From positions 288,001 through 352,000 of the forward strand of contig JAVZZH010000001.1 in NCBI GenBank assembly GCA_038885755.1: a stretch of DNA of 64,000 nt. The letters run 5' to 3'. A program made the translations under genes and the position numbers. The notes under the pieces were generated by a model. The model did no database searches. It saw only the letters and a program-made list of their open reading frames with translations, and had not been told where the DNA came from. Positions 1 through 64,000 of the stretch are shown piece after piece; the stretch's first letter is position 1, and every line of letters starts with the position of its first letter. The stretch is from Candidatus Caldarchaeum sp. (GTDB taxonomy: Archaea; Thermoproteota; Nitrososphaeria_A; Caldarchaeales; Caldarchaeaceae).

Positions 1-119
1 GTTGACTTGGAGCTCATGCAGGTACTTACAGAGAACACTATAATATAGTTGATGTATGAAACGTTCTTCGGATTTAAACATCTAAATATGGTTCAAGGCG
101 GCTACGGGTAGGGTTCGCG

Positions 120-1391
120 TTGAAGTTCGAGACGCCGCGGGGCATGGACGACCTTCTGCCCGAGGAGTTCGCCGTCAAGCAGAGGGTTGTGGACGTGGTC
201 AGGGAGGTTTACAGGCTTTACGGCTACCAAGAAGTCGAGACTCCCACCCTCGAGTATCTGGAGCTCTTCGAAGCCAAGTCGGGAGACGAAATAAGACACA
301 GGATGTACGTCTTCACCGACGTCCACGGCAAGAAGCTCGTCCTCAGGCCTGAGGTGACGGCTTCGATAGCCCGGCTCGTGGCCACCAAGCTCTCCAAACA
401 CCCCAAACCGATGAGGCTTGGCTACATCGCTGACTGCTATAGGTATGACGAGCCGCAGTGGGGTCGGAGGAGAAGGTTCTGGCACGGAGGTTTCGAGCTT
501 TTCGGAAGCAGCGACCCTTCGAGCGACGCCGAGATAATCCTAGCCAGCAGAGACGTCTTCGCCAAGCTTGGCATCGAGTCCTTCTCCTTCAGGATAGGCC
601 ACGTCGGCGTAATTAGGGGCTTGCTGGGAAAAATGGATACAAAGCTTCAGGACAAATTTCTCTCACTGGTCGACCGTGGTAGGCGCGACGAGGCCTTCGA
701 GACGGCCGCCACCTACCTCGACAACGAGTCGCTAGAATGCCTACGCAAGCTCTCCAGTCTCAAGGGCGGACACGATGTCTTGAAGCAAGCCTCCGACCTC
801 GTCTCGCCATGGGAGAAGGCGTCGAAAGCGGTGGAGAACCTCGCAGAAGTGGTTGATGTCGTTAGGGAGGTTGACAAAGCGCTGCGGTTTGAGCTGGACA
901 TGGGCTTTGCACGCGGGCTCGAATACTATACAGGCATGATCTTCGAGCAGAGGATAGATGGGGAGGAGTTGTCTTTCAACGGCGGCGGAAGGTACGACGG
1001 ACTAGTCGAGTTGTTCGGAGGCGGTAGAGTGCCGGCCGTAGGATGCTCAATAGGCATAACGAGGCTCACCATGTACTTGAGGAGAAAGCCTCTCACTGAT
1101 CTTGAAAAGCCGCCTGCAGCAGCTCTAGCTATTGTTAGCGACGACTCACGGGGGTACGCAGCATCCGTAGCGGACTTCCTCAGGAGAAGAGGATGCTCCG
1201 TGGTCGTCGACGTATCGCGTAAAAAGCTCTCAGACGTCATCGAAACAACGTCGGCTAAGGGCATCAAATACTTAATCATAGTGGGTTCTAAGGAGAGAGA
1301 ATCGGAGAAGGTTTCTTTGAGAGACCTTGTCAGCGAACAGCAGGAAATGATGTCTTTGGAGGAGGTTGCCCGGATGGTTTGTGGGAAGTGA
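120..1391 (+). CDS. hisS: Histidyl-tRNA synthetase
   Basis: PRGMDD N-terminus, LRPEVTA, YRYDEPQ..R.RRF motif 2, RGLEYYTG, GGGRYD, C-terminal anticodon-binding domain. Confidence 0.97.
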   Translation: MKFETPRGMDDLLPEEFAVKQRVVDVVREVYRLYGYQEVETPTLEYLELFEAKSGDEIRHRMYVFTDVHGKKLVLRPEVTASIARLVATKLSKHPKPMRLGYIADCYRYDEPQWGRRRRFWHGGFELFGSSDPSSDAEIILASRDVFAKLGIESFSFRIGHVGVIRGLLGKMDTKLQDKFLSLVDRGRRDEAFETAATYLDNESLECLRKLSSLKGGHDVLKQASDLVSPWEKASKAVENLAEVVDVVREVDKALRFELDMGFARGLEYYTGMIFEQRIDGEELSFNGGGRYDGLVELFGGGRVPAVGCSIGITRLTMYLRRKPLTDLEKPPAAALAIVSDDSRGYAASVADFLRRRGCSVVVDVSRKKLSDVIETTSAKGIKYLIIVGSKERESEKVSLRDLVSEQQEMMSLEEVARMVCGK

Positions 1392-1397
1392 ATACTC

Positions 1398-2201
1398 ATG
1401 CTGTCTTTGCTCCTCGAAGCAACCCTCGTGATGCTGGCGATAGGGCTTATCGCTATTGGTGGTCGTTTTCTCGACGCTAAAGGCCTTGCTGCAGCCGTAG
1501 TGGTCGGGTATTGTGTATACGTTCTGGGCGGTAGGAGCTATTTTCTGGCCATCTTCACCTTCTTCGTCGTCGCCGGCTTCACGACACGTTTTCGCTACAG
1601 GGAAAAGTACGGTGAATTTGGGAGAGGTGTTAGAACTTGGTCAAACGTCCTCGCCAACGGTCTCACGGCCTGTCTGATCACGGTTTCAGGATACTTCCTC
1701 GGCCTCGACAGCTCAGCCACGCTAGCCACTTTCTTAGGCGCCGTGTCGTCGGTCTTCGCAGACACCATGTCGACGGAGGTCGGCCTTCTTTCAAAAAGCA
1801 AGCCTAGGATGATAACATCGCTAAAAGAAGCGAGCCCCGGAACGCCCGGAGCCGTCAGCCTTCTAGGGCTGGCCGCAGGGTTTTTCACAGGCTTCCTGCT
1901 CGCAGGCGTGATGGTGGTGTACGGCCTGTTCCTCGGGTTGCCGCTCCAGCCGTACAGCGTATTCCTAATCGCTGTCTCGGCAGGCTTCAGCGGAAGCCTC
2001 TTCGACAGTGTTTTCGGCGGGCTTTTCCAGTCCCGGTACCGATGCCCCTCATGCGGAAAGGTCGTAGAGGTCAAAACCCACTGCGGCAAGTCGACGGTCT
2101 ATCTATCAGGCAGCAGGCTGGTCAACAACGAGGTTGTGAACCTCCTGACATCTGTCTACGGCGCCTCCGTCGCATACGTCGCATGGCTGTACATCGGTTA
2201 A
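1398..2201 (+). CDS. DUF92 (TMEM19/VTE6-like) integral membrane protein with Zn-ribbon insert
   Basis: Multi-TM; RTWSNVLANG, ADTMSTEVG, PGTPGAVS, DSVFG, NNEVVN motifs; CPSCG...HCG insert. Confidence 0.85.
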   Translation: MLSLLLEATLVMLAIGLIAIGGRFLDAKGLAAAVVVGYCVYVLGGRSYFLAIFTFFVVAGFTTRFRYREKYGEFGRGVRTWSNVLANGLTACLITVSGYFLGLDSSATLATFLGAVSSVFADTMSTEVGLLSKSKPRMITSLKEASPGTPGAVSLLGLAAGFFTGFLLAGVMVVYGLFLGLPLQPYSVFLIAVSAGFSGSLFDSVFGGLFQSRYRCPSCGKVVEVKTHCGKSTVYLSGSRLVNNEVVNLLTSVYGASVAYVAWLYIG

Positions 2202-3394
2202 ACCTCCAGCTCGTACCGGTGCTCCACGAGCTTCACAGCCCTGCCGTTCTCAACAACCACTACGTCCTCAATCCTCACCCCGCCAAACCCGGGCTCGTAA
2301 AGCCCTGGCTCGACTGTGAAGACGTCGCCGTTTGATAGGGTGGTGAATGAGTTCTTGGATAGGTACGGCTCCTCGCCTATGGTGAGGCCTACGCCGTGGC
2401 CTAGGCCGTGGACGAATCCCCTGACGGGGTTAGGAGTCTCCAACAGCGTGGGCCATCCTCTTCTCCTGAGGATTACGCAGGCCTCGGCGAAAACCGACCC
2501 GCACCTAGATCCCACCCTTATCGTCTCGACTGCGTGTGTTTGAGCTGCCAGAACGTCCTCATACATTTTCCTCAGCGGTGGTTTGGGCCTCCCGACGCAG
2601 TAGGTTCTTGTGAAGTCGTAGCGGTATCCGGTCTCCGAAGCCGGGTATATGTCGAAAACCAGAGGCTCGCCCGCCGACAGCTGCCTGCCGTCCTCCCCTG
2701 ACGCATGGGGGTCGCTCGACTCCGGTCCCGAAGCAAGGATCAGGCCTTCAGGAAGACTGAGACCCATCTCGCCGCACCAAGTCCGGACAAGCCTTTTCAG
2801 ATAACCGACGGTTAGAGGCTGTCCATCATAGTATACAGCTCCTCTGCGGACGTCCGACTCCCCGAGTATCTTCTCCAGCCTCTCGACGACCCGTATGGTC
2901 CGCCGCCCCGCTTCAGCGACAGCCTCGACCTCCCACCTGTCCTTCCTCCTCCTGCACAGGTCTAGGAACGAAGGCTTGGGCATGCCCTCTACTCTAAAAC
3001 CGCGTCTTCTGAGAAAGTCGACCAGATAGGTTGTCGTCAGCGCGTCGGCTCTGCCGGCTAGGGCGATCTTCCCCTCAACTCCGTTCCTACGGAGCATGGC
3101 GGCCAGCATTTCAGCCAAGCCACGCCCGGGCCCGAACCTTCTCTGAAGCTGTGCAAGGCCGTAGTCGCTGTAGGGCTTGACGTCAGCGACAACTCCTTTC
3201 CGTGCGCTGGGCAGGTCAAGCATGCTCACGACGAGCTGGGGCTCACCACCCCTACGCTTCAGACACACCCCGCCACGAGGTATGTGGGCCCTCGTCAAGT
3301 AGTAAAGCTCGGGCGAGGAGTAGGTCGAGTCGCCCAAGACCAGCACAGCCTCGAACCCAGCCTTAGCCATCAATTCATCCAGCTCGGAGATCAT
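2198..3394 (-). CDS. M24 family Xaa-Pro aminopeptidase/prolidase
   Basis: D..P...GYRYDFTRT, HGLGHGVGL, TVEPGLY, GGVRIED. Confidence 0.93.
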   Translation of the reverse strand: MISELDELMAKAGFEAVLVLGDSTYSSPELYYLTRAHIPRGGVCLKRRGGEPQLVVSMLDLPSARKGVVADVKPYSDYGLAQLQRRFGPGRGLAEMLAAMLRRNGVEGKIALAGRADALTTTYLVDFLRRRGFRVEGMPKPSFLDLCRRRKDRWEVEAVAEAGRRTIRVVERLEKILGESDVRRGAVYYDGQPLTVGYLKRLVRTWCGEMGLSLPEGLILASGPESSDPHASGEDGRQLSAGEPLVFDIYPASETGYRYDFTRTYCVGRPKPPLRKMYEDVLAAQTHAVETIRVGSRCGSVFAEACVILRRRGWPTLLETPNPVRGFVHGLGHGVGLTIGEEPYLSKNSFTTLSNGDVFTVEPGLYEPGFGGVRIEDVVVVENGRAVKLVEHRYELEV

Positions 3395-3454
3395 CGAACC
3401 AACTCGCCTACGTCGTGAATAAAACCTTTAGAGAGGCTGCGTAGACGTTTCCAC

Positions 3455-3529
3455 GGGCCCGTGGCCTAGAATGGACAGGGCGTCGGCCTCCGGAGCCGAA
3501 GGTCGTGGGTTCAAGTCCCACCGGGCCCG
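3455..3529 (+). tRNA. tRNA-Arg(CCG)
   Basis: Acceptor GGGCCCG/CGGGCCC, anticodon arm TCGGC-CT-CCG-GA-GCCGA, T-loop TTCAAGT; CCA not encoded. Confidence 0.96.
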
Positions 3530-3587
3530 GGCTGCATTTTCGACGTTCTCTATCACGATATATCCATGGTTGAAGGCTTTGCTGGAT

Positions 3588-5723
3588 GTGGATGGAAGGC
3601 TTGTCGACGTCTGTTTGGATGGTTCGAGCGTCTGCCTGTGGCTGAGGAGTGAGGGTGGTGTTTACAAGGTTCGGGTTGCATGGAGTTCTAGGCTTTACCT
3701 CGCAGGTCCGCAGCACGTCTTGACCGCTGTCGACAGAATTCTCTCCGATGTTTACGAGACGAGGCTCGTGGAGAAAAGAATACCCGGCGCTGGAGCCGCT
3801 GAAGTTCTGGAGGTGCTGGTCGCTCCGTCGGAGAAGAGAAGCCTGGCCAGGTCTGTCGTGGATCGTTGGGGTCATCTAGGCGTGAGAGCTTACAACGTCG
3901 ACATCCCGGTCCTGCAGGAGTTCCTCTACGAGTTCGGCTTAGCGCCCACGGCGGCCGTGAAGAATTGCAACGGCCTACTCCAGCCGGGCGAGGAGGTCGA
4001 CAGCGTCTCCTACACCACGTCTTTCCTCAGGAATGGTTGTCTGGAGGCTGAAGTCGACTCTTCAGGGCCCTTGCCACGGTTCTCCGACAGGCTTAGGTGT
4101 GTAAGGCTTCGTGTAGACGGTGAGGAGGTTGTTCTCGACGGATGCGAGGACGATGTTCTGCAGCAGCTGCAGCGTCTTCTCGACGACATGGATGTCGACG
4201 TGCTGATAACCCGTGGAGGGGACAGGTTCTTGCTAAAGTATCTGCGTAGGAGAGCTGAGGAGAACGGTCTTCAGTTGCGGCTGGGAAGGGAGGACGACAA
4301 GCCGACTAGCTCGAGGGGTTTTTCTTACTTTAGCTACGGCAGAACGTATCACAGGTTCGCTGGGCAGAAGCTCAGGGGTCGTCTGCACATAGACGCCGAG
4401 AACTCGATGCTCTACGCTGAAACCGGCCTCGAAGGTGTGCTGGAGACAGCTCGCACCGTTAGGGCGCCGGTCCAAGACGCTGCACGGTACACGATAGGCC
4501 GGTGCATGACCTCCCTCCAGTATCGTCAAGCCTATCTGAACAACTTGCTGATACCCGTCGAGGCCGGCAGGCCTTACTGCTCCACTGCGGCCGAGCTCGT
4601 CGTAGCCGACAGAGGCGGATGGGTGTTAGACCACAGCCCGGGGGTTTACTGGAACGTCGGCGAGCTTGACTTCCACAGCCTGTATCCGACGCTGATGCTG
4701 AAGAACAACATAAGCGGCGAGACGGTCAACTGCGGCTGCTGTCGGGGAAGCGATATACCGGAGCTGGGGTACCATGTCTGCAGGAAGTGGCGTGGAGTTG
4801 TTCCGCTGGCTGTCGAAACACCGTTGAGGAAGAGGATGGAGTACAAGAGGCTGTATGCGGAGACGGGGTTGAAGACCTACAAAGCTAGAGCAGACGCCCT
4901 CAAATGGATACTCGTCACGTCGTTCGGCTACCTAGGCTACAAGAAGGCTAAGTTCGGAAGCCGTGAAGCCCACATGGCCGTCTGCGCCCTAGCCCGGGAG
5001 ACGCTGCTGAGAAGCGTTAAAACCGCTGAAGAGCAGGGCTTTCGAGTCCTCCACGGAATAGTCGACTGCCTATGGGTCTGGAGGAGGGGTGCGTCGGAGG
5101 ATGACTACAGAAGGCTGGGGAAGGAGCTTGAGAGGAGGCTCGGCCTTCCTCTGGAGTATGAGGGGACCTATCGGTGGATAGCTTTCCTGCCTTCACGCAT
5201 GCACGAGGGCAGGCCTGTGAACAACAGGTATTTCGGGGTTTACGCGGACGGCCGGCTGAAGGTGCGTGGGGTCGAGCTGAGGAGAAGGGACACCCCGCTG
5301 ATCGTCAAGCAGATGCAGGAGGAGATGCTGGAGAAGCTTGCTCAAGCCGACTCCCCCGAATCTCTCCGGATGAAAGCCGAGGAATGTCTCGAGACATACA
5401 GAAAGTATGTAAGGATGGTTTACTCGGGTTCTGCAGAGCCGGAGCAGCTAGCGATAGCTAGGAGCTTGGGAGCGAGCCCGGGGAGTTATGCGAGAAAGCT
5501 GAAGCATGTTTCAGCCGCGAGGATGCTTGAACGGAGTGGTGTGGAGGTCCACCCCGGGCAGGTTGTTGAGTACGTGGTCAGGCGAGGCGGTGGAGCGCCG
5601 CTGCAGCTGCTGGAGGACCATGGCTACGATGACGAGCACTACGCCGCCATGCTCAGAAGAGGTATGGAGACGCTGCTGCGGCCTTTCCTCACTCCATCTC
5701 GGTTGAAGCAGCTAAAGCCATGA
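3588..5723 (+). CDS. polB2: Family B DNA polymerase, PolB2 (Dpo2-like) group
   Basis: Motif A DFHSLYP, motif B KWILVTSFGYLG, motif C HGIVDC in place of YGDTDS, RGVELRRRD; exonuclease motifs degenerate. Start moved to GTG 3588 because the ORF-track start lies inside tRNA-Arg. Confidence 0.88.
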   Translation: MDGRLVDVCLDGSSVCLWLRSEGGVYKVRVAWSSRLYLAGPQHVLTAVDRILSDVYETRLVEKRIPGAGAAEVLEVLVAPSEKRSLARSVVDRWGHLGVRAYNVDIPVLQEFLYEFGLAPTAAVKNCNGLLQPGEEVDSVSYTTSFLRNGCLEAEVDSSGPLPRFSDRLRCVRLRVDGEEVVLDGCEDDVLQQLQRLLDDMDVDVLITRGGDRFLLKYLRRRAEENGLQLRLGREDDKPTSSRGFSYFSYGRTYHRFAGQKLRGRLHIDAENSMLYAETGLEGVLETARTVRAPVQDAARYTIGRCMTSLQYRQAYLNNLLIPVEAGRPYCSTAAELVVADRGGWVLDHSPGVYWNVGELDFHSLYPTLMLKNNISGETVNCGCCRGSDIPELGYHVCRKWRGVVPLAVETPLRKRMEYKRLYAETGLKTYKARADALKWILVTSFGYLGYKKAKFGSREAHMAVCALARETLLRSVKTAEEQGFRVLHGIVDCLWVWRRGASEDDYRRLGKELERRLGLPLEYEGTYRWIAFLPSRMHEGRPVNNRYFGVYADGRLKVRGVELRRRDTPLIVKQMQEEMLEKLAQADSPESLRMKAEECLETYRKYVRMVYSGSAEPEQLAIARSLGASPGSYARKLKHVSAARMLERSGVEVHPGQVVEYVVRRGGGAPLQLLEDHGYDDEHYAAMLRRGMETLLRPFLTPSRLKQLKP

Positions 5724-6315
5724 AGTCTTCCGGCTTGACCAAGGCGTCGAAGTCGGGCGAGAGCTGTCGAGTCTCCTCCAGAACCTTCCGGGTCAAGTAC
5801 CAGAAAGCGTAGGGGAGGGAGGTTCTGCTCCTGTTGTTCATCGGAATCACCAAGTCGACGTTGGAGCAGGTGTTGTCCGTGCTGCACATAGCTATCACGG
5901 GAACCCTCGCTATCCGAGCCTCCTCCAGCGCCTGGACGTCGTACCTAGGGTCGGAGATTATCACCAACGCCGGCTCAAGGTAGTTCTTCAAAGTCCTGTT
6001 GGTGAGCATTCCCGCAGGCATCTTGCCGGCGATCGCAACCCCGCCCGTGAGCTCAGCGTACTTCTGCACCGCCTTCATCCCGAAGACGTGGGTTGAGACG
6101 GCGACGACTTTGTCGAGAGGGTAGTAGGATATCATCCGTGCCGCGAGGTTGAGCCTTTCGAGGATTTTCTTGATGTCGAAAAGGTAGACGCCGTCGTACC
6201 TCATCTTGAAAATGTACTGCTCCATGTGCCTGACCTTTATACGGGAGCCTATGTGCACGTTGTACTTGACCAGCTGCTCCAGTATCGCAGCCTCCTGCTC
6301 AGCCGACAACGTCAA
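5689..6315 (-). CDS. rps2: 30S ribosomal protein uS2
   Basis: VHIGS, DGVYLFD, DPRYDVQALEEA, DLVIPMNNR. Confidence 0.96.
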   Translation of the reverse strand: MTLSAEQEAAILEQLVKYNVHIGSRIKVRHMEQYIFKMRYDGVYLFDIKKILERLNLAARMISYYPLDKVVAVSTHVFGMKAVQKYAELTGGVAIAGKMPAGMLTNRTLKNYLEPALVIISDPRYDVQALEEARIARVPVIAMCSTDNTCSNVDLVIPMNNRSRTSLPYAFWYLTRKVLEETRQLSPDFDALVKPEDFMALAASTEME

Positions 6316-7559
6316 CTAGAACCAGCCTCCTCGATAGCAAGCTCGCCACGATGCTTACGCCATATCCGTAGAAGCTCATTAGCCTTAGCCACCCTTTCAC
6401 CTCCAACAACACCTGCCTTAATAAATTTGCCTCCCAGCCCCACAGCCAGATGGGCTAGGAACGCGTCGCATGTCTCCCCAGACCTGTGCGAGACAACCCT
6501 CACGATGCCTCGCCTCTCAGCCTCAGCCGCAGCCTCGAGGGTGTCTGACAAGCATCCGACTTGGTTGGGCTTGAGTATCACAGCCCTTACGGAACCGTTG
6601 TCCGCAGCCCTCTTGATGAGCTCCTTCCTAGTGACGACGAGGTCGTCCCCGCACACAAGTAGGTTTGGAAACATGCGGCAGAGCTCGGCGAACGAGCTGA
6701 AGTCCGTCTCCTCGAAAGGGTCTTCGACGTAGGAGAGGCCGAAGTCTTCAACGAGCTGCTTAATGAACTCAAGCTGCTCGCGCCTAGACCTTTTCACGCC
6801 ACGGTTCCTGTAAAGATAGAATCCCGAACTCGGTTCGTAGAGCGTCGAAGCCGCGACGTCAAGCCCAAGCCCGACGCTGAGCCCGTCCAAGGCCTCGGCT
6901 ACGTATTTGAGGGCTGAGTAGTCGTCGACTGGTGGTGAGTAGCCTCCTTCGTCGCCTCTCCCTCCGCCGTATCCTCCTACTCTCTGCATAAGGATTCGTC
7001 CCAGCCTTCGATGGGCTTCTATGTTGGTTTTCAAAGCGTCCTCGACCGAGCTGGGCTTGGACGGGTAGACGAGGAACTCTTGGATGTCGGGTGCTCCTCC
7101 TCCTGCGTGCGCTCCTCCGCCGAGTATGTTTCCCAGAGGCCGTGGCATCGACGGCTTGATGCCTGAAAGCTCTGAGATGTAGCGCCAGAGAGGTCTGCCC
7201 GTCAGCCTTGCAGTCAGAAGGGCTGCTGCCGCCGAAACGGCGTAGGATAGGTTTCCGCCTATTTTGGAGAAGTTCTCAGTTCCGTCGACCTGTTTCATCA
7301 GGCTGTCGATGCCTTTCTGGTCAGCCGGGTCGAACCCGACCAGTCTCGGCTTAAGCTGTTTTTCAAACACCTCGACCGCTTCCTCCGCCCCCTTGGGAGG
7401 GAACGGCACAGCCTCGTTCTTCCCCCTGCTTTTTCCGGAAGGTGCTGAGACACGGGCCGAGGTCGTGCCCGACCAAAGCTCGACCTCGACTGTTTCAGAG
7501 CCCCTGCTGTCGAAAACCACGCAAGCCTCGCAGTCAGTTATCTTGAAAGACTGCCTCAA
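6312..7559 (-). CDS. eno: Enolase
   Basis: DSRG..TVEV, GGGAHA, QEF, GDEGG, YVEDPF, GDDL, LKPNQVG, SHRSGET. Confidence 0.96.
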   Translation of the reverse strand: MRQSFKITDCEACVVFDSRGSETVEVELWSGTTSARVSAPSGKSRGKNEAVPFPPKGAEEAVEVFEKQLKPRLVGFDPADQKGIDSLMKQVDGTENFSKIGGNLSYAVSAAAALLTARLTGRPLWRYISELSGIKPSMPRPLGNILGGGAHAGGGAPDIQEFLVYPSKPSSVEDALKTNIEAHRRLGRILMQRVGGYGGGRGDEGGYSPPVDDYSALKYVAEALDGLSVGLGLDVAASTLYEPSSGFYLYRNRGVKRSRREQLEFIKQLVEDFGLSYVEDPFEETDFSSFAELCRMFPNLLVCGDDLVVTRKELIKRAADNGSVRAVILKPNQVGCLSDTLEAAAEAERRGIVRVVSHRSGETCDAFLAHLAVGLGGKFIKAGVVGGERVAKANELLRIWRKHRGELAIEEAGSS

Positions 7560-7780
7560 CGCTGACCTTCACCGGCCGACAGGTATTTTTGATGAAACTC
7601 GATAAGCTCGTCCATGAAGTCCACGGCTGAAATAAACATTCTACGGCAACAGTATCTCCTGAACCCTAGGCTGTCGAGGACAGCGCCGGGGCTTTCACCT
7701 CTCCGGACTCTCGCCTTATACTCGTCCCACTTGTGGGCGATTACACGGCCGCAGCTGAAGCAGCGCACAGGAATCATCAA
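7556..7780 (-). CDS. rpo10: RNA polymerase subunit Rpo10 (N)
   Basis: MIPVRCFSCG...RYCCRRM. Confidence 0.97.
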   Translation of the reverse strand: MMIPVRCFSCGRVIAHKWDEYKARVRRGESPGAVLDSLGFRRYCCRRMFISAVDFMDELIEFHQKYLSAGEGQR

Positions 7781-7787
7781 GTTTTCC

Positions 7788-8183
7788 TCACCTGTAGCTT
7801 TTCTGTTTGAACCTTCGCGCGCTGCGTCTGTTGGGTTTCTTGGGCTCGGCCTGCCTCGGGTCGTCTACCAGAAGATGCCTGTCGTAGCTGGCTATAACGT
7901 TCCTGCCGTCGGGAGTCATGGACGAGACCGCCTTGGAGATTGCTATCGCTGCGGCGTCGGCCGAAGACATGACTCCTCCTCCCCTTACCTTGATGTAGAA
8001 GTCATGTGAGTTCCAGAAATCGGGAACCAGCTTGAGAGGTGTTAGGATCTTGCTCCTGACGAACTCTCCAAGCATGTGGAGAGGTGTGTCGTTGAAGAAT
8101 ATGCTGCCCTTGCCGGGCCTCACGAAGACCTTCGCGACGGAGGTCTTACGTCTTCCGACAAAGTGCTGGGCGGCTTTCCTCAG
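7788..8183 (-). CDS. rps9: 30S ribosomal protein uS9 (probable CTG start at 8183)
   Basis: Conserved GRRKTSVAKV upstream of the ORF-track start, VRGGG, DRHLLVDDPR, C-terminal QKSYR. Confidence 0.95.
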   Translation of the reverse strand: MRKAAQHFVGRRKTSVAKVFVRPGKGSIFFNDTPLHMLGEFVRSKILTPLKLVPDFWNSHDFYIKVRGGGVMSSADAAAIAISKAVSSMTPDGRNVIASYDRHLLVDDPRQAEPKKPNRRSARRFKQKSYR

Positions 8184-8635
8184 GGCCTTCCACCCCTCAG
8201 ATGTCTCGACAGCTCTTCAAGAGTCATGACGCGTATCACTTTCCCCGACCTGCTTACATAGCTTAGGTGCTTGGCGTCTGGAAACTCAACAGGCTCTCCC
8301 GGAAGGCTCGCCTCCCCCCTTATCACTTCAAGCCTTCTCGAGGCTTCCACACCCCTAGGCTTCTTGCGGGGCAGCATCCTGAGCACGGCGTACCTGAGTA
8401 TGGCCTCGGCTCTCGTCGGATACCAGACTGTTATTTTCTTGTGGGAGGTTAACTGGCGGCGTCTCCTGAGCATCAAGTAGTGTTCGAGTATCGAACTCTT
8501 AGTGCCTGTTATCAGGGCTTTCTCGGCGTTGAAAACCTTAACTCGGTGCCCCTCCAGCAGCAGCTTGGCGATTTTGGAGGCTAGGCGTCCGAGCCTGTAT
8601 CCCTCTGCGTTGACCACGTAGGTCTTCTCATCCAA
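8180..8635 (-). CDS. rpl13: 50S ribosomal protein uL13
   Basis: LGRLASKIAK, NAEKALITG, RMLPRKK; operon context. Confidence 0.95.
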   Translation of the reverse strand: MDEKTYVVNAEGYRLGRLASKIAKLLLEGHRVKVFNAEKALITGTKSSILEHYLMLRRRRQLTSHKKITVWYPTRAEAILRYAVLRMLPRKKPRGVEASRRLEVIRGEASLPGEPVEFPDAKHLSYVSRSGKVIRVMTLEELSRHLRGGRP

Positions 8636-8963
8636 CTAGCTTCACTCCCTTCCTCTGTCCAAACTCTTTGAGGAAGTCCTCTGCCAGCAGGGCCCTTCCT
8701 CCCATGGCCGTGATCTTTTTGTAGGCTGTGCTGGAGAAGCTGAAAGCACCGACCGTCAGCTTCTTGGTTATCACGCCTCCGCCCAGAACCTTGCCCGGCA
8801 CGAAAACAACGTCGTTCTCGACTGTGTGTCTTTCGAGGCGTGAAAGGTTAACCTCTCTCATGTTCCTGCGACTGCGGCCAGCCTCCTCAACCAGCCTCCT
8901 GCTTAGACCCGTCTTAACGCCCAGCTTCCTCACAGCTACTTCAAGCCTCCTTGCGCCGTGCAT
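8628..8963 (-). CDS. rpl18e: 50S ribosomal protein eL18
   Basis: EVNLSRL, VPGKVLGGG, VGAFSFS; ATG 8963 preceded by GAGGTG. Confidence 0.93.
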   Translation of the reverse strand: MHGARRLEVAVRKLGVKTGLSRRLVEEAGRSRRNMREVNLSRLERHTVENDVVFVPGKVLGGGVITKKLTVGAFSFSSTAYKKITAMGGRALLAEDFLKEFGQRKGVKLVG

Positions 8964-9588
8964 CGCCAACCACCTCTCCAAAAGCATGTTCAAAGGCAAT
9001 GACTTTATTCTTAACTATTTCCACGGCCTTTAAAAAAATCTCTCTTGGAGGTAGGAAACCATAACCTTCGATGTAAAGGCGGGTCTTCCCCCCATCTCGG
9101 TAGACCGTCGCTATGCCGGGGGTCCATTTTGAATGCTTCTTACCCCTGCCCAGCCTAACGTAAAGCTCCAATTCGACCCTCTGGCCCGGGGCTAGGGAGA
9201 CGATGGGTATGTCGCCGCTGAAAGGAGCGACGACGTCCCCCTCCTTCTCGGGAGTTATGTCCCTAGAGTATAGAGTGACGACGGATGTTGAAGCTTCTCC
9301 CCTGAGGACGAACCTAGCAACGCATCTCTCGCATCCCAGCCTGCTCTGGCAGTCGCATTCCTCGGGAAGCTTGTAGTTCTTCAGGTCGGTGATGAAAGGT
9401 ATAAGGGATATGCGGTGAGAAAGCACTTCGTTAGTCATGCTCGACGAGTTTTCTATCACAAGCACCTCCTCGACAGCCATGGTCGGAACCTCCCTGAGAA
9501 TAGTGCGGCGTAGGGCGTTGACGACGTAGTGAGGTATGTCGTCGACCTCTATGGTTATCGAGTCTTGGTCCTCGGCTGCAACCTTCAA
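8941..9588 (-). CDS. rpo3: RNA polymerase subunit Rpo3 (D)
   Basis: NALRRTIL.EVPTMA, NSS...EVLSHRISLIP, CxC..CxxC, G.GKKHSKW. Confidence 0.95.
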   Translation of the reverse strand: MKVAAEDQDSITIEVDDIPHYVVNALRRTILREVPTMAVEEVLVIENSSSMTNEVLSHRISLIPFITDLKNYKLPEECDCQSRLGCERCVARFVLRGEASTSVVTLYSRDITPEKEGDVVAPFSGDIPIVSLAPGQRVELELYVRLGRGKKHSKWTPGIATVYRDGGKTRLYIEGYGFLPPREIFLKAVEIVKNKVIAFEHAFGEVVGDARRKEA

Positions 9589-9669
9589 GCTAATGCAGCA
9601 CGTGGCTTACATTATTTAAATTTGTATGAGCAATATCCTTTAATAAAACTGACTCACAGACAACCCGAC

Positions 9670-10020
9670 ATGGAGTCAAAGCTGGAGACATACTCGCTCA
9701 AGATTACGGAGAGAGCAGCTAGGAAGATAGCCCAGCTGATCGCCGAGGAGAAGAACGACAAGCTTGCCTTGAGAATATACATAACGGGAGGGGGCTGCTC
9801 CGGCTACAGGTATGGCATGGCCTTGGACGAGAACGTTTACGACGACGACAGGGTCGTCGAGGCTTACGGCGTAAGGGTGGTGGTGGACTCGTTCAGCGCT
9901 CCTTTCCTAGAGGGCTCTGAGATCGACTATGTCGAGGACGTGATGGGGTCTGGGTTTTCCATCAACAACCCCAACGTCGCCTCCACATGCGGGTGCGGCC
10001 ACTCGTTCAGCATGAAATGA
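9670..10020 (+). CDS. A-type Fe-S carrier (IscA/ErpA/HesB family)
   Basis: GGGCSGY, NPN...TCGCGHSF; start at ATG 9670. Confidence 0.94.
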   Translation: MESKLETYSLKITERAARKIAQLIAEEKNDKLALRIYITGGGCSGYRYGMALDENVYDDDRVVEAYGVRVVVDSFSAPFLEGSEIDYVEDVMGSGFSINNPNVASTCGCGHSFSMK

Positions 10021-10475
10021 AGCCCGAGCCCGGGGACAAGGCCCCCGACTTCTCGGCACCCGACCAAGACGGTCGAGTGAGAAGCCTTAAAGAATTGCTG
10101 CAGGGCTATAAGGCTCTCGTTCTATATTTCTACCCTAAGGACGACACGCCGGGATGCACCACCGAGGCCTGTGGCTTCCGAGACTCGATGACGAAGCTCA
10201 AGAGCCGGAACGTTAACGTCGTGGGCGTCAGCGTCGACGACGCGGAATCTCACAGGAAGTTCATTTCGAAGTACGGCCTCAACTTCACGCTCCTCTCGGA
10301 CCAAAGCGGTAGGGTTGCGTCCCTTTACAACTCCTACAGCATGGAGAGGGGTAGGTGCGTCCGCAAGACGTTCGTCATAGACGCGGAAGGAGTAATCAGA
10401 GCTGCCTTCCATAAGGTCAAAGCTGAGGGCCACGCGGAGGAAGTTCTCTCAAAGCTCAAGGAGCTGGGGCTCTGA
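10017..10475 (+). CDS. bcp: Peroxiredoxin (BCP/PrxQ)
   Basis: YFYPKDDTPGCTTEAC; ATGA overlap with the upstream gene. Confidence 0.95.
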   Translation: MKPEPGDKAPDFSAPDQDGRVRSLKELLQGYKALVLYFYPKDDTPGCTTEACGFRDSMTKLKSRNVNVVGVSVDDAESHRKFISKYGLNFTLLSDQSGRVASLYNSYSMERGRCVRKTFVIDAEGVIRAAFHKVKAEGHAEEVLSKLKELGL

Positions 10476-11154
10476 CCTTCTCTGCGTAGTATCTGCAGAA
10501 GGATGTTATAGGGCAGATCTGGCATCTCGGCCTAGGCTTCCTGCAAACCTCTCGGCCGAAGTTGACGAACGTCATGTTGATGAGGCGTACCTCTTCTGCA
10601 GCGGCCAGCTTCTTGAGCGCGTCTCTTATCTCCTCGTAGCCCGCCTTCGCATCCACTACGCCCAACCTCTTCGCCACAGTCTCCACATGCGTGTCCACAG
10701 CCACCTCCGGCATCCCGTACGCCACAGACAGAACTATGTCAGCCGACTTCGGACCGACTCCGGGAAGCTTCATCAACTCATCCCTGTCAGAGGGGACAAC
10801 GCCGCTTTTCTCGAAAGCTATTATCCTCGCTATCTGCTTGACCCTCCTAGCCTTCTGCCTGTAGAAGCCCACATCCTTGATGAGCTTAGTAATCTCTCTG
10901 ACATCGGCTTCAGCCAGCTCTCTTGGGCTCCGGAACCTCTTCCGAAGATTTTTATAAGCTCTGTCCGTCATCTCGTCCCGGGTTCTGTGCGACAGCACGG
11001 CGCCTATCAACACCCAGAAAGCATCCTTGCCCGAGACGTGGAAGGGAGGGTCTCGTGGGCCGTACCTCTGCCTCAGCAGGTTCAACACGGTCCGGAACTC
11101 CTCCGGCTTCAACACAATCACGGTTGATGGGGCTCTCCGACGGATAAACCTCAT
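10456..11154 (-). CDS. nth: Endonuclease III (HhH-GPD glycosylase, 4Fe-4S)
   Basis: LPGVGPKSA, AVDTHV, Cx6Cx2Cx5C. Confidence 0.93.
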   Translation of the reverse strand: MRFIRRRAPSTVIVLKPEEFRTVLNLLRQRYGPRDPPFHVSGKDAFWVLIGAVLSHRTRDEMTDRAYKNLRKRFRSPRELAEADVREITKLIKDVGFYRQKARRVKQIARIIAFEKSGVVPSDRDELMKLPGVGPKSADIVLSVAYGMPEVAVDTHVETVAKRLGVVDAKAGYEEIRDALKKLAAAEEVRLINMTFVNFGREVCRKPRPRCQICPITSFCRYYAEKVRAPAP

Positions 11155-11202
11155 CCTTGTTGATGCGATAGTTTTTTATTAACGCCGTGAAAGCTAGCAA
11201 GC

Positions 11203-11808
11203 ATGAGGAAGTATACTCTTCCAAGCCTGCCGTATGCCTACAACGCTCTCGAACCCGTCATATCGGCTGAAATAATGACCCTGCATCACACGAAGCATCA
11301 TCAGGCCTACGTCAACGGAGCCAACGCGTGCCTAGAACGGTTGGAGAAGGCCCGGAAGGGCGAGAACCCCGAGAACATACGTGGAATACTGCGGGACCTC
11401 AGCTTCAACCTCAGCGGCCACAAGCTGCACGCCGTCTTCTGGCCCAACATGGCTCCACCCGGCAAGGGAGGGGGAAGGCCCGGCGGAAGCATCGCCGACC
11501 AGATCAACAAGGATTTCGGAGACTTCGAATCTTTCAAAAAGCAGTTCAGCGACGCCGCCAAGAACGTCGAGGCTGTTGGATGGGCTGTCCTCACCTACGA
11601 CGCGGAGTCAGACGCCCTAGTCATATACCAGGTTGAGAAGCAGAACTTCATGCATCCGCCTGAGCTGCCCCTACTTCTAACTCTGGACGTCTGGGAGCAC
11701 GCCTACTATCTACAGTACAAGAACGACCGAGCCTCTTACGTCGACAGCTGGTGGAACGTCGTCAACTGGGATGACGTTGACAGGAGGTTCTCGAAGGCGA
11801 AAGCCTAA
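11203..11808 (+). CDS. sod: Fe/Mn superoxide dismutase
   Basis: LPYAYNALEP, HHTKHHQAY, DVWEHAYY. Confidence 0.97.
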   Translation: MRKYTLPSLPYAYNALEPVISAEIMTLHHTKHHQAYVNGANACLERLEKARKGENPENIRGILRDLSFNLSGHKLHAVFWPNMAPPGKGGGRPGGSIADQINKDFGDFESFKKQFSDAAKNVEAVGWAVLTYDAESDALVIYQVEKQNFMHPPELPLLLTLDVWEHAYYLQYKNDRASYVDSWWNVVNWDDVDRRFSKAKA

Positions 11809-11810
11809 AC

Positions 11811-13007
11811 CTATTTCTTAACCAGCCGATGGCAGAACGCCATGGCTAGGACCGTGACGGCTGTGCACATGGCGACGAGGCTGGGCACTCCCCACACCTC
11901 TAAAACTATCCCCGAGACGAATGGGATTACTATGGACGAGCCCGCTGTCGCTGCGTCGGCGAAGCCTGTCAAACCTCCTCTCTCGCCGGGCGTCGTTAGG
12001 TCCGCTATGTAGGCCGAAGAAGACACCCATACCGCGCTCCAGCCGAGGCCGACGAGGAAAAGGGCTGTTGCGACGACCGGGAACAAGTCCGATGCGAGGA
12101 TCATGACGGTTCCAGCTCCCTCCAGACCTAGCCCCGTCGTCATCAGGGCGACACGTCCATACCTGTCCGAGAGCCTGCCAATAGGTATGGAGAAAGCATA
12201 CATTCCCAAGACGTGAATCATGACGACCGTGGATATCTCAACGGCGGTGTAGTGATGGCCGTACATGACCACGGTGTTGAGCGACATCACCGCAACCATG
12301 ACGCCCGTGGAGGCTGCTGCAGCAAGCACAGCCGTCATGATGGCCGGGTTAGCAGCCATCCGCAAACCGGTCGAACGGGCTTGGTCCGGGTTGCTGAGCT
12401 GTTTGGCCAGCTTCAGCGGTTCTGGCCACACCATCAAAGCCACGGCGGCTCCTGCGGCTGCTATGACTATCGCGTAGTTGAGGGAGTCGACGATGTTTGA
12501 TATGATTGAGGGGTTGAGCTGCGACGTGCTGTATATCAGCAACGGAGCTGTGAGTGTTCCTGCTATGCTGGCGGTCAGGAGCAAGCCTGTTCCAAACCCT
12601 CTCTTTTCGGGCGGAAGTAGGTCGGCCACGGCCACTCTTGTAAACTCGACCATCCCCCGGGCCACGCCGTACAGCATCAGGCTGCTCAGGAAGAGAACGA
12701 GCCTGTAGCTAGATAGAGCGAGAGCGGCGATGGACAGAGACACGGCCGCCAGAGCCATTCCACCTGCTATGACGGGCCTCCTGCCCACCCTGTCCATCAA
12801 CACCCCCATCTGTAAAGTGCTGACCAAACGCCCTCCCCACACGAAAGCCATCCCCAGTCCCGCCAGAGAGGGCGAGCCCCCTAGGAGGAGGATGGATATG
12901 GGGGCGTAAACTATGAGAACTTGGACTATGAGGGTGTTGAGCGCTTGAGCCGCCGCCAGAAGCCCTGTGTTCCTAGCTGTCGTCAGACGCAGGCCGGCTA
13001 TCCTCAA
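11811..13007 (-). CDS. MFS transporter
   Basis: About 12 hydrophobic segments; motif A GVLMDRVGRR and GRLSDRYGR. Confidence 0.9.
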   Translation of the reverse strand: MRIAGLRLTTARNTGLLAAAQALNTLIVQVLIVYAPISILLLGGSPSLAGLGMAFVWGGRLVSTLQMGVLMDRVGRRPVIAGGMALAAVSLSIAALALSSYRLVLFLSSLMLYGVARGMVEFTRVAVADLLPPEKRGFGTGLLLTASIAGTLTAPLLIYSTSQLNPSIISNIVDSLNYAIVIAAAGAAVALMVWPEPLKLAKQLSNPDQARSTGLRMAANPAIMTAVLAAAASTGVMVAVMSLNTVVMYGHHYTAVEISTVVMIHVLGMYAFSIPIGRLSDRYGRVALMTTGLGLEGAGTVMILASDLFPVVATALFLVGLGWSAVWVSSSAYIADLTTPGERGGLTGFADAATAGSSIVIPFVSGIVLEVWGVPSLVAMCTAVTVLAMAFCHRLVKK

Positions 13008-14061
13008 CCTTTCGTAAACCTCCGGCAGCCCTAGCCTTCCTCATATAAAATTGCATCGGACTCCTGACTCCACCGCACAGCCTTCCCTCCTCTATGCAGA
13101 GACCATGTGCTTGAATAGTTGCGCAGCGGGGAACGGAATACTTGGTCCTGCTGCCCTTGAGGCCTGCGATGTGCTCGACTTGGTAGCGTGCTATACGTGG
13201 GTCAAAGTCTCCTCTCTGAGAATACGCCGCCACCACCTCATCAACCCCCACGCCTATCTTCAGCATGAACGCGGCGAGGGTGAAGTTGGCGAAGTGGCTT
13301 ATCGGCTCTCCGGCCAGCAGCCGGGTTCTAAGGGCTTTCATGCATGGAGGCCAGTTTTCTGGCCCCAGCCTAACTGACGGAAGTTTGTCTGAGATGGTTA
13401 GGGACTCGAGGGCTTTTCTCAGACGGCTGACGTGTTCTTTCAGGAATTCGGGGGGCTCGACCTTGCCGACTTTGTCAAGCCTTTCGTAGACGAGCATCTC
13501 CAGCCCGTTCTTGACGAGTGTCATCGCCTCTGGTCTTGAAACGCCTACGTATCCTTTGTCGACAAGCCTGTTAACCAGCTTGAAACGCGGCTCGTTAAGG
13601 TTTACGGATATCTTCAGGTAGTCTGGAAAATGTATCCAGAATTCATGGGGATGCGTGCCTAGACGGACGTTCATCCCGAGAACTCTAGACATGACGTAGT
13701 GGATCACCTGCCTCTGCCCCTCCCGCACGTTCTTAATCATGCCGGCGTACCTTTCGGCTTCATAGGCTGCGAACCTTCTTTTTGCGACGGCGCTGTCGAG
13801 CATAGCCACCACGGCCATGGCGAGGGGGTGCGAAAGAATCTCCACATCCGACGGCAGGTCGGCTAAAGCCATCCTGCCCGGACTCTTAGACAACGCCTCC
13901 TCAACCCTCCTAACTGCCGTCTCGACCAGAACGTCAGCGTCGGCGAAGTCCTCAAGCCTCAGGTTGAGCGAGGCCACGTATCCCCTTATCTCCTTGAGGA
14001 ACGGGAACTTCGACAAGAACGCCTCGACAACGTATTCGTCCTCCGCCAACCCCTCCAACAA
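12973..14061 (-). CDS. priL: DNA primase large subunit
   Basis: KFPFL, FKLVNR.V..GYV, WPPCM, RYQVEHIAG, YSVPRC...GLC Fe-S domain. Confidence 0.92.
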   Translation of the reverse strand: MLEGLAEDEYVVEAFLSKFPFLKEIRGYVASLNLRLEDFADADVLVETAVRRVEEALSKSPGRMALADLPSDVEILSHPLAMAVVAMLDSAVAKRRFAAYEAERYAGMIKNVREGQRQVIHYVMSRVLGMNVRLGTHPHEFWIHFPDYLKISVNLNEPRFKLVNRLVDKGYVGVSRPEAMTLVKNGLEMLVYERLDKVGKVEPPEFLKEHVSRLRKALESLTISDKLPSVRLGPENWPPCMKALRTRLLAGEPISHFANFTLAAFMLKIGVGVDEVVAAYSQRGDFDPRIARYQVEHIAGLKGSRTKYSVPRCATIQAHGLCIEEGRLCGGVRSPMQFYMRKARAAGGLRKVEDSRPASDDS

Positions 14062-14088
14062 TACAACTAGATGAATAAATTCATACCC

Positions 14089-14541
14089 TTATGTAAGCCT
14101 GCTGGTGTCGAAGCCGTGGTGTTTTTTAAGCCACGACGCCTCATTAAGCAGGTCCAACCTGTCGAGCTTGTGTACAAGACGGGCCTCGGGCGAGCTGCGG
14201 CTCAGGTACTCGCTGTACAGCTCAGCGTACCGCTGCCTCAGACCGGGCGGCAGGCCTTGGATGAGCTGGTTTAAGACCGACTTCTCGACAACCTTCAGAA
14301 GCCTAGGCCTAATCTTCCTCTTCAAGGCGGGAGTCAGGTCTCCAAGGTAGCTCTCGGGAAGGTCGTGGATTAAAGCCATCTCGACGGCTTTCAATACGTC
14401 GAGGTTTCTCCTCGAGGCCTCAACCATAGCCAGCAAGGCTACTCCGTAGCTGTGGCTGGCGACTGTCTCAGCCCGTTTGACGCCCAGCTCAACCCATCCA
14501 GACCGGGGCAGTCTTTTGAGGATGGCGACCGCTGTCTTCAG
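14089..14541 (-). CDS. HD-domain phosphohydrolase (YfbR/HDDC2-like 5'-deoxynucleotidase); probable CTG start
   Basis: LK...R.GW, ETVASHS, HDLPE...GD, EARLV..LDRLD. Confidence 0.85.
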   Translation of the reverse strand: MKTAVAILKRLPRSGWVELGVKRAETVASHSYGVALLAMVEASRRNLDVLKAVEMALIHDLPESYLGDLTPALKRKIRPRLLKVVEKSVLNQLIQGLPPGLRQRYAELYSEYLSRSSPEARLVHKLDRLDLLNEASWLKKHHGFDTSRLT

Positions 14542-15776
14542 CCAACGGCTCGGATCCTTCTCAGCAGCTTCTCCAGCCCCGTGCTGTACTGGAGGGCCTT
14601 CTTCTCCACCTCCGCTAACTCCCCCAGGCCTACGACCCTGCATGCTTCACGAAGTATTTTCTTCCTTACAACCTTTCCATTTTCAAACGACAGCTTCAAG
14701 CTTAGGGGTGTGCCTAAAGCAGCCTCCACCACACTCCTGCACAGGTAAGGCGTTATCAAGTATGCTCCCGCGGACCGGACAGCCAAGAAGTCTCGGGGTA
14801 GCCCGAACTCGTTGAGCTTGTGAAAATCATCCATCATCATTCTCTCCACGGCTTTAGGACCGTGCTCAACCAAGGCTTTGCCGTACTTCATGTATCCGCC
14901 GAAGAGCTCGTCAGCACCCTGTCCAGAGACCGAGGCCAAGCATCCCGATTCCACTGCCTTAGCCGCAAGCATCTTCATCGCCACAGATATCGATGCATCC
15001 ATGAGCTTCATGCTGCCCAGCCAGACCTCCAGCTCCTTAAGAGCCTGTTTGACGTCGTTGGGCTCAGCCTCGACCCGGACAACATCCATCCCGAGAACCT
15101 CCGCAGCCCTGAGACTTCTGACGAAGTCGGAGCTGCCTCTGACGCCTAAGGTGAAAAGCTTGGGCTTAAGCCCGTTGTCTAGCCCCAGCTTAGCCAGCAG
15201 GAGGCTGTCCAGCCCGCCTGAGAAGAAGACGGCGTGTGTTTTGGGGCAGAGTCGCCTTATGCAGTAGGATAGATTGTTCAAAAGAGTTTCGGGCCCCGCC
15301 TCCACGGGGTTTAGCCTAGTTGTATGAAAGGCTTGGTTTGAAAGCAGCTTCAGCAGCGTTGCAGGCGGAAGAGGGCTTGGGCTGCTGGCCCACGCCGAAG
15401 CTTCGGCAGGCATGTTCGTGGCAATTCTAGCCCTGCCGTCGACGACGTAAACGGGCACGAGGCCTGCGTGATCCCTGAAGACGATGACGTCATCCTCGAC
15501 CACAACGCCTGCGTAAAAACCGTCAAAACTACGCAAAGCATCCATACGCCCGGGCTGCACAACCTCCTCCGCAAAACTTCTCGGGCTAGGGCCTAAAGCC
15601 TGCACCACGGCTTTGTCGAAGTCAGCCTCGTAGTAAGTTTCAGCGGACACCCCCTCTCCCGAGACGTAGAGGCAGGCCGCCGCCCCTCCCTGCAGACGGA
15701 CGACGTGAGAACGCTCAGGCTCGAACGTCCTCGGCCTCGTCTCCCCGTCCCCGACAGAGGCCAGAAAACGTATCAT
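14538..15776 (-). CDS. Asparagine-synthetase-like N-type ATP pyrophosphatase with degenerate glutaminase domain
   Basis: RDHAG..P.Y, FSGGLDS, SGQGADELFGGY, KKILR, KKALQYSTG; no N-terminal Cys1. Confidence 0.85.
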   Translation of the reverse strand: MIRFLASVGDGETRPRTFEPERSHVVRLQGGAAACLYVSGEGVSAETYYEADFDKAVVQALGPSPRSFAEEVVQPGRMDALRSFDGFYAGVVVEDDVIVFRDHAGLVPVYVVDGRARIATNMPAEASAWASSPSPLPPATLLKLLSNQAFHTTRLNPVEAGPETLLNNLSYCIRRLCPKTHAVFFSGGLDSLLLAKLGLDNGLKPKLFTLGVRGSSDFVRSLRAAEVLGMDVVRVEAEPNDVKQALKELEVWLGSMKLMDASISVAMKMLAAKAVESGCLASVSGQGADELFGGYMKYGKALVEHGPKAVERMMMDDFHKLNEFGLPRDFLAVRSAGAYLITPYLCRSVVEAALGTPLSLKLSFENGKVVRKKILREACRVVGLGELAEVEKKALQYSTGLEKLLRRIRAVG

Positions 15777-15835
15777 CGGACAGCCGGTGTACAAGCGTTA
15801 AAGGATTTATAAAACGTCGCCGGATTCTACGCTGG

Positions 15836-16006
15836 ATGGGTGAGGCCTGCAGCCACGTCCTCGAGTTCATAGGTGAGCAGAAGGCGGAGAACGGTGTCAA
15901 CAAGTATTTTAGATGCGTGAGGTGCGGCGACGTGTTTGTCCAAACAGCTGACGAGTCTAAAACCTACCGTATACCCGGTGTCAAGAACGTTCAAACGCCT
16001 AGGTGA
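15836..16006 (+). CDS. 56-aa Zn-ribbon microprotein (absent from ORF track)
   Basis: MGEACSHVLEF...YFRCVRCGDVF...PR*; CxH and CxxC pairs; TTTATAAA box at ~15806 placed for a leaderless transcript. Confidence 0.75.
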   Translation: MGEACSHVLEFIGEQKAENGVNKYFRCVRCGDVFVQTADESKTYRIPGVKNVQTPR

Positions 16007-16461
16007 AGCTCGTCGGCGGTCAACCCTACCGCGTGGAAGACCTCCTCCCCCACCCTCGCCAGCTCCTCCCTGTGTTTTTGTTTGAGCGAGTTGTAGACAC
16101 GGTAGAAGACCTGCCTGACCCTCTCAACCCGCTCGAACAGTTCGGCGGCGTTGCGGTATGTCTCGGTCTTCAGCTTCAGCTTCTTCGCCCCATCTTCCTG
16201 TATGCTGATGAAATACCTTATCCTGCCCGGAAGGCTCAGGAAGCTCTGGAACACACCTTCGACGGCATCGGCCTCAGCCTCGACGAGGACTGAGTAGCTC
16301 CGTCTCCGGCCGTTCTCAACCTTCACCACGTCTATCGCGAAACCGCATCTTCCGAACCGGTTGTAGATTATCTTCTCCCGGGGATAGTGTCTGTGAGTAG
16401 CCAACCCAACCACTCCCTCCGACTCCACCAGCTTAACAATCTCGTCGACGATTTCGGACAT
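15991..16461 (-). CDS. Hypothetical protein
   Basis: 156-aa ORF with typical codon usage, ATG start, fills the gap divergent from rpl3. Confidence 0.75.
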   Translation of the reverse strand: MSEIVDEIVKLVESEGVVGLATHRHYPREKIIYNRFGRCGFAIDVVKVENGRRRSYSVLVEAEADAVEGVFQSFLSLPGRIRYFISIQEDGAKKLKLKTETYRNAAELFERVERVRQVFYRVYNSLKQKHREELARVGEEVFHAVGLTADELHLGV

Positions 16462-16558
16462 GGTGGTTTACTTGATTTACGGCTGAAGATAAGTGTTGGG
16501 CTGAGAAGCCGTTAAGGTTTTTATCATACACGCCAGCAGCCACGTCAGGTAGTCTGGA

Positions 16559-17524
16559 ATGGGTAGGCGTAAGTACTCTAGGCCGAGGCACGGCTCTCTA
16601 GCATACCTGCCCAGGGGGAGGTCTAGAAGCCTTCTCCCCAGGGTCAAGCACTGGCCCGACAGTCGTGAGGGACCGCTCGGCTTCATAGTCTACAAGGTCG
16701 GCATGACTTCTGTACATTACATCGACAACAGGCCTGGGTCTCCGACCCAGGGAAGCGAGGTCGTCTCGCCTGCCACCGTCGTAGCGGCTCCGCCTCTCAA
16801 GGTCATCGGCTTGTCTCTGTACGCTGAGAAGGACGGAAGACTGGTCAACGTCCTGAAGGCCTGGAGCAGCCAAGGAGTTGAGGATGTTGTCCGGAGGAAC
16901 CCGACGTTCAAGCCGACCCCCGGTCCTGAAGCGGTTGAGGAGTTGCGTGAAGACTTGGCCGAGGTTCGGCTGGTGGTGGCGACGCAGCCGCGTCTTGTTG
17001 GAGCTGGCAAGAAGCCTAACATAGCCGAGATTAAACTGGGCGGCTCGCCCAGTCAAAGCCTGAAGAGGGGGCTGGAGCTTCTCGGCAAGGAGATCAGGAT
17101 TTCTGACGTCTTCAAGGACGGTGAGTTCGTCGACGTCGTGGGTGTGTCGAAGGGCAAGGGTTTTCAGGGTGTTGTTAAAAGGTACGGCGTCTCGATACTT
17201 CAGAGGAAGTCGAGGAAGACTAGGCGAGGAGTTGCCGCCATCGGGCCATGGAACCCTCACTACGTTATGTACACCGTTCCCAGGTCTGGTCAGATGGGCT
17301 ACCACAGAAGAACCGAATACAACAAACGTATCCTCAAGATAGGGTCGGACCCGAGCTCCGTCAACCCCAAGTCGGGATGGCACAGGTATGGTCTGGTGAG
17401 GACGGACTACGCACTCATCGAGGGAAGCCTGCCAGGCACGCCTCTCAGGCCTCTTGTCCTACGATGTCCTGCAAAGCCTCCAAAGCCCTTGGAGCCTCCG
17501 CAGATAAACTTGGTTGAGGTGTAG
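16559..17524 (+). CDS. rpl3: 50S ribosomal protein uL3
   Basis: PRHGSLAYLPR, YKVGMT, SKGKGFQG, GQMGYHRRTEYNK. Confidence 0.98.
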   Translation: MGRRKYSRPRHGSLAYLPRGRSRSLLPRVKHWPDSREGPLGFIVYKVGMTSVHYIDNRPGSPTQGSEVVSPATVVAAPPLKVIGLSLYAEKDGRLVNVLKAWSSQGVEDVVRRNPTFKPTPGPEAVEELREDLAEVRLVVATQPRLVGAGKKPNIAEIKLGGSPSQSLKRGLELLGKEIRISDVFKDGEFVDVVGVSKGKGFQGVVKRYGVSILQRKSRKTRRGVAAIGPWNPHYVMYTVPRSGQMGYHRRTEYNKRILKIGSDPSSVNPKSGWHRYGLVRTDYALIEGSLPGTPLRPLVLRCPAKPPKPLEPPQINLVEV

Positions 17525-17528
17525 CGTG

Positions 17529-18347
17529 ATGGACTTCACGGCCTCTATTCTGGTTCAAAAACCGCGTACGCTCGAGGTGCCGGTGTATCAGGCGGACGGA
17601 GTGAAGAGCGGATCCGTAGCCCTGCCCAGAGCATTCACCGCACCCATGCGGGAGGACTTGGTCCGAAGGGCTTATCTGCACTTGGCGACACACCGGCTCC
17701 AGCCCAAAGGAGCTTCAAAGATATCGGGGCACAAGCATTCAGTCGAGTCTTGGGGGCCGGGGTTCGGCATGGCCCGCATCTCAAGGATACGCGGACGTGG
17801 AACACCCAAGTACGGGTCAGGGGGAATGGTTCCGTCAGCCGTTGGAGGTAGGCCTACTCATCCGCCCGTGCCTGAAAAAAGAATACACAAGGCCTTGAAC
17901 AAGAAGGAGCTACGGAACGCATTTCTCTCAGCCCTCGCATTCACCACGTCCAGCGAGAAGGTTAGAGAAAGGGGGCACCGAATACCAGCTGAAACACCAC
18001 TCCCCATAGTCGTCGACGATGCTGTAGAGGAAATCGCCAAGACTAGAGAGGTTAAAAACCTTCTGAACAGCTTGGGGCTGGCGGACGAGCTTCGGAGATG
18101 CGTGCGGGTCAAGATAAGGCCCGGCAGGGGCAAGATGAGGGGCAGGATTTACAAGCGGAGGCGCGGCCCTCTGCTGGTTGTTTCGAAGAAGTGCGTCCTC
18201 GCCAAAGCCGCTGAGAACATAGAGGGAGTTGACGTTGTTGAGGCTAGAAACCTCAGCGTCCTCGACCTCGCTCCGGGCGGTCATCCAGGCAGGCTGGCCA
18301 TCTTCACAAAATCGGCGCTCAACGTTCTGGGTGAGAGGCTGGAATGA
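17529..18347 (+). CDS. rpl4: 50S ribosomal protein uL4
   Basis: [38 protein letters not shown]. Confidence 0.97.
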
Positions 18348-18604
18348 ACCTTCAAGACGTGGTCAAGCGTGTTGTGATAACTCAGGACGCCGTCTCGCTC
18401 ATCGAGAAGGAGAACAAGCTCGTGTTCATAGTCGACTTGAAAGCCGACAAAAAGACCATCATGCGTGCAGTCGAGCATCTATACGAGGTTAAGGTCGAGA
18501 AGGTAAACACGCTGATAACGCCGAGGGGTGAGAAGAAAGCTTTCGTCAAGCTAAAGCCCGAGTACAAGGCGTCCGACCTAGCAGTAAAGCTTGGAATCTT
18601 CTGA
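18344..18604 (+). CDS. rpl23: 50S ribosomal protein uL23
   Basis: [14 protein letters not shown]...GEKKAFVKL. Confidence 0.97.
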
Positions 18605-18615
18605 GGTGGACAGGT

Positions 18616-19338
18616 ATGGGCAGGAACATAAGAGCTCAACGCATCGGCCGCGGCTCACCGCGCTTCATAGCCTCTAAACACCGCAAATACGAGGTGGGCT
18701 ATCCTACCAGCTTAATCAACTCGGGAGGGTTGACGACGGCGGTGGTCAGGGACATTCTCCACGACCCGGGCAGAGGAGCTCCTGTGGCTATCGTGGGCTA
18801 TGACGGCACGGAGTTCGCAGTTCCAGCTGTTGAGGGAATGTATGTTGGGCAGGTGATTGAGATGGGTGGTTCGGCGAAGCCTTCTGCGGGGAACATCGTC
18901 GTCCTAGGCAGCGTTCCAGAGGGAACCGTCGTGTCGATGGTTGAAAGGGTTCCCGGCGACGGTGGAAAGCTTGTGAGGACCTCGGGAGGCTACGCCGTTG
19001 TGATGGCTCAGGTCGGCGACAAGACGATCCTGCGAATGCCGTCCAAGAAAGACGTCGAAGTTTCGGCGAAGTCTCTGGCGGTGGTGGGCGTCGTAGCCGG
19101 CGGAGGCAGGAACGAGAAACCATTCCTCAAGGCCGGCGCGAAGCATCATTTGATGAGAGCCCGACACCGCTACTGGCCGAAGTCGAGGGGCGTGGCCATG
19201 GTTCCCGCCGTGCACCCGTTCGGCGGAGGAAGCCACAAGAGAATAGGAAGGCCCGAGACGGTGAAGCGCACAACTCCCCCTGGGAGGAAGGTGGGTTTGA
19301 TAGCCGCACGGAGGACTGGAAGGAAGAAGAAAGGCTGA
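18616..19338 (+). CDS. rpl2: 50S ribosomal protein uL2
   Basis: HDPGRGAP, GDGGKL.R.SG, RGVAM...HPFGGG, PPGRKVG. Confidence 0.98.
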   Translation: MGRNIRAQRIGRGSPRFIASKHRKYEVGYPTSLINSGGLTTAVVRDILHDPGRGAPVAIVGYDGTEFAVPAVEGMYVGQVIEMGGSAKPSAGNIVVLGSVPEGTVVSMVERVPGDGGKLVRTSGGYAVVMAQVGDKTILRMPSKKDVEVSAKSLAVVGVVAGGGRNEKPFLKAGAKHHLMRARHRYWPKSRGVAMVPAVHPFGGGSHKRIGRPETVKRTTPPGRKVGLIAARRTGRKKKG

Positions 19339-19409
19339 AACAAAGAACCGAAATACCTATGTTTGAAAGGATATTTCAGAGTTCTGGCAGATTAGGAAGG
19401 GGGAGGTAA

Positions 19410-19550
19410 GGAAGCCGGAGACCACCCACTTGGCGGTGTTCGCTCTGCTCATGGGCGTGGGTTTGGATGCGGGGGCTTTCGGCAGCTTGGCTGTTCCGCT
19501 GGGCTCCGGAGAAACGGGTTCCGGGCGGGCGTCGCATGATGCTCGGCTCC
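19410..19550. ncRNA. Candidate structured non-coding RNA (unassigned)
   Basis: GC-rich stretch in the 260-bp rpl2-rps19 gap; complementary ends (GGAAGCCGGAG / CTCGGCTCC) and internal stems CCCAC/GTGGG, GGCAGC/GCTGTT, CCGGA/TCCGG. Confidence 0.3.
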
Positions 19551-19566
19551 ATATGTTAGTTCATGT

Positions 19567-19574
19567 TTATATGC
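19567..19574 (+). promoter_or_regulatory. TATA box for leaderless rps19 (could also act on the minus strand)
   Basis: TTTATATG about 25-30 nt upstream of ATG 19600. Confidence 0.55.
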
Positions 19575-19599
19575 AGGCGGTCAGCCTTGACGGCCGGTA

Positions 19600-20013
19600 A
19601 TGGTTAGGGAGTTCACATACAAAGGCTACACAGTTGAACAGCTCATGTCCATGAGCATGGATGCTGTGATAAAGCTCCTGCCCAGCAGGGCTAGGAGAAG
19701 CCTCTACAAGAGAGGCCTCACTCCTGCGCAGTCCAAGCTGCTGGTCAAGGTGCGTAAGGCTAGGAAGCTTCTAGAGTCGGGGCAGAGGCTTGAGAAGCCG
19801 ATTAAGACACACTGCAGGGACATGATTATAATCCCCGAGATGATCGGGTTAACCATCCACGTTCACAACGGCAAGGAGTTTCAGCCCGTCGAGATCGTTC
19901 CCGAGATGCTTGGACACAGGCTCGGCGAATACGTAATCACTAACAAGAAGGTCGTCCACGGAAGAGCAGGAGTCGGCGCGACTAGGAGCAGCATGTACGT
20001 CCCGCTGAAATAG
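19600..20013 (+). CDS. rps19: 30S ribosomal protein uS19
   Basis: [44 protein letters not shown]. Confidence 0.98.
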
Positions 20014-20442
20014 CCTTACGCATCTACGTGTGTCAAGAGCTACGAGCTTCTGAAGCCAGCGACACTGTTCCTCCGTCAGAAGCTGTGAGTTTTGAGCGGA
20101 TAGACATCTAGCTTCTGCACGGCTAATAACAGCTGGGCTTGCAAAATACCGTCCCATGCCGTCGGCGGCGAAAGCATCCAATGAGATGGAACGAGTAATA
20201 AAAACCATCGACAGCGGTGCTCACAAAAGCTCTAAGAAGCTTGGCTCGGAGAAAGATAGGCTATCTCAACAAGGCTTCACACACCAAGTATAGCGCTCCT
20301 GCATGTGACCAGACATCAATTGAACGTTTTCAGAAATAAGCGGGCATACAAAACCAACAGGTTCAAGGCGTGTCGGGAAAGATGTATTTTAGAGAAAAAA
20401 GACTTAAATAAACTATGCACGTCGCGTCAGTTGATTTGATTC

Positions 20443-22758
20443 ATGAAAAGAGTTGAAGACATGCGGCTTCTCAAAGGCCTCGGTGTTTTTGTAGACGACC
20501 TAACGCTTCCTAAGATGCTTCACTGCGTATTTACCCGAAGCAGTTACGCTCACGCAAAGATTCTCAGAATAGATTATTCCGAAGCCCTCAAGACAGGGGG
20601 TGTAGTGGCGGTAATAGATGGAAGTTACGTAGCGTCGCGCTACAAACCGCTCAACACACTCATAAATGGAATTAATTACTATGGAATAGCCGTTGACAAA
20701 GTCCGCTACTTTGGAGAACCAGTGGCGATGGTGCTAGCCGATTCCGTCGAGACGGCATACGACGCCGCAGAAAAAATCTACGTAGATTATGACCCGCTTC
20801 CGGCGGTTGTTGAGCCTGAGAAGTCCGCGGCTTCGACGACCTTAGTCCATGAAAACGTTGGAACTAACCTTGTTCTTCACAGAAGCTTCAGATTCGGCGA
20901 TGTAGATAAAGCGTTTGAAGAAGCTCATACTGTTGTCTCGGAAAAATTCTATTTCGACCGGTACGCCGCCTCACCGGTAGAGACGTGCGGTGTTCTTGTC
21001 AACTATCTAAAGGATGGGTCTTTAACAGTTTACGACAACCAGCAGACACCGTATCTTTTTAGAAAAACCATAGCACGTTCCTTAGGCATCGACCCTGAGA
21101 AAGTTAGGTTTATCGAAAAAGACGCAGGCGGTGGTTTCGGCGTAAAGATCATGCTCTACCCATATGTTTTCTTACTCTGCCTCGCGTCCTTACACGTTCA
21201 AAGACCTGTAAAATGGTTCGAAACGAGGAGAGAGCATCTAACGTCTATGGCTCAAAACTCGAACAGAGTGACCTACGCCGAGATGGCCTTGGATAAAACC
21301 GGCCGAATCACCGGCTACAGGACGAAGTTTTACGAGGATTGTGGAGCGTTTGTCAGACTGCCCGACCCCGGAGGAGTCATAAGATCCTTGATGACCTATC
21401 AGGGATGTTATGATATCAGAAATATCGAGGTTGATTTGAATGTTGTAGTGACGAATAAATGTCCAACCGGGCCTGTCAGAGGCTATGGGTGCCCGCAGGC
21501 ATATTTTGTTCTGGAAAGGATGATGGATATCGCGGCGAAGCAGGTTGGGTTATCACCCTTTGAAATCCGTATCCGCAACATGGTGGATAAAAGCCAGCAA
21601 CCTTACCGAACGGTTTTCGGCAGCCTGTATGACGGCGGTGATTACAAAAACGTTCTGGAGAGAGCGTGGAAGCTTGCCGAGCCGGAGAAATTCGCTGGCG
21701 AACCTAACGTGGGTATCGGGATAGCGTGTGTTGTGGAGCCAGCTGTGACGAACCTGGCTCGAAATAAGCTTCTTTTCCCCGAGATTGAAGCATCGGGTTC
21801 AGGCGAGGGAGCGGTGGTCCGTCTCGAGGAATCGGGGAACATAACAGTCTACATAGCATCCATTCCCCAAGGTCAAGGGCACGAAACTGTCGCTACGCAG
21901 GTCGTCTGCGAAACTTTGAACGTTAAGCCCGAGCGGGTGAGAATTGTTTATGGTGATTCAGAAATGGTTTACCCCAGCCCGTATGGAGGGACATGGGCTA
22001 GCAGATTCAGCGTGATGACCACAGCTGCCGTGAAAAAAGCCTGTGAAACCCTGAAACGCAGCATACTCTCCGTCGCCTCCGAACTCCTCGAAGCATCTGA
22101 AAACGACCTGGAAATCCGCGACGGAGCAATCTACGTAAGAGGGTCTGAAGCCTCGATCTCGTTGGAACAGCTTGCCGCAAAAGCATACCGCGACAGTGTC
22201 AAAGCACGTAGCCGCGCCCCGCTGCAGGCTGAACATTTCTATGATTTCCCAACATTCAACACAGGCGTTGCAGGAGGTATCAACATGTCGGCCACCTACG
22301 GCAACTCAGCGCATGTTGCAATAGTAAGGGTAGACCCCGAAACCTTCAAACCAACAATACTACGGTATGTGGCGGTCCATGACTGCGGCAGGATCTTGAA
22401 CAAACAAATCGTCGACGGCCAGATATTCGGCGGAGTAGTGCAGGGGATTGGGGCAACGCTTTACGAAAGAATCGTTTACGATGAAAACGGACAGATTTTA
22501 ACATCGTCTTTCATCGACTACCTTTTGCCAACATCTGTTGAGACGCCGGAGGTCATAGTAGACCACTTAGAGACCCCGTCTTTGTTTTCTGAGCTTGGGT
22601 CGAAGGGTATGGGCGAGGGCCCCTTGATACCTGTATCTGCTTCGATAGCCAACGCAGTTGAAGATGCTTTGAAAACCCGAATAAACAACTCTCACATCTC
22701 GCCTCAACAGCTCTGGGAGACGATGAAAAATAATAAAAATAAGCTGCGAAAGAGTTGA
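20443..22758 (+). CDS. Xanthine dehydrogenase/CoxL-family molybdopterin hydroxylase, large subunit (not a true CODH)
   Basis: R.ED.RLL.G.G.FVDD, GGGFGVK, PVRGYG active-site loop, GQGHET, DCG.ILN..IVDGQI.GG..QG, KGMGE. Confidence 0.92.
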   Translation: MKRVEDMRLLKGLGVFVDDLTLPKMLHCVFTRSSYAHAKILRIDYSEALKTGGVVAVIDGSYVASRYKPLNTLINGINYYGIAVDKVRYFGEPVAMVLADSVETAYDAAEKIYVDYDPLPAVVEPEKSAASTTLVHENVGTNLVLHRSFRFGDVDKAFEEAHTVVSEKFYFDRYAASPVETCGVLVNYLKDGSLTVYDNQQTPYLFRKTIARSLGIDPEKVRFIEKDAGGGFGVKIMLYPYVFLLCLASLHVQRPVKWFETRREHLTSMAQNSNRVTYAEMALDKTGRITGYRTKFYEDCGAFVRLPDPGGVIRSLMTYQGCYDIRNIEVDLNVVVTNKCPTGPVRGYGCPQAYFVLERMMDIAAKQVGLSPFEIRIRNMVDKSQQPYRTVFGSLYDGGDYKNVLERAWKLAEPEKFAGEPNVGIGIACVVEPAVTNLARNKLLFPEIEASGSGEGAVVRLEESGNITVYIASIPQGQGHETVATQVVCETLNVKPERVRIVYGDSEMVYPSPYGGTWASRFSVMTTAAVKKACETLKRSILSVASELLEASENDLEIRDGAIYVRGSEASISLEQLAAKAYRDSVKARSRAPLQAEHFYDFPTFNTGVAGGINMSATYGNSAHVAIVRVDPETFKPTILRYVAVHDCGRILNKQIVDGQIFGGVVQGIGATLYERIVYDENGQILTSSFIDYLLPTSVETPEVIVDHLETPSLFSELGSKGMGEGPLIPVSASIANAVEDALKTRINNSHISPQQLWETMKNNKNKLRKS

Positions 22759-22764
22759 TGAGAA

Positions 22765-23949
22765 ATGAAAACCGTTCTGATCAAAAACATAGGTAAAATA
22801 GTTTCGGGAAAAATAGCTAAGCCAATAGTCGACGGCGACAGCATATACATCAGCAACGGCGTCGTAGAGGAAGTTGGATACAACATTTCACGCCAGGCTG
22901 ACGGGGTCTTCGACGTCAACGGCATGACAGTCATTCCAGGACTGTTTGATTCCCATGTTCACCCGGTTTTCGGAGATTTCACACCCAGGCAAAACACTCT
23001 CGGGTTCATAGAATCGTCTGTCAACGGAGGCGTGACAACATTCATCTCAGCCGGTGAAGTGCATTTGCCCGGCAGGCCTCGCGGCGATAAGGATGCGGCG
23101 AAGGCGTTGGCAATTTTAGCCCACAAAACATTCAAAAACCTTCGGCCTCTCGGCGCGAAGATTCACGCCGGAGCTTTGCTGCTTGAGAAAGGACTGGTTG
23201 AGGCTGATTTTGAAGAAGTGGTGAGGGCCGGTGTTTGGTTGGTTGGCGAGGTTGGTCTCGGAAGCGTCCAGGACCCAGATGAGGCGGCGGCTCTGGTGAG
23301 AATAGCCCAGAAACACGGCATGAAAGTGGTTATCCACACAGGAGGAGCATCGATTCCAGGCAGCACGATCATCAACGCGGAAGTAGTCCTGAAGGTAAAG
23401 CCGAACGTCGTGTCGCACATCAACGGAGGGCCCACATCACCATCGTTGACAGACATCCGAAGAATAATCGAGAACACAGAATCAGCCATCGAAGTCGTGC
23501 AGTGCGGCAACTTCAAATCCATGGTCGAAACAGTCAAGATACTCCATTCACGCAACGAGCTGAACAGGCTGATAATAGGAAACGACGCGCCATCGGGAAC
23601 CGGCGTAGTCCCGCTCGGAATAATCCGGACTGTATCTTTCATCGCATCCAACACGTCAGTTGAGGCGGAGAAAGTTGTCTGCGCAGCCACCGGCAACACT
23701 GCCAAAGTCTTCGGCTTAAAGGAAGGCGTTATCGAACCAGGAAAACCCGCAGACCTCATAGTCGTGGACACGCCCTACGGCTCGACCGGCAGAGACGCTC
23801 TCGAAGCATTTTCCGTCGGCGACATTCCCGGCATAGCTATGGTGATGGTCGACGGCGTTCCACGTGTAGGCCGCAGTAGGATGACTCCCCCTCCAACGAA
23901 ACATATAAAAACTGAAGGAGAAGCGAAACTCCCCGAAGGCGGTCATTAA
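22765..23949 (+). CDS. Enamidase-like amidohydrolase
   Basis: IKNIGKIVSG, DSHVH, PRQ.T..FI, H.PGRP, HTGG.SIPGS, SHINGGPT, GNDAPSGTG..PLG, GDIPGI, SR.TPP; closely follows my recollection of Eubacterium barkeri Ena over its full length. Confidence 0.88.
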   Translation: MKTVLIKNIGKIVSGKIAKPIVDGDSIYISNGVVEEVGYNISRQADGVFDVNGMTVIPGLFDSHVHPVFGDFTPRQNTLGFIESSVNGGVTTFISAGEVHLPGRPRGDKDAAKALAILAHKTFKNLRPLGAKIHAGALLLEKGLVEADFEEVVRAGVWLVGEVGLGSVQDPDEAAALVRIAQKHGMKVVIHTGGASIPGSTIINAEVVLKVKPNVVSHINGGPTSPSLTDIRRIIENTESAIEVVQCGNFKSMVETVKILHSRNELNRLIIGNDAPSGTGVVPLGIIRTVSFIASNTSVEAEKVVCAATGNTAKVFGLKEGVIEPGKPADLIVVDTPYGSTGRDALEAFSVGDIPGIAMVMVDGVPRVGRSRMTPPPTKHIKTEGEAKLPEGGH

Positions 23950-23950
23950 A

Positions 23951-24931
23951 ATGAAGCTAGGCCTCCGGTTGCCAACATTCACACGCACGGGTGATTTTTC
24001 ATCAGGCGAAGCCTTGAAAAACTATGTTGCTGAGGCTGAGCAACTCGGCGTCCAGGGATTCTTCGTCATCGACCATTTGCTTACATCGCGGCCGGCTTAT
24101 TCAACTAGCTGGCACGACCCGTTGATTGCCCTGTCCTTCGTCGCGGCGGCGACAAAGAACGCCGTTGTAGGTCCCATGGTGATGGTGCTGCCTCTCAGAA
24201 GTCCCTATCTTGTCGCAAAACAGACAGCTTCTTTGGATGTTTACTCTGGAGGAAGATTTGTGCTTGGAGCGGGCGTGGGATGGAACGTCGACGAATTCAA
24301 ACTGCTTAACGTTCCGCTGGAAAAAAGAGGAGTTATAATGGACGAATACCTTGCCCTTCTCAAAAAGCTCTGGACCGATGACAAAGTCACGTTCGAGGGA
24401 AAACATTTCAACGTGAAAGACCTAGTCCTCGAGCCCAAGCCTGTTCAGAAACCACATCCCCCTATATGGATAGGTGGCGGCAGCCAGCCGCATGAAATTC
24501 TCTACGGTGCTGCCGCGAAGGGAATCGATAAAGTTCTTCTACGCATAGCCAAGTTTGCGGATGGATGGATACCGCATTCAAGCTCAACGCCCGAGATGTC
24601 GGCTCAGGACTGGGAGAAAGTGAAGAAATATGCAGAGGAGCTCGGACGCGACCCCTACCGAATAACAAAAGTCTATTCAAACTTTGTCTACATCCGTAGC
24701 CCGGGAGAGGATGACAACGAAGCCGTGAAACGTTTTTCACTCTACTCAGGTATGAACCTCGAATACTGGAGAAACTACTACCTCTACGGCACTGCTGACG
24801 AGCTTGCGGTGAAGATCAAGAAACGCATCGAATCGCTTGAGGGCGTTGACTGGGTCGTGCTAAACCCCGTGACGTTTGAAAGAACGCAGCTTCTCAGAAT
24901 CACGCAAGACCTCTATCCTCGCGTCAGCTAA
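23951..24931 (+). CDS. LLM-class (luciferase-like) flavin/F420-dependent oxidoreductase
   Basis: DH motif, LD..SGGR..LG.G.GW...EF, PKPVQKPHPPIWIGG, ADGW. Confidence 0.92.
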   Translation: MKLGLRLPTFTRTGDFSSGEALKNYVAEAEQLGVQGFFVIDHLLTSRPAYSTSWHDPLIALSFVAAATKNAVVGPMVMVLPLRSPYLVAKQTASLDVYSGGRFVLGAGVGWNVDEFKLLNVPLEKRGVIMDEYLALLKKLWTDDKVTFEGKHFNVKDLVLEPKPVQKPHPPIWIGGGSQPHEILYGAAAKGIDKVLLRIAKFADGWIPHSSSTPEMSAQDWEKVKKYAEELGRDPYRITKVYSNFVYIRSPGEDDNEAVKRFSLYSGMNLEYWRNYYLYGTADELAVKIKKRIESLEGVDWVVLNPVTFERTQLLRITQDLYPRVS

Positions 24932-24969
24932 ACAAAACTATAAAAGCCTCTATATTTGCTGGAAAAACC

Positions 24970-26184
24970 ATGAAAAGGTCAGTCGTCATTGCTATCGTTG
25001 CCGTGGTCGTGGTCGTTGCAGCTTCGTCTGGTGTGTTCCTGTTTCTCTCACAGCAGAGCCTTGGAGTATCTGAGGTGAAGATCGGAGCTCTCGTTCCTTT
25101 GACAGGTCCTTTCGCCATCTACGGCGACTACACAATTTACGGGATGAGGTTTGCTGTCGATGAACTGAACGCCAAGGGAGGTGTTCTTGGGGCGAAGGTC
25201 GTTCTCATCGAGGCTGACGAAAAAAACGACGCGAAGGAAGCTGTTGCGATATTCAAAAGGATGGCGGAGATTGACCGCGTAACCGCCGTTGTGGGTACAA
25301 TTTCGAGCGGGATCGGCGCAGTCTTGACGGCTGAGGCGGAGCAGGCGAAGGTTCCGCTTTTCCTCATAGCAGCCGGATCACACACAATCCTGACCAAGGA
25401 TTCCCGCTACACGTTCAGAACCTGTCTACCGCCTGCTCCAACTAACGGCGAGCTCCTAGCCAACTTTGTCCGCGACAAAGGCTACAAGAGAGTCGGCGTA
25501 GTCATAGCTAGTTATGAATGGGGTTTTGCCATCAAGGAAGTTTTGGAGAAACGGCTGAAGGATATTCCGGGAGTACAGTTTCAGATTGAGGAAGCTCCTC
25601 TAGGTGAGACTGACTTTACAACCGTTCTTCGGAAGCTTCAGCCCCTCAATCCAGAGGTCATGATACTGACCGGGCATCCGCCGGGATTCCCCGTTATCAC
25701 CAAGCAAGCCATTGAACTTGGTTTCCAATCAGAGTACTACATTGCTTCAGTTCAGCCGCCTGAACTCATGCTCAGAGGTGTTGGAGAAATAGGCCTCAAC
25801 AAGCTTGTCACAACCACGTGCGTGAACTTAGAAGCACCCCAGTACCGTGAGCTGGCGGAGAAATTCTACCAGAAATACGGCAAATACTTTGACCATAACG
25901 CGGTATCCGGATACGTCACCGTGTTGTTGATCGCCGACGCTGTGGAGAAGACAAGGTCAACAGACCCCGCAGTTGTTGCCAACTACATCCGTACACACGA
26001 GTTCAACCATCCCGTATTCGCATGGCCGTTGTCCTACACCGAGTGGGGCGAGATAAAGAAGCCGTCGATGCGTCTCGCTGTGATTAAGAGCGGAAACCCA
26101 GGCCCGGTCAACCCGGGAGCGAACTGGCTGGTTGAAAACCTGTATACATCGCCGCCGGTCGAGCCTTACGTTCCAGCCAAATAA
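24970..26184 (+). CDS. ABC transporter substrate-binding protein (LivK/HAAT type)
   Basis: N-terminal TM anchor, KIGALVPLTGP, NAKGGVLG. Confidence 0.92.
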   Translation: MKRSVVIAIVAVVVVVAASSGVFLFLSQQSLGVSEVKIGALVPLTGPFAIYGDYTIYGMRFAVDELNAKGGVLGAKVVLIEADEKNDAKEAVAIFKRMAEIDRVTAVVGTISSGIGAVLTAEAEQAKVPLFLIAAGSHTILTKDSRYTFRTCLPPAPTNGELLANFVRDKGYKRVGVVIASYEWGFAIKEVLEKRLKDIPGVQFQIEEAPLGETDFTTVLRKLQPLNPEVMILTGHPPGFPVITKQAIELGFQSEYYIASVQPPELMLRGVGEIGLNKLVTTTCVNLEAPQYRELAEKFYQKYGKYFDHNAVSGYVTVLLIADAVEKTRSTDPAVVANYIRTHEFNHPVFAWPLSYTEWGEIKKPSMRLAVIKSGNPGPVNPGANWLVENLYTSPPVEPYVPAK

Positions 26185-26243
26185 CATATTTTTATATTTC
26201 TTTTCCTGACGAGAAGACGGTTGATAACGGTTTGGGATCTATA

Positions 26244-26981
26244 ATGCTAAACTGTATTGACGTGACTATGTTTTTCGGCGGTCTACCGGCCCTGAGGAAC
26301 GTCAACCTCCAAGTTGAGGAGGGTGAGATCAGGGCTGTCATCGGCCCTAACGGAGCTGGTAAAACAACGCTGTTTAACGTGATAAACGGAGTCTACAAGC
26401 CTTCTTCAGGCAAGATTCTGCTCGATGGTGTTGACATAACTAGAAAACCTCCATACGTGGTTTTTAAGCTCGGTGTTGGAAGAACTCTCCAGATTCCAAG
26501 GCCTTTCAAGGATTTGACGGTTTGGGAGAACGTTCTGGCAGGCGGGCTGTTCAGCGGCCGTATGTCGATGGATGAGCTGGAAAACCATGTTTCAACGCTC
26601 TTAGACAGACTCGGTTTATCCAGTAAAGCAAACCTCAAAGCAGCTGTTCTGAACCTTCAGGAAAGGAAGAAAGTAGAGCTGGCGAGAGCCTTGGCGTCGA
26701 AGCCAAAGGTTTTGATGGTGGATGAATACATGAGCGGCCTCAACACCGCCGAAATAGAGGATGCCGTAGAGCTCTTCAGAGAACTGAGGAAAACCTACAA
26801 CCTTACGATCATCTGGGTCGAACACGTGATCAGCGCGGTGTCATCCCTCGCCGACAAGGTTTCAGTCCTAAACCAAGGGGTAAAGATAGCTGAGGGAAAG
26901 CCTGAAGAAATAGTCGCCGACGAAGAGGTAATTGAAGCTTACTTGGGTGAGAGAATTGTCCAGCCTTCTAAAAGTGGATAA
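26244..26981 (+). CDS. ABC ATPase (LivG-like)
   Basis: FGGL.AL, GPNGAGKTT, ELARALA, EH, EAYLG. Confidence 0.93.
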   Translation: MLNCIDVTMFFGGLPALRNVNLQVEEGEIRAVIGPNGAGKTTLFNVINGVYKPSSGKILLDGVDITRKPPYVVFKLGVGRTLQIPRPFKDLTVWENVLAGGLFSGRMSMDELENHVSTLLDRLGLSSKANLKAAVLNLQERKKVELARALASKPKVLMVDEYMSGLNTAEIEDAVELFRELRKTYNLTIIWVEHVISAVSSLADKVSVLNQGVKIAEGKPEEIVADEEVIEAYLGERIVQPSKSG

Positions 26982-27675
26982 CCTCGCAGCAGCATACGGC
27001 GACATTCAAATTCTCTGGGATGTTTCGATAAACGTAAACAAGGGAGAAGTGGTCGTCGTTTTGGGCCCCAACGGTGCCGGCAAAACAACCCTTCTCAAAA
27101 CTATTGCAGGCTTGTTGAAACCCAAAAAAGGTTCAGTGACCCTTGATGGTAAACGAATAGACGGCCTGCCGCCTGAAAAGGTTGTCGGAGAAGGCGTGGC
27201 ATTGGCACTCGCTGAGAAAGAACTCTTTCCCCAGATGACTGTAAAGGAAAACCTGCTTCTCGGAGCCTTCCACGCTAGGGCGAGGAAAAAAGTTCATGAA
27301 AACCTCGAGCTTGTCTACAGCATCTTTCCAAAACTCAAAGAAAGAGAGTTTCAAAAAGCGGGGACCATGAGCGGTGGCGAACAGCAGATGCTGGCCATCG
27401 GCAGAGCTTTGATGACGGATGCTAAGCTTTTGCTTCTGGACGAGCCTTCCACAGGACTTGCTCCACTACTCGTCAAAAACATTTTCACAGGACTGAGGAG
27501 AATAATGGAGAACAAGAAAGAGCTGTCGATACTTCTAGTCGAACAACGAACGGTGCAGGCGGCGGAGCTGTGCGACAGGGGATACATACTCACGAACGGC
27601 CGCATAGTGTTCGACGGCGACATACGAGAAGGGCTGTCGAAACAGGCTTTCGTCAGAAAGTATCTGGGGATGTAG
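26956..27675 (+). CDS. ABC ATPase (LivF-like)
   Basis: GPNGAGKTT, MSGGEQQMLAIGRALM, DEPSTGLAP. Confidence 0.94.
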   Translation: MSSLLKVDNLAAAYGDIQILWDVSINVNKGEVVVVLGPNGAGKTTLLKTIAGLLKPKKGSVTLDGKRIDGLPPEKVVGEGVALALAEKELFPQMTVKENLLLGAFHARARKKVHENLELVYSIFPKLKEREFQKAGTMSGGEQQMLAIGRALMTDAKLLLLDEPSTGLAPLLVKNIFTGLRRIMENKKELSILLVEQRTVQAAELCDRGYILTNGRIVFDGDIREGLSKQAFVRKYLGM

Positions 27676-27677
27676 AT

Positions 27678-28550
27678 ATGGACTCTAGTTTCCTTTTATT
27701 CGTTATAGATGGAGTGGTTTTTGGCTTGATTCTTTCGCTGATAGCCGCAGGCTTGACTTTGATATACGGCCTAGCCGGCGTGCTTAACCTTGCACACGGC
27801 GAGCTGCTGGTTGTATGCACAGTAACCTCGGCTGTCTTGATGCAGACATTTGGTTTTCCGCTATCGCTGGCTTTAGTAGCTGGCCTAGCCGTCACAGCAG
27901 GTGCAGCCGCCTTCCTCGACAAGATCGTTCTACAGCCCGTTTACAGGCTTGAAGGTGAGGAAAGAGTTCTTCTAGGCCTCTACTTGACGCTCGCTTTCTC
28001 AATCTTCCTCCACAGCTCTATCATAACAACTTTCCCCCTCGCGTTCCTCACGATCAACCTGCCGATAGCAACAATCAACTTCATGGAGTTGAAGCTTCGG
28101 CTGGCTCAGTTGGTGACCGGCGTGTCTTCAGCGGCCATCCTAGTGGGAGTTTACTTTTTCCTCAGGAGAACTTGGAGCGGTATGGCGATACGTTCCCTCA
28201 CTCAAAATGAAACAGGTGCGTTGATGGTCGGAGTAAGCGTCAAGAAATATCGTTTGCTGGTTTTCATGCTGGGAGCTTTTCTCGTCGGCCTTGCTGGGAT
28301 AATACGTAGCATCATAGCAACGGTTGCGCCGGAAAGCGGAATAGAGTTCACAATCCTAGGACTGCTTGTCTGCGTGGTGGGCGGGATTCGCAGCGTCTAC
28401 GGAGTGATTATCGCCGGCCTAGTCATAGGAATAGCCTATACTTTCCTCGTCTTCTTCATAGGTACTTACCTTGCCTACGTAGCTCTTTTGATCCTCATCA
28501 TAGCCATCATAATTGTTCGTCCCTACGGTATCGTGGGTGAGAAATGGTGA
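27678..28550 (+). CDS. ABC permease (LivH-like)
   Basis: GLTLIYG...VLNLAHGE, VVGG, RPYG. Confidence 0.92.
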   Translation: MDSSFLLFVIDGVVFGLILSLIAAGLTLIYGLAGVLNLAHGELLVVCTVTSAVLMQTFGFPLSLALVAGLAVTAGAAAFLDKIVLQPVYRLEGEERVLLGLYLTLAFSIFLHSSIITTFPLAFLTINLPIATINFMELKLRLAQLVTGVSSAAILVGVYFFLRRTWSGMAIRSLTQNETGALMVGVSVKKYRLLVFMLGAFLVGLAGIIRSIIATVAPESGIEFTILGLLVCVVGGIRSVYGVIIAGLVIGIAYTFLVFFIGTYLAYVALLILIIAIIIVRPYGIVGEKW

Positions 28551-29503
28551 GAGAGAGGGTAAAACTTAACGCTGTCATAGCACTGATACTTATTTACACA
28601 GCGTTGCCGCTACTGTTCATCAACACGCCCTACATCGTCTTCATATTAGTTCAGATGGTTTTCTTCACGGTTTTCGCCTACGGGTTTAACTTTCTGTTCG
28701 GGTTTACACGGCAGCTCTTCCTATGTATAGGGGCCTTCATCGGGGTTGGTGCATACATTACGGGGATATCTCTCCGAGACGGTTTGATGGGGCCTGTTGA
28801 GGCCATTCTAGTTTCCACACTGGTGGTCGCCTTCGTCGGATGGGCTGTCAGCATAATATCTATCCGTCGCAGGCTTGTCGTTATCTTCACAGGAATCTTC
28901 ACCCTAGCTATCACGCTTGTCTTCAACAACCTTGTAATAGGCCTCGCTAGCCTAACAGGCGGCGAGACGGGTTTCAGAATACGTGGAATAAGCCTAGGGC
29001 CTCTTGACTTGCTACCATACAACCTACGTTTCTACTATCTTGCCGCGGCCACGCTGCTGGCGGTGACTGTAGCATCCTACTACCTGCTTTTCCACACAAA
29101 AACAGGATACGCGTACCGCTGTATCATAGATGATGAAAACAGCGCCGAACTTGTCGGAATAAACGTCTCGAGGGTTAAAAGTCTAACAGCCCTGTTTTCA
29201 TCAGCGCTTCTGGGGCTGGCGGGAGCTCTTTACGGGCTGTTCTCGCAGCTCATCGCGCCCTCGTATTTCGCTTTTTCATCGGTCGACATTCCTGTCCAGC
29301 TTATCGTCATCCTAGGCGGAAGAACCACCCTGCTAGGTCCGTACATAGGCTCGGCCATCATCTCTATCGTAAACGAGGCCTTGAAATTTCTCGGGCCTTT
29401 GACGCAGGTCCTCTACGGTTTGACGCTGATGTTCCTTCTCGCGTTCTTCCGGAACGGGATAGTCGACTTCGTAAAGAGAAGATGGGTTAAATGGTTCTTT
29501 TAA
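28544..29503 (+). CDS. ABC permease (LivM-like)
   Basis: Multi-TM; LTGGETG, DENSAE.VGIN, ILGG..T..GP..G. Confidence 0.9.
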   Translation: MVRERVKLNAVIALILIYTALPLLFINTPYIVFILVQMVFFTVFAYGFNFLFGFTRQLFLCIGAFIGVGAYITGISLRDGLMGPVEAILVSTLVVAFVGWAVSIISIRRRLVVIFTGIFTLAITLVFNNLVIGLASLTGGETGFRIRGISLGPLDLLPYNLRFYYLAAATLLAVTVASYYLLFHTKTGYAYRCIIDDENSAELVGINVSRVKSLTALFSSALLGLAGALYGLFSQLIAPSYFAFSSVDIPVQLIVILGGRTTLLGPYIGSAIISIVNEALKFLGPLTQVLYGLTLMFLLAFFRNGIVDFVKRRWVKWFF

Positions 29504-30105
29504 CGCAGCCCGTCCTCTCCCCGGACCTCCTCTTTCCTCAAGCCGCCGATTCTAGGCAACGGTCTTCCAGAGTCCGACAACGCGGCTATGACCACTATCT
29601 CATCAGGTAGCGGGGCGTCCGGAACTCTTACCTCCATGCTGTCGTAATGTGAGCGGACAAAGGCGGCTCTTTTGTAGTGTAGCGGTACGTCGATAGCCGT
29701 CCCGGGATAGCCTATTTTAACCGATGAGGGGATTATTGCCTTGCACACGTCCGCACCGCCGCATTCCTCTCGGAAACCCTTTCCAAACTTGGGATGGAGA
29801 ATCGCGTGTCCGTGCTCAAGCTCGCCCATCATGCCGATGATCGCTGCCTTGCCATAGTTCTCGGTCGAGTCAGGAGTTATGGCTAACGCTTCACGGGCTT
29901 TCTTCGCAAGGTAGCCTCCCAGAAATTCTCCAGCCTCAATTAACATAGATAGATCTTCGACATATCTGCCGGCAAAAGGGTTCTTTATGACGGCTGCCGC
30001 GGCACTTCTTCTGACTGGTTTGCCTAGCTCGTTTCCCATCTCCACAAATGTTTCGTCGGTCGCTACGACAACTTTCCGTAGAATAACTCCGCCAGCTATT
30101 TTCAT
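29500..30105 (-). CDS. AA_synth (DUF1185) family protein
   Basis: AAVIKNPFAGR, YGKAAI.G..GELEH, VPL.YK.....RSHYD, DAPLPDEIV, GRP.PR. Confidence 0.88.
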   Translation of the reverse strand: MKIAGGVILRKVVVATDETFVEMGNELGKPVRRSAAAAVIKNPFAGRYVEDLSMLIEAGEFLGGYLAKKAREALAITPDSTENYGKAAIIGMMGELEHGHAILHPKFGKGFREECGGADVCKAIIPSSVKIGYPGTAIDVPLHYKRAAFVRSHYDSMEVRVPDAPLPDEIVVIAALSDSGRPLPRIGGLRKEEVRGEDGLR

Positions 30106-30106
30106 T

Positions 30107-31549
30107 TCACCACCACCTCGTAGTTATTATCTTATGATCTGTGAAAAACCTTATCGTGTCGACCCTGCTGTGAGCGTTTCCAAAGAAAGACTGCTTCCTC
30201 CCGCCCAGCGGGAAGTATGCCATTGGTTGGGGAACACCTATGTTCACGCCTACATTGCCGACGTTGACGTTTAAACAGAATTCTCTTGCAGCCCGCGGGT
30301 CTGATGTGAAGATTGAGGCAGCGTTGCCGAAAGGCGTGTTGTTGTTTATGAGGTCGATGGCTTCGCCGAGGCTGTCTACTCTGAGAATGGTCGCAACGGG
30401 GCCAAAGATTTCTTCTTTCGCTAGGGGCGAGTCGGGTGGAAGGTCTTTGAAGATTGTTGGGCCGACGAAGTATCCTTGAAGACCTTTGAGCTGGCTATGG
30501 AGCCGGCCGTCCAGCATAGGTTTCGCATACTGTTCACCTATTTCTATGTATCTCCTGACCCTCTCCACTCCCTGGCGTGAAGCCATCGGACCCATCTCCG
30601 TCTCCTTGTCCATGCCGTATCCCAGCCTCAGGTTTGACTTGGATAAAACCATGTCCACAACCCTCTCAGCTCCTTTCAAAACAACTAGGTTGGAACCGGC
30701 TAGACATCTCTGGCCCGTCATTCCAAAGAACGAGGAAACAGCCGCATCAGCGGTTTTAGACAATTCGGCGTCAGGCGCCACCACAATATGGTTTTTCGCT
30801 CCGGCGTTAATTGATGCTCTCTTACCCTCCTTAGCCACCATCTCGTAGAGCAGTTTACCAGTCTTGGTCGAGCCTATGAAGCCCACCCCCTGGATTCCGT
30901 TATGCTTGACCAGTTTCTCGGCCACGCGTCCGTCTCCATGGACTATGGACATGACTCCAGGCGGAACGCCTGCTTCTCTGACTATGCGGGCAACCTCGTC
31001 ATAAACAAGGGGTGTGACCTCGCTTGGCTTAAGAACGACAGTGCATCCAAGAGCGATAGCGTAGGGAACGTAAGAGGACCATGCGTGGAGCGGGATGTTG
31101 AAGGGAGTTATTACAGCAAAACATCCCAACGGCTCCCGGATCAGTTCCTGGTCTATGTCTGGTGAGATGTTGACCATTTTCTCGCCTTTTGCAAGCGTAT
31201 AAGCAAGCGCGGCAGCCGATTCTACGTTTTCAATGCTTCTCTTAACCTCTCCCACTCCCTCGGCGTAGGTCCTTCCATGGTTCTCGACCAAAACGCGTGC
31301 AAGCAGGTCTGTGTCGCGTTCCAGCAGGCTTCTCAATCGCATGAGATAACCTACCCTTTCCGACGGAGTCGTCTTCCTGTATTTTTCAAATGCTCTGAGA
31401 CCAGACTCGACAGCTCTGTCAACGTCTTCTGAAGTACTCGCCGGCACGTATGCGATTACTGAGTCGAAGGCAGGATTATACACTGGAATCGTCTCGACAG
31501 ACTTTGATGGGACGAATTCGTTGTCGACGAAGTTCTGCAGAATCTTCAT
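30107..31549 (-). CDS. CoA-acylating (methyl)malonate-semialdehyde dehydrogenase family aldehyde dehydrogenase
   Basis: TPFN, KPSE, FIGST, GAKNH, GQRCLA, EEIFGPV, VGVNIGVP.P.AYFP.GG. Confidence 0.88.
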   Translation of the reverse strand: MKILQNFVDNEFVPSKSVETIPVYNPAFDSVIAYVPASTSEDVDRAVESGLRAFEKYRKTTPSERVGYLMRLRSLLERDTDLLARVLVENHGRTYAEGVGEVKRSIENVESAAALAYTLAKGEKMVNISPDIDQELIREPLGCFAVITPFNIPLHAWSSYVPYAIALGCTVVLKPSEVTPLVYDEVARIVREAGVPPGVMSIVHGDGRVAEKLVKHNGIQGVGFIGSTKTGKLLYEMVAKEGKRASINAGAKNHIVVAPDAELSKTADAAVSSFFGMTGQRCLAGSNLVVLKGAERVVDMVLSKSNLRLGYGMDKETEMGPMASRQGVERVRRYIEIGEQYAKPMLDGRLHSQLKGLQGYFVGPTIFKDLPPDSPLAKEEIFGPVATILRVDSLGEAIDLINNNTPFGNAASIFTSDPRAAREFCLNVNVGNVGVNIGVPQPMAYFPLGGRKQSFFGNAHSRVDTIRFFTDHKIITTRWW

Positions 31550-31722
31550 GCCTTTATGCTCAGATGGGAGTTTTTAAATCTGATGCTTCTAGGACGTCTT
31601 TGCAATGAAAGGGGCCTTAGCCGTTGAAAGAAGCACTAGCCTAGTGTAGCCATTAATTTGTGGGATGAGTTTCAAGGGAATCCATCTCTTAAATCAGCGG
31701 AGACACACGCTAGAGTAAAATG

Positions 31723-31807
31723 TGCGGGGGGTGGGATTTGAACCCACGAACCCCTTCGGGACAGGGTCCTAAGCCCTGCGCCGTTGACCAGGCTTGGCAA
31801 CCCCCGC
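31723..31807 (-). tRNA. tRNA-Leu(TAG)
   Basis: Minus strand: acceptor GCGGGGG/CCCCCGC, anticodon arm CAGGG-CT-TAG-GA-CCCTG, long variable arm, T-loop TTCAAAT. Confidence 0.96.
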
Positions 31808-31880
31808 TCAGACGCATCTTCGTCTTCGCGCTATTTTGGGTTTTTTACTCATTTTTTTATTGAAGGCTGGTTGTGATGGG

Positions 31881-32366
31881 TTGTTGAGGAGGAGGGCTCT
31901 GCCTTCGCAGGAAGTTGAGAAGGTTGTCGAAGGGCTTAGTGGCTTTCTGGACCCGGTGCAGCTGAAGAAGCTTGTCAAGCGGGGGGTTGAGAGGGTTGAA
32001 TCCGGGAAGGTTTCTTTGATTGTTCTATGGCCTTACGTCTTCGTGGAGAAGGAGGCTTGGCTGGTGCCTGTCCTAGTCAAGGCGAACGCCGAGATCGTCG
32101 ACAGGCTGCCGTCTGTATGGGTTGACAGGGGAGCTGTTCCCAGAATAGCTTCGGGCGCAGACGTCATGAGGCCCGGAATCACGAGGATGGATGAGTTCAA
32201 GCAAGGCGAGCTGGTTGTTGTGAGGGACGACACGCATTCACAGCCTCTTGCTGTCGGCAGTGCATTGATAAACTCATCCGAAGCCGCTGAGGCGTCGAGG
32301 GGAAGAGTGGTTAAAAACATCCACCACGTCGACGACGCCGCTTGGAAGCTGGTAAACATAGTTTGA
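31881..32366 (+). CDS. PUA-domain RNA-binding protein (MCT-1/Tma20-like)
   Basis: VDRGA...IASGADVMRPGI, LAVG, GRVVKNIHHV.D; start moved downstream of tRNA-Leu. Confidence 0.88.
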   Translation: MLRRRALPSQEVEKVVEGLSGFLDPVQLKKLVKRGVERVESGKVSLIVLWPYVFVEKEAWLVPVLVKANAEIVDRLPSVWVDRGAVPRIASGADVMRPGITRMDEFKQGELVVVRDDTHSQPLAVGSALINSSEAAEASRGRVVKNIHHVDDAAWKLVNIV

Positions 32367-32410
32367 AGTCAGGAAATACATAAATAAAGTCCGCGGCGAT
32401 GAGAGGCTGA

Positions 32411-33496
32411 GTGGGTTTCTTGGTTGACAGGGACAAGGTGCTGAACTCGCTCCGGACAGTCCTCGACCCCGACCTCAAGATGGACGTTGTCTCTCTGGGC
32501 ATGATAAAGGACTTGACCATCGACGGCTCGAAAGTTAGTTTCACGCTGGAGCTCACTACGCCCGCATGCCCCTTCAACAAAGAGATTGAAGAAAGCGTTA
32601 GGCGAGCTGTTCAAGAGGTTCCGGGTGTCGGCGAGGTGGACATGAAAGTCACGGCTCGTGTATGGTCTGCTAGGCCTTCGGCCGCCGGCTTCAACGAGCT
32701 TTCCAAGGTTAAGAACGTGGTAGCGGTCGCGAGCGGCAAAGGCGGGGTGGGAAAGACAACGGTCTCCATAAACCTGGCCTGCAGCCTTGCCCTTGCCGGC
32801 GCAAAGGTGGGTCTGGTCGACGCAGACATCTACGGCCCGATGATGCCTAAGATCGTCAAAGTGGTCCAGCCTCCGAAGCTTCTGGGAAAGAACATGGTGG
32901 ACCCCGCTAGGATCATGCTGGGGATCAAGGTGATGTCCCTAGGGCTGTTCGTCGACGAAAACACGGCGGTCATCTGGAGAGGGCCCTTGGTGGCAAGCGC
33001 CGTCAAACAACTCCTCACAGAAGCTGCGTGGGGCGAGCTGGACTACCTTGTCGTCGACCTTCCCCCGGGAACAGGAGACGCCTCCCTCACCCTAGCTCAG
33101 ACCATCCCGTTGACGGGCGTCGTGGTTGTGTCTACTCCTCAAGCAGCCGCGGCCGTGATAGCGGCGAAAGCTTTGAGAATGTTCAGGAGGCTCGGCATCC
33201 CCGTCATAGGCGTGGTCGAGAACATGAGCCACTTCGTCTGCCCTTCATGCGGCACAGCCTCCAAGCTTTTCGGTGAGAGCGTTACCGACGTCATGGCTGA
33301 GGAGCTGGAAATACCCGTCCTCGGCCGAATCCCCCTAGTTCCAGACGTCTCCGTCAACTACGACAAAGGACTACCCATAGTTTTGGCTGACCCTTCATCC
33401 CCCGCCGCCAAAGCCTTCAAAGAGTTGGCTGGGACAGTGGCCTCAAAAATAAGCGTCCTAGCCCACCGGAGCGGGGCCAAAGCTGAGGAAGTTTGA
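32411..33496 (+). CDS. mrp: Mrp/ApbC/NBP35 Fe-S carrier ATPase with N-terminal DUF59 domain
   Basis: DP.L..DVVSLG, LTTPACP, SGKGGVGKTT, DADIYGP, WRGP, DLPPGTGD, ENMS..CPSC. Confidence 0.95.
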   Translation: MGFLVDRDKVLNSLRTVLDPDLKMDVVSLGMIKDLTIDGSKVSFTLELTTPACPFNKEIEESVRRAVQEVPGVGEVDMKVTARVWSARPSAAGFNELSKVKNVVAVASGKGGVGKTTVSINLACSLALAGAKVGLVDADIYGPMMPKIVKVVQPPKLLGKNMVDPARIMLGIKVMSLGLFVDENTAVIWRGPLVASAVKQLLTEAAWGELDYLVVDLPPGTGDASLTLAQTIPLTGVVVVSTPQAAAAVIAAKALRMFRRLGIPVIGVVENMSHFVCPSCGTASKLFGESVTDVMAEELEIPVLGRIPLVPDVSVNYDKGLPIVLADPSSPAAKAFKELAGTVASKISVLAHRSGAKAEEV

Positions 33497-33672
33497 ATAA
33501 GAAAATCGTTCAAGTCTGTCCAGCCTGCAAAGGCACAAGCATAGACCTACATCTTGGAGGATATCTCGGGAAAGTTTACAAGTGCGGCTCCTGCGGATAC
33601 GTCGGCTCCCTAATCATCGAGATGGAGGCTGACGAGTACGCGGCCATGATGAAGGAGGAGAAATGTCAGTAG
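33493..33672 (+). CDS. 59-aa Zn-ribbon microprotein (absent from ORF track)
   Basis: TTG start in TTGA overlap with mrp stop; MNKKIVQVCPACKG...YKCGSCGYVG...CQ*. Confidence 0.8.
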   Translation: MNKKIVQVCPACKGTSIDLHLGGYLGKVYKCGSCGYVGSLIIEMEADEYAAMMKEEKCQ

Positions 33673-34829
33673 GCTCCCGTCAGGCTTTCGAAGAATTCTC
33701 TGCCGTACGGATACTTGGACGCCAGCTCTTTCCTCACGAGGAACTGCCTCTCGATCACCTTCAGGGCCGATCTCGCCGCCAAGTCAGCCCTCCAAGCCTC
33801 GCCGACGCCGACGAACTGATACCTGTCTGAATTCAGCCTCGCCCGGCAGTGGATTAGCTTGAGGTCTCCGTGCTTCTCCTTGTGCTCCTTAAAGTAGAGG
33901 CTTAGGACTCCGTGGCCGAGTGTTTTCCGAAACCTCTGCACGAATTTCTCGGCTACTTCGAGCACGCTCTCCTTGACGTCCATGTCTACTCTTTCCAGCT
34001 TGTAGCTCACCTCTATCGAGACAGTCCTCCCCTCACCCTCCTGCCTAGCCACCAACGGCTCCAAAGCATCCATCAACGTGAATATACCCACAACCCTGTT
34101 CATCTCAGTCGCCACAAGGCATGACAAGCCGTGGGTCTTCATCCGCTCCACAGCAGAGAGTATTTTCTCCCTCGGATGAGTTGTTATCACGTTCCGTGTC
34201 ATGATGCTCCTGACTGGGTTGCTCAACGTCCTAACTCTTTCGCCGACGAAGTCCCCCCAAGACGCCTTCATCCGGGGTTTTATCACTTTCTCAGCTATGT
34301 CAGATACGGTCACGATGCCGACCAGCCTGCCGCCTTCAACGACAGGCAGACGCGAAACACCCTCATCCCGCATGAGCGAGATGGCCTTGCCTATCGTGTC
34401 GTTCGAGCCGATTGTAATGACGTCCTTGGTCATTACCTGCCCTACCTCAACCTTGCCGAGAGAGTTCTGCGAGTTGAGTATGACGTCAGTTGCCGCAACA
34501 AGCCCAACAGGCCTGCCTCCAGAAGTCACGGGAATGCCTTTGAGGTTCTTCTCAAGCATCTGAGAAGCCACCTTCTCGAGGCTGTCTGAAGGTAGTATCC
34601 TCGGAGTTTTGACAGCCAGCGTCTTGGCTAGAACCGTGGACGGGTTGAGGTTCGGCTTCAGGATGGACCTCTTCGTCACTATTCCCAGCAGCTTGTTGTC
34701 AAGCTGCTCCTGCACCACGACCACGTCGGCTCTTCTCTCCATGAAAAACCCGATTACCTTGGTCAGCGGGTCGTTTTCATAGACCGACGGAAACTCGGTC
34801 ATCATAACGTCAGAAGCCTTCATCTGCAT
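33666..34829 (-). CDS. Four-CBS-domain protein with C-terminal HPF/RaiA-like domain (putative ribosome hibernation factor)
   Basis: Four CBS repeats (DVMM, LVGIVT.SD, SIMTRNV) plus a ~100-aa tail with a beta-alpha-beta-beta-beta-alpha pattern ending A..SAL..IERQF. Confidence 0.8.
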   Translation of the reverse strand: MQMKASDVMMTEFPSVYENDPLTKVIGFFMERRADVVVVQEQLDNKLLGIVTKRSILKPNLNPSTVLAKTLAVKTPRILPSDSLEKVASQMLEKNLKGIPVTSGGRPVGLVAATDVILNSQNSLGKVEVGQVMTKDVITIGSNDTIGKAISLMRDEGVSRLPVVEGGRLVGIVTVSDIAEKVIKPRMKASWGDFVGERVRTLSNPVRSIMTRNVITTHPREKILSAVERMKTHGLSCLVATEMNRVVGIFTLMDALEPLVARQEGEGRTVSIEVSYKLERVDMDVKESVLEVAEKFVQRFRKTLGHGVLSLYFKEHKEKHGDLKLIHCRARLNSDRYQFVGVGEAWRADLAARSALKVIERQFLVRKELASKYPYGREFFESLTGAY

Positions 34830-34937
34830 CCTAGCATCAACAGATACTCTATTTAAGCGTCGAGTTTTAAGGTTGAAAAAGGCTCTATGTAGGTAATCAA
34901 CACCTATTAAAAACCAATAATTCTCATACCGGCTGGA

Positions 34938-35576
34938 ATGAGGCTTACAACCATAACTTCAGGCGCCTCGATGGCCGCGCTCGCCCTCGTCCTAGCAGTG
35001 CTCCCGTTAAGCTTCCCGTTCCCGCCGGTTCCATACTTAAGGTTCGACCCAGCGGAGATACCTGTCTTCACCGCCTTGCTCGGGTTCGGCCCAGCATCAG
35101 GGTTCTTGGCTGCTGTGATATACTACATCGCTCTGCTCGCTGTCGGCGAGTTCACTCCAGTAGGCCCAACGCTGAAGTTTCTGGCCGTGTTTTCGTCGCT
35201 GATGGGTTTCTGGGCTGGCTCGAGGCTGACGTCGGGGGGGAGCTTCAGAACCATGGTTGGAGGAGGAGCGGTTGTGGGAACCGTCGTGAGAGTGATGACC
35301 CTCACCGCCGCCAACTACGTCGTTCTCGTGATGATGTTCCCCGAATTCCTGAACTTCGCAACGATGACGCTCTCCGCCTTCCTAGGCATAAGCCTCGCGG
35401 CAGACCTACAAAGCCTCTTCCTAGTCCTGTTCTTCACAGCGGTCTACAACATCATCCATATGGTTTTCAGCCTACTCCCCTCCATCATAATCCTCAACTC
35501 CATCCACCGAGCCAAAGCCTTAGAACACGTCTGGACCCCCTGGGTCATTAAAACATCAAAACCCAAAACAAGATGA
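34938..35576 (+). CDS. ECF transporter S component (RibU/PanT-like)
   Basis: AALA.VL, P.PPVPYLRFDPAEIP, GP..G, N-Y motif; about 6 TMs. Confidence 0.82.
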   Translation: MRLTTITSGASMAALALVLAVLPLSFPFPPVPYLRFDPAEIPVFTALLGFGPASGFLAAVIYYIALLAVGEFTPVGPTLKFLAVFSSLMGFWAGSRLTSGGSFRTMVGGGAVVGTVVRVMTLTAANYVVLVMMFPEFLNFATMTLSAFLGISLAADLQSLFLVLFFTAVYNIIHMVFSLLPSIIILNSIHRAKALEHVWTPWVIKTSKPKTR

Positions 35577-35651
35577 AGCCCTGGGAGGGCTTTGAACCCT
35601 CGACCTGCCGCTTACAAGGCGGCCGCTCTAACCGGGCTGAGCTACCAGGGC
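35577..35651 (-). tRNA. tRNA-Thr(TGT)
   Basis: Minus strand: acceptor GCCCTGG/CCAGGGC, anticodon arm GCCGC-CT-TGT-AA-GCGGC, variable loop AGGTC. Confidence 0.96.
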
Positions 35652-35682
35652 TTTCGGTGTAGATTTGGTTACGGTCTGTTTT

Positions 35683-35946
35683 TTAGTTTATGTATCCTGT
35701 CTGCTTGAGGAACTCGAGGAGTTTTTCGACGCTGGGGTTTTCTCTGTTAAGCGAGTATTTGACGGGTTTGTAGGGGTGTTTGTATGCCCAGCCGTGCTTG
35801 GTGAGGAGCTTTAGGGCTCTTTCCAAGGTTCTATGGTTTACACCGCATATCTTGAGTAGAGTGTATTTGGTGGATGGAGTCTCTGCCTCGGCGAGTGCTT
35901 TGACGACTCTTATGTGGAGATAAGTCTGGAACAACTCCTCAACCAC
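35683..35946 (-). CDS. Small winged-helix DNA-binding protein
   Basis: 87 aa; TKYTL.K..G.NHRTLERALK.L...GW HTH followed by a wing (KYSLN). Confidence 0.78.
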   Translation of the reverse strand: MVEELFQTYLHIRVVKALAEAETPSTKYTLLKICGVNHRTLERALKLLTKHGWAYKHPYKPVKYSLNRENPSVEKLLEFLKQTGYIN

Positions 35947-35956
35947 GTGCTCCGGC

Positions 35957-37096
35957 CTAGCCGTGTCTCCTCACCAACTCCTTCTCGAGAAACTCGGCCA
36001 AGCGACGGGCGTCCACTCCGGCCAGCCCAACCCGGCTACCGCCCCTCAACTCCACCAAACCCTTGACGCTCAGACTCTTCAAACACGCCTGCAAATCTCT
36101 GACGTAGACACCGAACATCTCCCTCACAGCTCCGTAAGCCTTCCCAACGTCCTCAACACCCGCGTAGACACGGCGCGTGCTGGTCAGGCTCTTAGCGACT
36201 GACAGCAGAACAGCCTTCTCCTCAGAGCTCAGCGACTCCAAGTCCTCAGACCGTAGACCAAACCCAAGCTCAGCCACCACGTACCTGATTTCGTCTATCT
36301 CTATTCTGCTGCTTCCACGGGATTCAGCCAGATTGCCTGCAAACAGCAGCAGGTCGAGGGCGTACCTGACGTCGCCGAGAAGCGGCGGGCTGGTGGCCAA
36401 GTCGGCCACGTAATCCAAAACCTCGTCGGAGACAGCTCCTTTCCTGAACGCTTCCGCGACCCTGTCCTCCAGTATGTCCCTCATCTGGAGCTTGGTGTAG
36501 GGCTCGAGCCTGACTACGCTGGCGCCCAACGAGCTAGCCTCAGGCCTCTCCAGCAACCTCTCGAACGAAGGGTCTCGAGCTATGAAGACGACTCCGGCAA
36601 CGTTAAGCGGCCTGACCGACGTAGCTTCATGAAGCCTTGTAAAGTCGTACAAAACCGTCTCCCTCCCCCTGTTCTGCACGACATGGTAGTCAGCTTCGTC
36701 GAAGGTTATCAGCAGCTTCCTAGTAGACTTGCGTAGAAAAGTCAACAGGTTGTCGAGCAGCTCCTCGGCTGAAAGCGACTGGCTGAACAATTCCTCGGCA
36801 ACAGCCTTCACTAAGTATCTGTAGACTCCTACGCGGCCCCCTGAGAATCTCCTGAGGTTAACGTAGACGTGGACGAGCTGTCTGTAGGCGGACTCAAGCT
36901 CAGCTCCAACCTTGAGGCATAGCGTTGTCTTCCCGGCACCCACGCCGCCCACAACCTTAACTCTGGCGACGCCCGCCTGCGACTCCACAGCAGGCCTCAG
37001 GATCGTCAGCAGAAGGTTTCTCTCGGTCTCGCGGTGGAGAAGCCTCTTGGGAAGGTAGGCCGGCGAGAGCTTCTCTCTGTCTAGGAACACTGACAT
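35957..37096 (-). CDS. cdc6: Cdc6/Orc1 family AAA+ ATPase
   Basis: VF.DRE.LSP.Y.P..L.HRE, Walker A GGVGAGKT, Walker B FDEAD, PYT..Q..DIL..R, GDVRYALDLL. Confidence 0.9.
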   Translation of the reverse strand: MSVFLDREKLSPAYLPKRLLHRETERNLLLTILRPAVESQAGVARVKVVGGVGAGKTTLCLKVGAELESAYRQLVHVYVNLRRFSGGRVGVYRYLVKAVAEELFSQSLSAEELLDNLLTFLRKSTRKLLITFDEADYHVVQNRGRETVLYDFTRLHEATSVRPLNVAGVVFIARDPSFERLLERPEASSLGASVVRLEPYTKLQMRDILEDRVAEAFRKGAVSDEVLDYVADLATSPPLLGDVRYALDLLLFAGNLAESRGSSRIEIDEIRYVVAELGFGLRSEDLESLSSEEKAVLLSVAKSLTSTRRVYAGVEDVGKAYGAVREMFGVYVRDLQACLKSLSVKGLVELRGGSRVGLAGVDARRLAEFLEKELVRRHG

Positions 37097-37130
37097 CCGG
37101 TTGAAAAAGCAGTGGGGAGGCTTTATTGTT

Positions 37131-37397
37131 TTACCTCAGCCCGGCCAGCTTGAGCGCTTGGTCTCTGGGGATGGCTGTGAGGGTTTCTGTGGACAGGTAG
37201 TCGGCGAACTGGAGGATGAACTTCATGTATGTCTCGGCGTCGGGCGCCTCGGCTATGAGCACGCCGTCGTAGGCTCCGAAAGTCCAGAGCATCTCACGAA
37301 CCTTGACCGATGGGTTATCCTTTATTATCCTGTCCGTCCTGTCGACATCCTCCCTGCCCAGCTTTTTCCTGAACTTTATCAAAGAAACGAAGTGCAT
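37131..37397 (-). CDS. GYD-domain protein
   Basis: WTFGAYD.V.I.EAPD, TETL.A. Confidence 0.85.
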   Translation of the reverse strand: MHFVSLIKFRKKLGREDVDRTDRIIKDNPSVKVREMLWTFGAYDGVLIAEAPDAETYMKFILQFADYLSTETLTAIPRDQALKLAGLR

Positions 37398-37471
37398 GGA
37401 ATTAGGGCTGTTTGCCGGTAAATATGTGTTTTGCCGAAAACCTTGATACCGGGCCTAGCAGTCGACTTGAC

Positions 37472-37738
37472 ATGCCCTACATACCCGCGCAGGAGAGGGA
37501 GGAGCTGGACGTCGAGATAGACGCCCTAGCCCGGAAGCTGCTGAAGACGCCGCCTGAAAAAATGGACGGGAAGCTCAACTACGTCATCACGAGGCTTCTG
37601 GCCCAGCTTTACCAGCCCGGCTACTACAACTACAACAGGGCGTTGGGCGTGTTGACGGCGGTGGCTCAAGAGTTCTACAGGAGGCGTGTGGCGCCCTACG
37701 AGGACGCGAAGATTAGGGAGAACGGCGACGTCTACTAA
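37472..37738 (+). CDS. Conserved small helical hypothetical protein (DUF6899-like)
   Basis: MPYI...R, GKLNY.IT.L, E.YRR.VAPYED.KI.ENGDV. Confidence 0.75.
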   Translation: MPYIPAQEREELDVEIDALARKLLKTPPEKMDGKLNYVITRLLAQLYQPGYYNYNRALGVLTAVAQEFYRRRVAPYEDAKIRENGDVY

Positions 37739-37758
37739 CATTTAAATCCGCAGCGGAG

Positions 37759-38757
37759 ATGGCTGAATCGATGACGCAGAGCCAGCTGCTCACGGGCGAA
37801 AAGCTGCTGAAGATGTTCAGGAAGATGGTTGAAATCAGGTTGTTCGAGGAGAGGGTTGAGAAGCTCTACAGGGAGGGTAAGATAACGGGCCCGACGCATC
37901 TCTACTTGGGGCAGGAGGCTGTGGCTGTCGGCGTCGTCGAGGCCCTCGACCGCAACGACATCATCATCTCGACTTACAGAGGACATGGACACGGCTTGGC
38001 TCGGGGAGTGTCGATGGAAGCTGTGCTGGGCGAGATCCTCGGCAGGGCTGTCGGAACCTGTAAAGGGCTGGGCGGGTCGATGCACGCCCCCATCTCCACG
38101 GAGCATAGAATACCTCTGGCGACGGCCATCGTCGGAAGCGGCTTACCGATAGCGGTCGGCGCAGCGCTCGGCTTCAAGCATCGTGGCGAGAAGAACCTAG
38201 CCGCAGTCTTCTTCGGAGACGGGGCGGTCAACACCGGAGCCTTCCACGAAGCACTCAACCTAGCATCGGTCTGGCGCCTCCCAGTAATGTTCGTCTGCGA
38301 GAACAACCTTTACGCCATGACCACAGCCCTGTCGAGAACCTTCGCAGGTGAAAGCATAGCGGCTCGAGCCTCGTCCTACGGAATAAAGACCTATGTTGTC
38401 AACGGAAACGACGTCGTCGAGGTTTACGAAAAGGCTTCGGACGCCGCCTCCCGCGTGAGGGCTGGAGAGGGGCCTGCATTCCTTGAATGCAGGACGTACA
38501 GGCAGAAGGGGCATGGAGGATACGACCTAGGGACGTGGTACAGGCCTAAGGAGGAGATCGATGAATGGCTCGCCAGAGACCCGGTGGAGCTTTTGTTCAG
38601 CAGGCTCAAGGCTGGAGGATTGTTGGACGAAGATGGTCGGAGAGCCGTTGAGGAGGAGGTTCTAAAAGCATTGGACGCCGTCGTCGAGAAAACCCTCAAC
38701 TCGCCCGTGGCCGACTTTAGCGTCTTGGAGGGCCTGGTCTACGCGTCGAAGGTGTAG
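37759..38757 (+). CDS. 2-oxoacid/acetoin dehydrogenase E1 alpha subunit
   Basis: HLYLGQEA, GGSMH, TPP motif GDGA...G.FHE.LN, ENN.YA, TYR..GH. Confidence 0.95.
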   Translation: MAESMTQSQLLTGEKLLKMFRKMVEIRLFEERVEKLYREGKITGPTHLYLGQEAVAVGVVEALDRNDIIISTYRGHGHGLARGVSMEAVLGEILGRAVGTCKGLGGSMHAPISTEHRIPLATAIVGSGLPIAVGAALGFKHRGEKNLAAVFFGDGAVNTGAFHEALNLASVWRLPVMFVCENNLYAMTTALSRTFAGESIAARASSYGIKTYVVNGNDVVEVYEKASDAASRVRAGEGPAFLECRTYRQKGHGGYDLGTWYRPKEEIDEWLARDPVELLFSRLKAGGLLDEDGRRAVEEEVLKALDAVVEKTLNSPVADFSVLEGLVYASKV

Positions 38758-38761
38758 CGCC

Positions 38762-39760
38762 GTGGGGTTGAGGGAGCTAACCTACGTCGAGGCTCTGAAC
38801 GAAGCCCTCAGGGAGGAGATGAGGAGGGATAGTTCAGTGATAGTCTTTGGCGAGGAGGTGGCGCTGGCTGGAGGCGTTTACAAGGTGACGAAAGACCTTC
38901 TCAAGGAGTTCGGGCCGGGCAGAGTCATGGATACTCCTATATCGGAGATAGCTATCGTGGGGGCGGCTATAGGAGCTGCCCTGAACGGCTTGAGACCAGT
39001 CGCCGAGCTGATGTTCTTCGACTTCGCCGGCATAGCTTTCGACCAGATCGTCACGCATGCGTCGAAGATAAGGTTCATGAGCGGAGGCCAGGTCAAGCTA
39101 CCCCTCGTCATCAGGACGCAGTACAGCCTGGGCCGGTCTTACGGAAGCCAGCACACCCAGTTTCTAGCTGCTTGCTTCATGCAGGCCCCCGGGCTCAAGA
39201 TAGTCCTCCCTGCAACGCCTTACGACGCCAAGGGATTGCTGAAGTCAGCCATCAGAGACGACGACCCAGTCCTTTTCATAGAGTCGGGGGCCCTCTATTT
39301 CAACAAGAGCTACTACGGCTACAAAGGACCTGTCCCGGAGGAGGAGTACCTAGTTCCTGTCGGCAAGGCCGACGTCAAGGTTGAGGGGGATGACGCCACT
39401 GTGGTCGCCCTTTCCCGAACGGTCTCCGAAGCTGTGGCGGCTGCCAAGAAGCTCAACGAAATGGGGTTAAAGCCTGAGGTCGTCGACCTCAGAACCATCC
39501 AGCCGATGGACTATGATACTGTGGTAAGGTCGGTGAGGAAGACCAACAGGCTTGTGATCGCCGAGGACAGCGTCAAGACGGGCGGCGTATCAGCCGAGGT
39601 GGCTGCCTACGTCTGTGAGCATGCTTTCGAAGCCCTCGAGCACCCCGTCGTACGCCTGAACTCGCCGCCCATGCCGGCACCCCAGTCTCAGCCGCTGGAG
39701 AAGCAGTACATGGTTTCAGCCGACATGATCGTCGAGGCTGTGAAAAGGCTCTGCGTCTAG
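38762..39760 (+). CDS. 2-oxoacid/acetoin dehydrogenase E1 beta subunit
   Basis: DTPISE, GLRPVAE, QHTQ, PYDAKGLL, EVVDLRT. Confidence 0.95.
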   Translation: MGLRELTYVEALNEALREEMRRDSSVIVFGEEVALAGGVYKVTKDLLKEFGPGRVMDTPISEIAIVGAAIGAALNGLRPVAELMFFDFAGIAFDQIVTHASKIRFMSGGQVKLPLVIRTQYSLGRSYGSQHTQFLAACFMQAPGLKIVLPATPYDAKGLLKSAIRDDDPVLFIESGALYFNKSYYGYKGPVPEEEYLVPVGKADVKVEGDDATVVALSRTVSEAVAAAKKLNEMGLKPEVVDLRTIQPMDYDTVVRSVRKTNRLVIAEDSVKTGGVSAEVAAYVCEHAFEALEHPVVRLNSPPMPAPQSQPLEKQYMVSADMIVEAVKRLCV

Positions 39761-40002
39761 GACGTCTCGATCTCGGCTATGGCCTCGCCGACGCTTACCT
39801 CTTCTCCGACGCCGTGGAGGATTTTCACCACCCGTCCGTTCACCTCTGAGGGAACCTCAACCGCCGCCTTCTCCGTCTCGACGACAACAACAACCTCTCC
39901 CTTCCTGACGTAGTCGCCCTCCTTCTTCAGCCACTCCGCTATCTTACCCGACTCCATCGCCACGTCTATCCTTGGAAGCACGAGCCTGTAGACGCCCGGC
40001 AT
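39757..40002 (-). CDS. Stand-alone lipoyl domain protein
   Basis: LP.....MESGKI.EWLKKEGD.V..GE....VETEKA..EVPS...G; ends after one domain. Confidence 0.9.
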   Translation of the reverse strand: MPGVYRLVLPRIDVAMESGKIAEWLKKEGDYVRKGEVVVVVETEKAAVEVPSEVNGRVVKILHGVGEEVSVGEAIAEIETS

Positions 40003-40116
40003 GGTTCTTCGCCTTGTTTTTAAATCCGCCTGCTTATAAACCGGTATCACTTATTTAGGCTTAACCAAGCTACCGTCATATACCCGCCAGATGGATGAGT
40101 ACCCGGGTGAGTTGAA

Positions 40117-40224
40117 ATGGTCAGCCTGGATACTTTGATAAGCCTTCTCATCCTCGCGGTCCTTTCCTACGAGACTTGGTTGATGCATAAGATTTACAGG
40201 AGCGAGAACGGCAACAAGACTTAG
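40117..40224 (+). CDS. 35-aa single-TM microprotein (absent from ORF track)
   Basis: MVSLDTLISLLILAVLSYETWLMHKIYRSENGNKT*; GGGTGA SD 6 nt upstream; fills an otherwise empty gap. Confidence 0.55.
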   Translation: MVSLDTLISLLILAVLSYETWLMHKIYRSENGNKT

Positions 40225-40544
40225 AGGATTAGGCAGCGTCTTCCGTCGAATTCAATCCGGTCGAAGAACGTGATTATCCAGCCCCTGTCCACCTCCTCTC
40301 CACCATCCCTCTTCTGAAACCCTATGAAGCCGAAGCTCTTAGCCTCAACCACTAACTCCAAGGCGATGAACTCCTCCTCCAGCACGAACCGGTTCCCTTC
40401 AATCCTGCCCACGCCCACAACCCAGCCCGGGCTGTCGTCGCCAAACTTCCTCCAATAGTTGATCCTAGCCACCTTCCTCCTCGACTCAGCCAGCCTCGAC
40501 GCCTCCTCAGGCATCAACGTGTTGTCGAAGACGTACGTCGGCAT
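40221..40544 (-). CDS. Hypothetical protein
   Basis: 107-aa ORF with typical codon usage, divergent from the FAD oxidoreductase. Confidence 0.7.
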   Translation of the reverse strand: MPTYVFDNTLMPEEASRLAESRRKVARINYWRKFGDDSPGWVVGVGRIEGNRFVLEEEFIALELVVEAKSFGFIGFQKRDGGEEVDRGWIITFFDRIEFDGRRCLIL

Positions 40545-40604
40545 CCATCGATGGCTCTCTCGCCTGTTTTTAAAGTAATAACCAACCTTGATTCAGTACG
40601 TGTT

Positions 40605-41783
40605 ATGCGTTTCGACGTGGTTGTCGTCGGCGGCGGTTCAACCGGCTCGTCTATCGCCTACCACCTTGTCAAGCACGGTGCGGGCAGGGTTGCTTTGGTT
40701 GAGAAGGACCGGGTTGGCTGGGGTCAGACGGGCAGGTCAACCGCCGTGGTTCGGCTCCACTACAGCACGCCCGAGGTAGCTTTGATGGCTCTGGAGAGCT
40801 GGCGTGTGCTGAAGAACATGGAAAGGGAGGTTGGTGGGCCCTCTGGCTTCACGGTCTGCGGCTTCATTCTCCTTGCGGGTGAAGAGGACCGGCGTGGCCT
40901 CGAGAGGAACGTGGCCATGCTCAGGAAAGTAGGCGTGGAAACCATGGTTCTTTCGCCGGAGGAGGTTAAGGAAATAGCCCCGTACATCGATGTCGGCAAC
41001 TTGTCGGCAGCGGCTTACGAGCCTCTTTCGGGGTTCGCCGACCCTGTCGCCACTGCTCAGAGCTTCGCCAACGCCGCCGTCCGCGACGGATGCGTGTTGA
41101 TGGAGTCCTGCGAAGTTGTTGGCGTGAGGGTTGAGCGCGGGCTGGTCGAGCGGCTGATAACCAGCCGCGGGGAGGTCGAGGCTGAGATTGTCGTTAACGC
41201 CGTGGGTGTCTGGGCCAACTCGCTCCTCGAAATGGTTGGCGAGCAGCTTCCCATAGAAGTCATGAAGGAGGAGATAGTTGTGTGGAACAGGCCGGAGACG
41301 TTCAGAGGAGTTCATCCAGTGGTAGGCGACCTCCCCAACAACTACTACATGAGGCCTTTCGGTGAAATCCAGACTTACATGGGAAGCATAAACCCCGATA
41401 TGGCTAGGAGAGAAAAACACCCGTCATCCTTCAACCTCGAGGAGAAAGTCGGGCTAGACACAGCGTCCAAGTACGGCGAAGCGGTGTCCAGCAGAATTCC
41501 AGCGATGGCTGAAGCGCGGATGGCGGGTGGATGGGTTGGTCTTTATGACGTGACGCCCGACTGGCACCCCATCGTCGACTACTGCTCCAGCGTCAAGAAC
41601 CTGTTCAACGTCGTCGGCCTCAGCGGACACGGGTTCAAGCTATGCCCAGCCCTGGGAATGCTCGCAGCCGACATAATTCTAGGACGGAAGAAACCCCTCA
41701 TCAACCCTGACTTCTTCAGCCTCAAGCGGTTCGAAGAAGGAAGGCTCATCGGAAAGTCCTACAAGTACGGAGTGCTGTCCTGA
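40605..41783 (+). CDS. FAD-dependent oxidoreductase (sarcosine oxidase beta/DadA family)
   Basis: GGGSTG Rossmann motif, GQTGRS, VNAVGVW, GLYDVTPDWHP, G.SGHGFK. Confidence 0.92.
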   Translation: MRFDVVVVGGGSTGSSIAYHLVKHGAGRVALVEKDRVGWGQTGRSTAVVRLHYSTPEVALMALESWRVLKNMEREVGGPSGFTVCGFILLAGEEDRRGLERNVAMLRKVGVETMVLSPEEVKEIAPYIDVGNLSAAAYEPLSGFADPVATAQSFANAAVRDGCVLMESCEVVGVRVERGLVERLITSRGEVEAEIVVNAVGVWANSLLEMVGEQLPIEVMKEEIVVWNRPETFRGVHPVVGDLPNNYYMRPFGEIQTYMGSINPDMARREKHPSSFNLEEKVGLDTASKYGEAVSSRIPAMAEARMAGGWVGLYDVTPDWHPIVDYCSSVKNLFNVVGLSGHGFKLCPALGMLAADIILGRKKPLINPDFFSLKRFEEGRLIGKSYKYGVLS

Positions 41784-41820
41784 GCAGATTTTTAAAGAAC
41801 CAGCCACAGGCTATGGGTGA

Positions 41821-41921
41821 GCCCTGGTAGCTCAGCCTGGTGGAGCGACCGCTTGGTAAGCGGTAGAGCCCGTGGCGAACACGGGGCGCCGACGTCCGGG
41901 GTTCAAAGCCCCGCCAGGGCT
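41821..41921 (+). tRNA. tRNA-Thr(GGT) with 27-nt intron (41867-41893) at position 45/46
   Basis: Acceptor GCCCTGG/CCAGGGC, anticodon arm ACCGC-TT-GGT-AA-GCGGT; removing 41867-41893 restores variable loop AGGTC. Confidence 0.92.
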
Positions 41922-41986
41922 TCTGACACAGAAGCATCGTTTTGAAGCGGGGGCCTTTGGCTTTGCCGCGTCTGCCCCCATCAGGT

Positions 41987-43072
41987 TTATTCAAGGTTTA
42001 CGGGGATGAACCTAAGTCTTCCAGAGACTTTCTTAGACGGCGGTCTGCCCACTATGTGGACCTGACTGCCGCATTCGAGGCATCTGTTGTCTTTGTCGAG
42101 CCTCCAGTCTAGAATGTCGTATCCGTGTCTTTCGACGACTACTTTTCCGCAGCCGGGGCAGTAGGTGTTCTCCAGCGGATGGCCGGGCACGTTTCCCACG
42201 TAGACGTAGAGCAGGCCCTCCTCCCGGGCTATCTGGCAGTGTTTCTCAAGCGTCTCGACAGGCGTCCACGGAAGGTGTAGGAGCTTGTAGTCGGGGTGGA
42301 AGCGTAGGAAGTGTATCGGTGTCTCTTGGCCTAAGTTTTCGTAAACCCATCGACAGAGCCTCCTCGCCGCTTCGAGGCTGTCGCCTATCTCTGGAACGAT
42401 GAGGTCGGTTATCTCGACATGGATCTTCGTCCTCCTCTTAATCTCGAGAAGGGTCTGGAAGACGGGCTCGGCGTCCGGGATGCCTATGTATCTTTGGACG
42501 AACCTCTTCTCTCCGCTTCCCTTAAAGTCGACGGTCGCGCAGTCGAGAAACTCCGCAGCCATGCCGACCGCCTCGGGGGTCCAGTAGCCGTTCGTCACGA
42601 AGACGTTTATCAAGCCTTTACGCCTCGCGATGACGCCTATGTCGTGGGCGTATTCCATGAAGATCGACGGCTCGTTGTAGGTGTATGCTATGCCGTCGCT
42701 GCCGTACCTCAGCGCCATCTCAACAACCCTCTCAGGCGGAGCATCAACTCCCTCCACCTTCCTACGCTGGCTTATGTCGAAGTTCTGGCAGTAGGCGCAC
42801 AGCCAGTTGCATCCCGTCGTCGCTATGCTGAAGATCTTGCTTCCGGGCCTGTAGTGCGTGACCGGCTTCTTCTCGATAGGGTCGACGTGGCCGGTGATTA
42901 CCTTGCCGTAGACGAAGAGGCGGAGCTGGTTGTCGACGACGCCTCTTACCCCGCATAGGCCGACTTGGTTGTTCTTAAGGGAACAGTAGCGCGCACATGC
43001 GGTGCAGACCACCCGGTCCTCCGCAGTCCTGCGATAGAGCTTGGCAGGGGACCCTAGAAACTTGGCCTCCAT
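41987..43072 (-). CDS. amrS: AmmeMemoRadiSam system radical SAM enzyme
   Basis: N-terminal CxxC...C..G.CGVR, DPIEKKP, CNWLCAYCQN, YTYNEP, RFHPDYK, YVGNVPG...NTYCP.CG. Confidence 0.92.
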   Translation of the reverse strand: MEAKFLGSPAKLYRRTAEDRVVCTACARYCSLKNNQVGLCGVRGVVDNQLRLFVYGKVITGHVDPIEKKPVTHYRPGSKIFSIATTGCNWLCAYCQNFDISQRRKVEGVDAPPERVVEMALRYGSDGIAYTYNEPSIFMEYAHDIGVIARRKGLINVFVTNGYWTPEAVGMAAEFLDCATVDFKGSGEKRFVQRYIGIPDAEPVFQTLLEIKRRTKIHVEITDLIVPEIGDSLEAARRLCRWVYENLGQETPIHFLRFHPDYKLLHLPWTPVETLEKHCQIAREEGLLYVYVGNVPGHPLENTYCPGCGKVVVERHGYDILDWRLDKDNRCLECGSQVHIVGRPPSKKVSGRLRFIPVNLE

Positions 43073-43110
43073 CCAACTATAGTTTAAGGCTGCATGCTAT
43101 TAAGCTCTTT

Positions 43111-43554
43111 TCACTTACCCAGCGGGACCAGAGGCTTGGAGCCGAGAAGCCTGTTGTGCTCCTTCATCATGCACCTGTTCCAGACCACTGTTATCCCCTC
43201 TTTTGAGAGAATCTCAGCCGCCTCCTTGTTGTAGATACCCTCCTGCATCCAGAAGACTTTTGGCTTAATCTTCAGAGCTGACCGAGCCACTTCCAAGACC
43301 GCCTCGCTGGGCCTGAAAACTTCGACAACGTCCACACCTTGCCCTACTTCCTCAAGTGTTTTGTAAGGCTTGAGCCCCATCACTTCGTCGGCGTAGGGGT
43401 TGACAGGTATTATCTCGTAGCCGTGCCGCATCAAGAACCTCGGAACATAGTTGGACGGCTTAGCGGGGTCGCGTGAAGCCCCCACGACTGCTATCCTCTT
43501 GTAGTTTGTTAGTATTTCACGGACCTGCTGGTCGGTCAACCCGTCTGACTCCAT
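43111..43554 (-). CDS. CoA-binding protein (YccU-like)
   Basis: IAVVGAS....KPS, IPVNP, VDVV.VFR, WMQEGI, NRCM. Confidence 0.92.
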   Translation of the reverse strand: MESDGLTDQQVREILTNYKRIAVVGASRDPAKPSNYVPRFLMRHGYEIIPVNPYADEVMGLKPYKTLEEVGQGVDVVEVFRPSEAVLEVARSALKIKPKVFWMQEGIYNKEAAEILSKEGITVVWNRCMMKEHNRLLGSKPLVPLGK

Positions 43555-43633
43555 GCTTAAAATCGTGTCTCTCCCGCTTCAAAAGCTTTACCCGGACACA
43601 AACTAATTATCGAGTCTTTCACCTTTTTCAAGG

Positions 43634-44407
43634 ATGGCTGCGAGCCTTGCTCTCAGAATTGCTCATTTCTCCGACACGCACATCAGCAACTACGGATTGC
43701 ATCTGCCCCAATCCCTCGAGTCTTTCATAAAGCAGTTGAACAAGCTTGACCCACGCCCTGACATAGCTATTCATACAGGCGACTTGACAGACCATGGAAT
43801 ACTGATGGACTACGAGCTTGCTAAGGAGAAGATGCAGCAGCTGGAGGTGGACGTGCTTTACGTTCCCGGAAACCATGACGAGAAGAACTACGGCGACTCG
43901 CTTTTCAGAGAGCTGGTGTCCCACGTCGACGTGTTGACCGGCGTGGGCAAGGCCGTTGTCCTAGGCTTGGACAGCGCGATACCGGACAGCGACTACGGTC
44001 GGCTGGGGAGGTGGCGGCAGGAGTTGATCAAAAACAAGCTGAGCCAGTTCGACGAGGAGGTTTTGAAGATAGTGGCTTTCCACCATCATCTAGTTCCAGT
44101 GCCCTTCGCGGGGAGGGAGAAGGACATACTCGAGGATGCTGGCGACGTGCTTAAGACCATCGTGGACACGGGAGTGAACATGGTTTTGATGGGGCACCGC
44201 CATGTCAGGAACGCCGTCATGGTTGGAGGAAGCCTGCTCGTGAACGCGGGAACAGTGTCTTGCGTGAGAACTCGTGGAAGGCTGGGCAACAGCTTCAACC
44301 TCATAGACGTTTATGAAGACGGGTGTGCGGAAGTCGTCGAAATCCGCATACCTTCAGGAGACAGGGCGCTCTTAGGCCGGTTTAAACTGCTGGGTGAGAA
44401 TGGATGA
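43634..44407 (+). CDS. Calcineurin-like metallophosphoesterase (CpdA/Icc-like)
   Basis: SDTH, TGDLT, PGNHD, HHH, GHRH. Confidence 0.92.
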   Translation: MAASLALRIAHFSDTHISNYGLHLPQSLESFIKQLNKLDPRPDIAIHTGDLTDHGILMDYELAKEKMQQLEVDVLYVPGNHDEKNYGDSLFRELVSHVDVLTGVGKAVVLGLDSAIPDSDYGRLGRWRQELIKNKLSQFDEEVLKIVAFHHHLVPVPFAGREKDILEDAGDVLKTIVDTGVNMVLMGHRHVRNAVMVGGSLLVNAGTVSCVRTRGRLGNSFNLIDVYEDGCAEVVEIRIPSGDRALLGRFKLLGENG

Positions 44408-45084
44408 AGACGGCTGCCGTTCTCGTGATCGTGTTTCTGGGTTTGGCGGCTTTCTCGGTGCTGTTGGTCGCGGGGCCTAGGGCTGAAAACGCTACAACCG
44501 CAACGACAACCCTGACCGTCGTCTCGACCGTCATGGCGACTCAAACCGTGACGACCATAGTTTCAAAGACTGTTTCAGGTACGGAGGTGGTGCGATCCTC
44601 AGCCCTGCTGGAGCTCCTTTCCAGTAGATATCCAAGCTACGAGTCGATGGAAACTTACCGCATCAAGCTGCCGTCGAAGCCCGGTACCTACCAGTACAGC
44701 TTCGCCGTCTTCTGGAGATACGGCCAAAACCACACCCACGTCATCATAATAGAGCCTCCGGAGAAGGCTGAGATGGTTTTCATGCTCGACAGCCTCATCC
44801 AGACGCGTTTCGTGTCAGCCAGACACCTGCCGAACATCCCTGCTCCATGGCCTCCGACAGCACGGCTAACCGAAACGGTGCTGACGGAGGACGGCCGTGT
44901 TTCGTCGAGAGCTTGGAACATAACTAGGAATGTGCCCGGATACCCCAGCACTCCTCAAGTCGAGAGGAGCGGTGCGCAGGCCTGGGTGGTCTCCTACAAT
45001 CCCCTACAGGACGAGCAGTCGGGGGACAGCCTAGTCGCTAGATACTACTTCTTGGTGGTGAGGGTTATCTCCTCAACTTCTTGA
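44404..45084 (+). CDS. Membrane-anchored/secreted hypothetical protein with Thr-rich linker
   Basis: N-terminal hydrophobic signal, T/V-rich stretch, ATGA overlap with the upstream gene. Confidence 0.75.
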   Translation: MKTAAVLVIVFLGLAAFSVLLVAGPRAENATTATTTLTVVSTVMATQTVTTIVSKTVSGTEVVRSSALLELLSSRYPSYESMETYRIKLPSKPGTYQYSFAVFWRYGQNHTHVIIIEPPEKAEMVFMLDSLIQTRFVSARHLPNIPAPWPPTARLTETVLTEDGRVSSRAWNITRNVPGYPSTPQVERSGAQAWVVSYNPLQDEQSGDSLVARYYFLVVRVISSTS

Positions 45085-45382
45085 GCTTCGTTATGTCCGT
45101 CGTCCTGTATGTCCTGTAGACCTGAACGGCCAGCAGCAGTGCGAGAGCTACCACCGCCGCTCCAACCCCCAGCGACAACAGTATGAAAGACTGGGCGTAG
45201 GGGTCGACTAAGCCTCCGCCGTGCTTGGCCGAGATGGCCACGAAGTTGAGGTGGGCGGAGTTGACCATGATCTCTAGGCCGATTATCTGCTTGATGAGGC
45301 TTTTACGGGTGGCTAGGCAGTAGGCTCCTACTATGAACAGCAGGGATGCGATCAGGACGTAGTAGAGGACTGGAAGGCCCAC
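45065..45382 (-). CDS. NuoK/MnhC-like membrane subunit
   Basis: LF.VG.Y....RKS..K.IIG.EIM.N, Q.F.L....GAA..A.AL, YR.Y.T.DI..L..L. Confidence 0.88.
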   Translation of the reverse strand: MGLPVLYYVLIASLLFIVGAYCLATRKSLIKQIIGLEIMVNSAHLNFVAISAKHGGGLVDPYAQSFILLSLGVGAAVVALALLLAVQVYRTYRTTDITKLKKLRR

Positions 45383-45384
45383 GG

Positions 45385-45645
45385 CTAATCCTCCCTCCTG
45401 AGCATCGCAGAAAGACCTATCACGAGAGTGAGCAGGACGAGGCCGAAGGCTATGAATGCAGGGAAAAGGCCTCCGTAGAGGTATGACGTGACGTCTCGCC
45501 AGAGTGGGCCCGGCTCGGCGGGGACTAGGCGGCTTAGGCCTTCACCCCAGAACTTGTAGGCCGGGGAGCTGCTTGCCAGAGCTGAGAAGAGTACGAAAGC
45601 GAGGACCAGGACCGCTGCGGAGCCGAGGACCTCAGCCAGCCTCAT
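45385..45645 (-). CDS. NuoJ C-terminal-half-like membrane protein
   Basis: 2 TMs; YLY..LFP.F...G.VLL..VIG...L.R pattern; sits immediately before the nuoK-like gene. Confidence 0.6.
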   Translation of the reverse strand: MRLAEVLGSAAVLVLAFVLFSALASSSPAYKFWGEGLSRLVPAEPGPLWRDVTSYLYGGLFPAFIAFGLVLLTLVIGLSAMLRRED

Positions 45646-45890
45646 TCCTCATAACCCTTGGTGAGCAGGATGACGAACAGGAACAGGGCCACGATGCCGC
45701 CTGCGTATATGAGGAGCTGGAACAAGGCCACGGGGTAGGCTCCGAGGACGAGGAATATCACTCCGAGAGTTGCTGTGTAGCCGAGTAAACCCATCACACT
45801 CCTCACAAGCCTCGACTGCTCCACAGCCAGTATTGCGAACAGCACGGCGGCGGCCAGAAGAAGAACCTCTAAAAGGTCTAGGGTTATCAT
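45642..45890 (-). CDS. NuoJ N-terminal-half-like membrane protein
   Basis: 3 TMs; V.S...L, F..LGA..VA.FQL.IYAG.I..L.LF.I.L. Confidence 0.75.
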   Translation of the reverse strand: MITLDLLEVLLLAAAVLFAILAVEQSRLVRSVMGLLGYTATLGVIFLVLGAYPVALFQLLIYAGGIVALFLFVILLTKGYEE

Positions 45891-45990
45891 CTCAATCCCG
45901 GCGTGGGATAATGTAGATCGGGGAAATAAATGGATGACCCCGTTCACGTGTAGAGTTAATATTGTTGCCGGTTAGCCGTTTCTCAAGGGT

Positions 45991-48024
45991 TTGGGCGTCT
46001 CCGAAGTCGTTGAGGTTGCTGTCGTAGCTCCACGGCATAGGGCGGAGCAGCTGGTCGAGGAGCTCATGGCTTTTCAGGATTTCCACCCTTCTGAGCGGCA
46101 ACGCCACAGAGACGCCAGACTCCACGAGCTCGAGCACAGGGCGGAGGCTGGTTATGTAAGGCTTCAGACCGCAATACAGGAGCTGGGTGTAAAGGACTCG
46201 GTCGGAATCATCGACATGCTCGCAAACCCGGGAAAAGTTGTTCAGAGAGAGCTAACGGCAGAGGGCCTTGTCGAGCTTTTGAACAGGCTGGACAGCGAGT
46301 CGAAACCTCTCCTCGACACGGTAAACAACCTTCTGCAGGAAAGGAAGAACGTCTCCGAGAAACTGGAACGTCTCGAGTCTCTCTACCGGCTGTTGAAGAA
46401 GGTGGGCGACATGGAGCTTGACCTAGATTCTCTGAAGACCATGAAAAAGTTCCACGTCTTCCTAGGCTTCGCGACGGGTGCCGAGCTGGCTGAGCTCCGC
46501 AGGGCCGCGACGAACTCGGCCGTGGTCGAGTCAGTGGTTGAGGACTTCATTCTTCTCCTCGTCGTTTCGAAGAAATCTGAAGGAGAGGTTGTCGAGAGAG
46601 TCGTCAAAGGACTGGGCGTAAAGCCGTTGACGATTCCTCCCGAATACCCGCCTAGGCTGAGGGAGGCTGTCAAGCTGTTGGGTGAGGAGGTCCAGTCTCT
46701 AAAGAAAACTGCTGAGGAGGTCGAGGAAAAGCTGAAGGATGTCGTGGCTAAACATTCGGACCAGCTTGTTTCTCTCAGAGACAGCTACCTCATCGTCAAG
46801 GATGCTTTGGCGAGGATAGGGGGTGCTGGCGCTCTGAAGTCCTTCGCATTAATCGAGGGCTACGTCCCTGCTGAGAGGTTTGACGTGTTCATGCATACCG
46901 TTGGGTCGAAGTACCCCGTCTTGACAGTCGACCGAGCCAAGCATCATCACGAAGAAGCCCCGACAAGCTTTAGAAACCCTTCGGTCATCAAACCCTTCGA
47001 GAAAATAACCATGATACAGGGCCTGCCGAGCCATCGTGAGATAGACCCGACGCCCTACGTGTCGGCTTTCTTCTGCATCTTCTACGGAATAATGTTCGCA
47101 GACCTAGGCCAAGGCCTCGTCATACTGGCTTTCGGGCTTTTCATGCTGAGACGTGTTTCGGGAGACCTGAAGCTTTGGGCTAAGCTGCTGGTCTTCCTGG
47201 GAGTTTCCTCGGCACTTACAGGCTTTCTCTTAGGCGAAGCCTTCGGCTTCAAAATAGGCGACGTAGTCGGCTCTCCCCAGCTTCTTCACCTTGTTGAAGA
47301 ACACGGTGGGGCGAAGACCTTCAACATGGCTGAAGTCCAGAGGCTTCTCGTCTTCACTATACTCCTCGGCGTTGTACATCTCACAGTCGGATACGTTCTA
47401 TCGATCGTGAAGTACTGGAGGGAGGGGGAGAAGGGTGAAGCCCTAGCGGTGAAGCTTCCAACCCTCCTGATGTACTTCTTCGGCATATTCTTCGTCCTGG
47501 CTTTCTTCGGGGCGGGTGGAAGCATTCCCAACATGCTGGTGGTGTCCAACCCAGCTCCTCTGGTCAACCTGCCGACGAACCTTGTGGGAACAGTGGGAGT
47601 CTACGGATCTCTGGCATGCGTGCTGGTTTTGATGTTCGGAAGATATGTCGCAGGCCTGGCGCATCCAGGTCATAGGACAAGCCTAGTCGGCTCTGTTGGG
47701 ATGGGTTTGCTCGAAGTCTTGGAGAACATCATCCACTTCCTGTCCAACACCATCTCGTACTCGAGGCTGACCATTCTGCTGATAGTGCACACAGCTCTAC
47801 TCCTCTTGCTCAACACCGCTTGGCAGGCCCTGGGTCTAGCCTCCCTTCCACTAATGGTTGTTGGCAACATAGGCATCATGCTGCTGGAGGGCATGCTCGT
47901 CTTCATCCAAGCCATGCGTCTACACGTCTATGAGTTCTTCAGCAAGTTCTTCGACGGAGCCGGGCCGCCTTTCAAAGGCCTTGCGAGAGAAACTCCGTTC
48001 GTGAAAATAAGGCTGACACGTTAG
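45991..48024 (+). CDS. atpI: A/V-type ATP synthase subunit I
   Basis: EGYVP, APT...NP, EIDPT, YG.MFAD.GQG, SNTISYSRL, QAMRLH.YEFFSKF. Confidence 0.95.
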   Translation: MGVSEVVEVAVVAPRHRAEQLVEELMAFQDFHPSERQRHRDARLHELEHRAEAGYVRLQTAIQELGVKDSVGIIDMLANPGKVVQRELTAEGLVELLNRLDSESKPLLDTVNNLLQERKNVSEKLERLESLYRLLKKVGDMELDLDSLKTMKKFHVFLGFATGAELAELRRAATNSAVVESVVEDFILLLVVSKKSEGEVVERVVKGLGVKPLTIPPEYPPRLREAVKLLGEEVQSLKKTAEEVEEKLKDVVAKHSDQLVSLRDSYLIVKDALARIGGAGALKSFALIEGYVPAERFDVFMHTVGSKYPVLTVDRAKHHHEEAPTSFRNPSVIKPFEKITMIQGLPSHREIDPTPYVSAFFCIFYGIMFADLGQGLVILAFGLFMLRRVSGDLKLWAKLLVFLGVSSALTGFLLGEAFGFKIGDVVGSPQLLHLVEEHGGAKTFNMAEVQRLLVFTILLGVVHLTVGYVLSIVKYWREGEKGEALAVKLPTLLMYFFGIFFVLAFFGAGGSIPNMLVVSNPAPLVNLPTNLVGTVGVYGSLACVLVLMFGRYVAGLAHPGHRTSLVGSVGMGLLEVLENIIHFLSNTISYSRLTILLIVHTALLLLLNTAWQALGLASLPLMVVGNIGIMLLEGMLVFIQAMRLHVYEFFSKFFDGAGPPFKGLARETPFVKIRLTR

Positions 48025-48545
48025 CGCTTGACTATCCTCTTCCCCCTCTCGGAGGGCTCAACAACTATCTTGGCATCGTCGTAGACCTTATCGAGCTCCC
48101 TCCCCTCCTGAAGCCAGTCTAGGAAAACGGCTAGGGCGGCGGCTTCGCTGTGAGGCTGGCTTGTAATCGCCACGTTAAAATCCGCCAGCTTGAAAACCTC
48201 ACCCTCAACCTTCTCACCTCCGACGACAACTAGAAGCTGCTGCCCCCTCGAGTATTGGGCTTTCAGCTCGTCGATTACTTTCTTGACCGGAAGACCGTAG
48301 ACCGTTAGGTGTATCTTCTTGCCAGGCCACTGTCTCAGGAGGCTTCGCCACGATTCCACGTACTCGGCCCTAAAACTACCTCCCCACCGCCTTACGACAC
48401 TGTCGATCGTCTGTTCAACTGTCCTGTCTCTGTCGCCCGTGTAGTACATGATATCAGCGCCGAACGCTCTCGCCACCAGCCCCACGTGCGTGGTAAGCCT
48501 CTTGTCCCTCTCAACCCTGTGGCCCAGCCTGAGGACAGCTATCAA
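48021..48545 (-). CDS. trm56: tRNA (cytidine-56-2'-O)-methyltransferase
   Basis: LRLGHR..RDKR.TTHV.L.ARAFGA, HLT.YG, VGGEKV, N.A...QPHSE.AALA.FLD. Confidence 0.95.
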   Translation of the reverse strand: MIAVLRLGHRVERDKRLTTHVGLVARAFGADIMYYTGDRDRTVEQTIDSVVRRWGGSFRAEYVESWRSLLRQWPGKKIHLTVYGLPVKKVIDELKAQYSRGQQLLVVVGGEKVEGEVFKLADFNVAITSQPHSEAAALAVFLDWLQEGRELDKVYDDAKIVVEPSERGKRIVKR

Positions 48546-48547
48546 GC

Positions 48548-49084
48548 CTACTTTAGGTTAGACTCCAGCTCCTCTATCTTAGCTTTCAGCCTCTCGACGA
48601 ACTTGGAGTTGTCGTAGAGAGTTAGTGGTTTTCCGCAAACACGGCATCTGAACAACGTCTCCATCGAGGTTGTGAAGTTGTACTTGGGGCATCCCGGGGT
48701 CCCGCACCAGTACATCTGGTTGCTCTCCTCGTATTCCAGACGAGCTTTGAGCCTGTCCAGCACTTTCCGCATCAAGATCTTAGTGTAGCCGACGAGCTGT
48801 TCCTGTTGAACCCTCCACTTGAACGTCCTGTGGCCCGTGGTTTTATCCCTGTGAACCTCGTAAGAAACAGCCCCCAAGTCGTTAAGCTTATGAAGAACCT
48901 TCCTAACCTCCTTGACGTCTATCGCGGTAGCGGCGGAGACCTCCTCGTCGGTCAGATGAGGCCGGCTCAGCAAGGTCTTGACAATTTTACGAGCCGGTTC
49001 CCCGCCAATCATCTCGACAATCTTCAAGCAAGACTCTTCGTCGAGAATAATCATCAAATCCTTCTTCCATGTATAGAAAATCAT
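48548..49084 (-). CDS. tfe: Transcription factor E (alpha)
   Basis: TDEE.S......KEVRK.L..L winged helix plus Zn ribbon C...GC...F.C..CG.PL...DN; start may be ATG 49054. Confidence 0.92.
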   Translation of the reverse strand: MIFYTWKKDLMIILDEESCLKIVEMIGGEPARKIVKTLLSRPHLTDEEVSAATAIDVKEVRKVLHKLNDLGAVSYEVHRDKTTGHRTFKWRVQQEQLVGYTKILMRKVLDRLKARLEYEESNQMYWCGTPGCPKYNFTTSMETLFRCRVCGKPLTLYDNSKFVERLKAKIEELESNLK

Positions 49085-49107
49085 TCCCGGGTTTTATCTC
49101 TTATGGA

Positions 49108-49184
49108 TGGTGGACCGGCTGGGATTTGAACCCAGGACCTCCCGCACGCCAGGCGGGTGATCTTCCAGACTGATCTACCGGCCC
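49108..49184 (-). tRNA. tRNA-Ala(GGC), CCA encoded
   Basis: Minus strand: acceptor GGGCCGG/CCGGTCC with G3:U70, anticodon arm CCCGC-CT-GGC-GT-GCGGG, ends ACCA. Confidence 0.96.
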
Positions 49185-49260
49185 TGCTGGAGATCTCCAC
49201 CGGCTTCTTATAGGTGTTTTTATGCTATAGATTTTTAAATAATTCGGTTGTTGTCTCTAC

Positions 49261-50481
49261 ATGGCTGTTGTTGATTTCTTGACCGTGGACGACCTTGAAT
49301 GGGTGGGCAGGCGGGTTTTTGTGAGGGTGGACCTTAACACGCCGATAGACCCTGTGAGCGGCAGGCTCTTGGAGCTGCACCGTATAAGGGAAGCGTCGTT
49401 CACTGTAAAGCACCTGAACGGTGCTAAGATCGTCCTCGGCTCCCATCAGGGCAGGGTTGGAAGATACGATTACGTATCACTCAGCCAGCACGCTAAAGCT
49501 TTGTCGGAGGTTTTGGGAAGGCCCGTCAAGTTTGTCGAGGACGTGTTCGGCGAGTCCGCTAGAGCTGCGATAAAAAGCATGGGTGAGGGAGACATTCTCC
49601 TGCTGGAAAATCTGAGGTTTGCCGCCGAGGAGAACTTCGAGTTCACGCCCGAGGATGCGGCGAAAACCCATCTGGTGAGCAAGCTGGCGCCTCTGTTCGA
49701 CATCTGCGTTCTGGATGCCTTCCCAACGGCTCACCGAGCCCATCCATCCATAGTCGGCTTTCCAGAGATACTTCCGACGTGCGCCGGCTACTTGGTTGCT
49801 CGGGAGCTGAAGTCCCTTAACCGTGTTATCGCGACCTCAAAGGCTCCTTACACGGCTGTTCTCGGCGGGTCGAAGGTCTCCGACAGACTAGAGGCTATAG
49901 AGGCGCTCATCTCGAACGGCCGTGCTGACAACGTCCTCCTGACAGGGTTGATAGGGGTTGTGTTCCTCAGAGCGGTTGAAGCCTTCAAAAAACCGCTTCC
50001 CAGAGAGTTGGAGAAACACGTGCCCAAGGCGGCTAAGCTTTACAACGAGCACAGGGAGAAGTTCCAGCTTCCGGAGGATGTTGCGGTTGAGAAGGACGGT
50101 GAAAGGGTTGAGGTGGACGTCCGAAGCCTGGAAAACGCTGAGCAGGTTCTCGACATAGGGGACAGGACGATCAAGAAGTACTCGAAGATTATCAAGAGCT
50201 CCGGAACCATCTTCATCAGCGGCCCTCCGGGAATGTTCGAGAAGAAGGGCTTCGAGAAGGGGACTGACGAGCTTCTTCTCGCCACGGCCAGCTCGCTTGG
50301 GACGTCAATCGTAAGCGGTGGGCATTTGTCGGCGGCTCTTGAAAGGCTCGGGGTGAAGGACTGGATTGACCACGTGAGCACGGCTGGAGGTGCTTTGGTC
50401 ATGTTTCTCGCAGGTATGAGCCTGCCTCTGATAGAGGCTCTCGGCCGAAGCGCTAGACGCTACAGGGGTGGGGTTGTTTGA
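49261..50481 (+). CDS. pgk: Phosphoglycerate kinase
   Basis: RVDLN.P, SHQGR, LLENLRF, DAF..AHR, LGGSK, DIG, GGH, STAGGA. Confidence 0.97.
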   Translation: MAVVDFLTVDDLEWVGRRVFVRVDLNTPIDPVSGRLLELHRIREASFTVKHLNGAKIVLGSHQGRVGRYDYVSLSQHAKALSEVLGRPVKFVEDVFGESARAAIKSMGEGDILLLENLRFAAEENFEFTPEDAAKTHLVSKLAPLFDICVLDAFPTAHRAHPSIVGFPEILPTCAGYLVARELKSLNRVIATSKAPYTAVLGGSKVSDRLEAIEALISNGRADNVLLTGLIGVVFLRAVEAFKKPLPRELEKHVPKAAKLYNEHREKFQLPEDVAVEKDGERVEVDVRSLENAEQVLDIGDRTIKKYSKIIKSSGTIFISGPPGMFEKKGFEKGTDELLLATASSLGTSIVSGGHLSAALERLGVKDWIDHVSTAGGALVMFLAGMSLPLIEALGRSARRYRGGVV

Positions 50482-51488
50482 TAAAGGTTGGCGTCAACGG
50501 CTACGGAACGATAGGAAGGAGGGTGGCTGACGCCGTCAGCTTGCAGGACGACATGACTGTCGTAGGGGTTGTGAAGGCAACGCCTGACTACAAGGCTAGG
50601 AGAGCGCTGGAGAAAGGCTACAGAATCTACTGCATAGACCAGGAGGGTGTATCCCGCTTCAGGAAGGCGGGCATAAGGGTTGAAGGGGTTCTGGACGACT
50701 TGCTGAGCGAGTGTGATGTGGTTGTCGACTGCACACCCGGAGACGTCGGAATGACATACAGACAGAAGTATGCTTCGATGGGTAGGAGGGCCGTGTTCCA
50801 AGGCGGCGAGGAGGCTGAAGTGGCTGAGACCAGCTTCGTGGCTCAGTGCAACTACGACAAGGCAGTTGGCAGAAAGTCGGTAAGAGTCGTCTCATGCAAC
50901 ACAACAGCTCTATGCAGGGTTCTTCACTCTCTGGACACCGCGTACGGTATTGAGAGAGCCCGGGCCGTGATAGCTAGGCGGGCTTCGGACCCAGAAGAGT
51001 CCTCTAAAGGCTTGATAGACGCCGTCGTGTTCGACCCCGTCGAGGTTCCGTCGCATCACGCCGACGATGTCAGAACCGTTCTTCCAGAGTTAAACATCTT
51101 GACCATGGCTATGAAGGTTCCGACAAGCCACATGCACGTCCACAGCCTCCTTATCACGCTTGAGAGGAATGCTTCGACCGAGGAGGTGAGGGATCTTCTC
51201 TCCCGAACTACGCGCGTGAAGGTTGTCTGGAAGTCGGACGGGTTCAAGAGCACGGCTAACGTCTTCGAATACGGCAGGGAGAGCGGCCGGTCTAGGGGAG
51301 ACGTCTACGAGGCTGTGGTGTGGGGGGATTCCGTCAAGGCTGTTGGACGGGAGGTCTACTTCTTCATGGGCGTCCATCAGGAGGCTATCGTTGTTCCGGA
51401 GAACGTCGACGCTGTGAGAGCTGTCGTGGGTGAGACACCGGCCGACCAGAGCATACAGAAAACCAACAAGGCGCTTGGAATAGTTTGA
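50478..51488 (+). CDS. gap: Glyceraldehyde-3-phosphate dehydrogenase (archaeal class II)
   Basis: NGYGTIGRRVA, FQGGE, VVSCNTT, PSHH, HQE.IV.PEN.DA.RA. Confidence 0.97.
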   Translation: MIKVGVNGYGTIGRRVADAVSLQDDMTVVGVVKATPDYKARRALEKGYRIYCIDQEGVSRFRKAGIRVEGVLDDLLSECDVVVDCTPGDVGMTYRQKYASMGRRAVFQGGEEAEVAETSFVAQCNYDKAVGRKSVRVVSCNTTALCRVLHSLDTAYGIERARAVIARRASDPEESSKGLIDAVVFDPVEVPSHHADDVRTVLPELNILTMAMKVPTSHMHVHSLLITLERNASTEEVRDLLSRTTRVKVVWKSDGFKSTANVFEYGRESGRSRGDVYEAVVWGDSVKAVGREVYFFMGVHQEAIVVPENVDAVRAVVGETPADQSIQKTNKALGIV

Positions 51489-52114
51489 AAAGGGTTAAGG
51501 CTGTTTTCCTAGACGTCGACGGCACGCTGTATCGCAGCAGTAAGTATGAAGAGCATCTCCTCGAGTCCGCGGTGGCTGTCCTCGCCGAGCTGCTTCAGCT
51601 CAGCAGGGCCGAGGCCTTTAGAAAGCTGATGAGTTTGAAAAGGGAGGTCAAAACCGTGAGCAAGAGCGTTGAGTTGATGGGGTTGAGCCGCAGCATCTTC
51701 TACGGTCGGCTCGCCGAGCGGGTTGTGCCGGAAAAATACATTGAGCCGGCGCCGGAGGTTGTCGAAACGCTGCTTTCCCTCAGGAGGAGAGGTTTGTTCG
51801 TCGGCCTGCACACCAACTCGGGCAGAAGGCTTGCCGCTAAGGTTTTAGAATGCTTGGGCGTGGGTTCAGACTGCTACGACTTCATCGTCACGAGCGACGA
51901 CGCTGAACCCAAGCCGGACCCTGCAGGCTACATGCTTCTTCTGTCGAAGTCGGGAGCGGGGGCCGGCGAGGCTCTGTATGTTGGAGACAGGTGTGATGTG
52001 GAGCTGGCTCCTGCTAAGAAGGTGGGGATGCTGACGGCTGGCGTAAATATGAGCGACTGTGTTTACGCCGACTACATCCTTAGCAGCGTTGTAGAAGTCT
52101 TGGATATCATTTGA
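51485..52114 (+). CDS. HAD-superfamily hydrolase
   Basis: FLDVDGTLY, TNS, KPDP, YVGD...E...A...G. Confidence 0.92.
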   Translation: MKRVKAVFLDVDGTLYRSSKYEEHLLESAVAVLAELLQLSRAEAFRKLMSLKREVKTVSKSVELMGLSRSIFYGRLAERVVPEKYIEPAPEVVETLLSLRRRGLFVGLHTNSGRRLAAKVLECLGVGSDCYDFIVTSDDAEPKPDPAGYMLLLSKSGAGAGEALYVGDRCDVELAPAKKVGMLTAGVNMSDCVYADYILSSVVEVLDII

Positions 52115-52808
52115 TTCCAAGATAAAGCTTCCCAAGCTCCTCGTGCCGCAGAAGCGTCTGCGCCTCTCCCTCGAAGACCGGCCGGCCGCTGACGAGCAGC
52201 ACAGCTCTGTCAGCTATCTCCAAAGCTTTTCTAGCGTTCTGCTCGGCGAGGAGAATGGTCTTGCCGTAGTCGTCTCTAAGCCCCTTGATTATGTCGAGGA
52301 TCTGCGTAGCCATCTTCGGAGACAGGTTGCCGGTCGGCTCGTCGAAAAGCATCAGCTTTGGCTGGCGGACGAGGGCCATGGCGATGGCCAACATCTGCCT
52401 CTCTCCTCCGCTCATGTAAGCAGCCTTCTTTCCTTGGTATTTTTTGAGGTGGGGGAAGATATCCATGACGTCGTAGACTGCTTGCTCTCTTTTCGCCATG
52501 CCGTAGGTTGATATGAGTAGGTTTTCTCGGACGGTGAGGTTGGCGAAGACGTTGTCGACTTGGGGGACGTAGGCAACTCCCTGCGAGGCCACTGAGTGGG
52601 GTGGAAGCCCGGTGATGTCTTTGCCGTCGAGATATACTTTACCCGAGTAGACACGGGTCAGCCCGAAAATGGTTTTGAGAAGAGTGCTTTTGCCGCTTCC
52701 GTTAGGACCTAAAACGGTGGTTAGAAGTTTTTCAGGAGCCGAGACCGAGACTTCGAACAGAACTTGCAGCTTTCTGTAGCCGGCTCCAAGGTTTTCAGTC
52801 CTCAGCAA
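52107..52808 (-). CDS. Branched-chain amino acid ABC ATPase (LivF-like)
   Basis: GPNGSGKST, SGGERQMLA, DEPT..L.P, EQNA. Confidence 0.93.
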   Translation of the reverse strand: MLRTENLGAGYRKLQVLFEVSVSAPEKLLTTVLGPNGSGKSTLLKTIFGLTRVYSGKVYLDGKDITGLPPHSVASQGVAYVPQVDNVFANLTVRENLLISTYGMAKREQAVYDVMDIFPHLKKYQGKKAAYMSGGERQMLAIAMALVRQPKLMLFDEPTGNLSPKMATQILDIIKGLRDDYGKTILLAEQNARKALEIADRAVLLVSGRPVFEGEAQTLLRHEELGKLYLGIK

Positions 52809-52811
52809 GCT

Positions 52812-53576
52812 TCATCCACCGAGGTAGCTCTCAACCACCCTTATGTCGTTCAAAACCTCCGAAGGCTTGCCCTCTGAGATGATTTTACCCAGATGCATGG
52901 CGTAAACGTAGTCGACGTAGGGTATTGCTAGGTCGAGGCGATGCTCTATGAGCAGGAGCGTCACCCCAAGCTTTCGGTTGACTTCTTTCAAGTAGGCGAA
53001 GACTTCATGTGCTAGGATTGGGTTTATGCCTGCCGCCGGCTCGTCCATGAGTATCATTTTCGCACCGCTCATCAAAGCCCTGCCTGTTTCGAGGAGCTTC
53101 ATCTGGCCGCCGCTAAGCTTGAAGGCCTGCTGGTCCCAGAGATGGTCAAGCTTCAAAAGCTTTAAGATCTTATAGGCTTTCTCAACCGCCTCCTCCTCAA
53201 ATTTAAGCCACTTTGACCTGTTAAGAGCGGAGAGAAGCCCTTCACCCGGGTTGTATTTTTCTGAGGCCAAGAGGTTTTCTAGAACTGTTAGAGACTGGAA
53301 AGGCTGGGGTATCTGCCAGGTCCTAACGAGCCCTAAGCGGTAGATTTGATGCGGTTTCAACCCTGTTACAGGCTTGCCGTCAAAAAACACTTCACCGTGC
53401 TCAGGCCTATAAACTCCTGTGACAACGTTTACCAGAGTGGTTTTGCCGCTACCGTTAGGCCCTATCAAAAGACACATACTGCCTTTTTGCACAGATATGT
53501 CGACTCCGTCTAGAGCCCAGAGTCCGCCGAAGTTTTTAGACACGCCTCGAGTCGTTAGAATTGTCTCAACAGTCAT
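52812..53576 (-). CDS. Branched-chain amino acid ABC ATPase (LivG-like)
   Basis: FGGL.ALD, GPNGSGKTT, LSGGQ.KL.E, DEPAAG.NP, IEH. Confidence 0.93.
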   Translation of the reverse strand: MTVETILTTRGVSKNFGGLWALDGVDISVQKGSMCLLIGPNGSGKTTLVNVVTGVYRPEHGEVFFDGKPVTGLKPHQIYRLGLVRTWQIPQPFQSLTVLENLLASEKYNPGEGLLSALNRSKWLKFEEEAVEKAYKILKLLKLDHLWDQQAFKLSGGQMKLLETGRALMSGAKMILMDEPAAGINPILAHEVFAYLKEVNRKLGVTLLLIEHRLDLAIPYVDYVYAMHLGKIISEGKPSEVLNDIRVVESYLGG

Positions 53577-53608
53577 TCTATAAAAAATGGATAAATAATA
53601 TATGAGTT

Positions 53609-54982
53609 TTACGGCGTGAAGCCCGCGGCCCACTCGAAGGAGTTAGATGCGTAGATGTATCTTCCGGCTTCAACCCAACGTGGTTTGCCGTCCACCGTCT
53701 TCACAACCCAGAGAATGTAGTCCGAGTATGGAAGGTCTCCGCCGTCGTCGAGCTTCAGGCTCAAGAACTCGGGAGCCACAGTCGGCAGAACAGCCTTAAC
53801 CGCTTCGGCATCATACTTCTGGGTTGCCATCAGTGCCAGAGCGTAGGCCCAGACAGCGCTGTAAGCCGCATAAGAGTATGCGTCGGGCGGCGAGCGTCCT
53901 AGCACTCTTAAAACCTCGGCATCTATTCTCGCTTTCCTGTCGGGGGTTGTGGCGAAGAACAGCGGGTTAATCCATTTGACCTGTTCAGCGAAGCTGGAGG
54001 CAGCCGGGTCTTGGAATATCGCTGCAGTGACAGCAGTTCCGTCGCTGCCGAACCATCTTACCTGCTTTAGCTGTGGATATTCGTTTGCAGCCGATAGGAA
54101 TGCCACCACCTCATCAAAGCCGACTATCTCGATCATGATTTTGTTGCCCTGAACTCCTGAATCGAGCAGAGACTTGACCGCGTTGGCTAGCTGGGAGACT
54201 TCGGCTGAGAACTCTGTCTTGTCCGGAGCGTATCTGAGCTCGAAGGCTAGGTTGAGACCAAGTTTCCTAGCCTCACCTGTCGAGACTGTATGCAGGCCGT
54301 CGCCCCACGGGTCTCCTCTCCACACGTAGAGGAAGTGCGTCACTCCGAGGAGCTTTGCAAGCCGTGGGCCGATTGGTCCTTGAATATCATCAGCAGGACA
54401 GAATCTGTAAACGTAGTCGCCGGGTATCTTAAGGTCGGGCGCCGTCGACGACTGGGATATCAGGAGAATCTTGTTTGTGTCGGCGAAGCCCTTTATCTGA
54501 CGCACTTCGGCGGAGGTCATGGGGCCGACGATTAACCTCACGCCCCTGGCGTATAGGCTTCTTATCTTCTCTTCGGCGGTGGCTGGTGCGCATGCTGTAT
54601 CTTCGTGGACTAGTTTGATTCTGAATCCAGCGCCAGCCTTTTGTAGATAATCGTTCACCTCTTTGGCCGCAAGGTCCATGGCAACTTTCTCGTTTTCAGC
54701 GTATGAGGAGAGCACAGCGCTGAGACATAGCAGCGTACCTATCTGCACTTCTCCCGTAAGACCTGCAGCAGCAGTCGCCGTCACTGTCCTCTCAACCGTT
54801 GCTGTCCTAAACACAGTCTGAGCAGCAGTCGCCGTCACTGTCCTTTCAACCGTTTGCACCTGCGGTCCAACGCCAACCAATGGACCAAGGGCCACAGCTC
54901 CTATCAGAAGACCGATAACAAGGGCAACAACAGCAGCAGCGCCTGCGACAGTTGAGGATACGGCTTTAGTATTTTTTCTCAT
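53609..54982 (-). CDS. ABC substrate-binding protein (LivK-like) with N-terminal anchor and Thr-rich linker
   Basis: KKA-like basic N-terminus followed by a hydrophobic helix; IVGP.TS.E, ISQSSTA, YRF.P.D..Q. Confidence 0.9.
   Translation of the reverse strand: MRKNTKAVSSTVAGAAAVVALVIGLLIGAVALGPLVGVGPQVQTVERTVTATAAQTVFRTATVERTVTATAAAGLTGEVQIGTLLCLSAVLSSYAENEKVAMDLAAKEVNDYLQKAGAGFRIKLVHEDTACAPATAEEKIRSLYARGVRLIVGPMTSAEVRQIKGFADTNKILLISQSSTAPDLKIPGDYVYRFCPADDIQGPIGPRLAKLLGVTHFLYVWRGDPWGDGLHTVSTGEARKLGLNLAFELRYAPDKTEFSAEVSQLANAVKSLLDSGVQGNKIMIEIVGFDEVVAFLSAANEYPQLKQVRWFGSDGTAVTAAIFQDPAASSFAEQVKWINPLFFATTPDRKARIDAEVLRVLGRSPPDAYSYAAYSAVWAYALALMATQKYDAEAVKAVLPTVAPEFLSLKLDDGGDLPYSDYILWVVKTVDGKPRWVEAGRYIYASNSFEWAAGFTP
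54768..54854. repeat. 33-bp direct repeat x2 (54768-54800, 54822-54854; one mismatch) encoding TVERTVTATAA
   Basis: gcagcagtcgccgtcactgtcct(c/t)tcaaccgtt repeated with a 54-bp period. Confidence 0.9.
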
Positions 54983-55060
54983 GCTTTTTTAAAGCCAAAA
55001 CCATGTATATAAGCGTTTTTACAAATCTTATATAGCCCTCGCCAAATATGATGCGGATAG

Positions 55061-56002
55061 ATGGTCGTATTTGAGCCGATAATCAGGGACGCGGTGATCT
55101 TTGCGAGCATGTTAAGCCTTTTGTCTCTTGGCTTAACGCTCAACTATCTCACGACTAAGGTTCCTAACTTCTCCCACGGCAGCTTCGCCTCAATTGGAAT
55201 GATGACCATGCTCACCATGACGGAGTTATTCAAGCTTCATCCTTACTTGTCCGTCGTACCGGCTTTTTTGCTGGGCGGTGCGGCTGCGCTCGTCCTCTAC
55301 CTCGTGGTTCTCAGGACTTTAATCTCCAGGGACGCAAGCCTAGTCTCACAGATGATAGCAACCCTGGCGTTCGAGCTGATTCTAATAGCTGTCCTCAACA
55401 TTTACGCCGACTACTTCACGCAGACATTCAAGGTTCAGTCCCGAGGGTTCTTGATAAGAAGAAACGATGTGAGGCTGTTCGACCAGCCTGGAGTATTCCT
55501 AACAGCGCCCACCCTAGCCGTGTTAACCGTTGTGCTCCTGCACGTGATTTTGACCAAGACCCGGTTTGGCGTAGGATTACGGGCCGCCATAGAGAACCCT
55601 CCGCTAGCCGGAAGCCTTGGAATAAACGTCAAACGCATGTACTCGTATTCGTGGTTTATAGCGGGAGGTCTTGGGGGGCTCGCTGGCTCTCTTCTAGCCC
55701 TCTGGTTTCAGGGAAGCCCTGACTACGGCAGCCTGCAGCTGATAAGCATCTTCGCAGCGAGCATAGTGGGCGGTCTCCAGAATATTTACGGAGCCGTCGC
55801 TGGAGGATACTTGCTCGGCTTCATCGAAATACTGGGGACGCGACAGCTCGGCCTCACTTTCGGGGCTTGGATTACAGTCTATCGGCCGTTAATCCCGCTG
55901 ACGGCCATGGCTATAACACTGATATTAATACCCCAAGGCCTGATAGCAGTTAGATGGAGGAGGTTGGGTAGGCTTCTTTTCGGCAGAGGTGTGAGAGCTT
56001 GA
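55061..56002 (+). CDS. ABC permease (LivH-like)
   Basis: LGLTL.Y....PNFSHG, T.FG..LRA..ENP.LA...GIN, IVGG. Confidence 0.92.
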   Translation: MVVFEPIIRDAVIFASMLSLLSLGLTLNYLTTKVPNFSHGSFASIGMMTMLTMTELFKLHPYLSVVPAFLLGGAAALVLYLVVLRTLISRDASLVSQMIATLAFELILIAVLNIYADYFTQTFKVQSRGFLIRRNDVRLFDQPGVFLTAPTLAVLTVVLLHVILTKTRFGVGLRAAIENPPLAGSLGINVKRMYSYSWFIAGGLGGLAGSLLALWFQGSPDYGSLQLISIFAASIVGGLQNIYGAVAGGYLLGFIEILGTRQLGLTFGAWITVYRPLIPLTAMAITLILIPQGLIAVRWRRLGRLLFGRGVRA

Positions 56003-57138
56003 TAGAAACTCAGCAGCTCTTAACATTCTTACTGGATATTGTTGCATACTTCGCGATCTATTTAATACTGAACACAAGCCTCAACATTGAATACGGGCTG
56101 GCTGGAATCCCTAACTTCGGAAAAGTTCTCGCAGTGGCCGGAGGCGCTTTTGTGGTTGGAGCTGTTCCGGGAAGGGTTTTGGCTGACCAGCTTAATTTGC
56201 TTAAAGGATTCAGAGCCGTAGAGAACAACCCTGTCCTGTCAGAGTGTCTGAAGACCTTAGCCCAGATTAAGCCACGCATCCTAGAGGGAATGGACTACAT
56301 CGAGGACAATTCAGTAATCGGGGATTGCATACGTAGGGTGATGGTCGGAGACCCTATTCTCTCCCTTACGGTGTTGCTTGCCACGGTTGGTCTGGCAGCG
56401 CTGGTAGGAGCTGGCTTAGGTTTTATCGCCTCCTACCCAGCAATAAGGCTTAGGGAGGATTATCTCGCCATGACCTTGTTAGCGATGGGCGAGTTTTTAA
56501 GGCAGGTCGGCTATCTGGAGAGAACCCTCGTGGGCGGGACCCTCGGGGTCTTCGCTCCAGACCCGTATGGATGGCTAGGTGCCAACAGGTTTTACGCCTC
56601 GGCCTTCGTGATTTCTCTTGTTGCCTTAGTGTTTTTCATTTACATGCGTCAGCTCGCCTACTCGCCTGCAGGCAGGGCGCTCAAAGCTCTGAAGGACCAG
56701 GAGATGGCGGCTGAGGTTCTTGGGAAAGACGTCGTAAGGTTGAAGCAGAAAGTTTTGGTGTTGTCTTCTGTTATGGCTGCTGTTGCAGGAGCTTTATGGG
56801 CTTTCAACTCCCAAGGCGTTATAGCGTCAACATACGATAGAATCAACTGGACCTTCTGGCCGTGGGTTATGGTTATCATAGGGGGAGCAGGCAACCACAG
56901 GGGCGTTCTGCTCGGAACCTTTGTCTTCGTTGTCCTGAGAAGAACGATAGACACATACAGGTATGTGCTAGAGCCGGTCATTCCATTCAGCCTGGTCTGG
57001 CTAGACAGGCTGTTGTTCGGCATAGCGTTGATCGTCGTGCTGATCCTGAGGCCGCAGGGAATTCTTCCGGAAAAGCCGACGCCGGCAGTAGACTTCAAGC
57101 GCATCAGAAATATAATATCGGAGCTTGAGAAAAGGTAG
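55999..57138 (+). CDS. ABC permease (LivM-like)
   Basis: LN..YG.AG.PNFG, RLREDYLA..LL..GE, SP.GR.L.A, IIGG.GN..G, RPQG. Confidence 0.92.
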   Translation: MIETQQLLTFLLDIVAYFAIYLILNTSLNIEYGLAGIPNFGKVLAVAGGAFVVGAVPGRVLADQLNLLKGFRAVENNPVLSECLKTLAQIKPRILEGMDYIEDNSVIGDCIRRVMVGDPILSLTVLLATVGLAALVGAGLGFIASYPAIRLREDYLAMTLLAMGEFLRQVGYLERTLVGGTLGVFAPDPYGWLGANRFYASAFVISLVALVFFIYMRQLAYSPAGRALKALKDQEMAAEVLGKDVVRLKQKVLVLSSVMAAVAGALWAFNSQGVIASTYDRINWTFWPWVMVIIGGAGNHRGVLLGTFVFVVLRRTIDTYRYVLEPVIPFSLVWLDRLLFGIALIVVLILRPQGILPEKPTPAVDFKRIRNIISELEKR

Positions 57139-57663
57139 GTGATGACCGGCGCCGGAGACCGTGGAGACACTTACCTGCCGGGAACGGGGAGGGTTAGGAA
57201 AACCCATCCCAGAGTAGCTGCTTTCGGAGAGGTTGACGAACTATCGTCGTTCATCGGTCTAGCCCGCGCTGCTCTGAAGTATGAGGAAGTCGACGAACTT
57301 CTCAAGACTGTTCAGGAAAGCCTTTTTCACGTGGGAGCATATCTCGCAAACCCCACCCACCCCGTCGAGAAAATAAGGAGCAATAGCTTGGTCGTCGAAG
57401 AATGGGTCAGACTGCTTGAGTCGAACCTCCCTCCATTAAGACATTTCATTTATCCCGCGGGATGCACGGAGGCCGTCTTGATGCATGTCTGCAGGGCTGT
57501 TGCCAGAAGGGCTGAAAGAGCCGTGGCCCGTGTCGCCGACGAAGAACCCGTCGACGAATCGATTACGGCTTTTCTCAACAGGCTTTCGACGCTTTTCTTC
57601 CTGCTGGCCCGTGAGATGAACAGGAGGGCCGGCGTCTCCGAGGAGGAGTGGCGCCAGTCCTAG
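57139..57663 (+). CDS. PduO-type ATP:cob(I)alamin adenosyltransferase
   Basis: GD.G.T, RV.A.GEVDEL.S.IG, LPPL..FI.P.G, H.CR.V.RRAER, NRLS..F..AR. Confidence 0.92.
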   Translation: MMTGAGDRGDTYLPGTGRVRKTHPRVAAFGEVDELSSFIGLARAALKYEEVDELLKTVQESLFHVGAYLANPTHPVEKIRSNSLVVEEWVRLLESNLPPLRHFIYPAGCTEAVLMHVCRAVARRAERAVARVADEEPVDESITAFLNRLSTLFFLLAREMNRRAGVSEEEWRQS

Positions 57664-58331
57664 GTTTTCTTCCTCCTCGCCTCTTTCTCCATGAATCCGG
57701 CTAAAACCTCGAACAGGTAGACGAGCCCGGTTTCTCCGAGGAATCGTCTCGCACCTGAGTTGAAGGAGGTGTTTATCTTGGGCTTGGTGAACTCCGCCGT
57801 GTTCCCAACCCATACCTGGACAAGGGCGTTGACCTTGGGTAGGAACTGGAATGAATACGCTGTTCCGCCCAGCTTCTCTCTCCTGCCCATAAGCCTTCTC
57901 GCCACAGCCTCGAACAGTTCTTTGTCGTAGCCGAAAAGCCTCTCCAACGGCCTGACGACAGCTTTCTGATAGTAATGTTTGTGGCTCGGCTGGAGCAGGA
58001 TGGTTTCAACCGGTATCCAGTTCTCAGGACCGGCTGAATGCCCCACACCTGTGAGATACTCAAGCAGGACGTAGGAAAGCTTCTCGCCCGCCTCCTTCCC
58101 AAGCGTCAGGTCAACCACCGAACCGATGTCAAGCTCCACGCTGAAGGTTTTGTTGAGAACGTTAACCAGGTACCTCCCGTGCCTGCTTGACGGAAGGTAA
58201 ACAACGTCGCATCTCTTCATCGTTGCGGAATGGTCCTGAAGCAGAAGCTTCGTGAACGCTTCCTCAACATGCTTCTTTATGACTGAGTCCGATGACTCGG
58301 GCTGAAGCAAACCACTCCCCAGAAAGGACAC
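57660..58331 (-). CDS. DUF3786-like protein
   Basis: LL.YL, WI...., F...A..L.G, ..F.FLPKV....VW.G..EF.....SF pattern. Confidence 0.7.
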   Translation of the reverse strand: MSFLGSGLLQPESSDSVIKKHVEEAFTKLLLQDHSATMKRCDVVYLPSSRHGRYLVNVLNKTFSVELDIGSVVDLTLGKEAGEKLSYVLLEYLTGVGHSAGPENWIPVETILLQPSHKHYYQKAVVRPLERLFGYDKELFEAVARRLMGRREKLGGTAYSFQFLPKVNALVQVWVGNTAEFTKPKINTSFNSGARRFLGETGLVYLFEVLAGFMEKEARRKKT

Positions 58332-58374
58332 AGGAAGCGGAGGAATTTAAGTAAAAACAAGCCTGCTGTTCGAA

Positions 58375-58410
58375 ACAGCTGTGGAAAAAAAGGGGGAGGG
58401 GGGTTAGGGC
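58375..58410 (-). terminator. Probable archaellin terminator (C-rich then oligo-T tract, followed by a hairpin)
   Basis: Minus strand after TAA: CCCCCCCTCCCCCTTTTTTT, then GCTGTTTCGAACAGC hairpin. Confidence 0.55.
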
Positions 58411-58986
58411 TTACGTAAGGTCCATGACGGGGTCGAAAGACGGCGGCAGCCTCCTCTCAATTTTCAGATGCGAGCCTTGCGGCGGCTTTATCTCGATGCT
58501 GAAGACGTCGTTCGGGTCCAGGTCAGATCCCGAGATCTGCGTCACGTTCATCTTCACGGCCCAGACTTCGCCGTACTCGAGCACAGTGTCCCCGTCTCCA
58601 GTCACCTGATACACAGTCGTGATCGTCGAGTTGTTGGGATAGATGTTCTCCTTGAAGGTTCCCTTGTCTCTATACGTTATTACTAGCTTGCCAGGCCTGA
58701 CGTCGACCTCTCCCTTGCCGACCGAAGATTTGATGTAGACTACGATCTCTGTGATGTTTCCGCCCGAGCTCTTCGCAACCACCGCTCCGGCTGTCTCGAT
58801 GGAGGCAAGCGTCTCCTCCAAACCCGCCTGCATCACCTCGCCCGTCTTCTGGGTTGTGAAAAGGCCTAGGTTCAAGACGGCGAAGGAGAAGGCGCTGGCC
58901 ACGATGACGAAGGCTATCAGTATTATCGCTGTCTCTAGCCCCGTCAGACCTTTCTTCGTTTTTTGTATTCTTTTTTCATTATTCAT
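58411..58986 (-). CDS. arlB: Archaellin
   Basis: Class III signal peptide KKG|LTGLETAIILIAFVIVAS; D.VLE.GE; IEIKPP.G..L.I.R. Confidence 0.95.
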   Translation of the reverse strand: MNNEKRIQKTKKGLTGLETAIILIAFVIVASAFSFAVLNLGLFTTQKTGEVMQAGLEETLASIETAGAVVAKSSGGNITEIVVYIKSSVGKGEVDVRPGKLVITYRDKGTFKENIYPNNSTITTVYQVTGDGDTVLEYGEVWAVKMNVTQISGSDLDPNDVFSIEIKPPQGSHLKIERRLPPSFDPVMDLT

Positions 58987-59143
58987 TTTTCGGGCAGCAT
59001 ATAGATAAATGAGGATAGATTAAAATTTTTCTAGAATTTTTTTGGATTATTGTCTTACTCCAATCTTACTTTAGTAATTGATTTATTTAGGTTTTGAGTG
59101 GCATAGACATCATGAAAGCTTGTTTCTTGAGGGGTGAAATCGC
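58987..59143. promoter_or_regulatory. AT-rich divergent promoter region of the archaellum cluster
   Basis: Very AT-rich; TCTTACT direct repeat with 11-bp period (59053, 59064) overlapping the TTACT-TT-AGTAA inverted repeat. Confidence 0.55.
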
Positions 59144-59776
59144 TTGTCTGACCAGCAGTCAGCCGGAGATAAGCGCTTAAGGAGCATAGAGGAGGAGATT
59201 AAAAGGATTAGGGAGCCTCTGGAGAAGACTCTGTTGGACATCCGCGAGATGCTGAACTCGGCCGAAAACCCGTTCAACATTCTAGCTCAAACGGTGCGTG
59301 CCGAGGAGGCTTTGGAGCAGAGAAAGCCGGAGAAGAGCGCTGCTCGGCCGACTGAAGCGGAGCAGTTCAGCCTCTCCAAACCAGGGGTTGCTCTACATGA
59401 GGAAGAGGAGGCCGGAGTCAGGGACCAAAACAGTCTGAGCTACTTCATCCAAGTTTTGACGGCCGTTGATTTGATGAACGTCGTAGTCGGCAAGGATTAC
59501 CTGCTAAGGCTTGTGAACATGCTTGCTTGGAAGAAGCTCATCTCTAAGGATCTTGTTGAAGTCATCAAGGAGGCTCTTGAGTTTCTCTCCAGCATAGAGT
59601 CTTCGACTAGGTTGAACCCTGTACACGATGCGCAGCCCAGTATCACAGACGTGTTGATAGTCCTCTATCTGATCTACCTGCTCTCCAAGAACGATGAATC
59701 CCCGCTGACATTCCTTCTGCTCAGCGCGTCGAGCAGCCTGAAAATGATTTCGAAGAACTGGGGAGGGAGGCAGTGA
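59144..59776 (+). CDS. Archaellum accessory protein, ArlC/D/E-like
   Basis: N-terminal coiled coil ending ENPF (ArlC-like); C-terminal VGK..L..LV..L.W..LIS...D.L..LY.I..L resembling the ArlD/E domain; first gene of the operon. Confidence 0.6.
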   Translation: MSDQQSAGDKRLRSIEEEIKRIREPLEKTLLDIREMLNSAENPFNILAQTVRAEEALEQRKPEKSAARPTEAEQFSLSKPGVALHEEEEAGVRDQNSLSYFIQVLTAVDLMNVVVGKDYLLRLVNMLAWKKLISKDLVEVIKEALEFLSSIESSTRLNPVHDAQPSITDVLIVLYLIYLLSKNDESPLTFLLLSASSSLKMISKNWGGRQ

Positions 59777-60267
59777 TGGTGGGCGGATACCTAGTGGCCG
59801 AGGCCATGGTGGCGGTGGCGCTCGTTCTTGCTGCTTCAGCTTTCACGTCGAACATGTTCAACGTTCTACGGGAGATGGAGCAGGCTGGCAGGGATAGGCT
59901 TGTCTACGTAAGGAAAGAAGTTCAGACACGTCTGGAGCCCGTCTTCATACACGTCAGTGAAAACAAGTCTATTATCTATTTCTGGGTGAAGAACACGGGC
60001 CACGTCAAGCTTTCGCATTCGGAGATAGCTTTGACGGAGGTCTTCGTAATTGGCCGCCAACTCCTCGAGAACCCGAGGTACTGCGGCGAGCCCCCGTGCT
60101 GGAGCTACGAGCTGGTTAGGGATGTTTTCGAAGACAACGGGTGGTCTTGGGGTGAAACTGTGAAGATAACGGTGAAGCTCAGACAGCCTCTGGGCAGCGG
60201 AGAATATCTGATAAGATTGTCCACTCTATACACGAGGGTCGACCACGTCTTTTCCGTGGGTGGTTAG
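59773..60267 (+). CDS. arlG: Archaellum protein ArlG (FlaG)
   Basis: N-terminal TM, FWVKNTG, W..GET..I, L..G.Y; operon position. Confidence 0.82.
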   Translation: MMVGGYLVAEAMVAVALVLAASAFTSNMFNVLREMEQAGRDRLVYVRKEVQTRLEPVFIHVSENKSIIYFWVKNTGHVKLSHSEIALTEVFVIGRQLLENPRYCGEPPCWSYELVRDVFEDNGWSWGETVKITVKLRQPLGSGEYLIRLSTLYTRVDHVFSVGG

Positions 60268-60269
60268 AG

Positions 60270-60767
60270 ATGTCGGGTTTCGGGCTTGTTGCCATGGTTT
60301 TGTTGACGAGCATGGTGGTCGTCCAGCTGATGATGTTCACCATGTATTCTGTCGAGAGAGTGATGCTGGAGCAGGCGGAGGGACTAAACCACCGTGCGAA
60401 AAACAGCTACGAGGTTAGGGTTCTCTCGGCGGAGCAGGACGCTGTGTTGGTTGAGTTGACCAACAACGGGCCCAACGACGTGAGAGTAAGGAACCTACTA
60501 TCCTCAGACCTTTTCCTAATCTACTTCGACACAGCGTCCAACAAGAAGGTAAGGTATGTGGAATACTTGGCCTCCACACCGCCGTCGTGGCGCATAACTG
60601 AAGTTAGGTACGGAGGCTTCTCTGGAGAGCTGCTCGACCCGATAGACCTAGTCTCAGGCGTTGAAGGAGTCTGGAACGTGGGCGAGACGCTGATAGCCGT
60701 AGTGGTGGTCGACGAGCAGGTCAACCCGCTCATGCCGGTATTAGTTAAGTTTGGGGTGGTTGAATGA
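60270..60767 (+). CDS. arlF: Archaellum protein ArlF (FlaF)
   Basis: MSGFG TM anchor, LTNNG, W..GETL; lies between arlG and arlH. Confidence 0.78.
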   Translation: MSGFGLVAMVLLTSMVVVQLMMFTMYSVERVMLEQAEGLNHRAKNSYEVRVLSAEQDAVLVELTNNGPNDVRVRNLLSSDLFLIYFDTASNKKVRYVEYLASTPPSWRITEVRYGGFSGELLDPIDLVSGVEGVWNVGETLIAVVVVDEQVNPLMPVLVKFGVVE

Positions 60768-61465
60768 CCGACGGGTCGATCAAAAGCTTCAACCCCGAGC
60801 TTGACAGGAAGATCGGGCCGATTAAAACTCCGTCGTTGTGTCTCATCGAAGGCCCCAACGACAGCGGTAAGTCGGTGCTTGTCATGCAATACTGCTACGG
60901 AGCCCTGCTCACAGGCTTCAACTGCTACCTGTTGACAACCGAGTCGAGCATCAGAGGGGTGAGGGATGACATGAAGTCCTTGACATGGGACGCGACTTAC
61001 CATCTTCTCACCGGCAGGCTCAAGATCGGCGAGATGCATGTCAAAAACATGACTTGGATGACCGACCAGAGCGCTAAGCTGCTAAAGCTGATCACAGCCT
61101 TCATAAGGTCTCGTGAAAAAGAACAGATATTCTTCATCGACTCGATGACCTACCTGCTTACAAACGCTCAGACATCAGACATCCTCAACTTCTTCACAGT
61201 GGTCAGGAACATCGTCGACAAGGAAGGTAAGACTATCTTCCTCACGATACACACCCATGCTCTGAACACAGACCTCTCTCTCAGGCTGAGGTCCATATCC
61301 GACGCCCACTTCGTCCTAAACGTCAAAGAGTTCGGGGAAAGAATATTCCGCACACTTCAGGTGATGAAGCTTAAAGGAGCCGAGCGCAGCGGGCTTACGC
61401 TGGCCTTCGAGGTTGACCAAGCCTTCGGCATCCGAGTCCTGCCTTTCTCACAGGCGAAGGCGTAG
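60764..61465 (+). CDS. arlH: Archaellum RecA/KaiC-like ATPase ArlH
   Basis: ELDRKIG, IEG.NDSGKSVL..Q..YG, TTE, IDS, F.V....GI...P. Confidence 0.93.
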   Translation: MTDGSIKSFNPELDRKIGPIKTPSLCLIEGPNDSGKSVLVMQYCYGALLTGFNCYLLTTESSIRGVRDDMKSLTWDATYHLLTGRLKIGEMHVKNMTWMTDQSAKLLKLITAFIRSREKEQIFFIDSMTYLLTNAQTSDILNFFTVVRNIVDKEGKTIFLTIHTHALNTDLSLRLRSISDAHFVLNVKEFGERIFRTLQVMKLKGAERSGLTLAFEVDQAFGIRVLPFSQAKA

Positions 61466-61470
61466 CCGTT

Positions 61471-63156
61471 TTGATGACCGTCTCAGCTAGGCCGGTTCCA
61501 CCCGAACTGCTTAGGAAATTCACCCATCTGAGGATTTACCTAGACAAGCTGGGGCCCAAGTCCAGAGAAGTCATCTACCTCGAGCAACTGTCTAGAGACT
61601 TACGAAACCTCAAGAAGTTCAGCGTGCTCTACCCCGTCGGAGACCCTCTGTTCATCCATGTAGAGTCTCGTGAGAACGAGAGAGCCAAGTACACGGTTGT
61701 CAGCCCCTCCACGATGTACTCGCAGGAGTTGATGAAGATTGTCGAGCGAGGATTAGCCAGCTTGATCGACCCGTCGATGGATTTCAACACCAAAGAAGAG
61801 CATGAACGCATCATAACCGAGCTCCTCGACCAATTCATCGTAGTGGACGAGTCGCTTGACGACATGGACTACAGGCCTGTCTACCGCAAGGGGGTTGTTG
61901 CCAGCCTAGCCGCCAACAGCAGCACGGCGGAGCTCATCAAGTACAGCACCGTCCTCGAGAAAGTCTACATGGGTGCTCTCGAGCCCCTGATAAGAGACCC
62001 ATACATAGAAGATGTTTCATGCGACGGCGTCGGCCCCATCTTCGTGGAGCATAAAATCTTCGGCAGCTGCGAAACAAACATCTACTTCAGCAACAGGGAG
62101 GAATTGGACAGCTTCGTCGAAAGACTGGCTGAGAGAATAGACAAGCCCGTGAGCTACAGGAAGCCCATTGTCGACGCAAGCCTGCCTGACGGTTCAAGGA
62201 TAAACATAGTTTACGGCAGCGACGTAAGCAAGCACGGCAGCAACTTCACGATCCGTAAATTCTCCGACAAACCTGTCAGCATAGCGGACCTCGTAAACTG
62301 GGGGACGATGAGCAGCTTGGAGGCTGCTTATCTCTGGGTTATGATGGAGCACGGCATGAGCACCTGGTTCTGCGGCGAGACAGCCTCGGGGAAGACGACA
62401 GCCCTACGGGCTGCCAGCGTCTTCATAAACCCGAGGGCAAAGATCGTTAGCATAGAGGACACGCCTGAGATCGTTGTTCCACACGAGAACTGGATAAGAG
62501 AGGTCACCAGGCAGGGGGAGAAGGGTGAGGGAGACATTACTCTCTTCGACTTGCTAAAGTCTGCTTTGAGGCAGAGGCCCAACTACATAATCGTGGGAGA
62601 GATAAGGGGGGCTGAGGCTTCCGTGGCTTTCCAGGCGATGCAGACAGGCCACCCGGTCTTGGCGACCTTCCACGCAGGCTCCGTCGAGAAGCTGATACAA
62701 CGGCTCACAGGCGACCCGATTAACATACCCAAGACCTACGTCGACATATTGAACTGCGTCCTCATACAGAGCGCCGTCAGGCTTCCGACAACTGGAAGGG
62801 TTGAGAGACGCGTGTTGAGCATAAACGAGATGGTTGGATACGACCCTTCAACCGGCAGGTTTGACTACATCGAGCTCTTCAGCTGGGACTCAAGCGGCGA
62901 CGTTCATGAATTCAGGGGGGAGGGCAACAGCTTCCTCCTCGAGAACAAGATAAGAACCATGCTCGGGCTATCGCCTCGTGAAAGCAGGAAGATATACCAG
63001 GATTTGATGCGGAGGGCTAGGATTCTGGAGTTTATGATTGAGAGGAAGGCCACCGACTTTGACAAAGTTTGGCAGACCGTTAAGATGGTTTACGACAACG
63101 GGGTTCAGACCGTGCTGGAGTTGCTTGAAGAGGGGAGGAAGGTTTGGCGGAGTTGA
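61471..63156 (+). CDS. arlI: Archaellum motor ATPase ArlI
   Basis: YPVGDP.FIH, DPYIED.SC.G, GSNFTIRKF, GETASGKTT, LRQRPNYIIVGEIRG.E, QTGH. Confidence 0.96.
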   Translation: MMTVSARPVPPELLRKFTHLRIYLDKLGPKSREVIYLEQLSRDLRNLKKFSVLYPVGDPLFIHVESRENERAKYTVVSPSTMYSQELMKIVERGLASLIDPSMDFNTKEEHERIITELLDQFIVVDESLDDMDYRPVYRKGVVASLAANSSTAELIKYSTVLEKVYMGALEPLIRDPYIEDVSCDGVGPIFVEHKIFGSCETNIYFSNREELDSFVERLAERIDKPVSYRKPIVDASLPDGSRINIVYGSDVSKHGSNFTIRKFSDKPVSIADLVNWGTMSSLEAAYLWVMMEHGMSTWFCGETASGKTTALRAASVFINPRAKIVSIEDTPEIVVPHENWIREVTRQGEKGEGDITLFDLLKSALRQRPNYIIVGEIRGAEASVAFQAMQTGHPVLATFHAGSVEKLIQRLTGDPINIPKTYVDILNCVLIQSAVRLPTTGRVERRVLSINEMVGYDPSTGRFDYIELFSWDSSGDVHEFRGEGNSFLLENKIRTMLGLSPRESRKIYQDLMRRARILEFMIERKATDFDKVWQTVKMVYDNGVQTVLELLEEGRKVWRS

Positions 63157-64000
63157 AGATCCGGCGGGCTGCTTTCCAAGACATTAACGCCGACATAAAC
63201 TCGTTGACGTTAATGCTCACCATAGGCGCCCTCTCCAAACTATCACTAAACCAGATAATATCCGTCGTCGCCAAATCCTCAGTAGTGTCGGAAAGGTTTA
63301 CTTCAGTCTTTCAAAAAGCACGCATCCTAAACATGAAATGGGGATACGGCCAGTCTGAAACGCTAAACTACATCACCGAGAGCCTCAAGGAGCCGCAGCT
63401 GAAAAACTACTTCACACGTCTCAAGCACGCCGTGAAAGCAGGCGTAGACCTTGAGGACTTTGCACGAATAGAATACAGCAAGTATCTGGCTGAACAGGAG
63501 AACGAGTTCGAAAAAGGCCTCGAAAAGCTGAGAAGGCTTGTCGAAGCCTACTCGACGCTCGTCAGCATAGTTTCGCTTCTGATGGTTTCGTTCATTCTTG
63601 TCTCGATTATCTTCGGCTCGTCAGACAGCGGAGGCGTGATGGAGCTGTCATTCCTCTCCATAACAATGACACTAAGCTCCACAACCCTCATCTTCGCAAC
63701 AAACAACCTCAGGCGGAAGATGCTGAACAGCTACCCAGTACGTCCAAGCAGGCTATCTCTCCTGGAACGGCTGGCGAAGCCATTGACGGCTGCGTGCCTG
63801 CTGCTGGTCGCCCTCTCACCACAGCTAGCGGATTTTCTCGGCGGACAGTCAGTAGCCTACTCGTCAGCTGTTTTGACGGCGGCGGGAGCTCCCCTAGCTC
63901 TGCACGGCTTCATGGGCCGGAGATGGTGCAGGAGAGTCAACACCTACGAGGCGGTCCTCCCGATTTTCCTGAAGAGCTTCGGAGACTACTTGAACGCAAC
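63153..64000 (+). CDS. arlJ: Archaellum membrane platform ArlJ (3' truncated by window end)
   Basis: TTG start in TTGA overlap with arlI stop; MKIRRAAFQD...KWGY...; hydrophobic segments follow and no stop was seen before the window end. Confidence 0.85.
   Translation, partial: MKIRRAAFQDINADINSLTLMLTIGALSKLSLNQIISVVAKSSVVSERFTSVFQKARILNMKWGYGQSETLNYITESLKEPQLKNYFTRLKHAVKAGVDLEDFARIEYSKYLAEQENEFEKGLEKLRRLVEAYSTLVSIVSLLMVSFILVSIIFGSSDSGGVMELSFLSITMTLSSTTLIFATNNLRRKMLNSYPVRPSRLSLLERLAKPLTAACLLLVALSPQLADFLGGQSVAYSSAVLTAAGAPLALHGFMGRRWCRRVNTYEAVLPIFLKSFGDYLNA

Follow-up and report, generated by a model that had tools for sequence, protein, structure and literature searches.

An 11.7-kb block within the 64,000-nucleotide stretch of archaeal DNA analyzed here (the window) most likely serves to degrade nicotinate (vitamin B3) along the ring-reduction route of bacteria. 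More precisely, we estimate a probability of about 0.58 that the cassette serves catabolism of nicotinate or its 6-hydroxy derivative through the 6-oxo-1,4,5,6-tetrahydronicotinate (THON) route of Eubacterium barkeri and Azorhizobium, with two redox components that are not orthologous to the bacterial ones. We infer both the substrate and the role of the luciferase-like (LLM) oxidoreductase from sequence. The cassette would be a known pathway in altered form, with the ring reductase exchanged and an archaeal host. We found no published archaeal version of an enamidase-type nicotinate cluster, in agreement with the preliminary description of this locus, which knew of none. The host is a hot-spring archaeon, a relative of Candidatus Caldarchaeum.

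Structure, borders and conservation of the cluster

Ten open reading frames (ORFs) lie within positions 20443-31549 of the window, at the coordinates previously assigned to them and with Pfam and NCBIfam domains in agreement (Table 1). They confirm the gene content initially proposed: a molybdenum hydroxylase large subunit (MoL), an amidohydrolase (Ena), an LLM oxidoreductase and a five-gene ABC importer, facing a DUF1185 protein and an aldehyde dehydrogenase (ALDH). The plus-strand genes are spaced by 1–47 nt or overlap, and the plus- and minus-strand sets are convergent, with a 4-nt overlap. A public run yields a DNA contig of 11763 nt that spans 19987-31749 with 0 mismatches, so the gene order is not an assembly error confined to this record. 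Contigs from an RNA-seq library match the Ena, binding protein and ALDH genes, also with 0 mismatches, a weak hint of expression.

The cassette is relocatable and is inserted here exactly between the S19 gene and the 3' end of tRNA-Leu. In run X7, one contig represents the empty site of a related strain, joining 20016 directly to 31723 (13 mismatches in 297 nt, with a 30-nt side). The GC content of the block is 0.508, versus 0.56 in both flanks. The region 20490-31581 aligns as a single piece (80.6%) to two related loci (L005 and L006) with unrelated flanks, and the block occupies other positions in sister genomes; in G007, the distance from S19 to Mrp is 2.3 kb. Sister genomes also carry a second, similarly built cluster that includes a UbiD decarboxylase.

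MoL, Ena and LLM are adjacent in all nine related genome loci, and the arrangement is therefore not due to chance. The DUF1185-ALDH pair is present in seven of these loci, and the remaining two contigs stop short of it. Of 17 other genomes of the family, 14 contain Ena, versus 1 of 58 in three sister families.

Table 1. Features of the catabolic block and its borders (positions in the window)
Feature	Position	Strand	Evidence
Ribosomal protein S19, last of the L3-L4-L23-L2-S19 row, left border	19600..20013	+	Pfam Ribosomal_S19
11,706-bp block with the entire catabolic cluster	20017..31722		Empty-site joint; GC; relocation
Mo hydroxylase large (MoCo) subunit, CoxL/Qor/Kdh branch, putative nicotinate 6-hydroxylase (MoL)	20443..22758	+	Ald_Xan_dh_C + MoCoBD_1 + MoCoBD_2
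Enamidase orthologue, putative THON amidohydrolase (Ena)	22765..23949	+	Amidohydro_1/3; 2VUN match; tree
LLM oxidoreductase, TIGR03619, putative F420H2-dependent 6-hydroxynicotinate reductase	23951..24931	+	Bac_luciferase; TIGR03619
Substrate-binding protein, Liv/Urt-type (HAAT) ABC importer	24970..26184	+	Peripla_BP_6
ABC ATPase, LivG-like	26232..26981	+	ABC_tran + BCA_ABC_TP_C; NF008449 209 bits, under cut-off
ABC ATPase, LivF-like	26932..27675	+	ABC_tran; NF008626 237 bits, under cut-off
ABC permease, start codon uncertain	27570..28550	+	BPD_transp_2
ABC permease	28544..29503	+	BPD_transp_2
DUF1185 (AA_synth) protein, conserved Ena companion	29500..30105	-	PF06684 227 bits
MMSDH-type (CoA-acylating, decarboxylating) ALDH	30107..31549	-	Aldedh; TIGR01722 best NCBIfam model
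tRNA-Leu(UAG), 3' end abuts block	31722..31807	-	ARAGORN, Rfam, joint

Proposed route

In the proposed route, the substrate would be imported by the Liv-type ABC system and hydroxylated by MoL from nicotinate to 6-hydroxynicotinate, with FeS and FAD subunits encoded elsewhere. The TIGR03619 LLM protein would then form THON by hydride transfer, probably from F420H2 that the NADPH:F420 oxidoreductase of the genome could regenerate; the bacterial equivalent of this step would be the iron-sulfur flavoprotein Hnr with its UPF0280 companion. Hydrolysis of the ring by the Ena orthologue would yield 2-formylglutarate and ammonia. Like methylmalonate semialdehyde, 2-formylglutarate belongs to the 2-substituted malonate semialdehydes, and the methylmalonate-semialdehyde dehydrogenase (MMSDH)-type ALDH, somehow aided by the DUF1185 protein, may convert it to glutaryl-CoA and CO2. 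Generic acyl-CoA dehydrogenases would process glutaryl-CoA further, none being specifically assignable as a glutaryl-CoA dehydrogenase.

The preliminary description had called this route complete. Its grouping of the genes is supported, since a DUF1185 gene, a Liv-type ABC importer and a Mo hydroxylase recur in bacterial nicotinate-type clusters, frequently together with an MMSDH-like ALDH, but "complete" is too strong for a cluster whose Mo large subunit lacks an FeS/FAD partner.

Enamidase and Mo hydroxylase

Ena matched the E. barkeri enamidase (PDB 2VUN) over its full length (residues 3-379; E = 5.1e-124, 417 bits), with ~52% identity by hand count; the next PDB match was a dihydroorotase at about 1e-8 (9e-9, 38 bits). 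The metal-ligand positions (HxH, Glu162, His191, His218 and Asp274) do not vary among 12 diverse members of the family. The earlier identification as an enamidase is upheld by the 2VUN match and by the phylogenetic tree, in which the archaeal Ena falls inside the clade (SH-aLRT 96) that contains all Hnr-linked Ena. The amidohydrolase is an enamidase orthologue, which would be expected to convert THON to 2-formylglutarate and ammonia. Counting against the nicotinate route, Ena-like genes with 38–45% identity elsewhere adjoin a Rieske dioxygenase or an FAD monooxygenase, which implies that the wider family acts on more than one substrate.

The best PDB matches of MoL were CoxL (8UEM, 1e-113), quinoline 2-oxidoreductase (1T3Q, 2e-107) and KdhL (7DQX, 2e-105), versus only 3e-46 for the E. 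barkeri nicotinate dehydrogenase subunit NdhL (3HRD). As judged by these matches, MoL is not orthologous to the bacterial nicotinate dehydrogenases. It contains no CO-dehydrogenase loop motif, and the genome encodes 11 such paralogues, MoL included. No genes for its FeS or FAD subunits are present in the cluster; a beta/gamma pair without a large subunit is located in G000 (C1, 514.6-516.0 kb).

The binding protein of the importer has a hydrophobic N-terminal anchor and 3TD9 as its best PDB match (2.5e-25), and shares 24–26% identity with its non-orthologous counterparts in proteobacterial nicotinate clusters. The start codon of the LivF-like ATPase is uncertain because the ORF overlaps the preceding gene.

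The same architecture might instead act on a related N-heterocycle (for example a different pyridine carboxylate, a 2-pyridone or a lactam), which the Mo enzyme would hydroxylate and whose matching cyclic enamide the Ena orthologue would open. We consider this rather unlikely, and the caution of the preliminary description about a related substrate still holds. MoL belongs to the CoxL/Qor/Kdh branch, with the quinoline and nicotine-pathway hydroxylases, outside the known nicotinate dehydrogenase branch; the non-orthologous binding protein, the separate clade of LLM-linked Ena, the Ena-like proteins in other ring-degradation contexts and the UbiD-containing second cluster point in the same direction. 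Against it, the archaeal Ena is nearer to the E. barkeri enzyme than is the Ena of a proteobacterial cluster with an annotated 6-hydroxynicotinate reductase (417 vs 376 bits), and the DUF1185 protein (52–55% identity) and the MMSDH-type ALDH (36–45%) are companions also found in Hnr-containing clusters, which points to the same ring-opened product.

An LLM oxidoreductase as the proposed substitute for Hnr

The LLM gene starts 1 nt past the Ena stop codon, and its product scored 203.9 bits on TIGR03619, a family of F420-dependent LLM proteins (cut-off 166.9). LLM and Hnr were scored in 101 loci (80 metagenomic, 9 genome, 6 plasmid, 4 Hnr-negative own-genus and 2 other loci): 18 had only LLM (9 metagenomic, 9 genome), 56 had only Hnr (54 metagenomic, 2 plasmid), none had both, and 21, mostly short contigs, had neither. 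In the Ena tree, all 16 LLM-linked rows together with two short-contig rows form one clade (SH-aLRT 95), and all 43 Hnr-linked rows are positioned outside it. No tblastn match to Hnr, UPF0280 or ferredoxin reductase was found in G000, nor was an Hnr homologue in any of five Caldarchaeum genomes, two of them 99% complete. LLM may stand in for Hnr as the ring reductase, as judged only by their mutual exclusion; it is a candidate enzyme for the ring-reduction step of the preliminary description. The many bacterial members of the LLM family with ~50% identity count against this reading.

The predicted LLM model (pLDDT 88.9) matches the F420-type relatives Mer, Adf and FGD at TM 0.71-0.82, and the fold search did not separate F420- from FMN-dependent types. 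The enzyme is probably F420-dependent. NADPH:F420 oxidoreductase (npdG/Fno) exceeds its cut-off in all five Caldarchaeum genomes, and CofD and CofE are present in G000, the one genome searched for them. None of the five genomes yielded the Fo synthase CofG/CofH, so the supply of F420 is not fully explained.

It is improbable, in our assessment, that LLM acts elsewhere, either after ring opening as an F420 reductase that forms 2-(hydroxymethyl)glutarate from 2-formylglutarate, like Hgd, or as an FMN-dependent ring monooxygenase, with 6-hydroxynicotinate reduced by another enzyme or an already reduced compound imported. In favour of such a role, solved relatives include F420-dependent alcohol dehydrogenases as well as RutA, an FMN-dependent enzyme that cleaves the uracil ring, with the fold favouring none; the PDB sequence matches of LLM are weak and mixed, and no Fo synthase was found. 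However, the strict exclusion between LLM and Hnr with its UPF0280 companion, the single clade of LLM-linked Ena and the lack of any other conserved reductase in the cluster argue for ring reduction. Furthermore, if LLM reduced the aldehyde, it would compete for it with the conserved ALDH, and Pfam and NCBIfam revealed no flavin reductase partner in the cluster.

The DUF1185-ALDH pair

The DUF1185 protein matched PDB 2QTP (1e-59). Hnr-containing proteobacterial clusters carry two DUF1185 genes, and the archaeal protein shares 52–55% identity with one of them. The ALDH scored 414.9 bits on the CoA-acylating MMSDH model TIGR01722, slightly below the cut-off of 448.5, and its top ten PDB matches are all methylmalonate-semialdehyde dehydrogenases (5TJR, 7e-99). 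In alignments with 5TJR and 1T90, its GAKN (position 250) and GQRC (279-282) coincide with the same motifs, and GAKN and G-x-R-C are invariant in 22 cluster-linked ALDHs. These features are consistent with a predicted conversion of 2-formylglutarate to glutaryl-CoA and CO2, in which the DUF1185 protein may help the ALDH or handle 2-formylglutarate or an enamine intermediate. In trigonelline degradation, according to an excerpt of PMC7913881, the aldehyde dehydrogenase TgnE is stimulated by TgnF, a homologue of DUF1185.

In 11/11 archaeal loci and in 4/16 bacterial loci holding both, the ALDH gene lies next to the DUF1185 gene. Among the 80 metagenomic Ena loci, bacterial clusters combine Ena with Hnr, DUF1185 and a Mo enzyme, frequently also with an MMSDH-like ALDH. 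Of the 48 metagenomic loci that reach 8 kb or more, 39 carry DUF1185, 38–39 Hnr, 42 a Mo large subunit and 24 an ALDH homologue; 18 bacterial Ena loci of this length have ALDH homologues with 36–45% identity. It is therefore very improbable that the Liv-type importer, DUF1185 and ALDH serve branched-chain amino-acid uptake and valine catabolism beside an unrelated Mo-enzyme/amidohydrolase/LLM operon, even though Liv and MMSDH models score best for the ABC components and the ALDH and the DUF1185 structure paper, in the excerpt seen, inferred amino-acid metabolism from adjoining branched-chain-amino-acid-type transporters (PMC2954203): DUF1185 (39/48) and ALDH (24/48) accompany Ena across distant bacteria and archaea, locus L012 lacks ABC genes yet has DUF1185-ALDH directly after MoL-Ena-LLM, and the entire block relocates as a single piece.

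Comparison with known systems

The archaeal LLM shares a fold with F420-dependent luciferase-like hydride transferases (Mer, Adf, FGD) and a family score over the TIGR03619 cut-off, its own cofactor being putative. Hydride transfer to an electron-poor ring is the chemistry of known F420 hydride transferases; to our knowledge, no TIGR03619-type member reduces 6-hydroxynicotinate.

The nicotinate fermentation cluster of E. barkeri, reportedly described by Alhapel et al. in 2006, is said to contain Ndh, Hnr, Ena, Hgd and later genes. The archaeal cluster has the same enamidase and would follow the same logic, in which a Mo enzyme hydroxylates the ring, a reductase reduces it and hydrolysis opens it, but it lacks an Hnr homologue and its Mo subunit belongs to another branch. 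After the enamidase, E. barkeri follows a reductive Hgd/mutase branch, whereas the archaeal cluster has an oxidative CoA-acylating ALDH.

As in the TgnE/TgnF system, compared for TgnF by description only, an ALDH and a DUF1185 protein are paired at the end of pyridine-carboxylate degradation. TgnE of the Acinetobacter baylyi trigonelline pathway is described as a succinate semialdehyde dehydrogenase (Perchat et al. 2018, as excerpted from PMC7913881), unlike the archaeal ALDH with its CoA-acylating MMSDH signature.

The Azorhizobium/Bradyrhizobium cluster comprises the first three steps, a presumed ABC transporter for nicotinate and two conserved unknowns, according to an excerpt of PMC3511419, and to that extent matches the Comamonadaceae (L017) and Sulfitobacter (L018) plasmid clusters. 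Both contain Ena, Hnr (annotated as 6-hydroxynicotinate reductase in L017 and as a hypothetical protein, read here as Hnr-like, in L018), UPF0280, two DUF1185 genes, a Liv-type ABC importer and a Mo enzyme. The archaeal cluster resembles this type in Ena (47–49% identity), DUF1185 (52–55%), the Liv-type importer, the Mo hydroxylase and a path towards glutarate or glutaryl-CoA. It differs in its binding protein (24–26%), its Mo large subunit (26% identical to that of L018), the absence of FeS/FAD neighbours and one DUF1185 gene versus two, and in having a single LLM where the proteobacterial clusters have Hnr, UPF0280 and ferredoxin-NADP reductase.

Gene content and conservation of the cluster

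Ten genes occupy positions 20443-31549 of the window. Those on the plus strand are separated by gaps of 1-47 nt or overlap, and the two minus-strand genes converge on them. The preliminary description had reported an operon of a molybdenum-hydroxylase large subunit (MoL), an enamidase-like amidohydrolase (Ena), a luciferase-like oxidoreductase (LLM) and a five-gene ABC importer facing DUF1185 and aldehyde dehydrogenase (ALDH) genes, and every one of these domains was confirmed by Pfam and NCBIfam. The cluster is preceded by the ribosomal row L3-L4-L23-L2-S19 and followed by tRNA-Leu(UAG), a PUA protein and an Mrp/NUBPL ATPase. The genome (1.33 Mb, 10 contigs, 86.5% complete) is that of a relative of Candidatus Caldarchaeum, in the Nitrososphaerota (formerly known as Aigarchaeota).

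Genes of the cluster, with their positions in the window
Feature	Position	Strand	Domain support
MoL, molybdenum-hydroxylase large subunit	20443-22758	+	Pfam, NCBIfam
Ena, amidohydrolase	22765-23949	+	Pfam, NCBIfam
LLM, luciferase-like oxidoreductase	23951-24931	+	Pfam, NCBIfam
Liv/Urt-type ABC importer (binding protein, two ATPases, two permeases)	24970-29503	+	Pfam, NCBIfam
DUF1185/AA_synth gene, 1 nt behind ALDH	29500-30105	-	Pfam, NCBIfam
ALDH, aldehyde dehydrogenase	30107-31549	-	Pfam, NCBIfam

MoL, Ena and LLM are adjacent in all nine related genome loci, with Ena at 74-91% identity. The DUF1185-ALDH pair is present in seven of the nine, and the remaining two contigs end short of it. The five ABC genes are collinear in five related loci; the binding protein gene has been relocated upstream in one other (L013) and the ABC genes are missing from the cluster in another (L012), so that the constant core consists of the enzymes and not of the transporter. 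Within the class (76 genomes), Ena was found in 14 of the other 17 members of the window's family, against 1 of 19 genomes in a second family and none of the 39 from two others. It occurs in 17 genomes of an even sample of 401 from the phylum, only two of which lie outside the family (74% and 44% identity). The block is in all likelihood an N-heterocycle catabolic cassette, and nicotinate or 6-hydroxynicotinate is its probable substrate.

A second Ena-like gene, with 39-41% identity, is carried by six sister genomes and is absent from the window's genome. In the sister genome G011 it belongs to a cluster at about 2900-14500 of stretch L110 (G011:C1:360000-379500) that encodes an LLM, a 445-aa amidohydrolase, a Mo large subunit, an ECF-type transporter (CbiQ and two ATPases), a UbiD-family decarboxylase and a second LLM, and that probably represents a second N-heterocycle or aromatic-acid pathway.

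The amidohydrolase as an enamidase orthologue

In a search of all PDB sequences, Ena matched the Eubacterium barkeri enamidase (2VUN) over query residues 3-379 with 417 bits (E 5.1e-124), and the next-best match was a dihydroorotase at 38 bits (9e-9). A hand count on the printed alignment gave about 195 identical positions out of 377 (~52%). The Ena of a Comamonadaceae plasmid (L017), from a cluster holding an annotated 6-hydroxynicotinate reductase, scored 376 bits against 2VUN, and the archaeal protein is therefore at least as close to the characterised enzyme. Twelve diverse family members, when aligned, show no variation at H64, H66, E162, H191, H218 and D274; this HxH, Glu, His, His, Asp series corresponds to the usual metal-ligand positions of the amidohydrolase superfamily, and in the printed alignment the residues fall inside blocks identical to 2VUN. 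The family is large, with 7981 of 8000 scored candidates reaching E 1e-20. Among the 120 best matches listed, archaeal-type sequences show 64-91% identity and bacterial ones at most 59%, and several carry the automatic label 'enamidase', including one from 'archaeon HR01'.

A maximum likelihood tree (quick IQ-TREE search) was built from 78 distinct rows, obtained by merging 10 duplicates among 88 near-full-length rows; rows with less than 93% coverage were left out, and the E. barkeri Ena is absent from the tree. The window's Ena was placed in a clade of 75 rows (SH-aLRT 96) that holds every row linked to Hnr, the bacterial 6-hydroxynicotinate reductase. All 16 LLM-linked rows, together with two from contigs too short to include partner genes, form a distinct subclade (SH-aLRT 95), and all 43 Hnr-linked rows are positioned outside it. 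Members of this subclade are Caldarchaeales, a group of unknown origin (loci L026 and L028-L030) and the locus L027, in which a 2Fe-2S gene adjoins LLM and whose Ena groups, in clustering at 90%, with a protein that bears the name 'Candidatus Bathyarchaeia archaeon'. Both the PDB match and the placement inside the Hnr-linked clade bear out the initial designation as enamidase-like. The amidohydrolase is very probably an enamidase orthologue, and would as such hydrolyse 6-oxo-1,4,5,6-tetrahydronicotinate (THON) to 2-formylglutarate and ammonia.

LLM and Hnr exclude each other

Metagenomes scanned with a profile yielded 547 stretches that encode Ena, and the analysis continued with the best 80. 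Among these best 80 of 547, 54 contain Hnr only, nine contain LLM only, 17 (mostly short contigs) contain neither and none contains both. The genome loci are LLM-only in nine out of nine cases, and the plasmid loci are either Hnr-only (2) or contain neither gene (4); Hnr was found in none of the 18 LLM-type loci. Of the best 80, 48 loci are at least 8 kb long; 42 of these carry a Mo large subunit, 39 carry DUF1185, 38-39 carry Hnr (two probes), 33 a 2Fe-2S gene, 33 a FAD subunit, 26 UPF0280, 24 an ALDH homologue and 6 LLM.

Searches of the window's genome with tblastn gave no match to Hnr, UPF0280 or ferredoxin reductase. A metagenomic Hnr probe likewise gave no match in this genome and four sister genomes, two of them 99% complete, a result that is weak because the search had no positive control; a probe of like kind did detect Hnr by BLAST in the 54 metagenomic loci. 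The odds that LLM fills the Hnr step, judged from these gene contents, appear somewhat better than even. UPF0280 accompanies Hnr in the Comamonadaceae and Sulfitobacter (L018) plasmid loci as well as in the 26 metagenomic loci, and is lost with it in LLM-type clusters; it may be a maturation or accessory factor of Hnr.

Cofactor of LLM

LLM scored 203.9 bits against the NCBIfam model of F420-dependent LLM proteins (TIGR03619, cut-off 166.9). Its predicted model (pLDDT 88.9) has a fold that matches F420- and FMN-dependent enzymes alike (TM 0.71-0.82). The family includes many bacterial members at about 50% identity, and a comparison with plasmids gave no match at 1e-40. CofE and CofD are encoded in the window's genome, which was the only one searched for them, and NADPH:F420 oxidoreductase (Fno) is above cut-off in all five Caldarchaeum genomes. 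The Fo synthase CofG/CofH was found in none of these five (G000, which is the window's genome, and its sisters G005, G007, G010 and G011; two are 99% complete), which suggests Fo scavenging or an alternative Fo synthase in Caldarchaeum. The use of F420 by LLM is plausible.

The aldehyde step and DUF1185

The ten best PDB matches of ALDH are all methylmalonate-semialdehyde dehydrogenases (MMSDHs), and its score against the CoA-acylating MMSDH model TIGR01722 is 414.9 bits, below the cut-off of 448.5. When ALDH is aligned with 5TJR and 1T90, its motifs GAKN (position 250) and GQRC (position 279) fall on gaknh and gercma of these enzymes. The replacement of the general-base ELGG by GAKN, combined with an Arg before the catalytic Cys, is what we take to be the signature of CoA-acylating MMSDHs, and all 22 cluster-linked ALDHs compared have K252, N253, R281 and C282. 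Since 2-formylglutarate and methylmalonate semialdehyde are both 2-substituted 3-oxopropanoates, established MMSDH chemistry would convert 2-formylglutarate to glutaryl-CoA and CO2, and by this analogy glutaryl-CoA is the probable product of ALDH. A specific glutaryl-CoA dehydrogenase was not assignable; the search yielded two generic acyl-CoA dehydrogenases far below all cut-offs.

Two structures of the DUF1185 family have been solved and, to our knowledge, no function has been assigned to it. The present survey places DUF1185 in THON-route ring-degradation clusters, usually near an MMSDH-type ALDH. The two genes are adjacent in 11 of 11 archaeal loci and in 4 of the 16 bacterial loci that hold both. 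Prediction of an ALDH-DUF1185 complex from 22-row alignments returned a score of 0.00, which counts neither way. In the trigonelline pathway, a DUF1185 homologue, TgnF, is reported to stimulate the aldehyde dehydrogenase TgnE (PMC7913881).

The molybdenum subunit

The PDB entries closest to MoL are CoxL (8UEM, 1e-113), quinoline 2-oxidoreductase (1T3Q), 6-hydroxypseudooxynicotine dehydrogenase (7DQX) and an oxidoreductase from Sulfolobus (4ZOH); the match to E. barkeri nicotinate dehydrogenase reached only 3e-46. Assignment of MoL as a CO dehydrogenase was rejected, because it has neither AYRCSFR nor AYRGAGR, which we take to be the CO-dehydrogenase loop motifs. MoL is one of 11 large-subunit paralogues in the genome, and small-subunit (Fer2_2) loci number only four, all of them elsewhere in the genome. 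One beta (FAD) and gamma (2Fe-2S) pair stands without a large subunit beside aEF-2, at C1:514566-515991 (L109:4566-5991, minus strand), and this pair and MoL both score best on NCBIfam models of glyceraldehyde dehydrogenase subunits. We infer that the pair is the candidate partner of MoL, and electron-transfer subunits may be shared among the Mo large subunits of this genome.

A relocatable block

The GC content of the block is 0.508 against 0.56 in both flanks and 0.547 in the genome, and its GC3 is 0.53-0.60 against 0.61-0.73 in the flanking genes. Positions 20490-31581 align in one piece, at 80.6% nucleotide identity, to two related genome loci (L005 and L006) with unrelated flanks. The flanking S19 and Mrp share only 81% and 75% identity with their counterparts in the closest sister genome, and Ena was found beside S19 in none of five relatives checked.

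The interval from S19 to tRNA-Leu (window 19600-31807) was encountered in three states: with the 11.7-kb cluster, with SAM decarboxylase and spermidine synthase, or with nothing. The second state is that of the sister genome G007 (L100, G007:C5:58000-66000), where S19 and Mrp are 2.3 kb apart and Ena is on a different contig from S19. The third comes from a contig of the public metatranscriptomic run X7 that represents a related strain (13 mismatches over 297 nt); here position 20016 is linked by two extra letters to 31723, and the 11,706 bp in between are missing. This joint, which brings S19 up to the 3' end of tRNA-Leu (31722-31807, minus strand), is a moderate hint of an empty site, since it was seen in a single contig, one side of which measures 30 nt. 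The cluster is a relocatable block.

A classical integrase-borne tRNA island is unsupported: no integrase domain was detected in the ten cluster genes, no direct repeats were found bounding the block, and no tRNA adjacency was seen in the nine further loci with the cluster that were scanned (L010 gave one doubtful tRNA call; L100 served as empty-site control). The junction stretches, including 20014-20445, contain no convincing ORF.

The nearest relatives of the individual genes are mosaic. Ena, LLM and the ABC genes are 87-92% identical (amino acid) to those of L005 and L006, where MoL, DUF1185 and ALDH are at 75-77%. DUF1185 and ALDH are 89% and 86% identical to those of L013, from a genome of another family, where Ena and LLM are at 74% and 71%. 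This pattern suggests recombination between cassettes.

Two observations concern tRNA genes. High-depth contigs of the public runs X1 and X8 contain 31 extra letters within the tRNA-Leu match, at window position 31783/31784, and probably derive from other organisms that are more abundant in the same samples and whose tRNA-Leu genes contain introns. A 101-nt tRNA at 41821-41921 was identified by Rfam and missed by ARAGORN; it presumably bears an intron, as is usual for archaeal tRNAs.

Contigs of X7 match the cluster with 0 mismatches in Ena (22749-22986 and 23366-23620), the binding protein (25434-26177) and ALDH (30214-30882). These matches are a weak hint of transcription, since DNA can occur in such libraries. 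No X7 contigs cross the Mo gene (20184-22639) or 26938-29393, and this missing cover carries no weight.

Interpretation and novelty

All computational tests run supported the archaeal nicotinate/pyridine interpretation offered in the preliminary description. The fullest reading, to which we give a probability of roughly 0.45, is that LLM would be a new F420H2-dependent 6-hydroxynicotinate (2-pyridone) reductase that displaced Hnr once, in a cluster lineage present today in Caldarchaeales and Bathyarchaeia; that the cluster would constitute the first archaeal nicotinate pathway, in the form of an 11.7-kb travelling cassette; and that every THON-route cluster, whether from bacteria or archaea, would have DUF1185 as an obligatory partner where the ring-opened aldehyde is processed.

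The known routes of nicotinate catabolism were elucidated in bacteria and in a single fungus. The literature searched contained no described archaeal version, in agreement with the initial claim. Titles and abstract openings of the enamidase literature revealed no archaeal study, the literature that mentions both Aigarchaeota and nicotinate names neither in any title or abstract, and the word 'archaea' is absent from a 2022 pathway comparison and a 2023 review. According to a 2017 abstract, nicotinate degradation had up to that time been elucidated only in bacteria (PMC5746545). The automatic labels 'enamidase' and 'F420-dependent LLM' are already in public records.

If the interpretation is true, this would be the first case of archaeal nicotinate catabolism, and vitamin B3 or pyridine scavenging would join the carbon and nitrogen sources of hot-spring Caldarchaeum; speculatively, heat-driven breakdown of NAD might supply such compounds. 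LLM would then be a candidate for a new activity, F420-linked reduction of the pyridone ring by an enzyme of thermophilic origin, and such an enzyme would be useful in N-heterocycle biocatalysis.

Comparison with bacterial clusters

Plasmids searched with Ena at the protein level gave 25 records at 38-49% identity, six of which were inspected. The Comamonadaceae cluster encodes a Mo oxidoreductase, a 2Fe-2S protein, a Liv-type ABC importer, two DUF1185 proteins, UPF0280, an annotated 6-hydroxynicotinate reductase, ferredoxin-NADP reductase, TetR and Ena. The Sulfitobacter cluster has the same set with the addition of beta-oxidation genes, and its counterpart of Hnr, annotated as a hypothetical protein, is read here as Hnr-like. 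The window's proteins resemble those of the two plasmids to different degrees: DUF1185 shares 55% identity with one of the two Comamonadaceae copies and 52% with one of the two from Sulfitobacter. Ena is 49% and 47% identical to the Comamonadaceae and Sulfitobacter proteins, respectively, the binding protein only 26% and 24%, and MoL is 26% identical to the Sulfitobacter Mo subunit. Bacterial THON-route clusters feature a Mo nicotinate dehydrogenase with FeS and FAD subunits as well as Hnr; in contrast, the window's cluster has the large subunit only, and Hnr was found in none of the 18 loci of its type.

Further plasmid genes resembling Ena (38-45% identity) belong to ring-degradation contexts of other kinds. 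On the Thermomicrobium roseum megaplasmid (L015) the order is Mo subunit, DUF1185 and Ena-like gene; the cluster adjoins and carries a Rieske dioxygenase, along with SDR and enoyl-CoA hydratases, and has neither Hnr nor LLM. On Agrobacterium vitis pAt (L014), DUF1185 and the Ena-like gene are adjacent beside a FAD monooxygenase, in a cluster that also carries DUF4286 and again has neither Hnr nor LLM. The Ena-like genes of Haloarcula and Prescottella have neither partner alongside. The Ena-DUF1185 pair seems to be a reusable ring-opening module. Measured against these systems, the core of Ena, DUF1185 and ALDH is known, and what appears to be new is the host domain, together with a non-orthologous putative reductase and a non-orthologous Mo enzyme.

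What the first reader, a model, noticed from the sequence alone, without database searches (positions are those of the whole stretch)
23951..24931. LLM (possibly F420-dependent) enzyme as non-orthologous replacement of 6-hydroxynicotinate reductase
Seen: the island has no Hnr-like Fe-S flavoprotein (no Cys-rich ferredoxin-type ORF), and an LLM gene starts 1 bp after the enamidase stop. Established: some LLM-family enzymes are F420H2-dependent reductases, including hydride transfer to electron-poor aromatic rings. Inference: this enzyme performs the dearomatising reduction of the pyridone ring, which would be a new activity suited to an aerobic thermophile lacking low-potential ferredoxin. Alternatively it is an FMNH2-dependent monooxygenase.
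Basis: inference. Interest (0 to 1): 0.7.

Follow-up and report, generated by a model that had tools for sequence, protein, structure and literature searches.

The report
F420-type reductase in archaeal nicotinate cluster
A hot-spring archaeon carries the known gene set for breaking open vitamin B3 (nicotinate), but a luciferase-like enzyme of the coenzyme F420 class sits where the usual iron-sulfur ring reductase would be, which points to a new, untested enzyme for that step.

Summary
The ORF at 23951-24931 is a 326-aa luciferase-like (LLM) protein. It starts one base after the stop of a true enamidase (58% identical to PDB 2VUN). It scores above NCBI's cut-off for the F420-dependent LLM family TIGR03619.

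No 6-hydroxynicotinate reductase (Hnr) was found in the genome or in 30 relatives.

Among 80 enamidase loci from other genomes:
- 44 carry an Hnr-like gene, 16 carry an LLM, none carries both, and 20 carry neither.
- This also holds genome-wide: Hnr in 0 of 16 LLM-type genomes, and the LLM in 0 of 22 Hnr-type genomes.
- 15 of the 16 LLM-type genomes hold CofE or CofH; none of the 22 Hnr-type genomes does.

Searching from the LLM side, only its close clade (at least 45% identity) lies beside enamidase.

I read the LLM as an F420H2-dependent reductase that turns 6-hydroxynicotinate into the enamidase substrate (confidence about 0.6).

Caveats:
- There is no biochemistry.
- The enamidase tree needs only two Hnr/LLM switches, so the counts are not independent events.
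- The fold does not settle the cofactor.
- This genus has CofC, CofD, CofE and Fno but no Fo synthase (CofG/CofH).

I found no paper describing this. Earlier notes of this scan reached the same reading on other DNA, including another Caldarchaeum genome.

The parts
20443..22758 (+). Molybdenum hydroxylase large subunit (CoxL/XdhA-like), the presumed nicotinate (or related pyridine) hydroxylase. No FAD or 2Fe-2S subunit gene lies beside it.
   Evidence: Pfam Ald_Xan_dh_C, MoCoBD_1 and MoCoBD_2. No NCBIfam equivalog reaches its cut-off. Elsewhere in the genome there are 3 FAD-subunit and 4 2Fe-2S-subunit matches and 10 other long large-subunit matches. Its stop at 22756-22758 is 6 bases before the enamidase ATG.
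22765..23949 (+). Enamidase (hydrolyses 1,4,5,6-tetrahydro-6-oxonicotinate to 2-formylglutarate and ammonia)
   Evidence: phmmer E 5.1e-124 to PDB 2VUN enamidase, residues 3-379 aligned. Homologues named enamidase by their sources.
23951..24931 (+). The finding: a luciferase-like oxidoreductase of the F420 class (TIGR03619), proposed F420H2-dependent 6-hydroxynicotinate reductase.
   Evidence: TIGR03619 203.9 bits, cut-off 166.9. AF2 model pLDDT 89.2, LLM TIM barrel. Orthologues lie directly beside enamidase in 15 of 31 related genomes. The clade is linked to enamidase in bacteria of three phyla.
24970..26184 (+). Liv-type periplasmic substrate-binding protein of an ABC importer (presumed uptake of the pyridine substrate)
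   Evidence: Peripla_BP_6, E 6.3e-51. The same protein type occurs in 9 of 16 LLM-type and 7 of 44 Hnr-type loci. PMC3511419 mentions a putative nicotinate ABC transporter in the proteobacterial cluster.
26232..26981 (+). ABC transporter ATPase, LivG-like
   Evidence: ABC_tran and BCA_ABC_TP_C.
26932..27675 (+). ABC transporter ATPase, LivF-like. The listed start overlaps the previous gene by 50 bases, so the true start may be later.
   Evidence: ABC_tran. LivF model 236.7 bits, below its cut-off.
27570..28550 (+). ABC permease. The listed start overlaps the ATPase, so the true start may be later.
   Evidence: BPD_transp_2.
28544..29503 (+). ABC permease
   Evidence: BPD_transp_2.
29500..30105 (-). 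PF06684 (AA_synth / DUF1185) protein of unknown function, the constant companion of enamidase
   Evidence: PF06684, E 1e-67. A homologue is present in 63 of 80 enamidase loci: 39 of 44 Hnr-type and 15 of 16 LLM-type.
30107..31549 (-). Aldehyde dehydrogenase close to CoA-acylating methylmalonate-semialdehyde dehydrogenase. Inferred to convert 2-formylglutarate, possibly to glutaryl-CoA plus CO2.
   Evidence: Aldedh, E 9.4e-126. TIGR01722 MMSDH 414.9 bits, just under its cut-off of 448.5. Homologues occur in 26 of 80 enamidase loci, 6 of them LLM-type. The substrate assignment is inference.

Best explanation
The LLM at 23951-24931 is the ring reductase of a nicotinate (vitamin B3) breakdown operon. 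The proposed sequence is as follows. The substrate is imported by the Liv-type ABC system. The molybdenum enzyme hydroxylates it to 6-hydroxynicotinate (a 2-pyridone). The LLM transfers a hydride from F420H2 to C4 of the pyridone, with protonation at C5, giving 1,4,5,6-tetrahydro-6-oxonicotinate. Enamidase opens this ring to 2-formylglutarate and ammonia, and the MMSDH-like aldehyde dehydrogenase takes the product onward. F420H2 would be regenerated by the genome's Fno from NADPH. The LLM thus replaces, without homology, the iron-sulfur flavoprotein Hnr and its ApbE-like helper.

Shown here: gene identities, operon packing, family membership, phyletic patterns.
Inferred: substrate, cofactor use and the chemistry.
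For: Context: MoL, enamidase, LLM and the binding protein are packed with gaps of 6, 1 and 38 bases. The enamidase is 58% identical to the solved E. barkeri enzyme.

Family: TIGR03619 F420-dependent LLM, 203.9 bits against a cut-off of 166.9. Four of the five best models are F420 families.

No other redox candidate: the island holds only MoL, enamidase, LLM, transporter genes, PF06684 and ALDH.

Hnr not found: none in this genome. In 31 related genomes only ferredoxin-domain matches appeared.

Exclusion across 80 enamidase loci: 44 Hnr-like, 16 LLM, 0 both, 20 neither. The ApbE-like helper is in 40 of 44 Hnr loci and 0 of 16 LLM loci, whereas PF06684 is in both types.

Exclusion at genome level: Hnr in 0 of 16 LLM-type genomes, with 3 of 3 controls hit. 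An LLM relative in 0 of 22 Hnr-type genomes, with 2 of 2 controls hit.

F420 capacity: CofE above cut-off in 13 of 16 LLM-type genomes against 0 of 22 Hnr-type; CofH in 11 of 16 against 0 of 22; at least one of the two in 15 of 16.

Reciprocal test: of 22 metagenome loci whose LLM is at least 45% identical, 13 hold enamidase. In 8 of the other 9 the LLM lies within 600 bases of, or is cut by, the upstream contig end. Of 58 loci at 39% identity or less, none holds enamidase, PF06684 or MoL.

Within the lineage: enamidase in 16 of 31 genomes and the LLM orthologue in 15, always adjacent. In the 16th the enamidase is cut by a contig end.

Chloroflexota loci (L076, L082, L095) have enamidase-LLM followed by a complete three-subunit Ndh-like hydroxylase, that is, the canonical layout with only the reductase exchanged.

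Nicotinamidase-like isochorismatase genes occur in both cluster types.

Own genome: CofC, CofD, CofE and Fno above cut-off.

Precedent: an LLM-family F420H2 enzyme transfers hydride to the picrate ring (PMC8498797, passages read).
Against: No activity, cofactor binding or expression was measured.

CofG and CofH (Fo synthase) were not found in this genome. They were also not found in any of the 13 genomes of the genus, including two that are 99% complete. F420 could therefore be made only from imported Fo, or by an unknown route.

The fold does not decide the cofactor: FMN-type and F420-type LLM structures match the model about equally, TM 0.74-0.83.

TIGR03619 is a family defined by computation, and I know of no characterised member (recalled).

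The exclusion counts are phylogenetically structured. The enamidase tree needs only 2 Hnr/LLM changes, and the LLM-type loci come from four phyla, so independent events are few.

The Actinomycetota LLMs are only 33-36% identical to this one and group with two unlinked paralogues of this genome.

One close LLM (L088) has 2.8 kb of upstream sequence without enamidase. One counted LLM (L062) is 5.2 kb away on the other strand and is doubtful.

The MoL subfamily differs from the Ndh type and mostly lacks adjacent FAD and FeS subunits, so the substrate may not be nicotinate.

The identity of the 'Hnr-like' gene rests on names given by sources, gene order and a paper's statement. I could not fetch the E. 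barkeri sequence.
Confidence: 0.6

Rival explanations
1. Same job, different substrate. The operon degrades another N-heteroaromatic acid or pyridone (not nicotinate). The LLM reduces that hydroxylated ring before an enamidase-like hydrolase opens it.
For: The large Mo subunit is only 26-31% identical to those of Hnr-type clusters and 33-37% to those of other LLM-type clusters. It reaches no NCBIfam equivalog cut-off. Only 3 of 16 LLM-type loci have FAD and FeS subunits nearby. The genome has 11 long large-subunit genes of unknown specificity.
Against: The enamidase is as close to the E. barkeri enzyme (58%) as to the enamidases of canonical Hnr-type clusters (50-57%). Chloroflexota LLM-type loci carry the canonical three-subunit hydroxylase. 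Nicotinamidase-like genes sit inside LLM-type loci L064, L072 and L090.
Confidence: 0.13
2. The LLM works at another step and an unidentified enzyme reduces the ring. For example, it could be an F420-dependent reductase of 2-formylglutarate (standing in for the Hgd dehydrogenase), or a dehydrogenase that makes F420H2.
For: Known F420-dependent LLMs include alcohol and sugar-phosphate dehydrogenases (PMC8498797). No LLM-type locus has an Hgd gene, 0 of 16.
Against: Hgd is present in only 11 of 44 Hnr-type loci, so it is not the gene that alternates with the LLM; Hnr and its ApbE-like helper are. Six LLM-type loci, and this island, already carry an aldehyde dehydrogenase for the aldehyde product. 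The ring reduction would be left without any candidate in the island or the genome.
Confidence: 0.12
3. The LLM is an FMNH2- and O2-dependent monooxygenase that hydroxylates or cleaves the pyridone, as RutA does with uracil.
For: FMN-dependent LLM structures match the model as well as F420-dependent ones. The genome has two Flavin_Reduct (PF01613) genes. The organism is aerobic, with superoxide dismutase, peroxiredoxin and complex I genes in the window.
Against: All FMN-type models score far below their cut-offs: SfnG 70.5 of 383, SsuD 60.2 of 518, RutA 35.9 of 498. No flavin reductase gene lies in the island; the two in the genome are more than 200 kb away. LLM-type clusters track F420 genes, 15 of 16 against 0 of 22. 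A ring-cleaving oxygenase would make the conserved enamidase redundant (inference).
Confidence: 0.08
4. The adjacency has no functional meaning: the LLM is one of many paralogues that happens to lie in the operon.
For: The genome has 12 LLM-family genes.
Against: The adjacency is kept in 15 of 15 related genomes that have the gene and in bacteria of three phyla. More distant relatives are never linked, 0 of 58.
Confidence: 0.03

Closest known systems
Nicotinate fermentation cluster of Eubacterium barkeri (Ndh, Hnr, Ena, Hgd ...; Alhapel et al. 2006, recalled, paper not held) and its proteobacterial version (PMC3511419, passages read)
   Same: The logic is the same: hydroxylate, reduce, hydrolyse. 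It has a Mo hydroxylase large subunit, a true enamidase (58% to 2VUN), the PF06684 companion and a Liv-type ABC importer. A canonical copy was seen here in Neomoorella: ndhF-ndhS-ndhL-ndhM-ena-hnr-apbE-like-PF06684-hgd-hmd (L011).
   Different: There is no Hnr and no ApbE-like gene; an LLM stands directly after enamidase. No FAD or 2Fe-2S hydroxylase subunits lie in the island. An MMSDH-like aldehyde dehydrogenase takes the place of Hgd and Hmd. The host is an archaeon.
6-hydroxynicotinate reductase Hnr (EC 1.3.7.1; ferredoxin-dependent iron-sulfur flavoprotein; properties recalled)
   Same: Proposed to catalyse the same reaction, and occupies the same slot in the cluster.
   Different: Unrelated protein. 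Hnr-like proteins are about 500 aa with an N-terminal 2x[4Fe-4S] ferredoxin domain. The LLM is a 326-aa TIM barrel without such a domain. The donor would be a hydride carrier (F420H2) rather than a one-electron ferredoxin.
F420H2-dependent picrate reductase / hydride transferase (Fht/Npd) and other F420-dependent LLM enzymes (Mer, Adf, Fgd; PMC8498797)
   Same: Same superfamily and fold. It offers a precedent for hydride transfer from F420H2 to an electron-poor ring.
   Different: Only distant sequence relatives (E 1e-13 or weaker to solved F420 LLMs). The substrate would be a pyridone carboxylate in a vitamin catabolic pathway. The 2021 F420 review contains no occurrence of nicotinate, nicotinic or pyridone.
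TIGR03619 (Rv2161c-type) F420-dependent LLM class oxidoreductases
   Same: Scores above the curated cut-off. Homologues carry this name in NCBI records.
   Different: The family has no assigned reaction as far as I know (recalled). Only the subclade at about 45% identity or more to this protein, plus an actinobacterial group, is linked to enamidase.

Membership tests
TIGR03619 family F420-dependent LLM class oxidoreductase | Whole-protein score above NCBI's curated cut-off | tested here: met
   203.9 bits against a cut-off of 166.9, residues 25-248.
TIGR03619 family F420-dependent LLM class oxidoreductase | Luciferase-like TIM-barrel fold | tested here: met
   AF2 model pLDDT 89.2, pTM 0.89. 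Foldseek matches LLM structures at TM 0.74-0.83.
TIGR03619 family F420-dependent LLM class oxidoreductase | Host able to make F420 | tested here: inconclusive
   CofC, CofD, CofE and Fno are above cut-off. CofG and CofH were not found here or in the genus, including two 99% complete genomes.
TIGR03619 family F420-dependent LLM class oxidoreductase | Binds and uses F420 rather than FMN | not testable with these tools
   The fold search mixes FMN and F420 enzymes. No F420 ligand is offered for co-folding.
6-hydroxynicotinate reductase (Hnr) family | About 500-aa protein with an N-terminal 2x[4Fe-4S] ferredoxin domain, homologous to the Hnr-like cluster gene | tested here: not met
   The LLM has only PF00296. 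Hnr-like proteins have Fer4 domains. There is no Hnr match in the genome. It may work like Hnr but is not a member.
FMN-dependent LLM monooxygenases (SsuD, SfnG, LuxA, RutA types) | Score above a family cut-off | tested here: not met
   SfnG 70.5 of 383, SsuD 60.2 of 518, luciferase alpha 46.6 of 600, RutA 35.9 of 498.
FMN-dependent LLM monooxygenases (SsuD, SfnG, LuxA, RutA types) | Partner NAD(P)H:flavin reductase encoded with it | tested here: not met
   None in the island. Two PF01613 genes lie elsewhere on contig C1, at 100.6 and 584.8 kb.
Tetrahydro-6-oxonicotinate (E. barkeri type) nicotinate pathway cluster | Enamidase | tested here: met
   E 5.1e-124, full length, to 2VUN.
Tetrahydro-6-oxonicotinate (E. 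barkeri type) nicotinate pathway cluster | Multi-subunit Mo nicotinate dehydrogenase (FAD, 2Fe-2S, Mo subunits) in the cluster | tested here: inconclusive
   Only the Mo large subunit is in the island. FAD and FeS subunit genes exist elsewhere in the genome. Substrate not testable.
Tetrahydro-6-oxonicotinate (E. barkeri type) nicotinate pathway cluster | Hnr ring reductase | tested here: not met
   This is the point of the finding.

The most novel reading that the evidence does not exclude
The LLM is the first F420H2-dependent reductase of an N-heteroaromatic (pyridone) ring in a catabolic pathway. It works together with the lone molybdenum subunit, so that the two electrons taken from nicotinate at C6 return through F420 to C4/C5. 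This would be a redox-neutral hydroxylate-and-reduce module needing no ferredoxin and no FAD or FeS subunits. It would run in an archaeal genus that depends on Fo made by its neighbours.
Probability: 0.07. Interest if true: 0.85.

Novelty: new variant of a known kind. Interest (0 to 1): 0.62.

Why it matters
If confirmed, it adds a new reaction to the short list of F420-dependent enzymes: reduction of a pyridone ring in vitamin B3 breakdown. It would also give a concrete physiological role for F420 in Caldarchaeales, Methylomirabilota (Rokubacteria), Chloroflexota and Acidimicrobiia. The 2021 F420 review notes that no experimental studies of F420's role exist for bacteria outside Actinobacteria (passage read).

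It would explain how F420-bearing microbes run the enamidase route without the iron-sulfur Hnr, and it would offer a simple, soluble, single-subunit hydride-transfer catalyst for pyridone reduction. The case is directly testable with one recombinant protein, F420 and a commercial substrate.

The missing Fo synthase in the genus also raises the question of cofactor-precursor sharing in hot-spring communities.

Tried and rejected
1. Deciding the cofactor from structure. The AF2 model searched against PDB and the sequence search of PDB return FMN and F420 LLMs interleaved. Inconclusive.

2. Reading Alhapel et al. 2006. Not held by DOI or by PMC id, so what I say of that paper is recalled or taken from PMC3511419.

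3. Naming the Hnr-like gene through the listing of cluster members. Names came instead: one '6-hydroxynicotinate reductase' and two 'hnr' among 120 listed; most are named only '4Fe-4S binding protein'. NCBIfam and Pfam have no Hnr model.

4. My first greedy ORF calling missed genes in high-GC loci. I replaced it with tblastn on the DNA.

5. Treating PF06684 as the replacement reductase. Rejected: it accompanies both Hnr-type and LLM-type clusters, and its solved fold is chorismate-mutase-like with no cofactor reported (PMC2954203, abstract and passages).

6. Looking for other redox genes in LLM-type bacterial loci. DUF1015 appears in L068 and L072, and RidA plus a weak nitroreductase-family match in L068 only. 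None is in this island.

7. Searching the F420 reviews for sequence motifs that separate F420 from FMN LLMs. None found in the passages searched.

8. Checking whether the island sits at the same place in a same-genus genome. No flank gene is shared with L005.
Full report
WHAT IS THERE

The window comes from an archaeon: it carries archaeal-type ribosomal proteins L3, L4, L2 and S19. The closest homologues of its proteins are named Candidatus Caldarchaeum by their sources. The assembly is 1.33 Mb in 10 contigs and 86.5% complete.

Between rps19 (19600-20013) and a PUA-domain gene (31794-32366) lies an 11-kb stretch of lower G+C, 0.49-0.52 against 0.56-0.58. Its genes are:
- a molybdenum hydroxylase large subunit (20443-22758);
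- an amidohydrolase (22765-23949);
- the LLM of the finding (23951-24931);
- a Liv-type binding protein with two ATPases and two permeases (24970-29503);
- on the other strand, a PF06684 protein (29500-30105) and an aldehyde dehydrogenase close to methylmalonate-semialdehyde dehydrogenase (30107-31549).

The first four genes are separated by 6, 1 and 38 bases.

The amidohydrolase matches the solved enamidase of Eubacterium barkeri (2VUN) over its whole length at E 5.1e-124; the next PDB hit is at 9e-09. The LLM has the Pfam luciferase-like domain. In NCBIfam it exceeds the curated cut-off of TIGR03619, an F420-dependent LLM family (203.9 against 166.9 bits). Models for FMN-dependent LLM monooxygenases stay far below theirs.

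IS Hnr REALLY MISSING?

I needed a reference Hnr and could not fetch the E. barkeri protein, so I took it from context. A scan of one genome per species for enamidase relatives gave 80 loci. I clustered their ORFs and scanned representatives with Pfam. This showed a roughly 500-aa protein with an N-terminal 2x[4Fe-4S] domain in 43 loci by ORF clustering, and in 44 by tblastn.

In Neomoorella (L011) this protein sits in the order ndhF-ndhS-ndhL-ndhM-ena-X-apbE-like-PF06684-hgd-hmd. That is the published E. barkeri layout as I recall it. Among the 120 nearest homologues of the Sedimentibacter copy, sources name one '6-hydroxynicotinate reductase' and two 'hnr'. PMC3511419 reports a 42%-identical homologue of E. 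barkeri Hnr inside the conserved Bradyrhizobiaceae cluster (passages). My Afipia and Bradyrhizobium loci carry this gene.

With this protein as query, nothing is found in the window's genome. In 31 related genomes only the short ferredoxin domain matches.

MUTUAL EXCLUSION

- By locus: of the 80 enamidase loci, 44 have the Hnr-like gene, 16 have an LLM, none has both and 20 have neither.
- Among the 20 with neither, most are cut close to the enamidase, seven have 10 kb on both sides, and one of those seven ends at an ApbE-like gene.
- Companion genes: the ApbE-like gene goes with Hnr (40 of 44 loci; 0 of 16 LLM loci). PF06684 goes with both types (39 of 44; 15 of 16).
- Linkage: fifteen of the 16 LLMs are on the enamidase strand within 3.7 kb. 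The sixteenth (L062) is 5.2 kb away on the other strand and should be discounted.
- By genome: the Hnr query finds nothing in the 16 LLM-type genomes but hits all three Hnr-type controls. The LLM finds no relative at E <= 1e-30 in 22 Hnr-type genomes but hits both controls.

F420 CAPACITY FOLLOWS THE LLM

CofE is above its cut-off in 13 of 16 LLM-type genomes and in 0 of 22 Hnr-type genomes. CofH is above cut-off in 11 of 16 and 0 of 22; six Hnr-type genomes have sub-cut-off radical-SAM relatives. Fifteen of the 16 have at least one of the two. These genomes are mostly MAGs, so a missing gene is weak evidence.

THE RECIPROCAL TEST

A metagenome scan anchored on the LLM gave 80 loci, scored.
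- Of the 22 whose LLM is at least 45% identical to this one, 13 contain enamidase and 14 have a Mo large subunit directly downstream.
- In eight of the nine without enamidase, the LLM lies within 600 bases of, or is cut by, the upstream contig end. One (L088) has 2.8 kb of upstream sequence without enamidase.
- None of the 58 loci with an LLM at 39% identity or less has enamidase, PF06684 or the Mo subunit.

In a tree of 64 LLMs, all 28 enamidase-linked ones and the window's fall in one well-supported group of 36 (SH-aLRT 99). That group also holds five short-contig rows and two unlinked paralogues of this genome. The actinobacterial linked LLMs form their own branch next to those paralogues.

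Within the archaeal lineage, enamidase orthologues occur in 16 of 31 genomes and LLM orthologues in 15. They are always adjacent on the same contig. In the sixteenth genome the enamidase is cut by a contig end.

HOW IT MOST LIKELY WORKS

The chemistry needed between a Mo hydroxylase and enamidase is a two-electron reduction of the C4=C5 bond of the 2-pyridone ring. In the island the LLM is the only candidate. Its family is predicted to use F420H2, an obligate hydride donor. LLM-family F420H2 enzymes are known to add hydride to the picrate ring (PMC8498797).

I therefore propose hydride transfer to C4 and protonation at C5, giving the enamidase substrate. Fno, present at 182 bits, would recharge F420 from NADPH. 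The aldehyde dehydrogenase resembles the CoA-acylating, decarboxylating MMSDH. Its substrate analogue here would be 2-formylglutarate, a 2-substituted malonate semialdehyde, so glutaryl-CoA is a plausible product. That step is inference only.

WHAT WEAKENS THE CASE

(1) Nothing is measured.

(2) CofG and CofH are not found in this genome, nor in 12 other genomes of the genus, two of them 99% complete in 1 and 4 contigs. One genome of another genus in the family has both. CofE and Fno are present in all five genus or order members tested. The genus either imports Fo or makes it in an unknown way. With 12 LLM genes in 1.33 Mb, it clearly invests in this enzyme class.

(3) Structure does not settle the cofactor.

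(4) The counts are not independent events. The enamidase tree needs only two Hnr/LLM changes, and the LLM-type enamidases form three neighbouring groups. The pattern is clean but rests on few switches, in four phyla.

(5) The Mo subunit is of a different subfamily from canonical Ndh and usually stands alone, so the substrate could be a nicotinate relative. Against that, Chloroflexota loci pair enamidase-LLM with a complete Ndh-type enzyme, and nicotinamidase-like genes lie inside some LLM-type loci.

Hnr-type clusters are common in aerobic Alphaproteobacteria, and the pathway is documented in aerobic Azorhizobium (PMC3511419).

COMPARISON AND NOVELTY

This is the E. barkeri-type upper nicotinate pathway with one step served by an unrelated enzyme, so it is a new variant of a known kind. 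Four full-text searches combining F420, enamidase, 6-hydroxynicotinate, nicotinate catabolism and Caldarchaeum found no paper that links F420 or an LLM to this pathway. The 2021 F420 review has no occurrence of nicotinate, nicotinic or pyridone. The library lacks most subscription journals, so absence from print is not proven.

Earlier AI notes of this scan reached the same reading on other DNA: Rokubacteria, Chloroflexota, and another Caldarchaeum genome that shares 37 of 86 sequence words with this LLM. I read them after my own tests. They are not independent evidence.

VERDICT

Confidence that the LLM is the F420H2-dependent ring reductase of this operon is about 0.6. Interest is 0.62.

Noticed in passing
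window 16559-20013 and 20014-31793: The ribosomal protein operon L3-L4-L23-L2-S19 stops after S19 and is followed by the 11-kb lower-GC catabolic island. In a same-genus genome the orthologous island (L005) shares none of the 11 flank genes tested. The island has therefore moved, or the region was rearranged.
   Followed up: partly
window 29500-30105 (-); loci L005-L084: The PF06684 (DUF1185 / 'AA_synth') protein accompanies enamidase in 63 of 80 loci, whichever ring reductase is present. Its name and the 2010 structure paper link it to amino-acid metabolism, and a term search of that paper found no mention of nicotin- (PMC2954203). It looks like an unassigned component of the enamidase pathway.
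   Followed up: partly
whole genome G000 and genus (G039-G050): CofC, CofD, CofE and Fno are present, but the Fo synthase genes CofG and CofH were not found in any of 13 genomes of the genus, two of them 99% complete. A sister genus (G053) has both. This suggests dependence on imported Fo.
   Followed up: partly
window 30107-31549 (-); loci: Enamidase clusters end in one of two ways. An HIBADH-like Hgd is mostly in Bacillota (12 loci). An MMSDH-like aldehyde dehydrogenase is in Desulfobacterota, Actinomycetota and this archaeon (26 loci). The second suggests a route from 2-formylglutarate to glutaryl-CoA. I recall no description of it and did not search for one.
   Followed up: no
G000 contigs C1, C3, C4, C10: There are eleven long Mo-hydroxylase large-subunit genes but only 3 FAD and 4 2Fe-2S subunit genes in a 1.33-Mb genome. 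Most large subunits, like the one in the island, are encoded alone.
   Followed up: no
G000:C3:94000-125000: A second region gathers two LLM paralogues (the nearest to the actinobacterial enamidase-linked LLMs), an aldehyde dehydrogenase, three HIBADH-like genes and a Mo large subunit. It may be another F420-linked catabolic locus.
   Followed up: no
relatives G040, G042, G044, G046, G047, G050: A second enamidase paralogue (39-41% identical) exists in six genomes of the genus but was not found in this assembly.
   Followed up: no
L068:10729-14185, L072:2094-3338: Rokubacteria/Methylomirabilota LLM-type loci insert a DUF1015 gene between enamidase and PF06684. L068 adds RidA and a weak nitroreductase-family match. 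None of these is in the archaeal island.
   Followed up: partly
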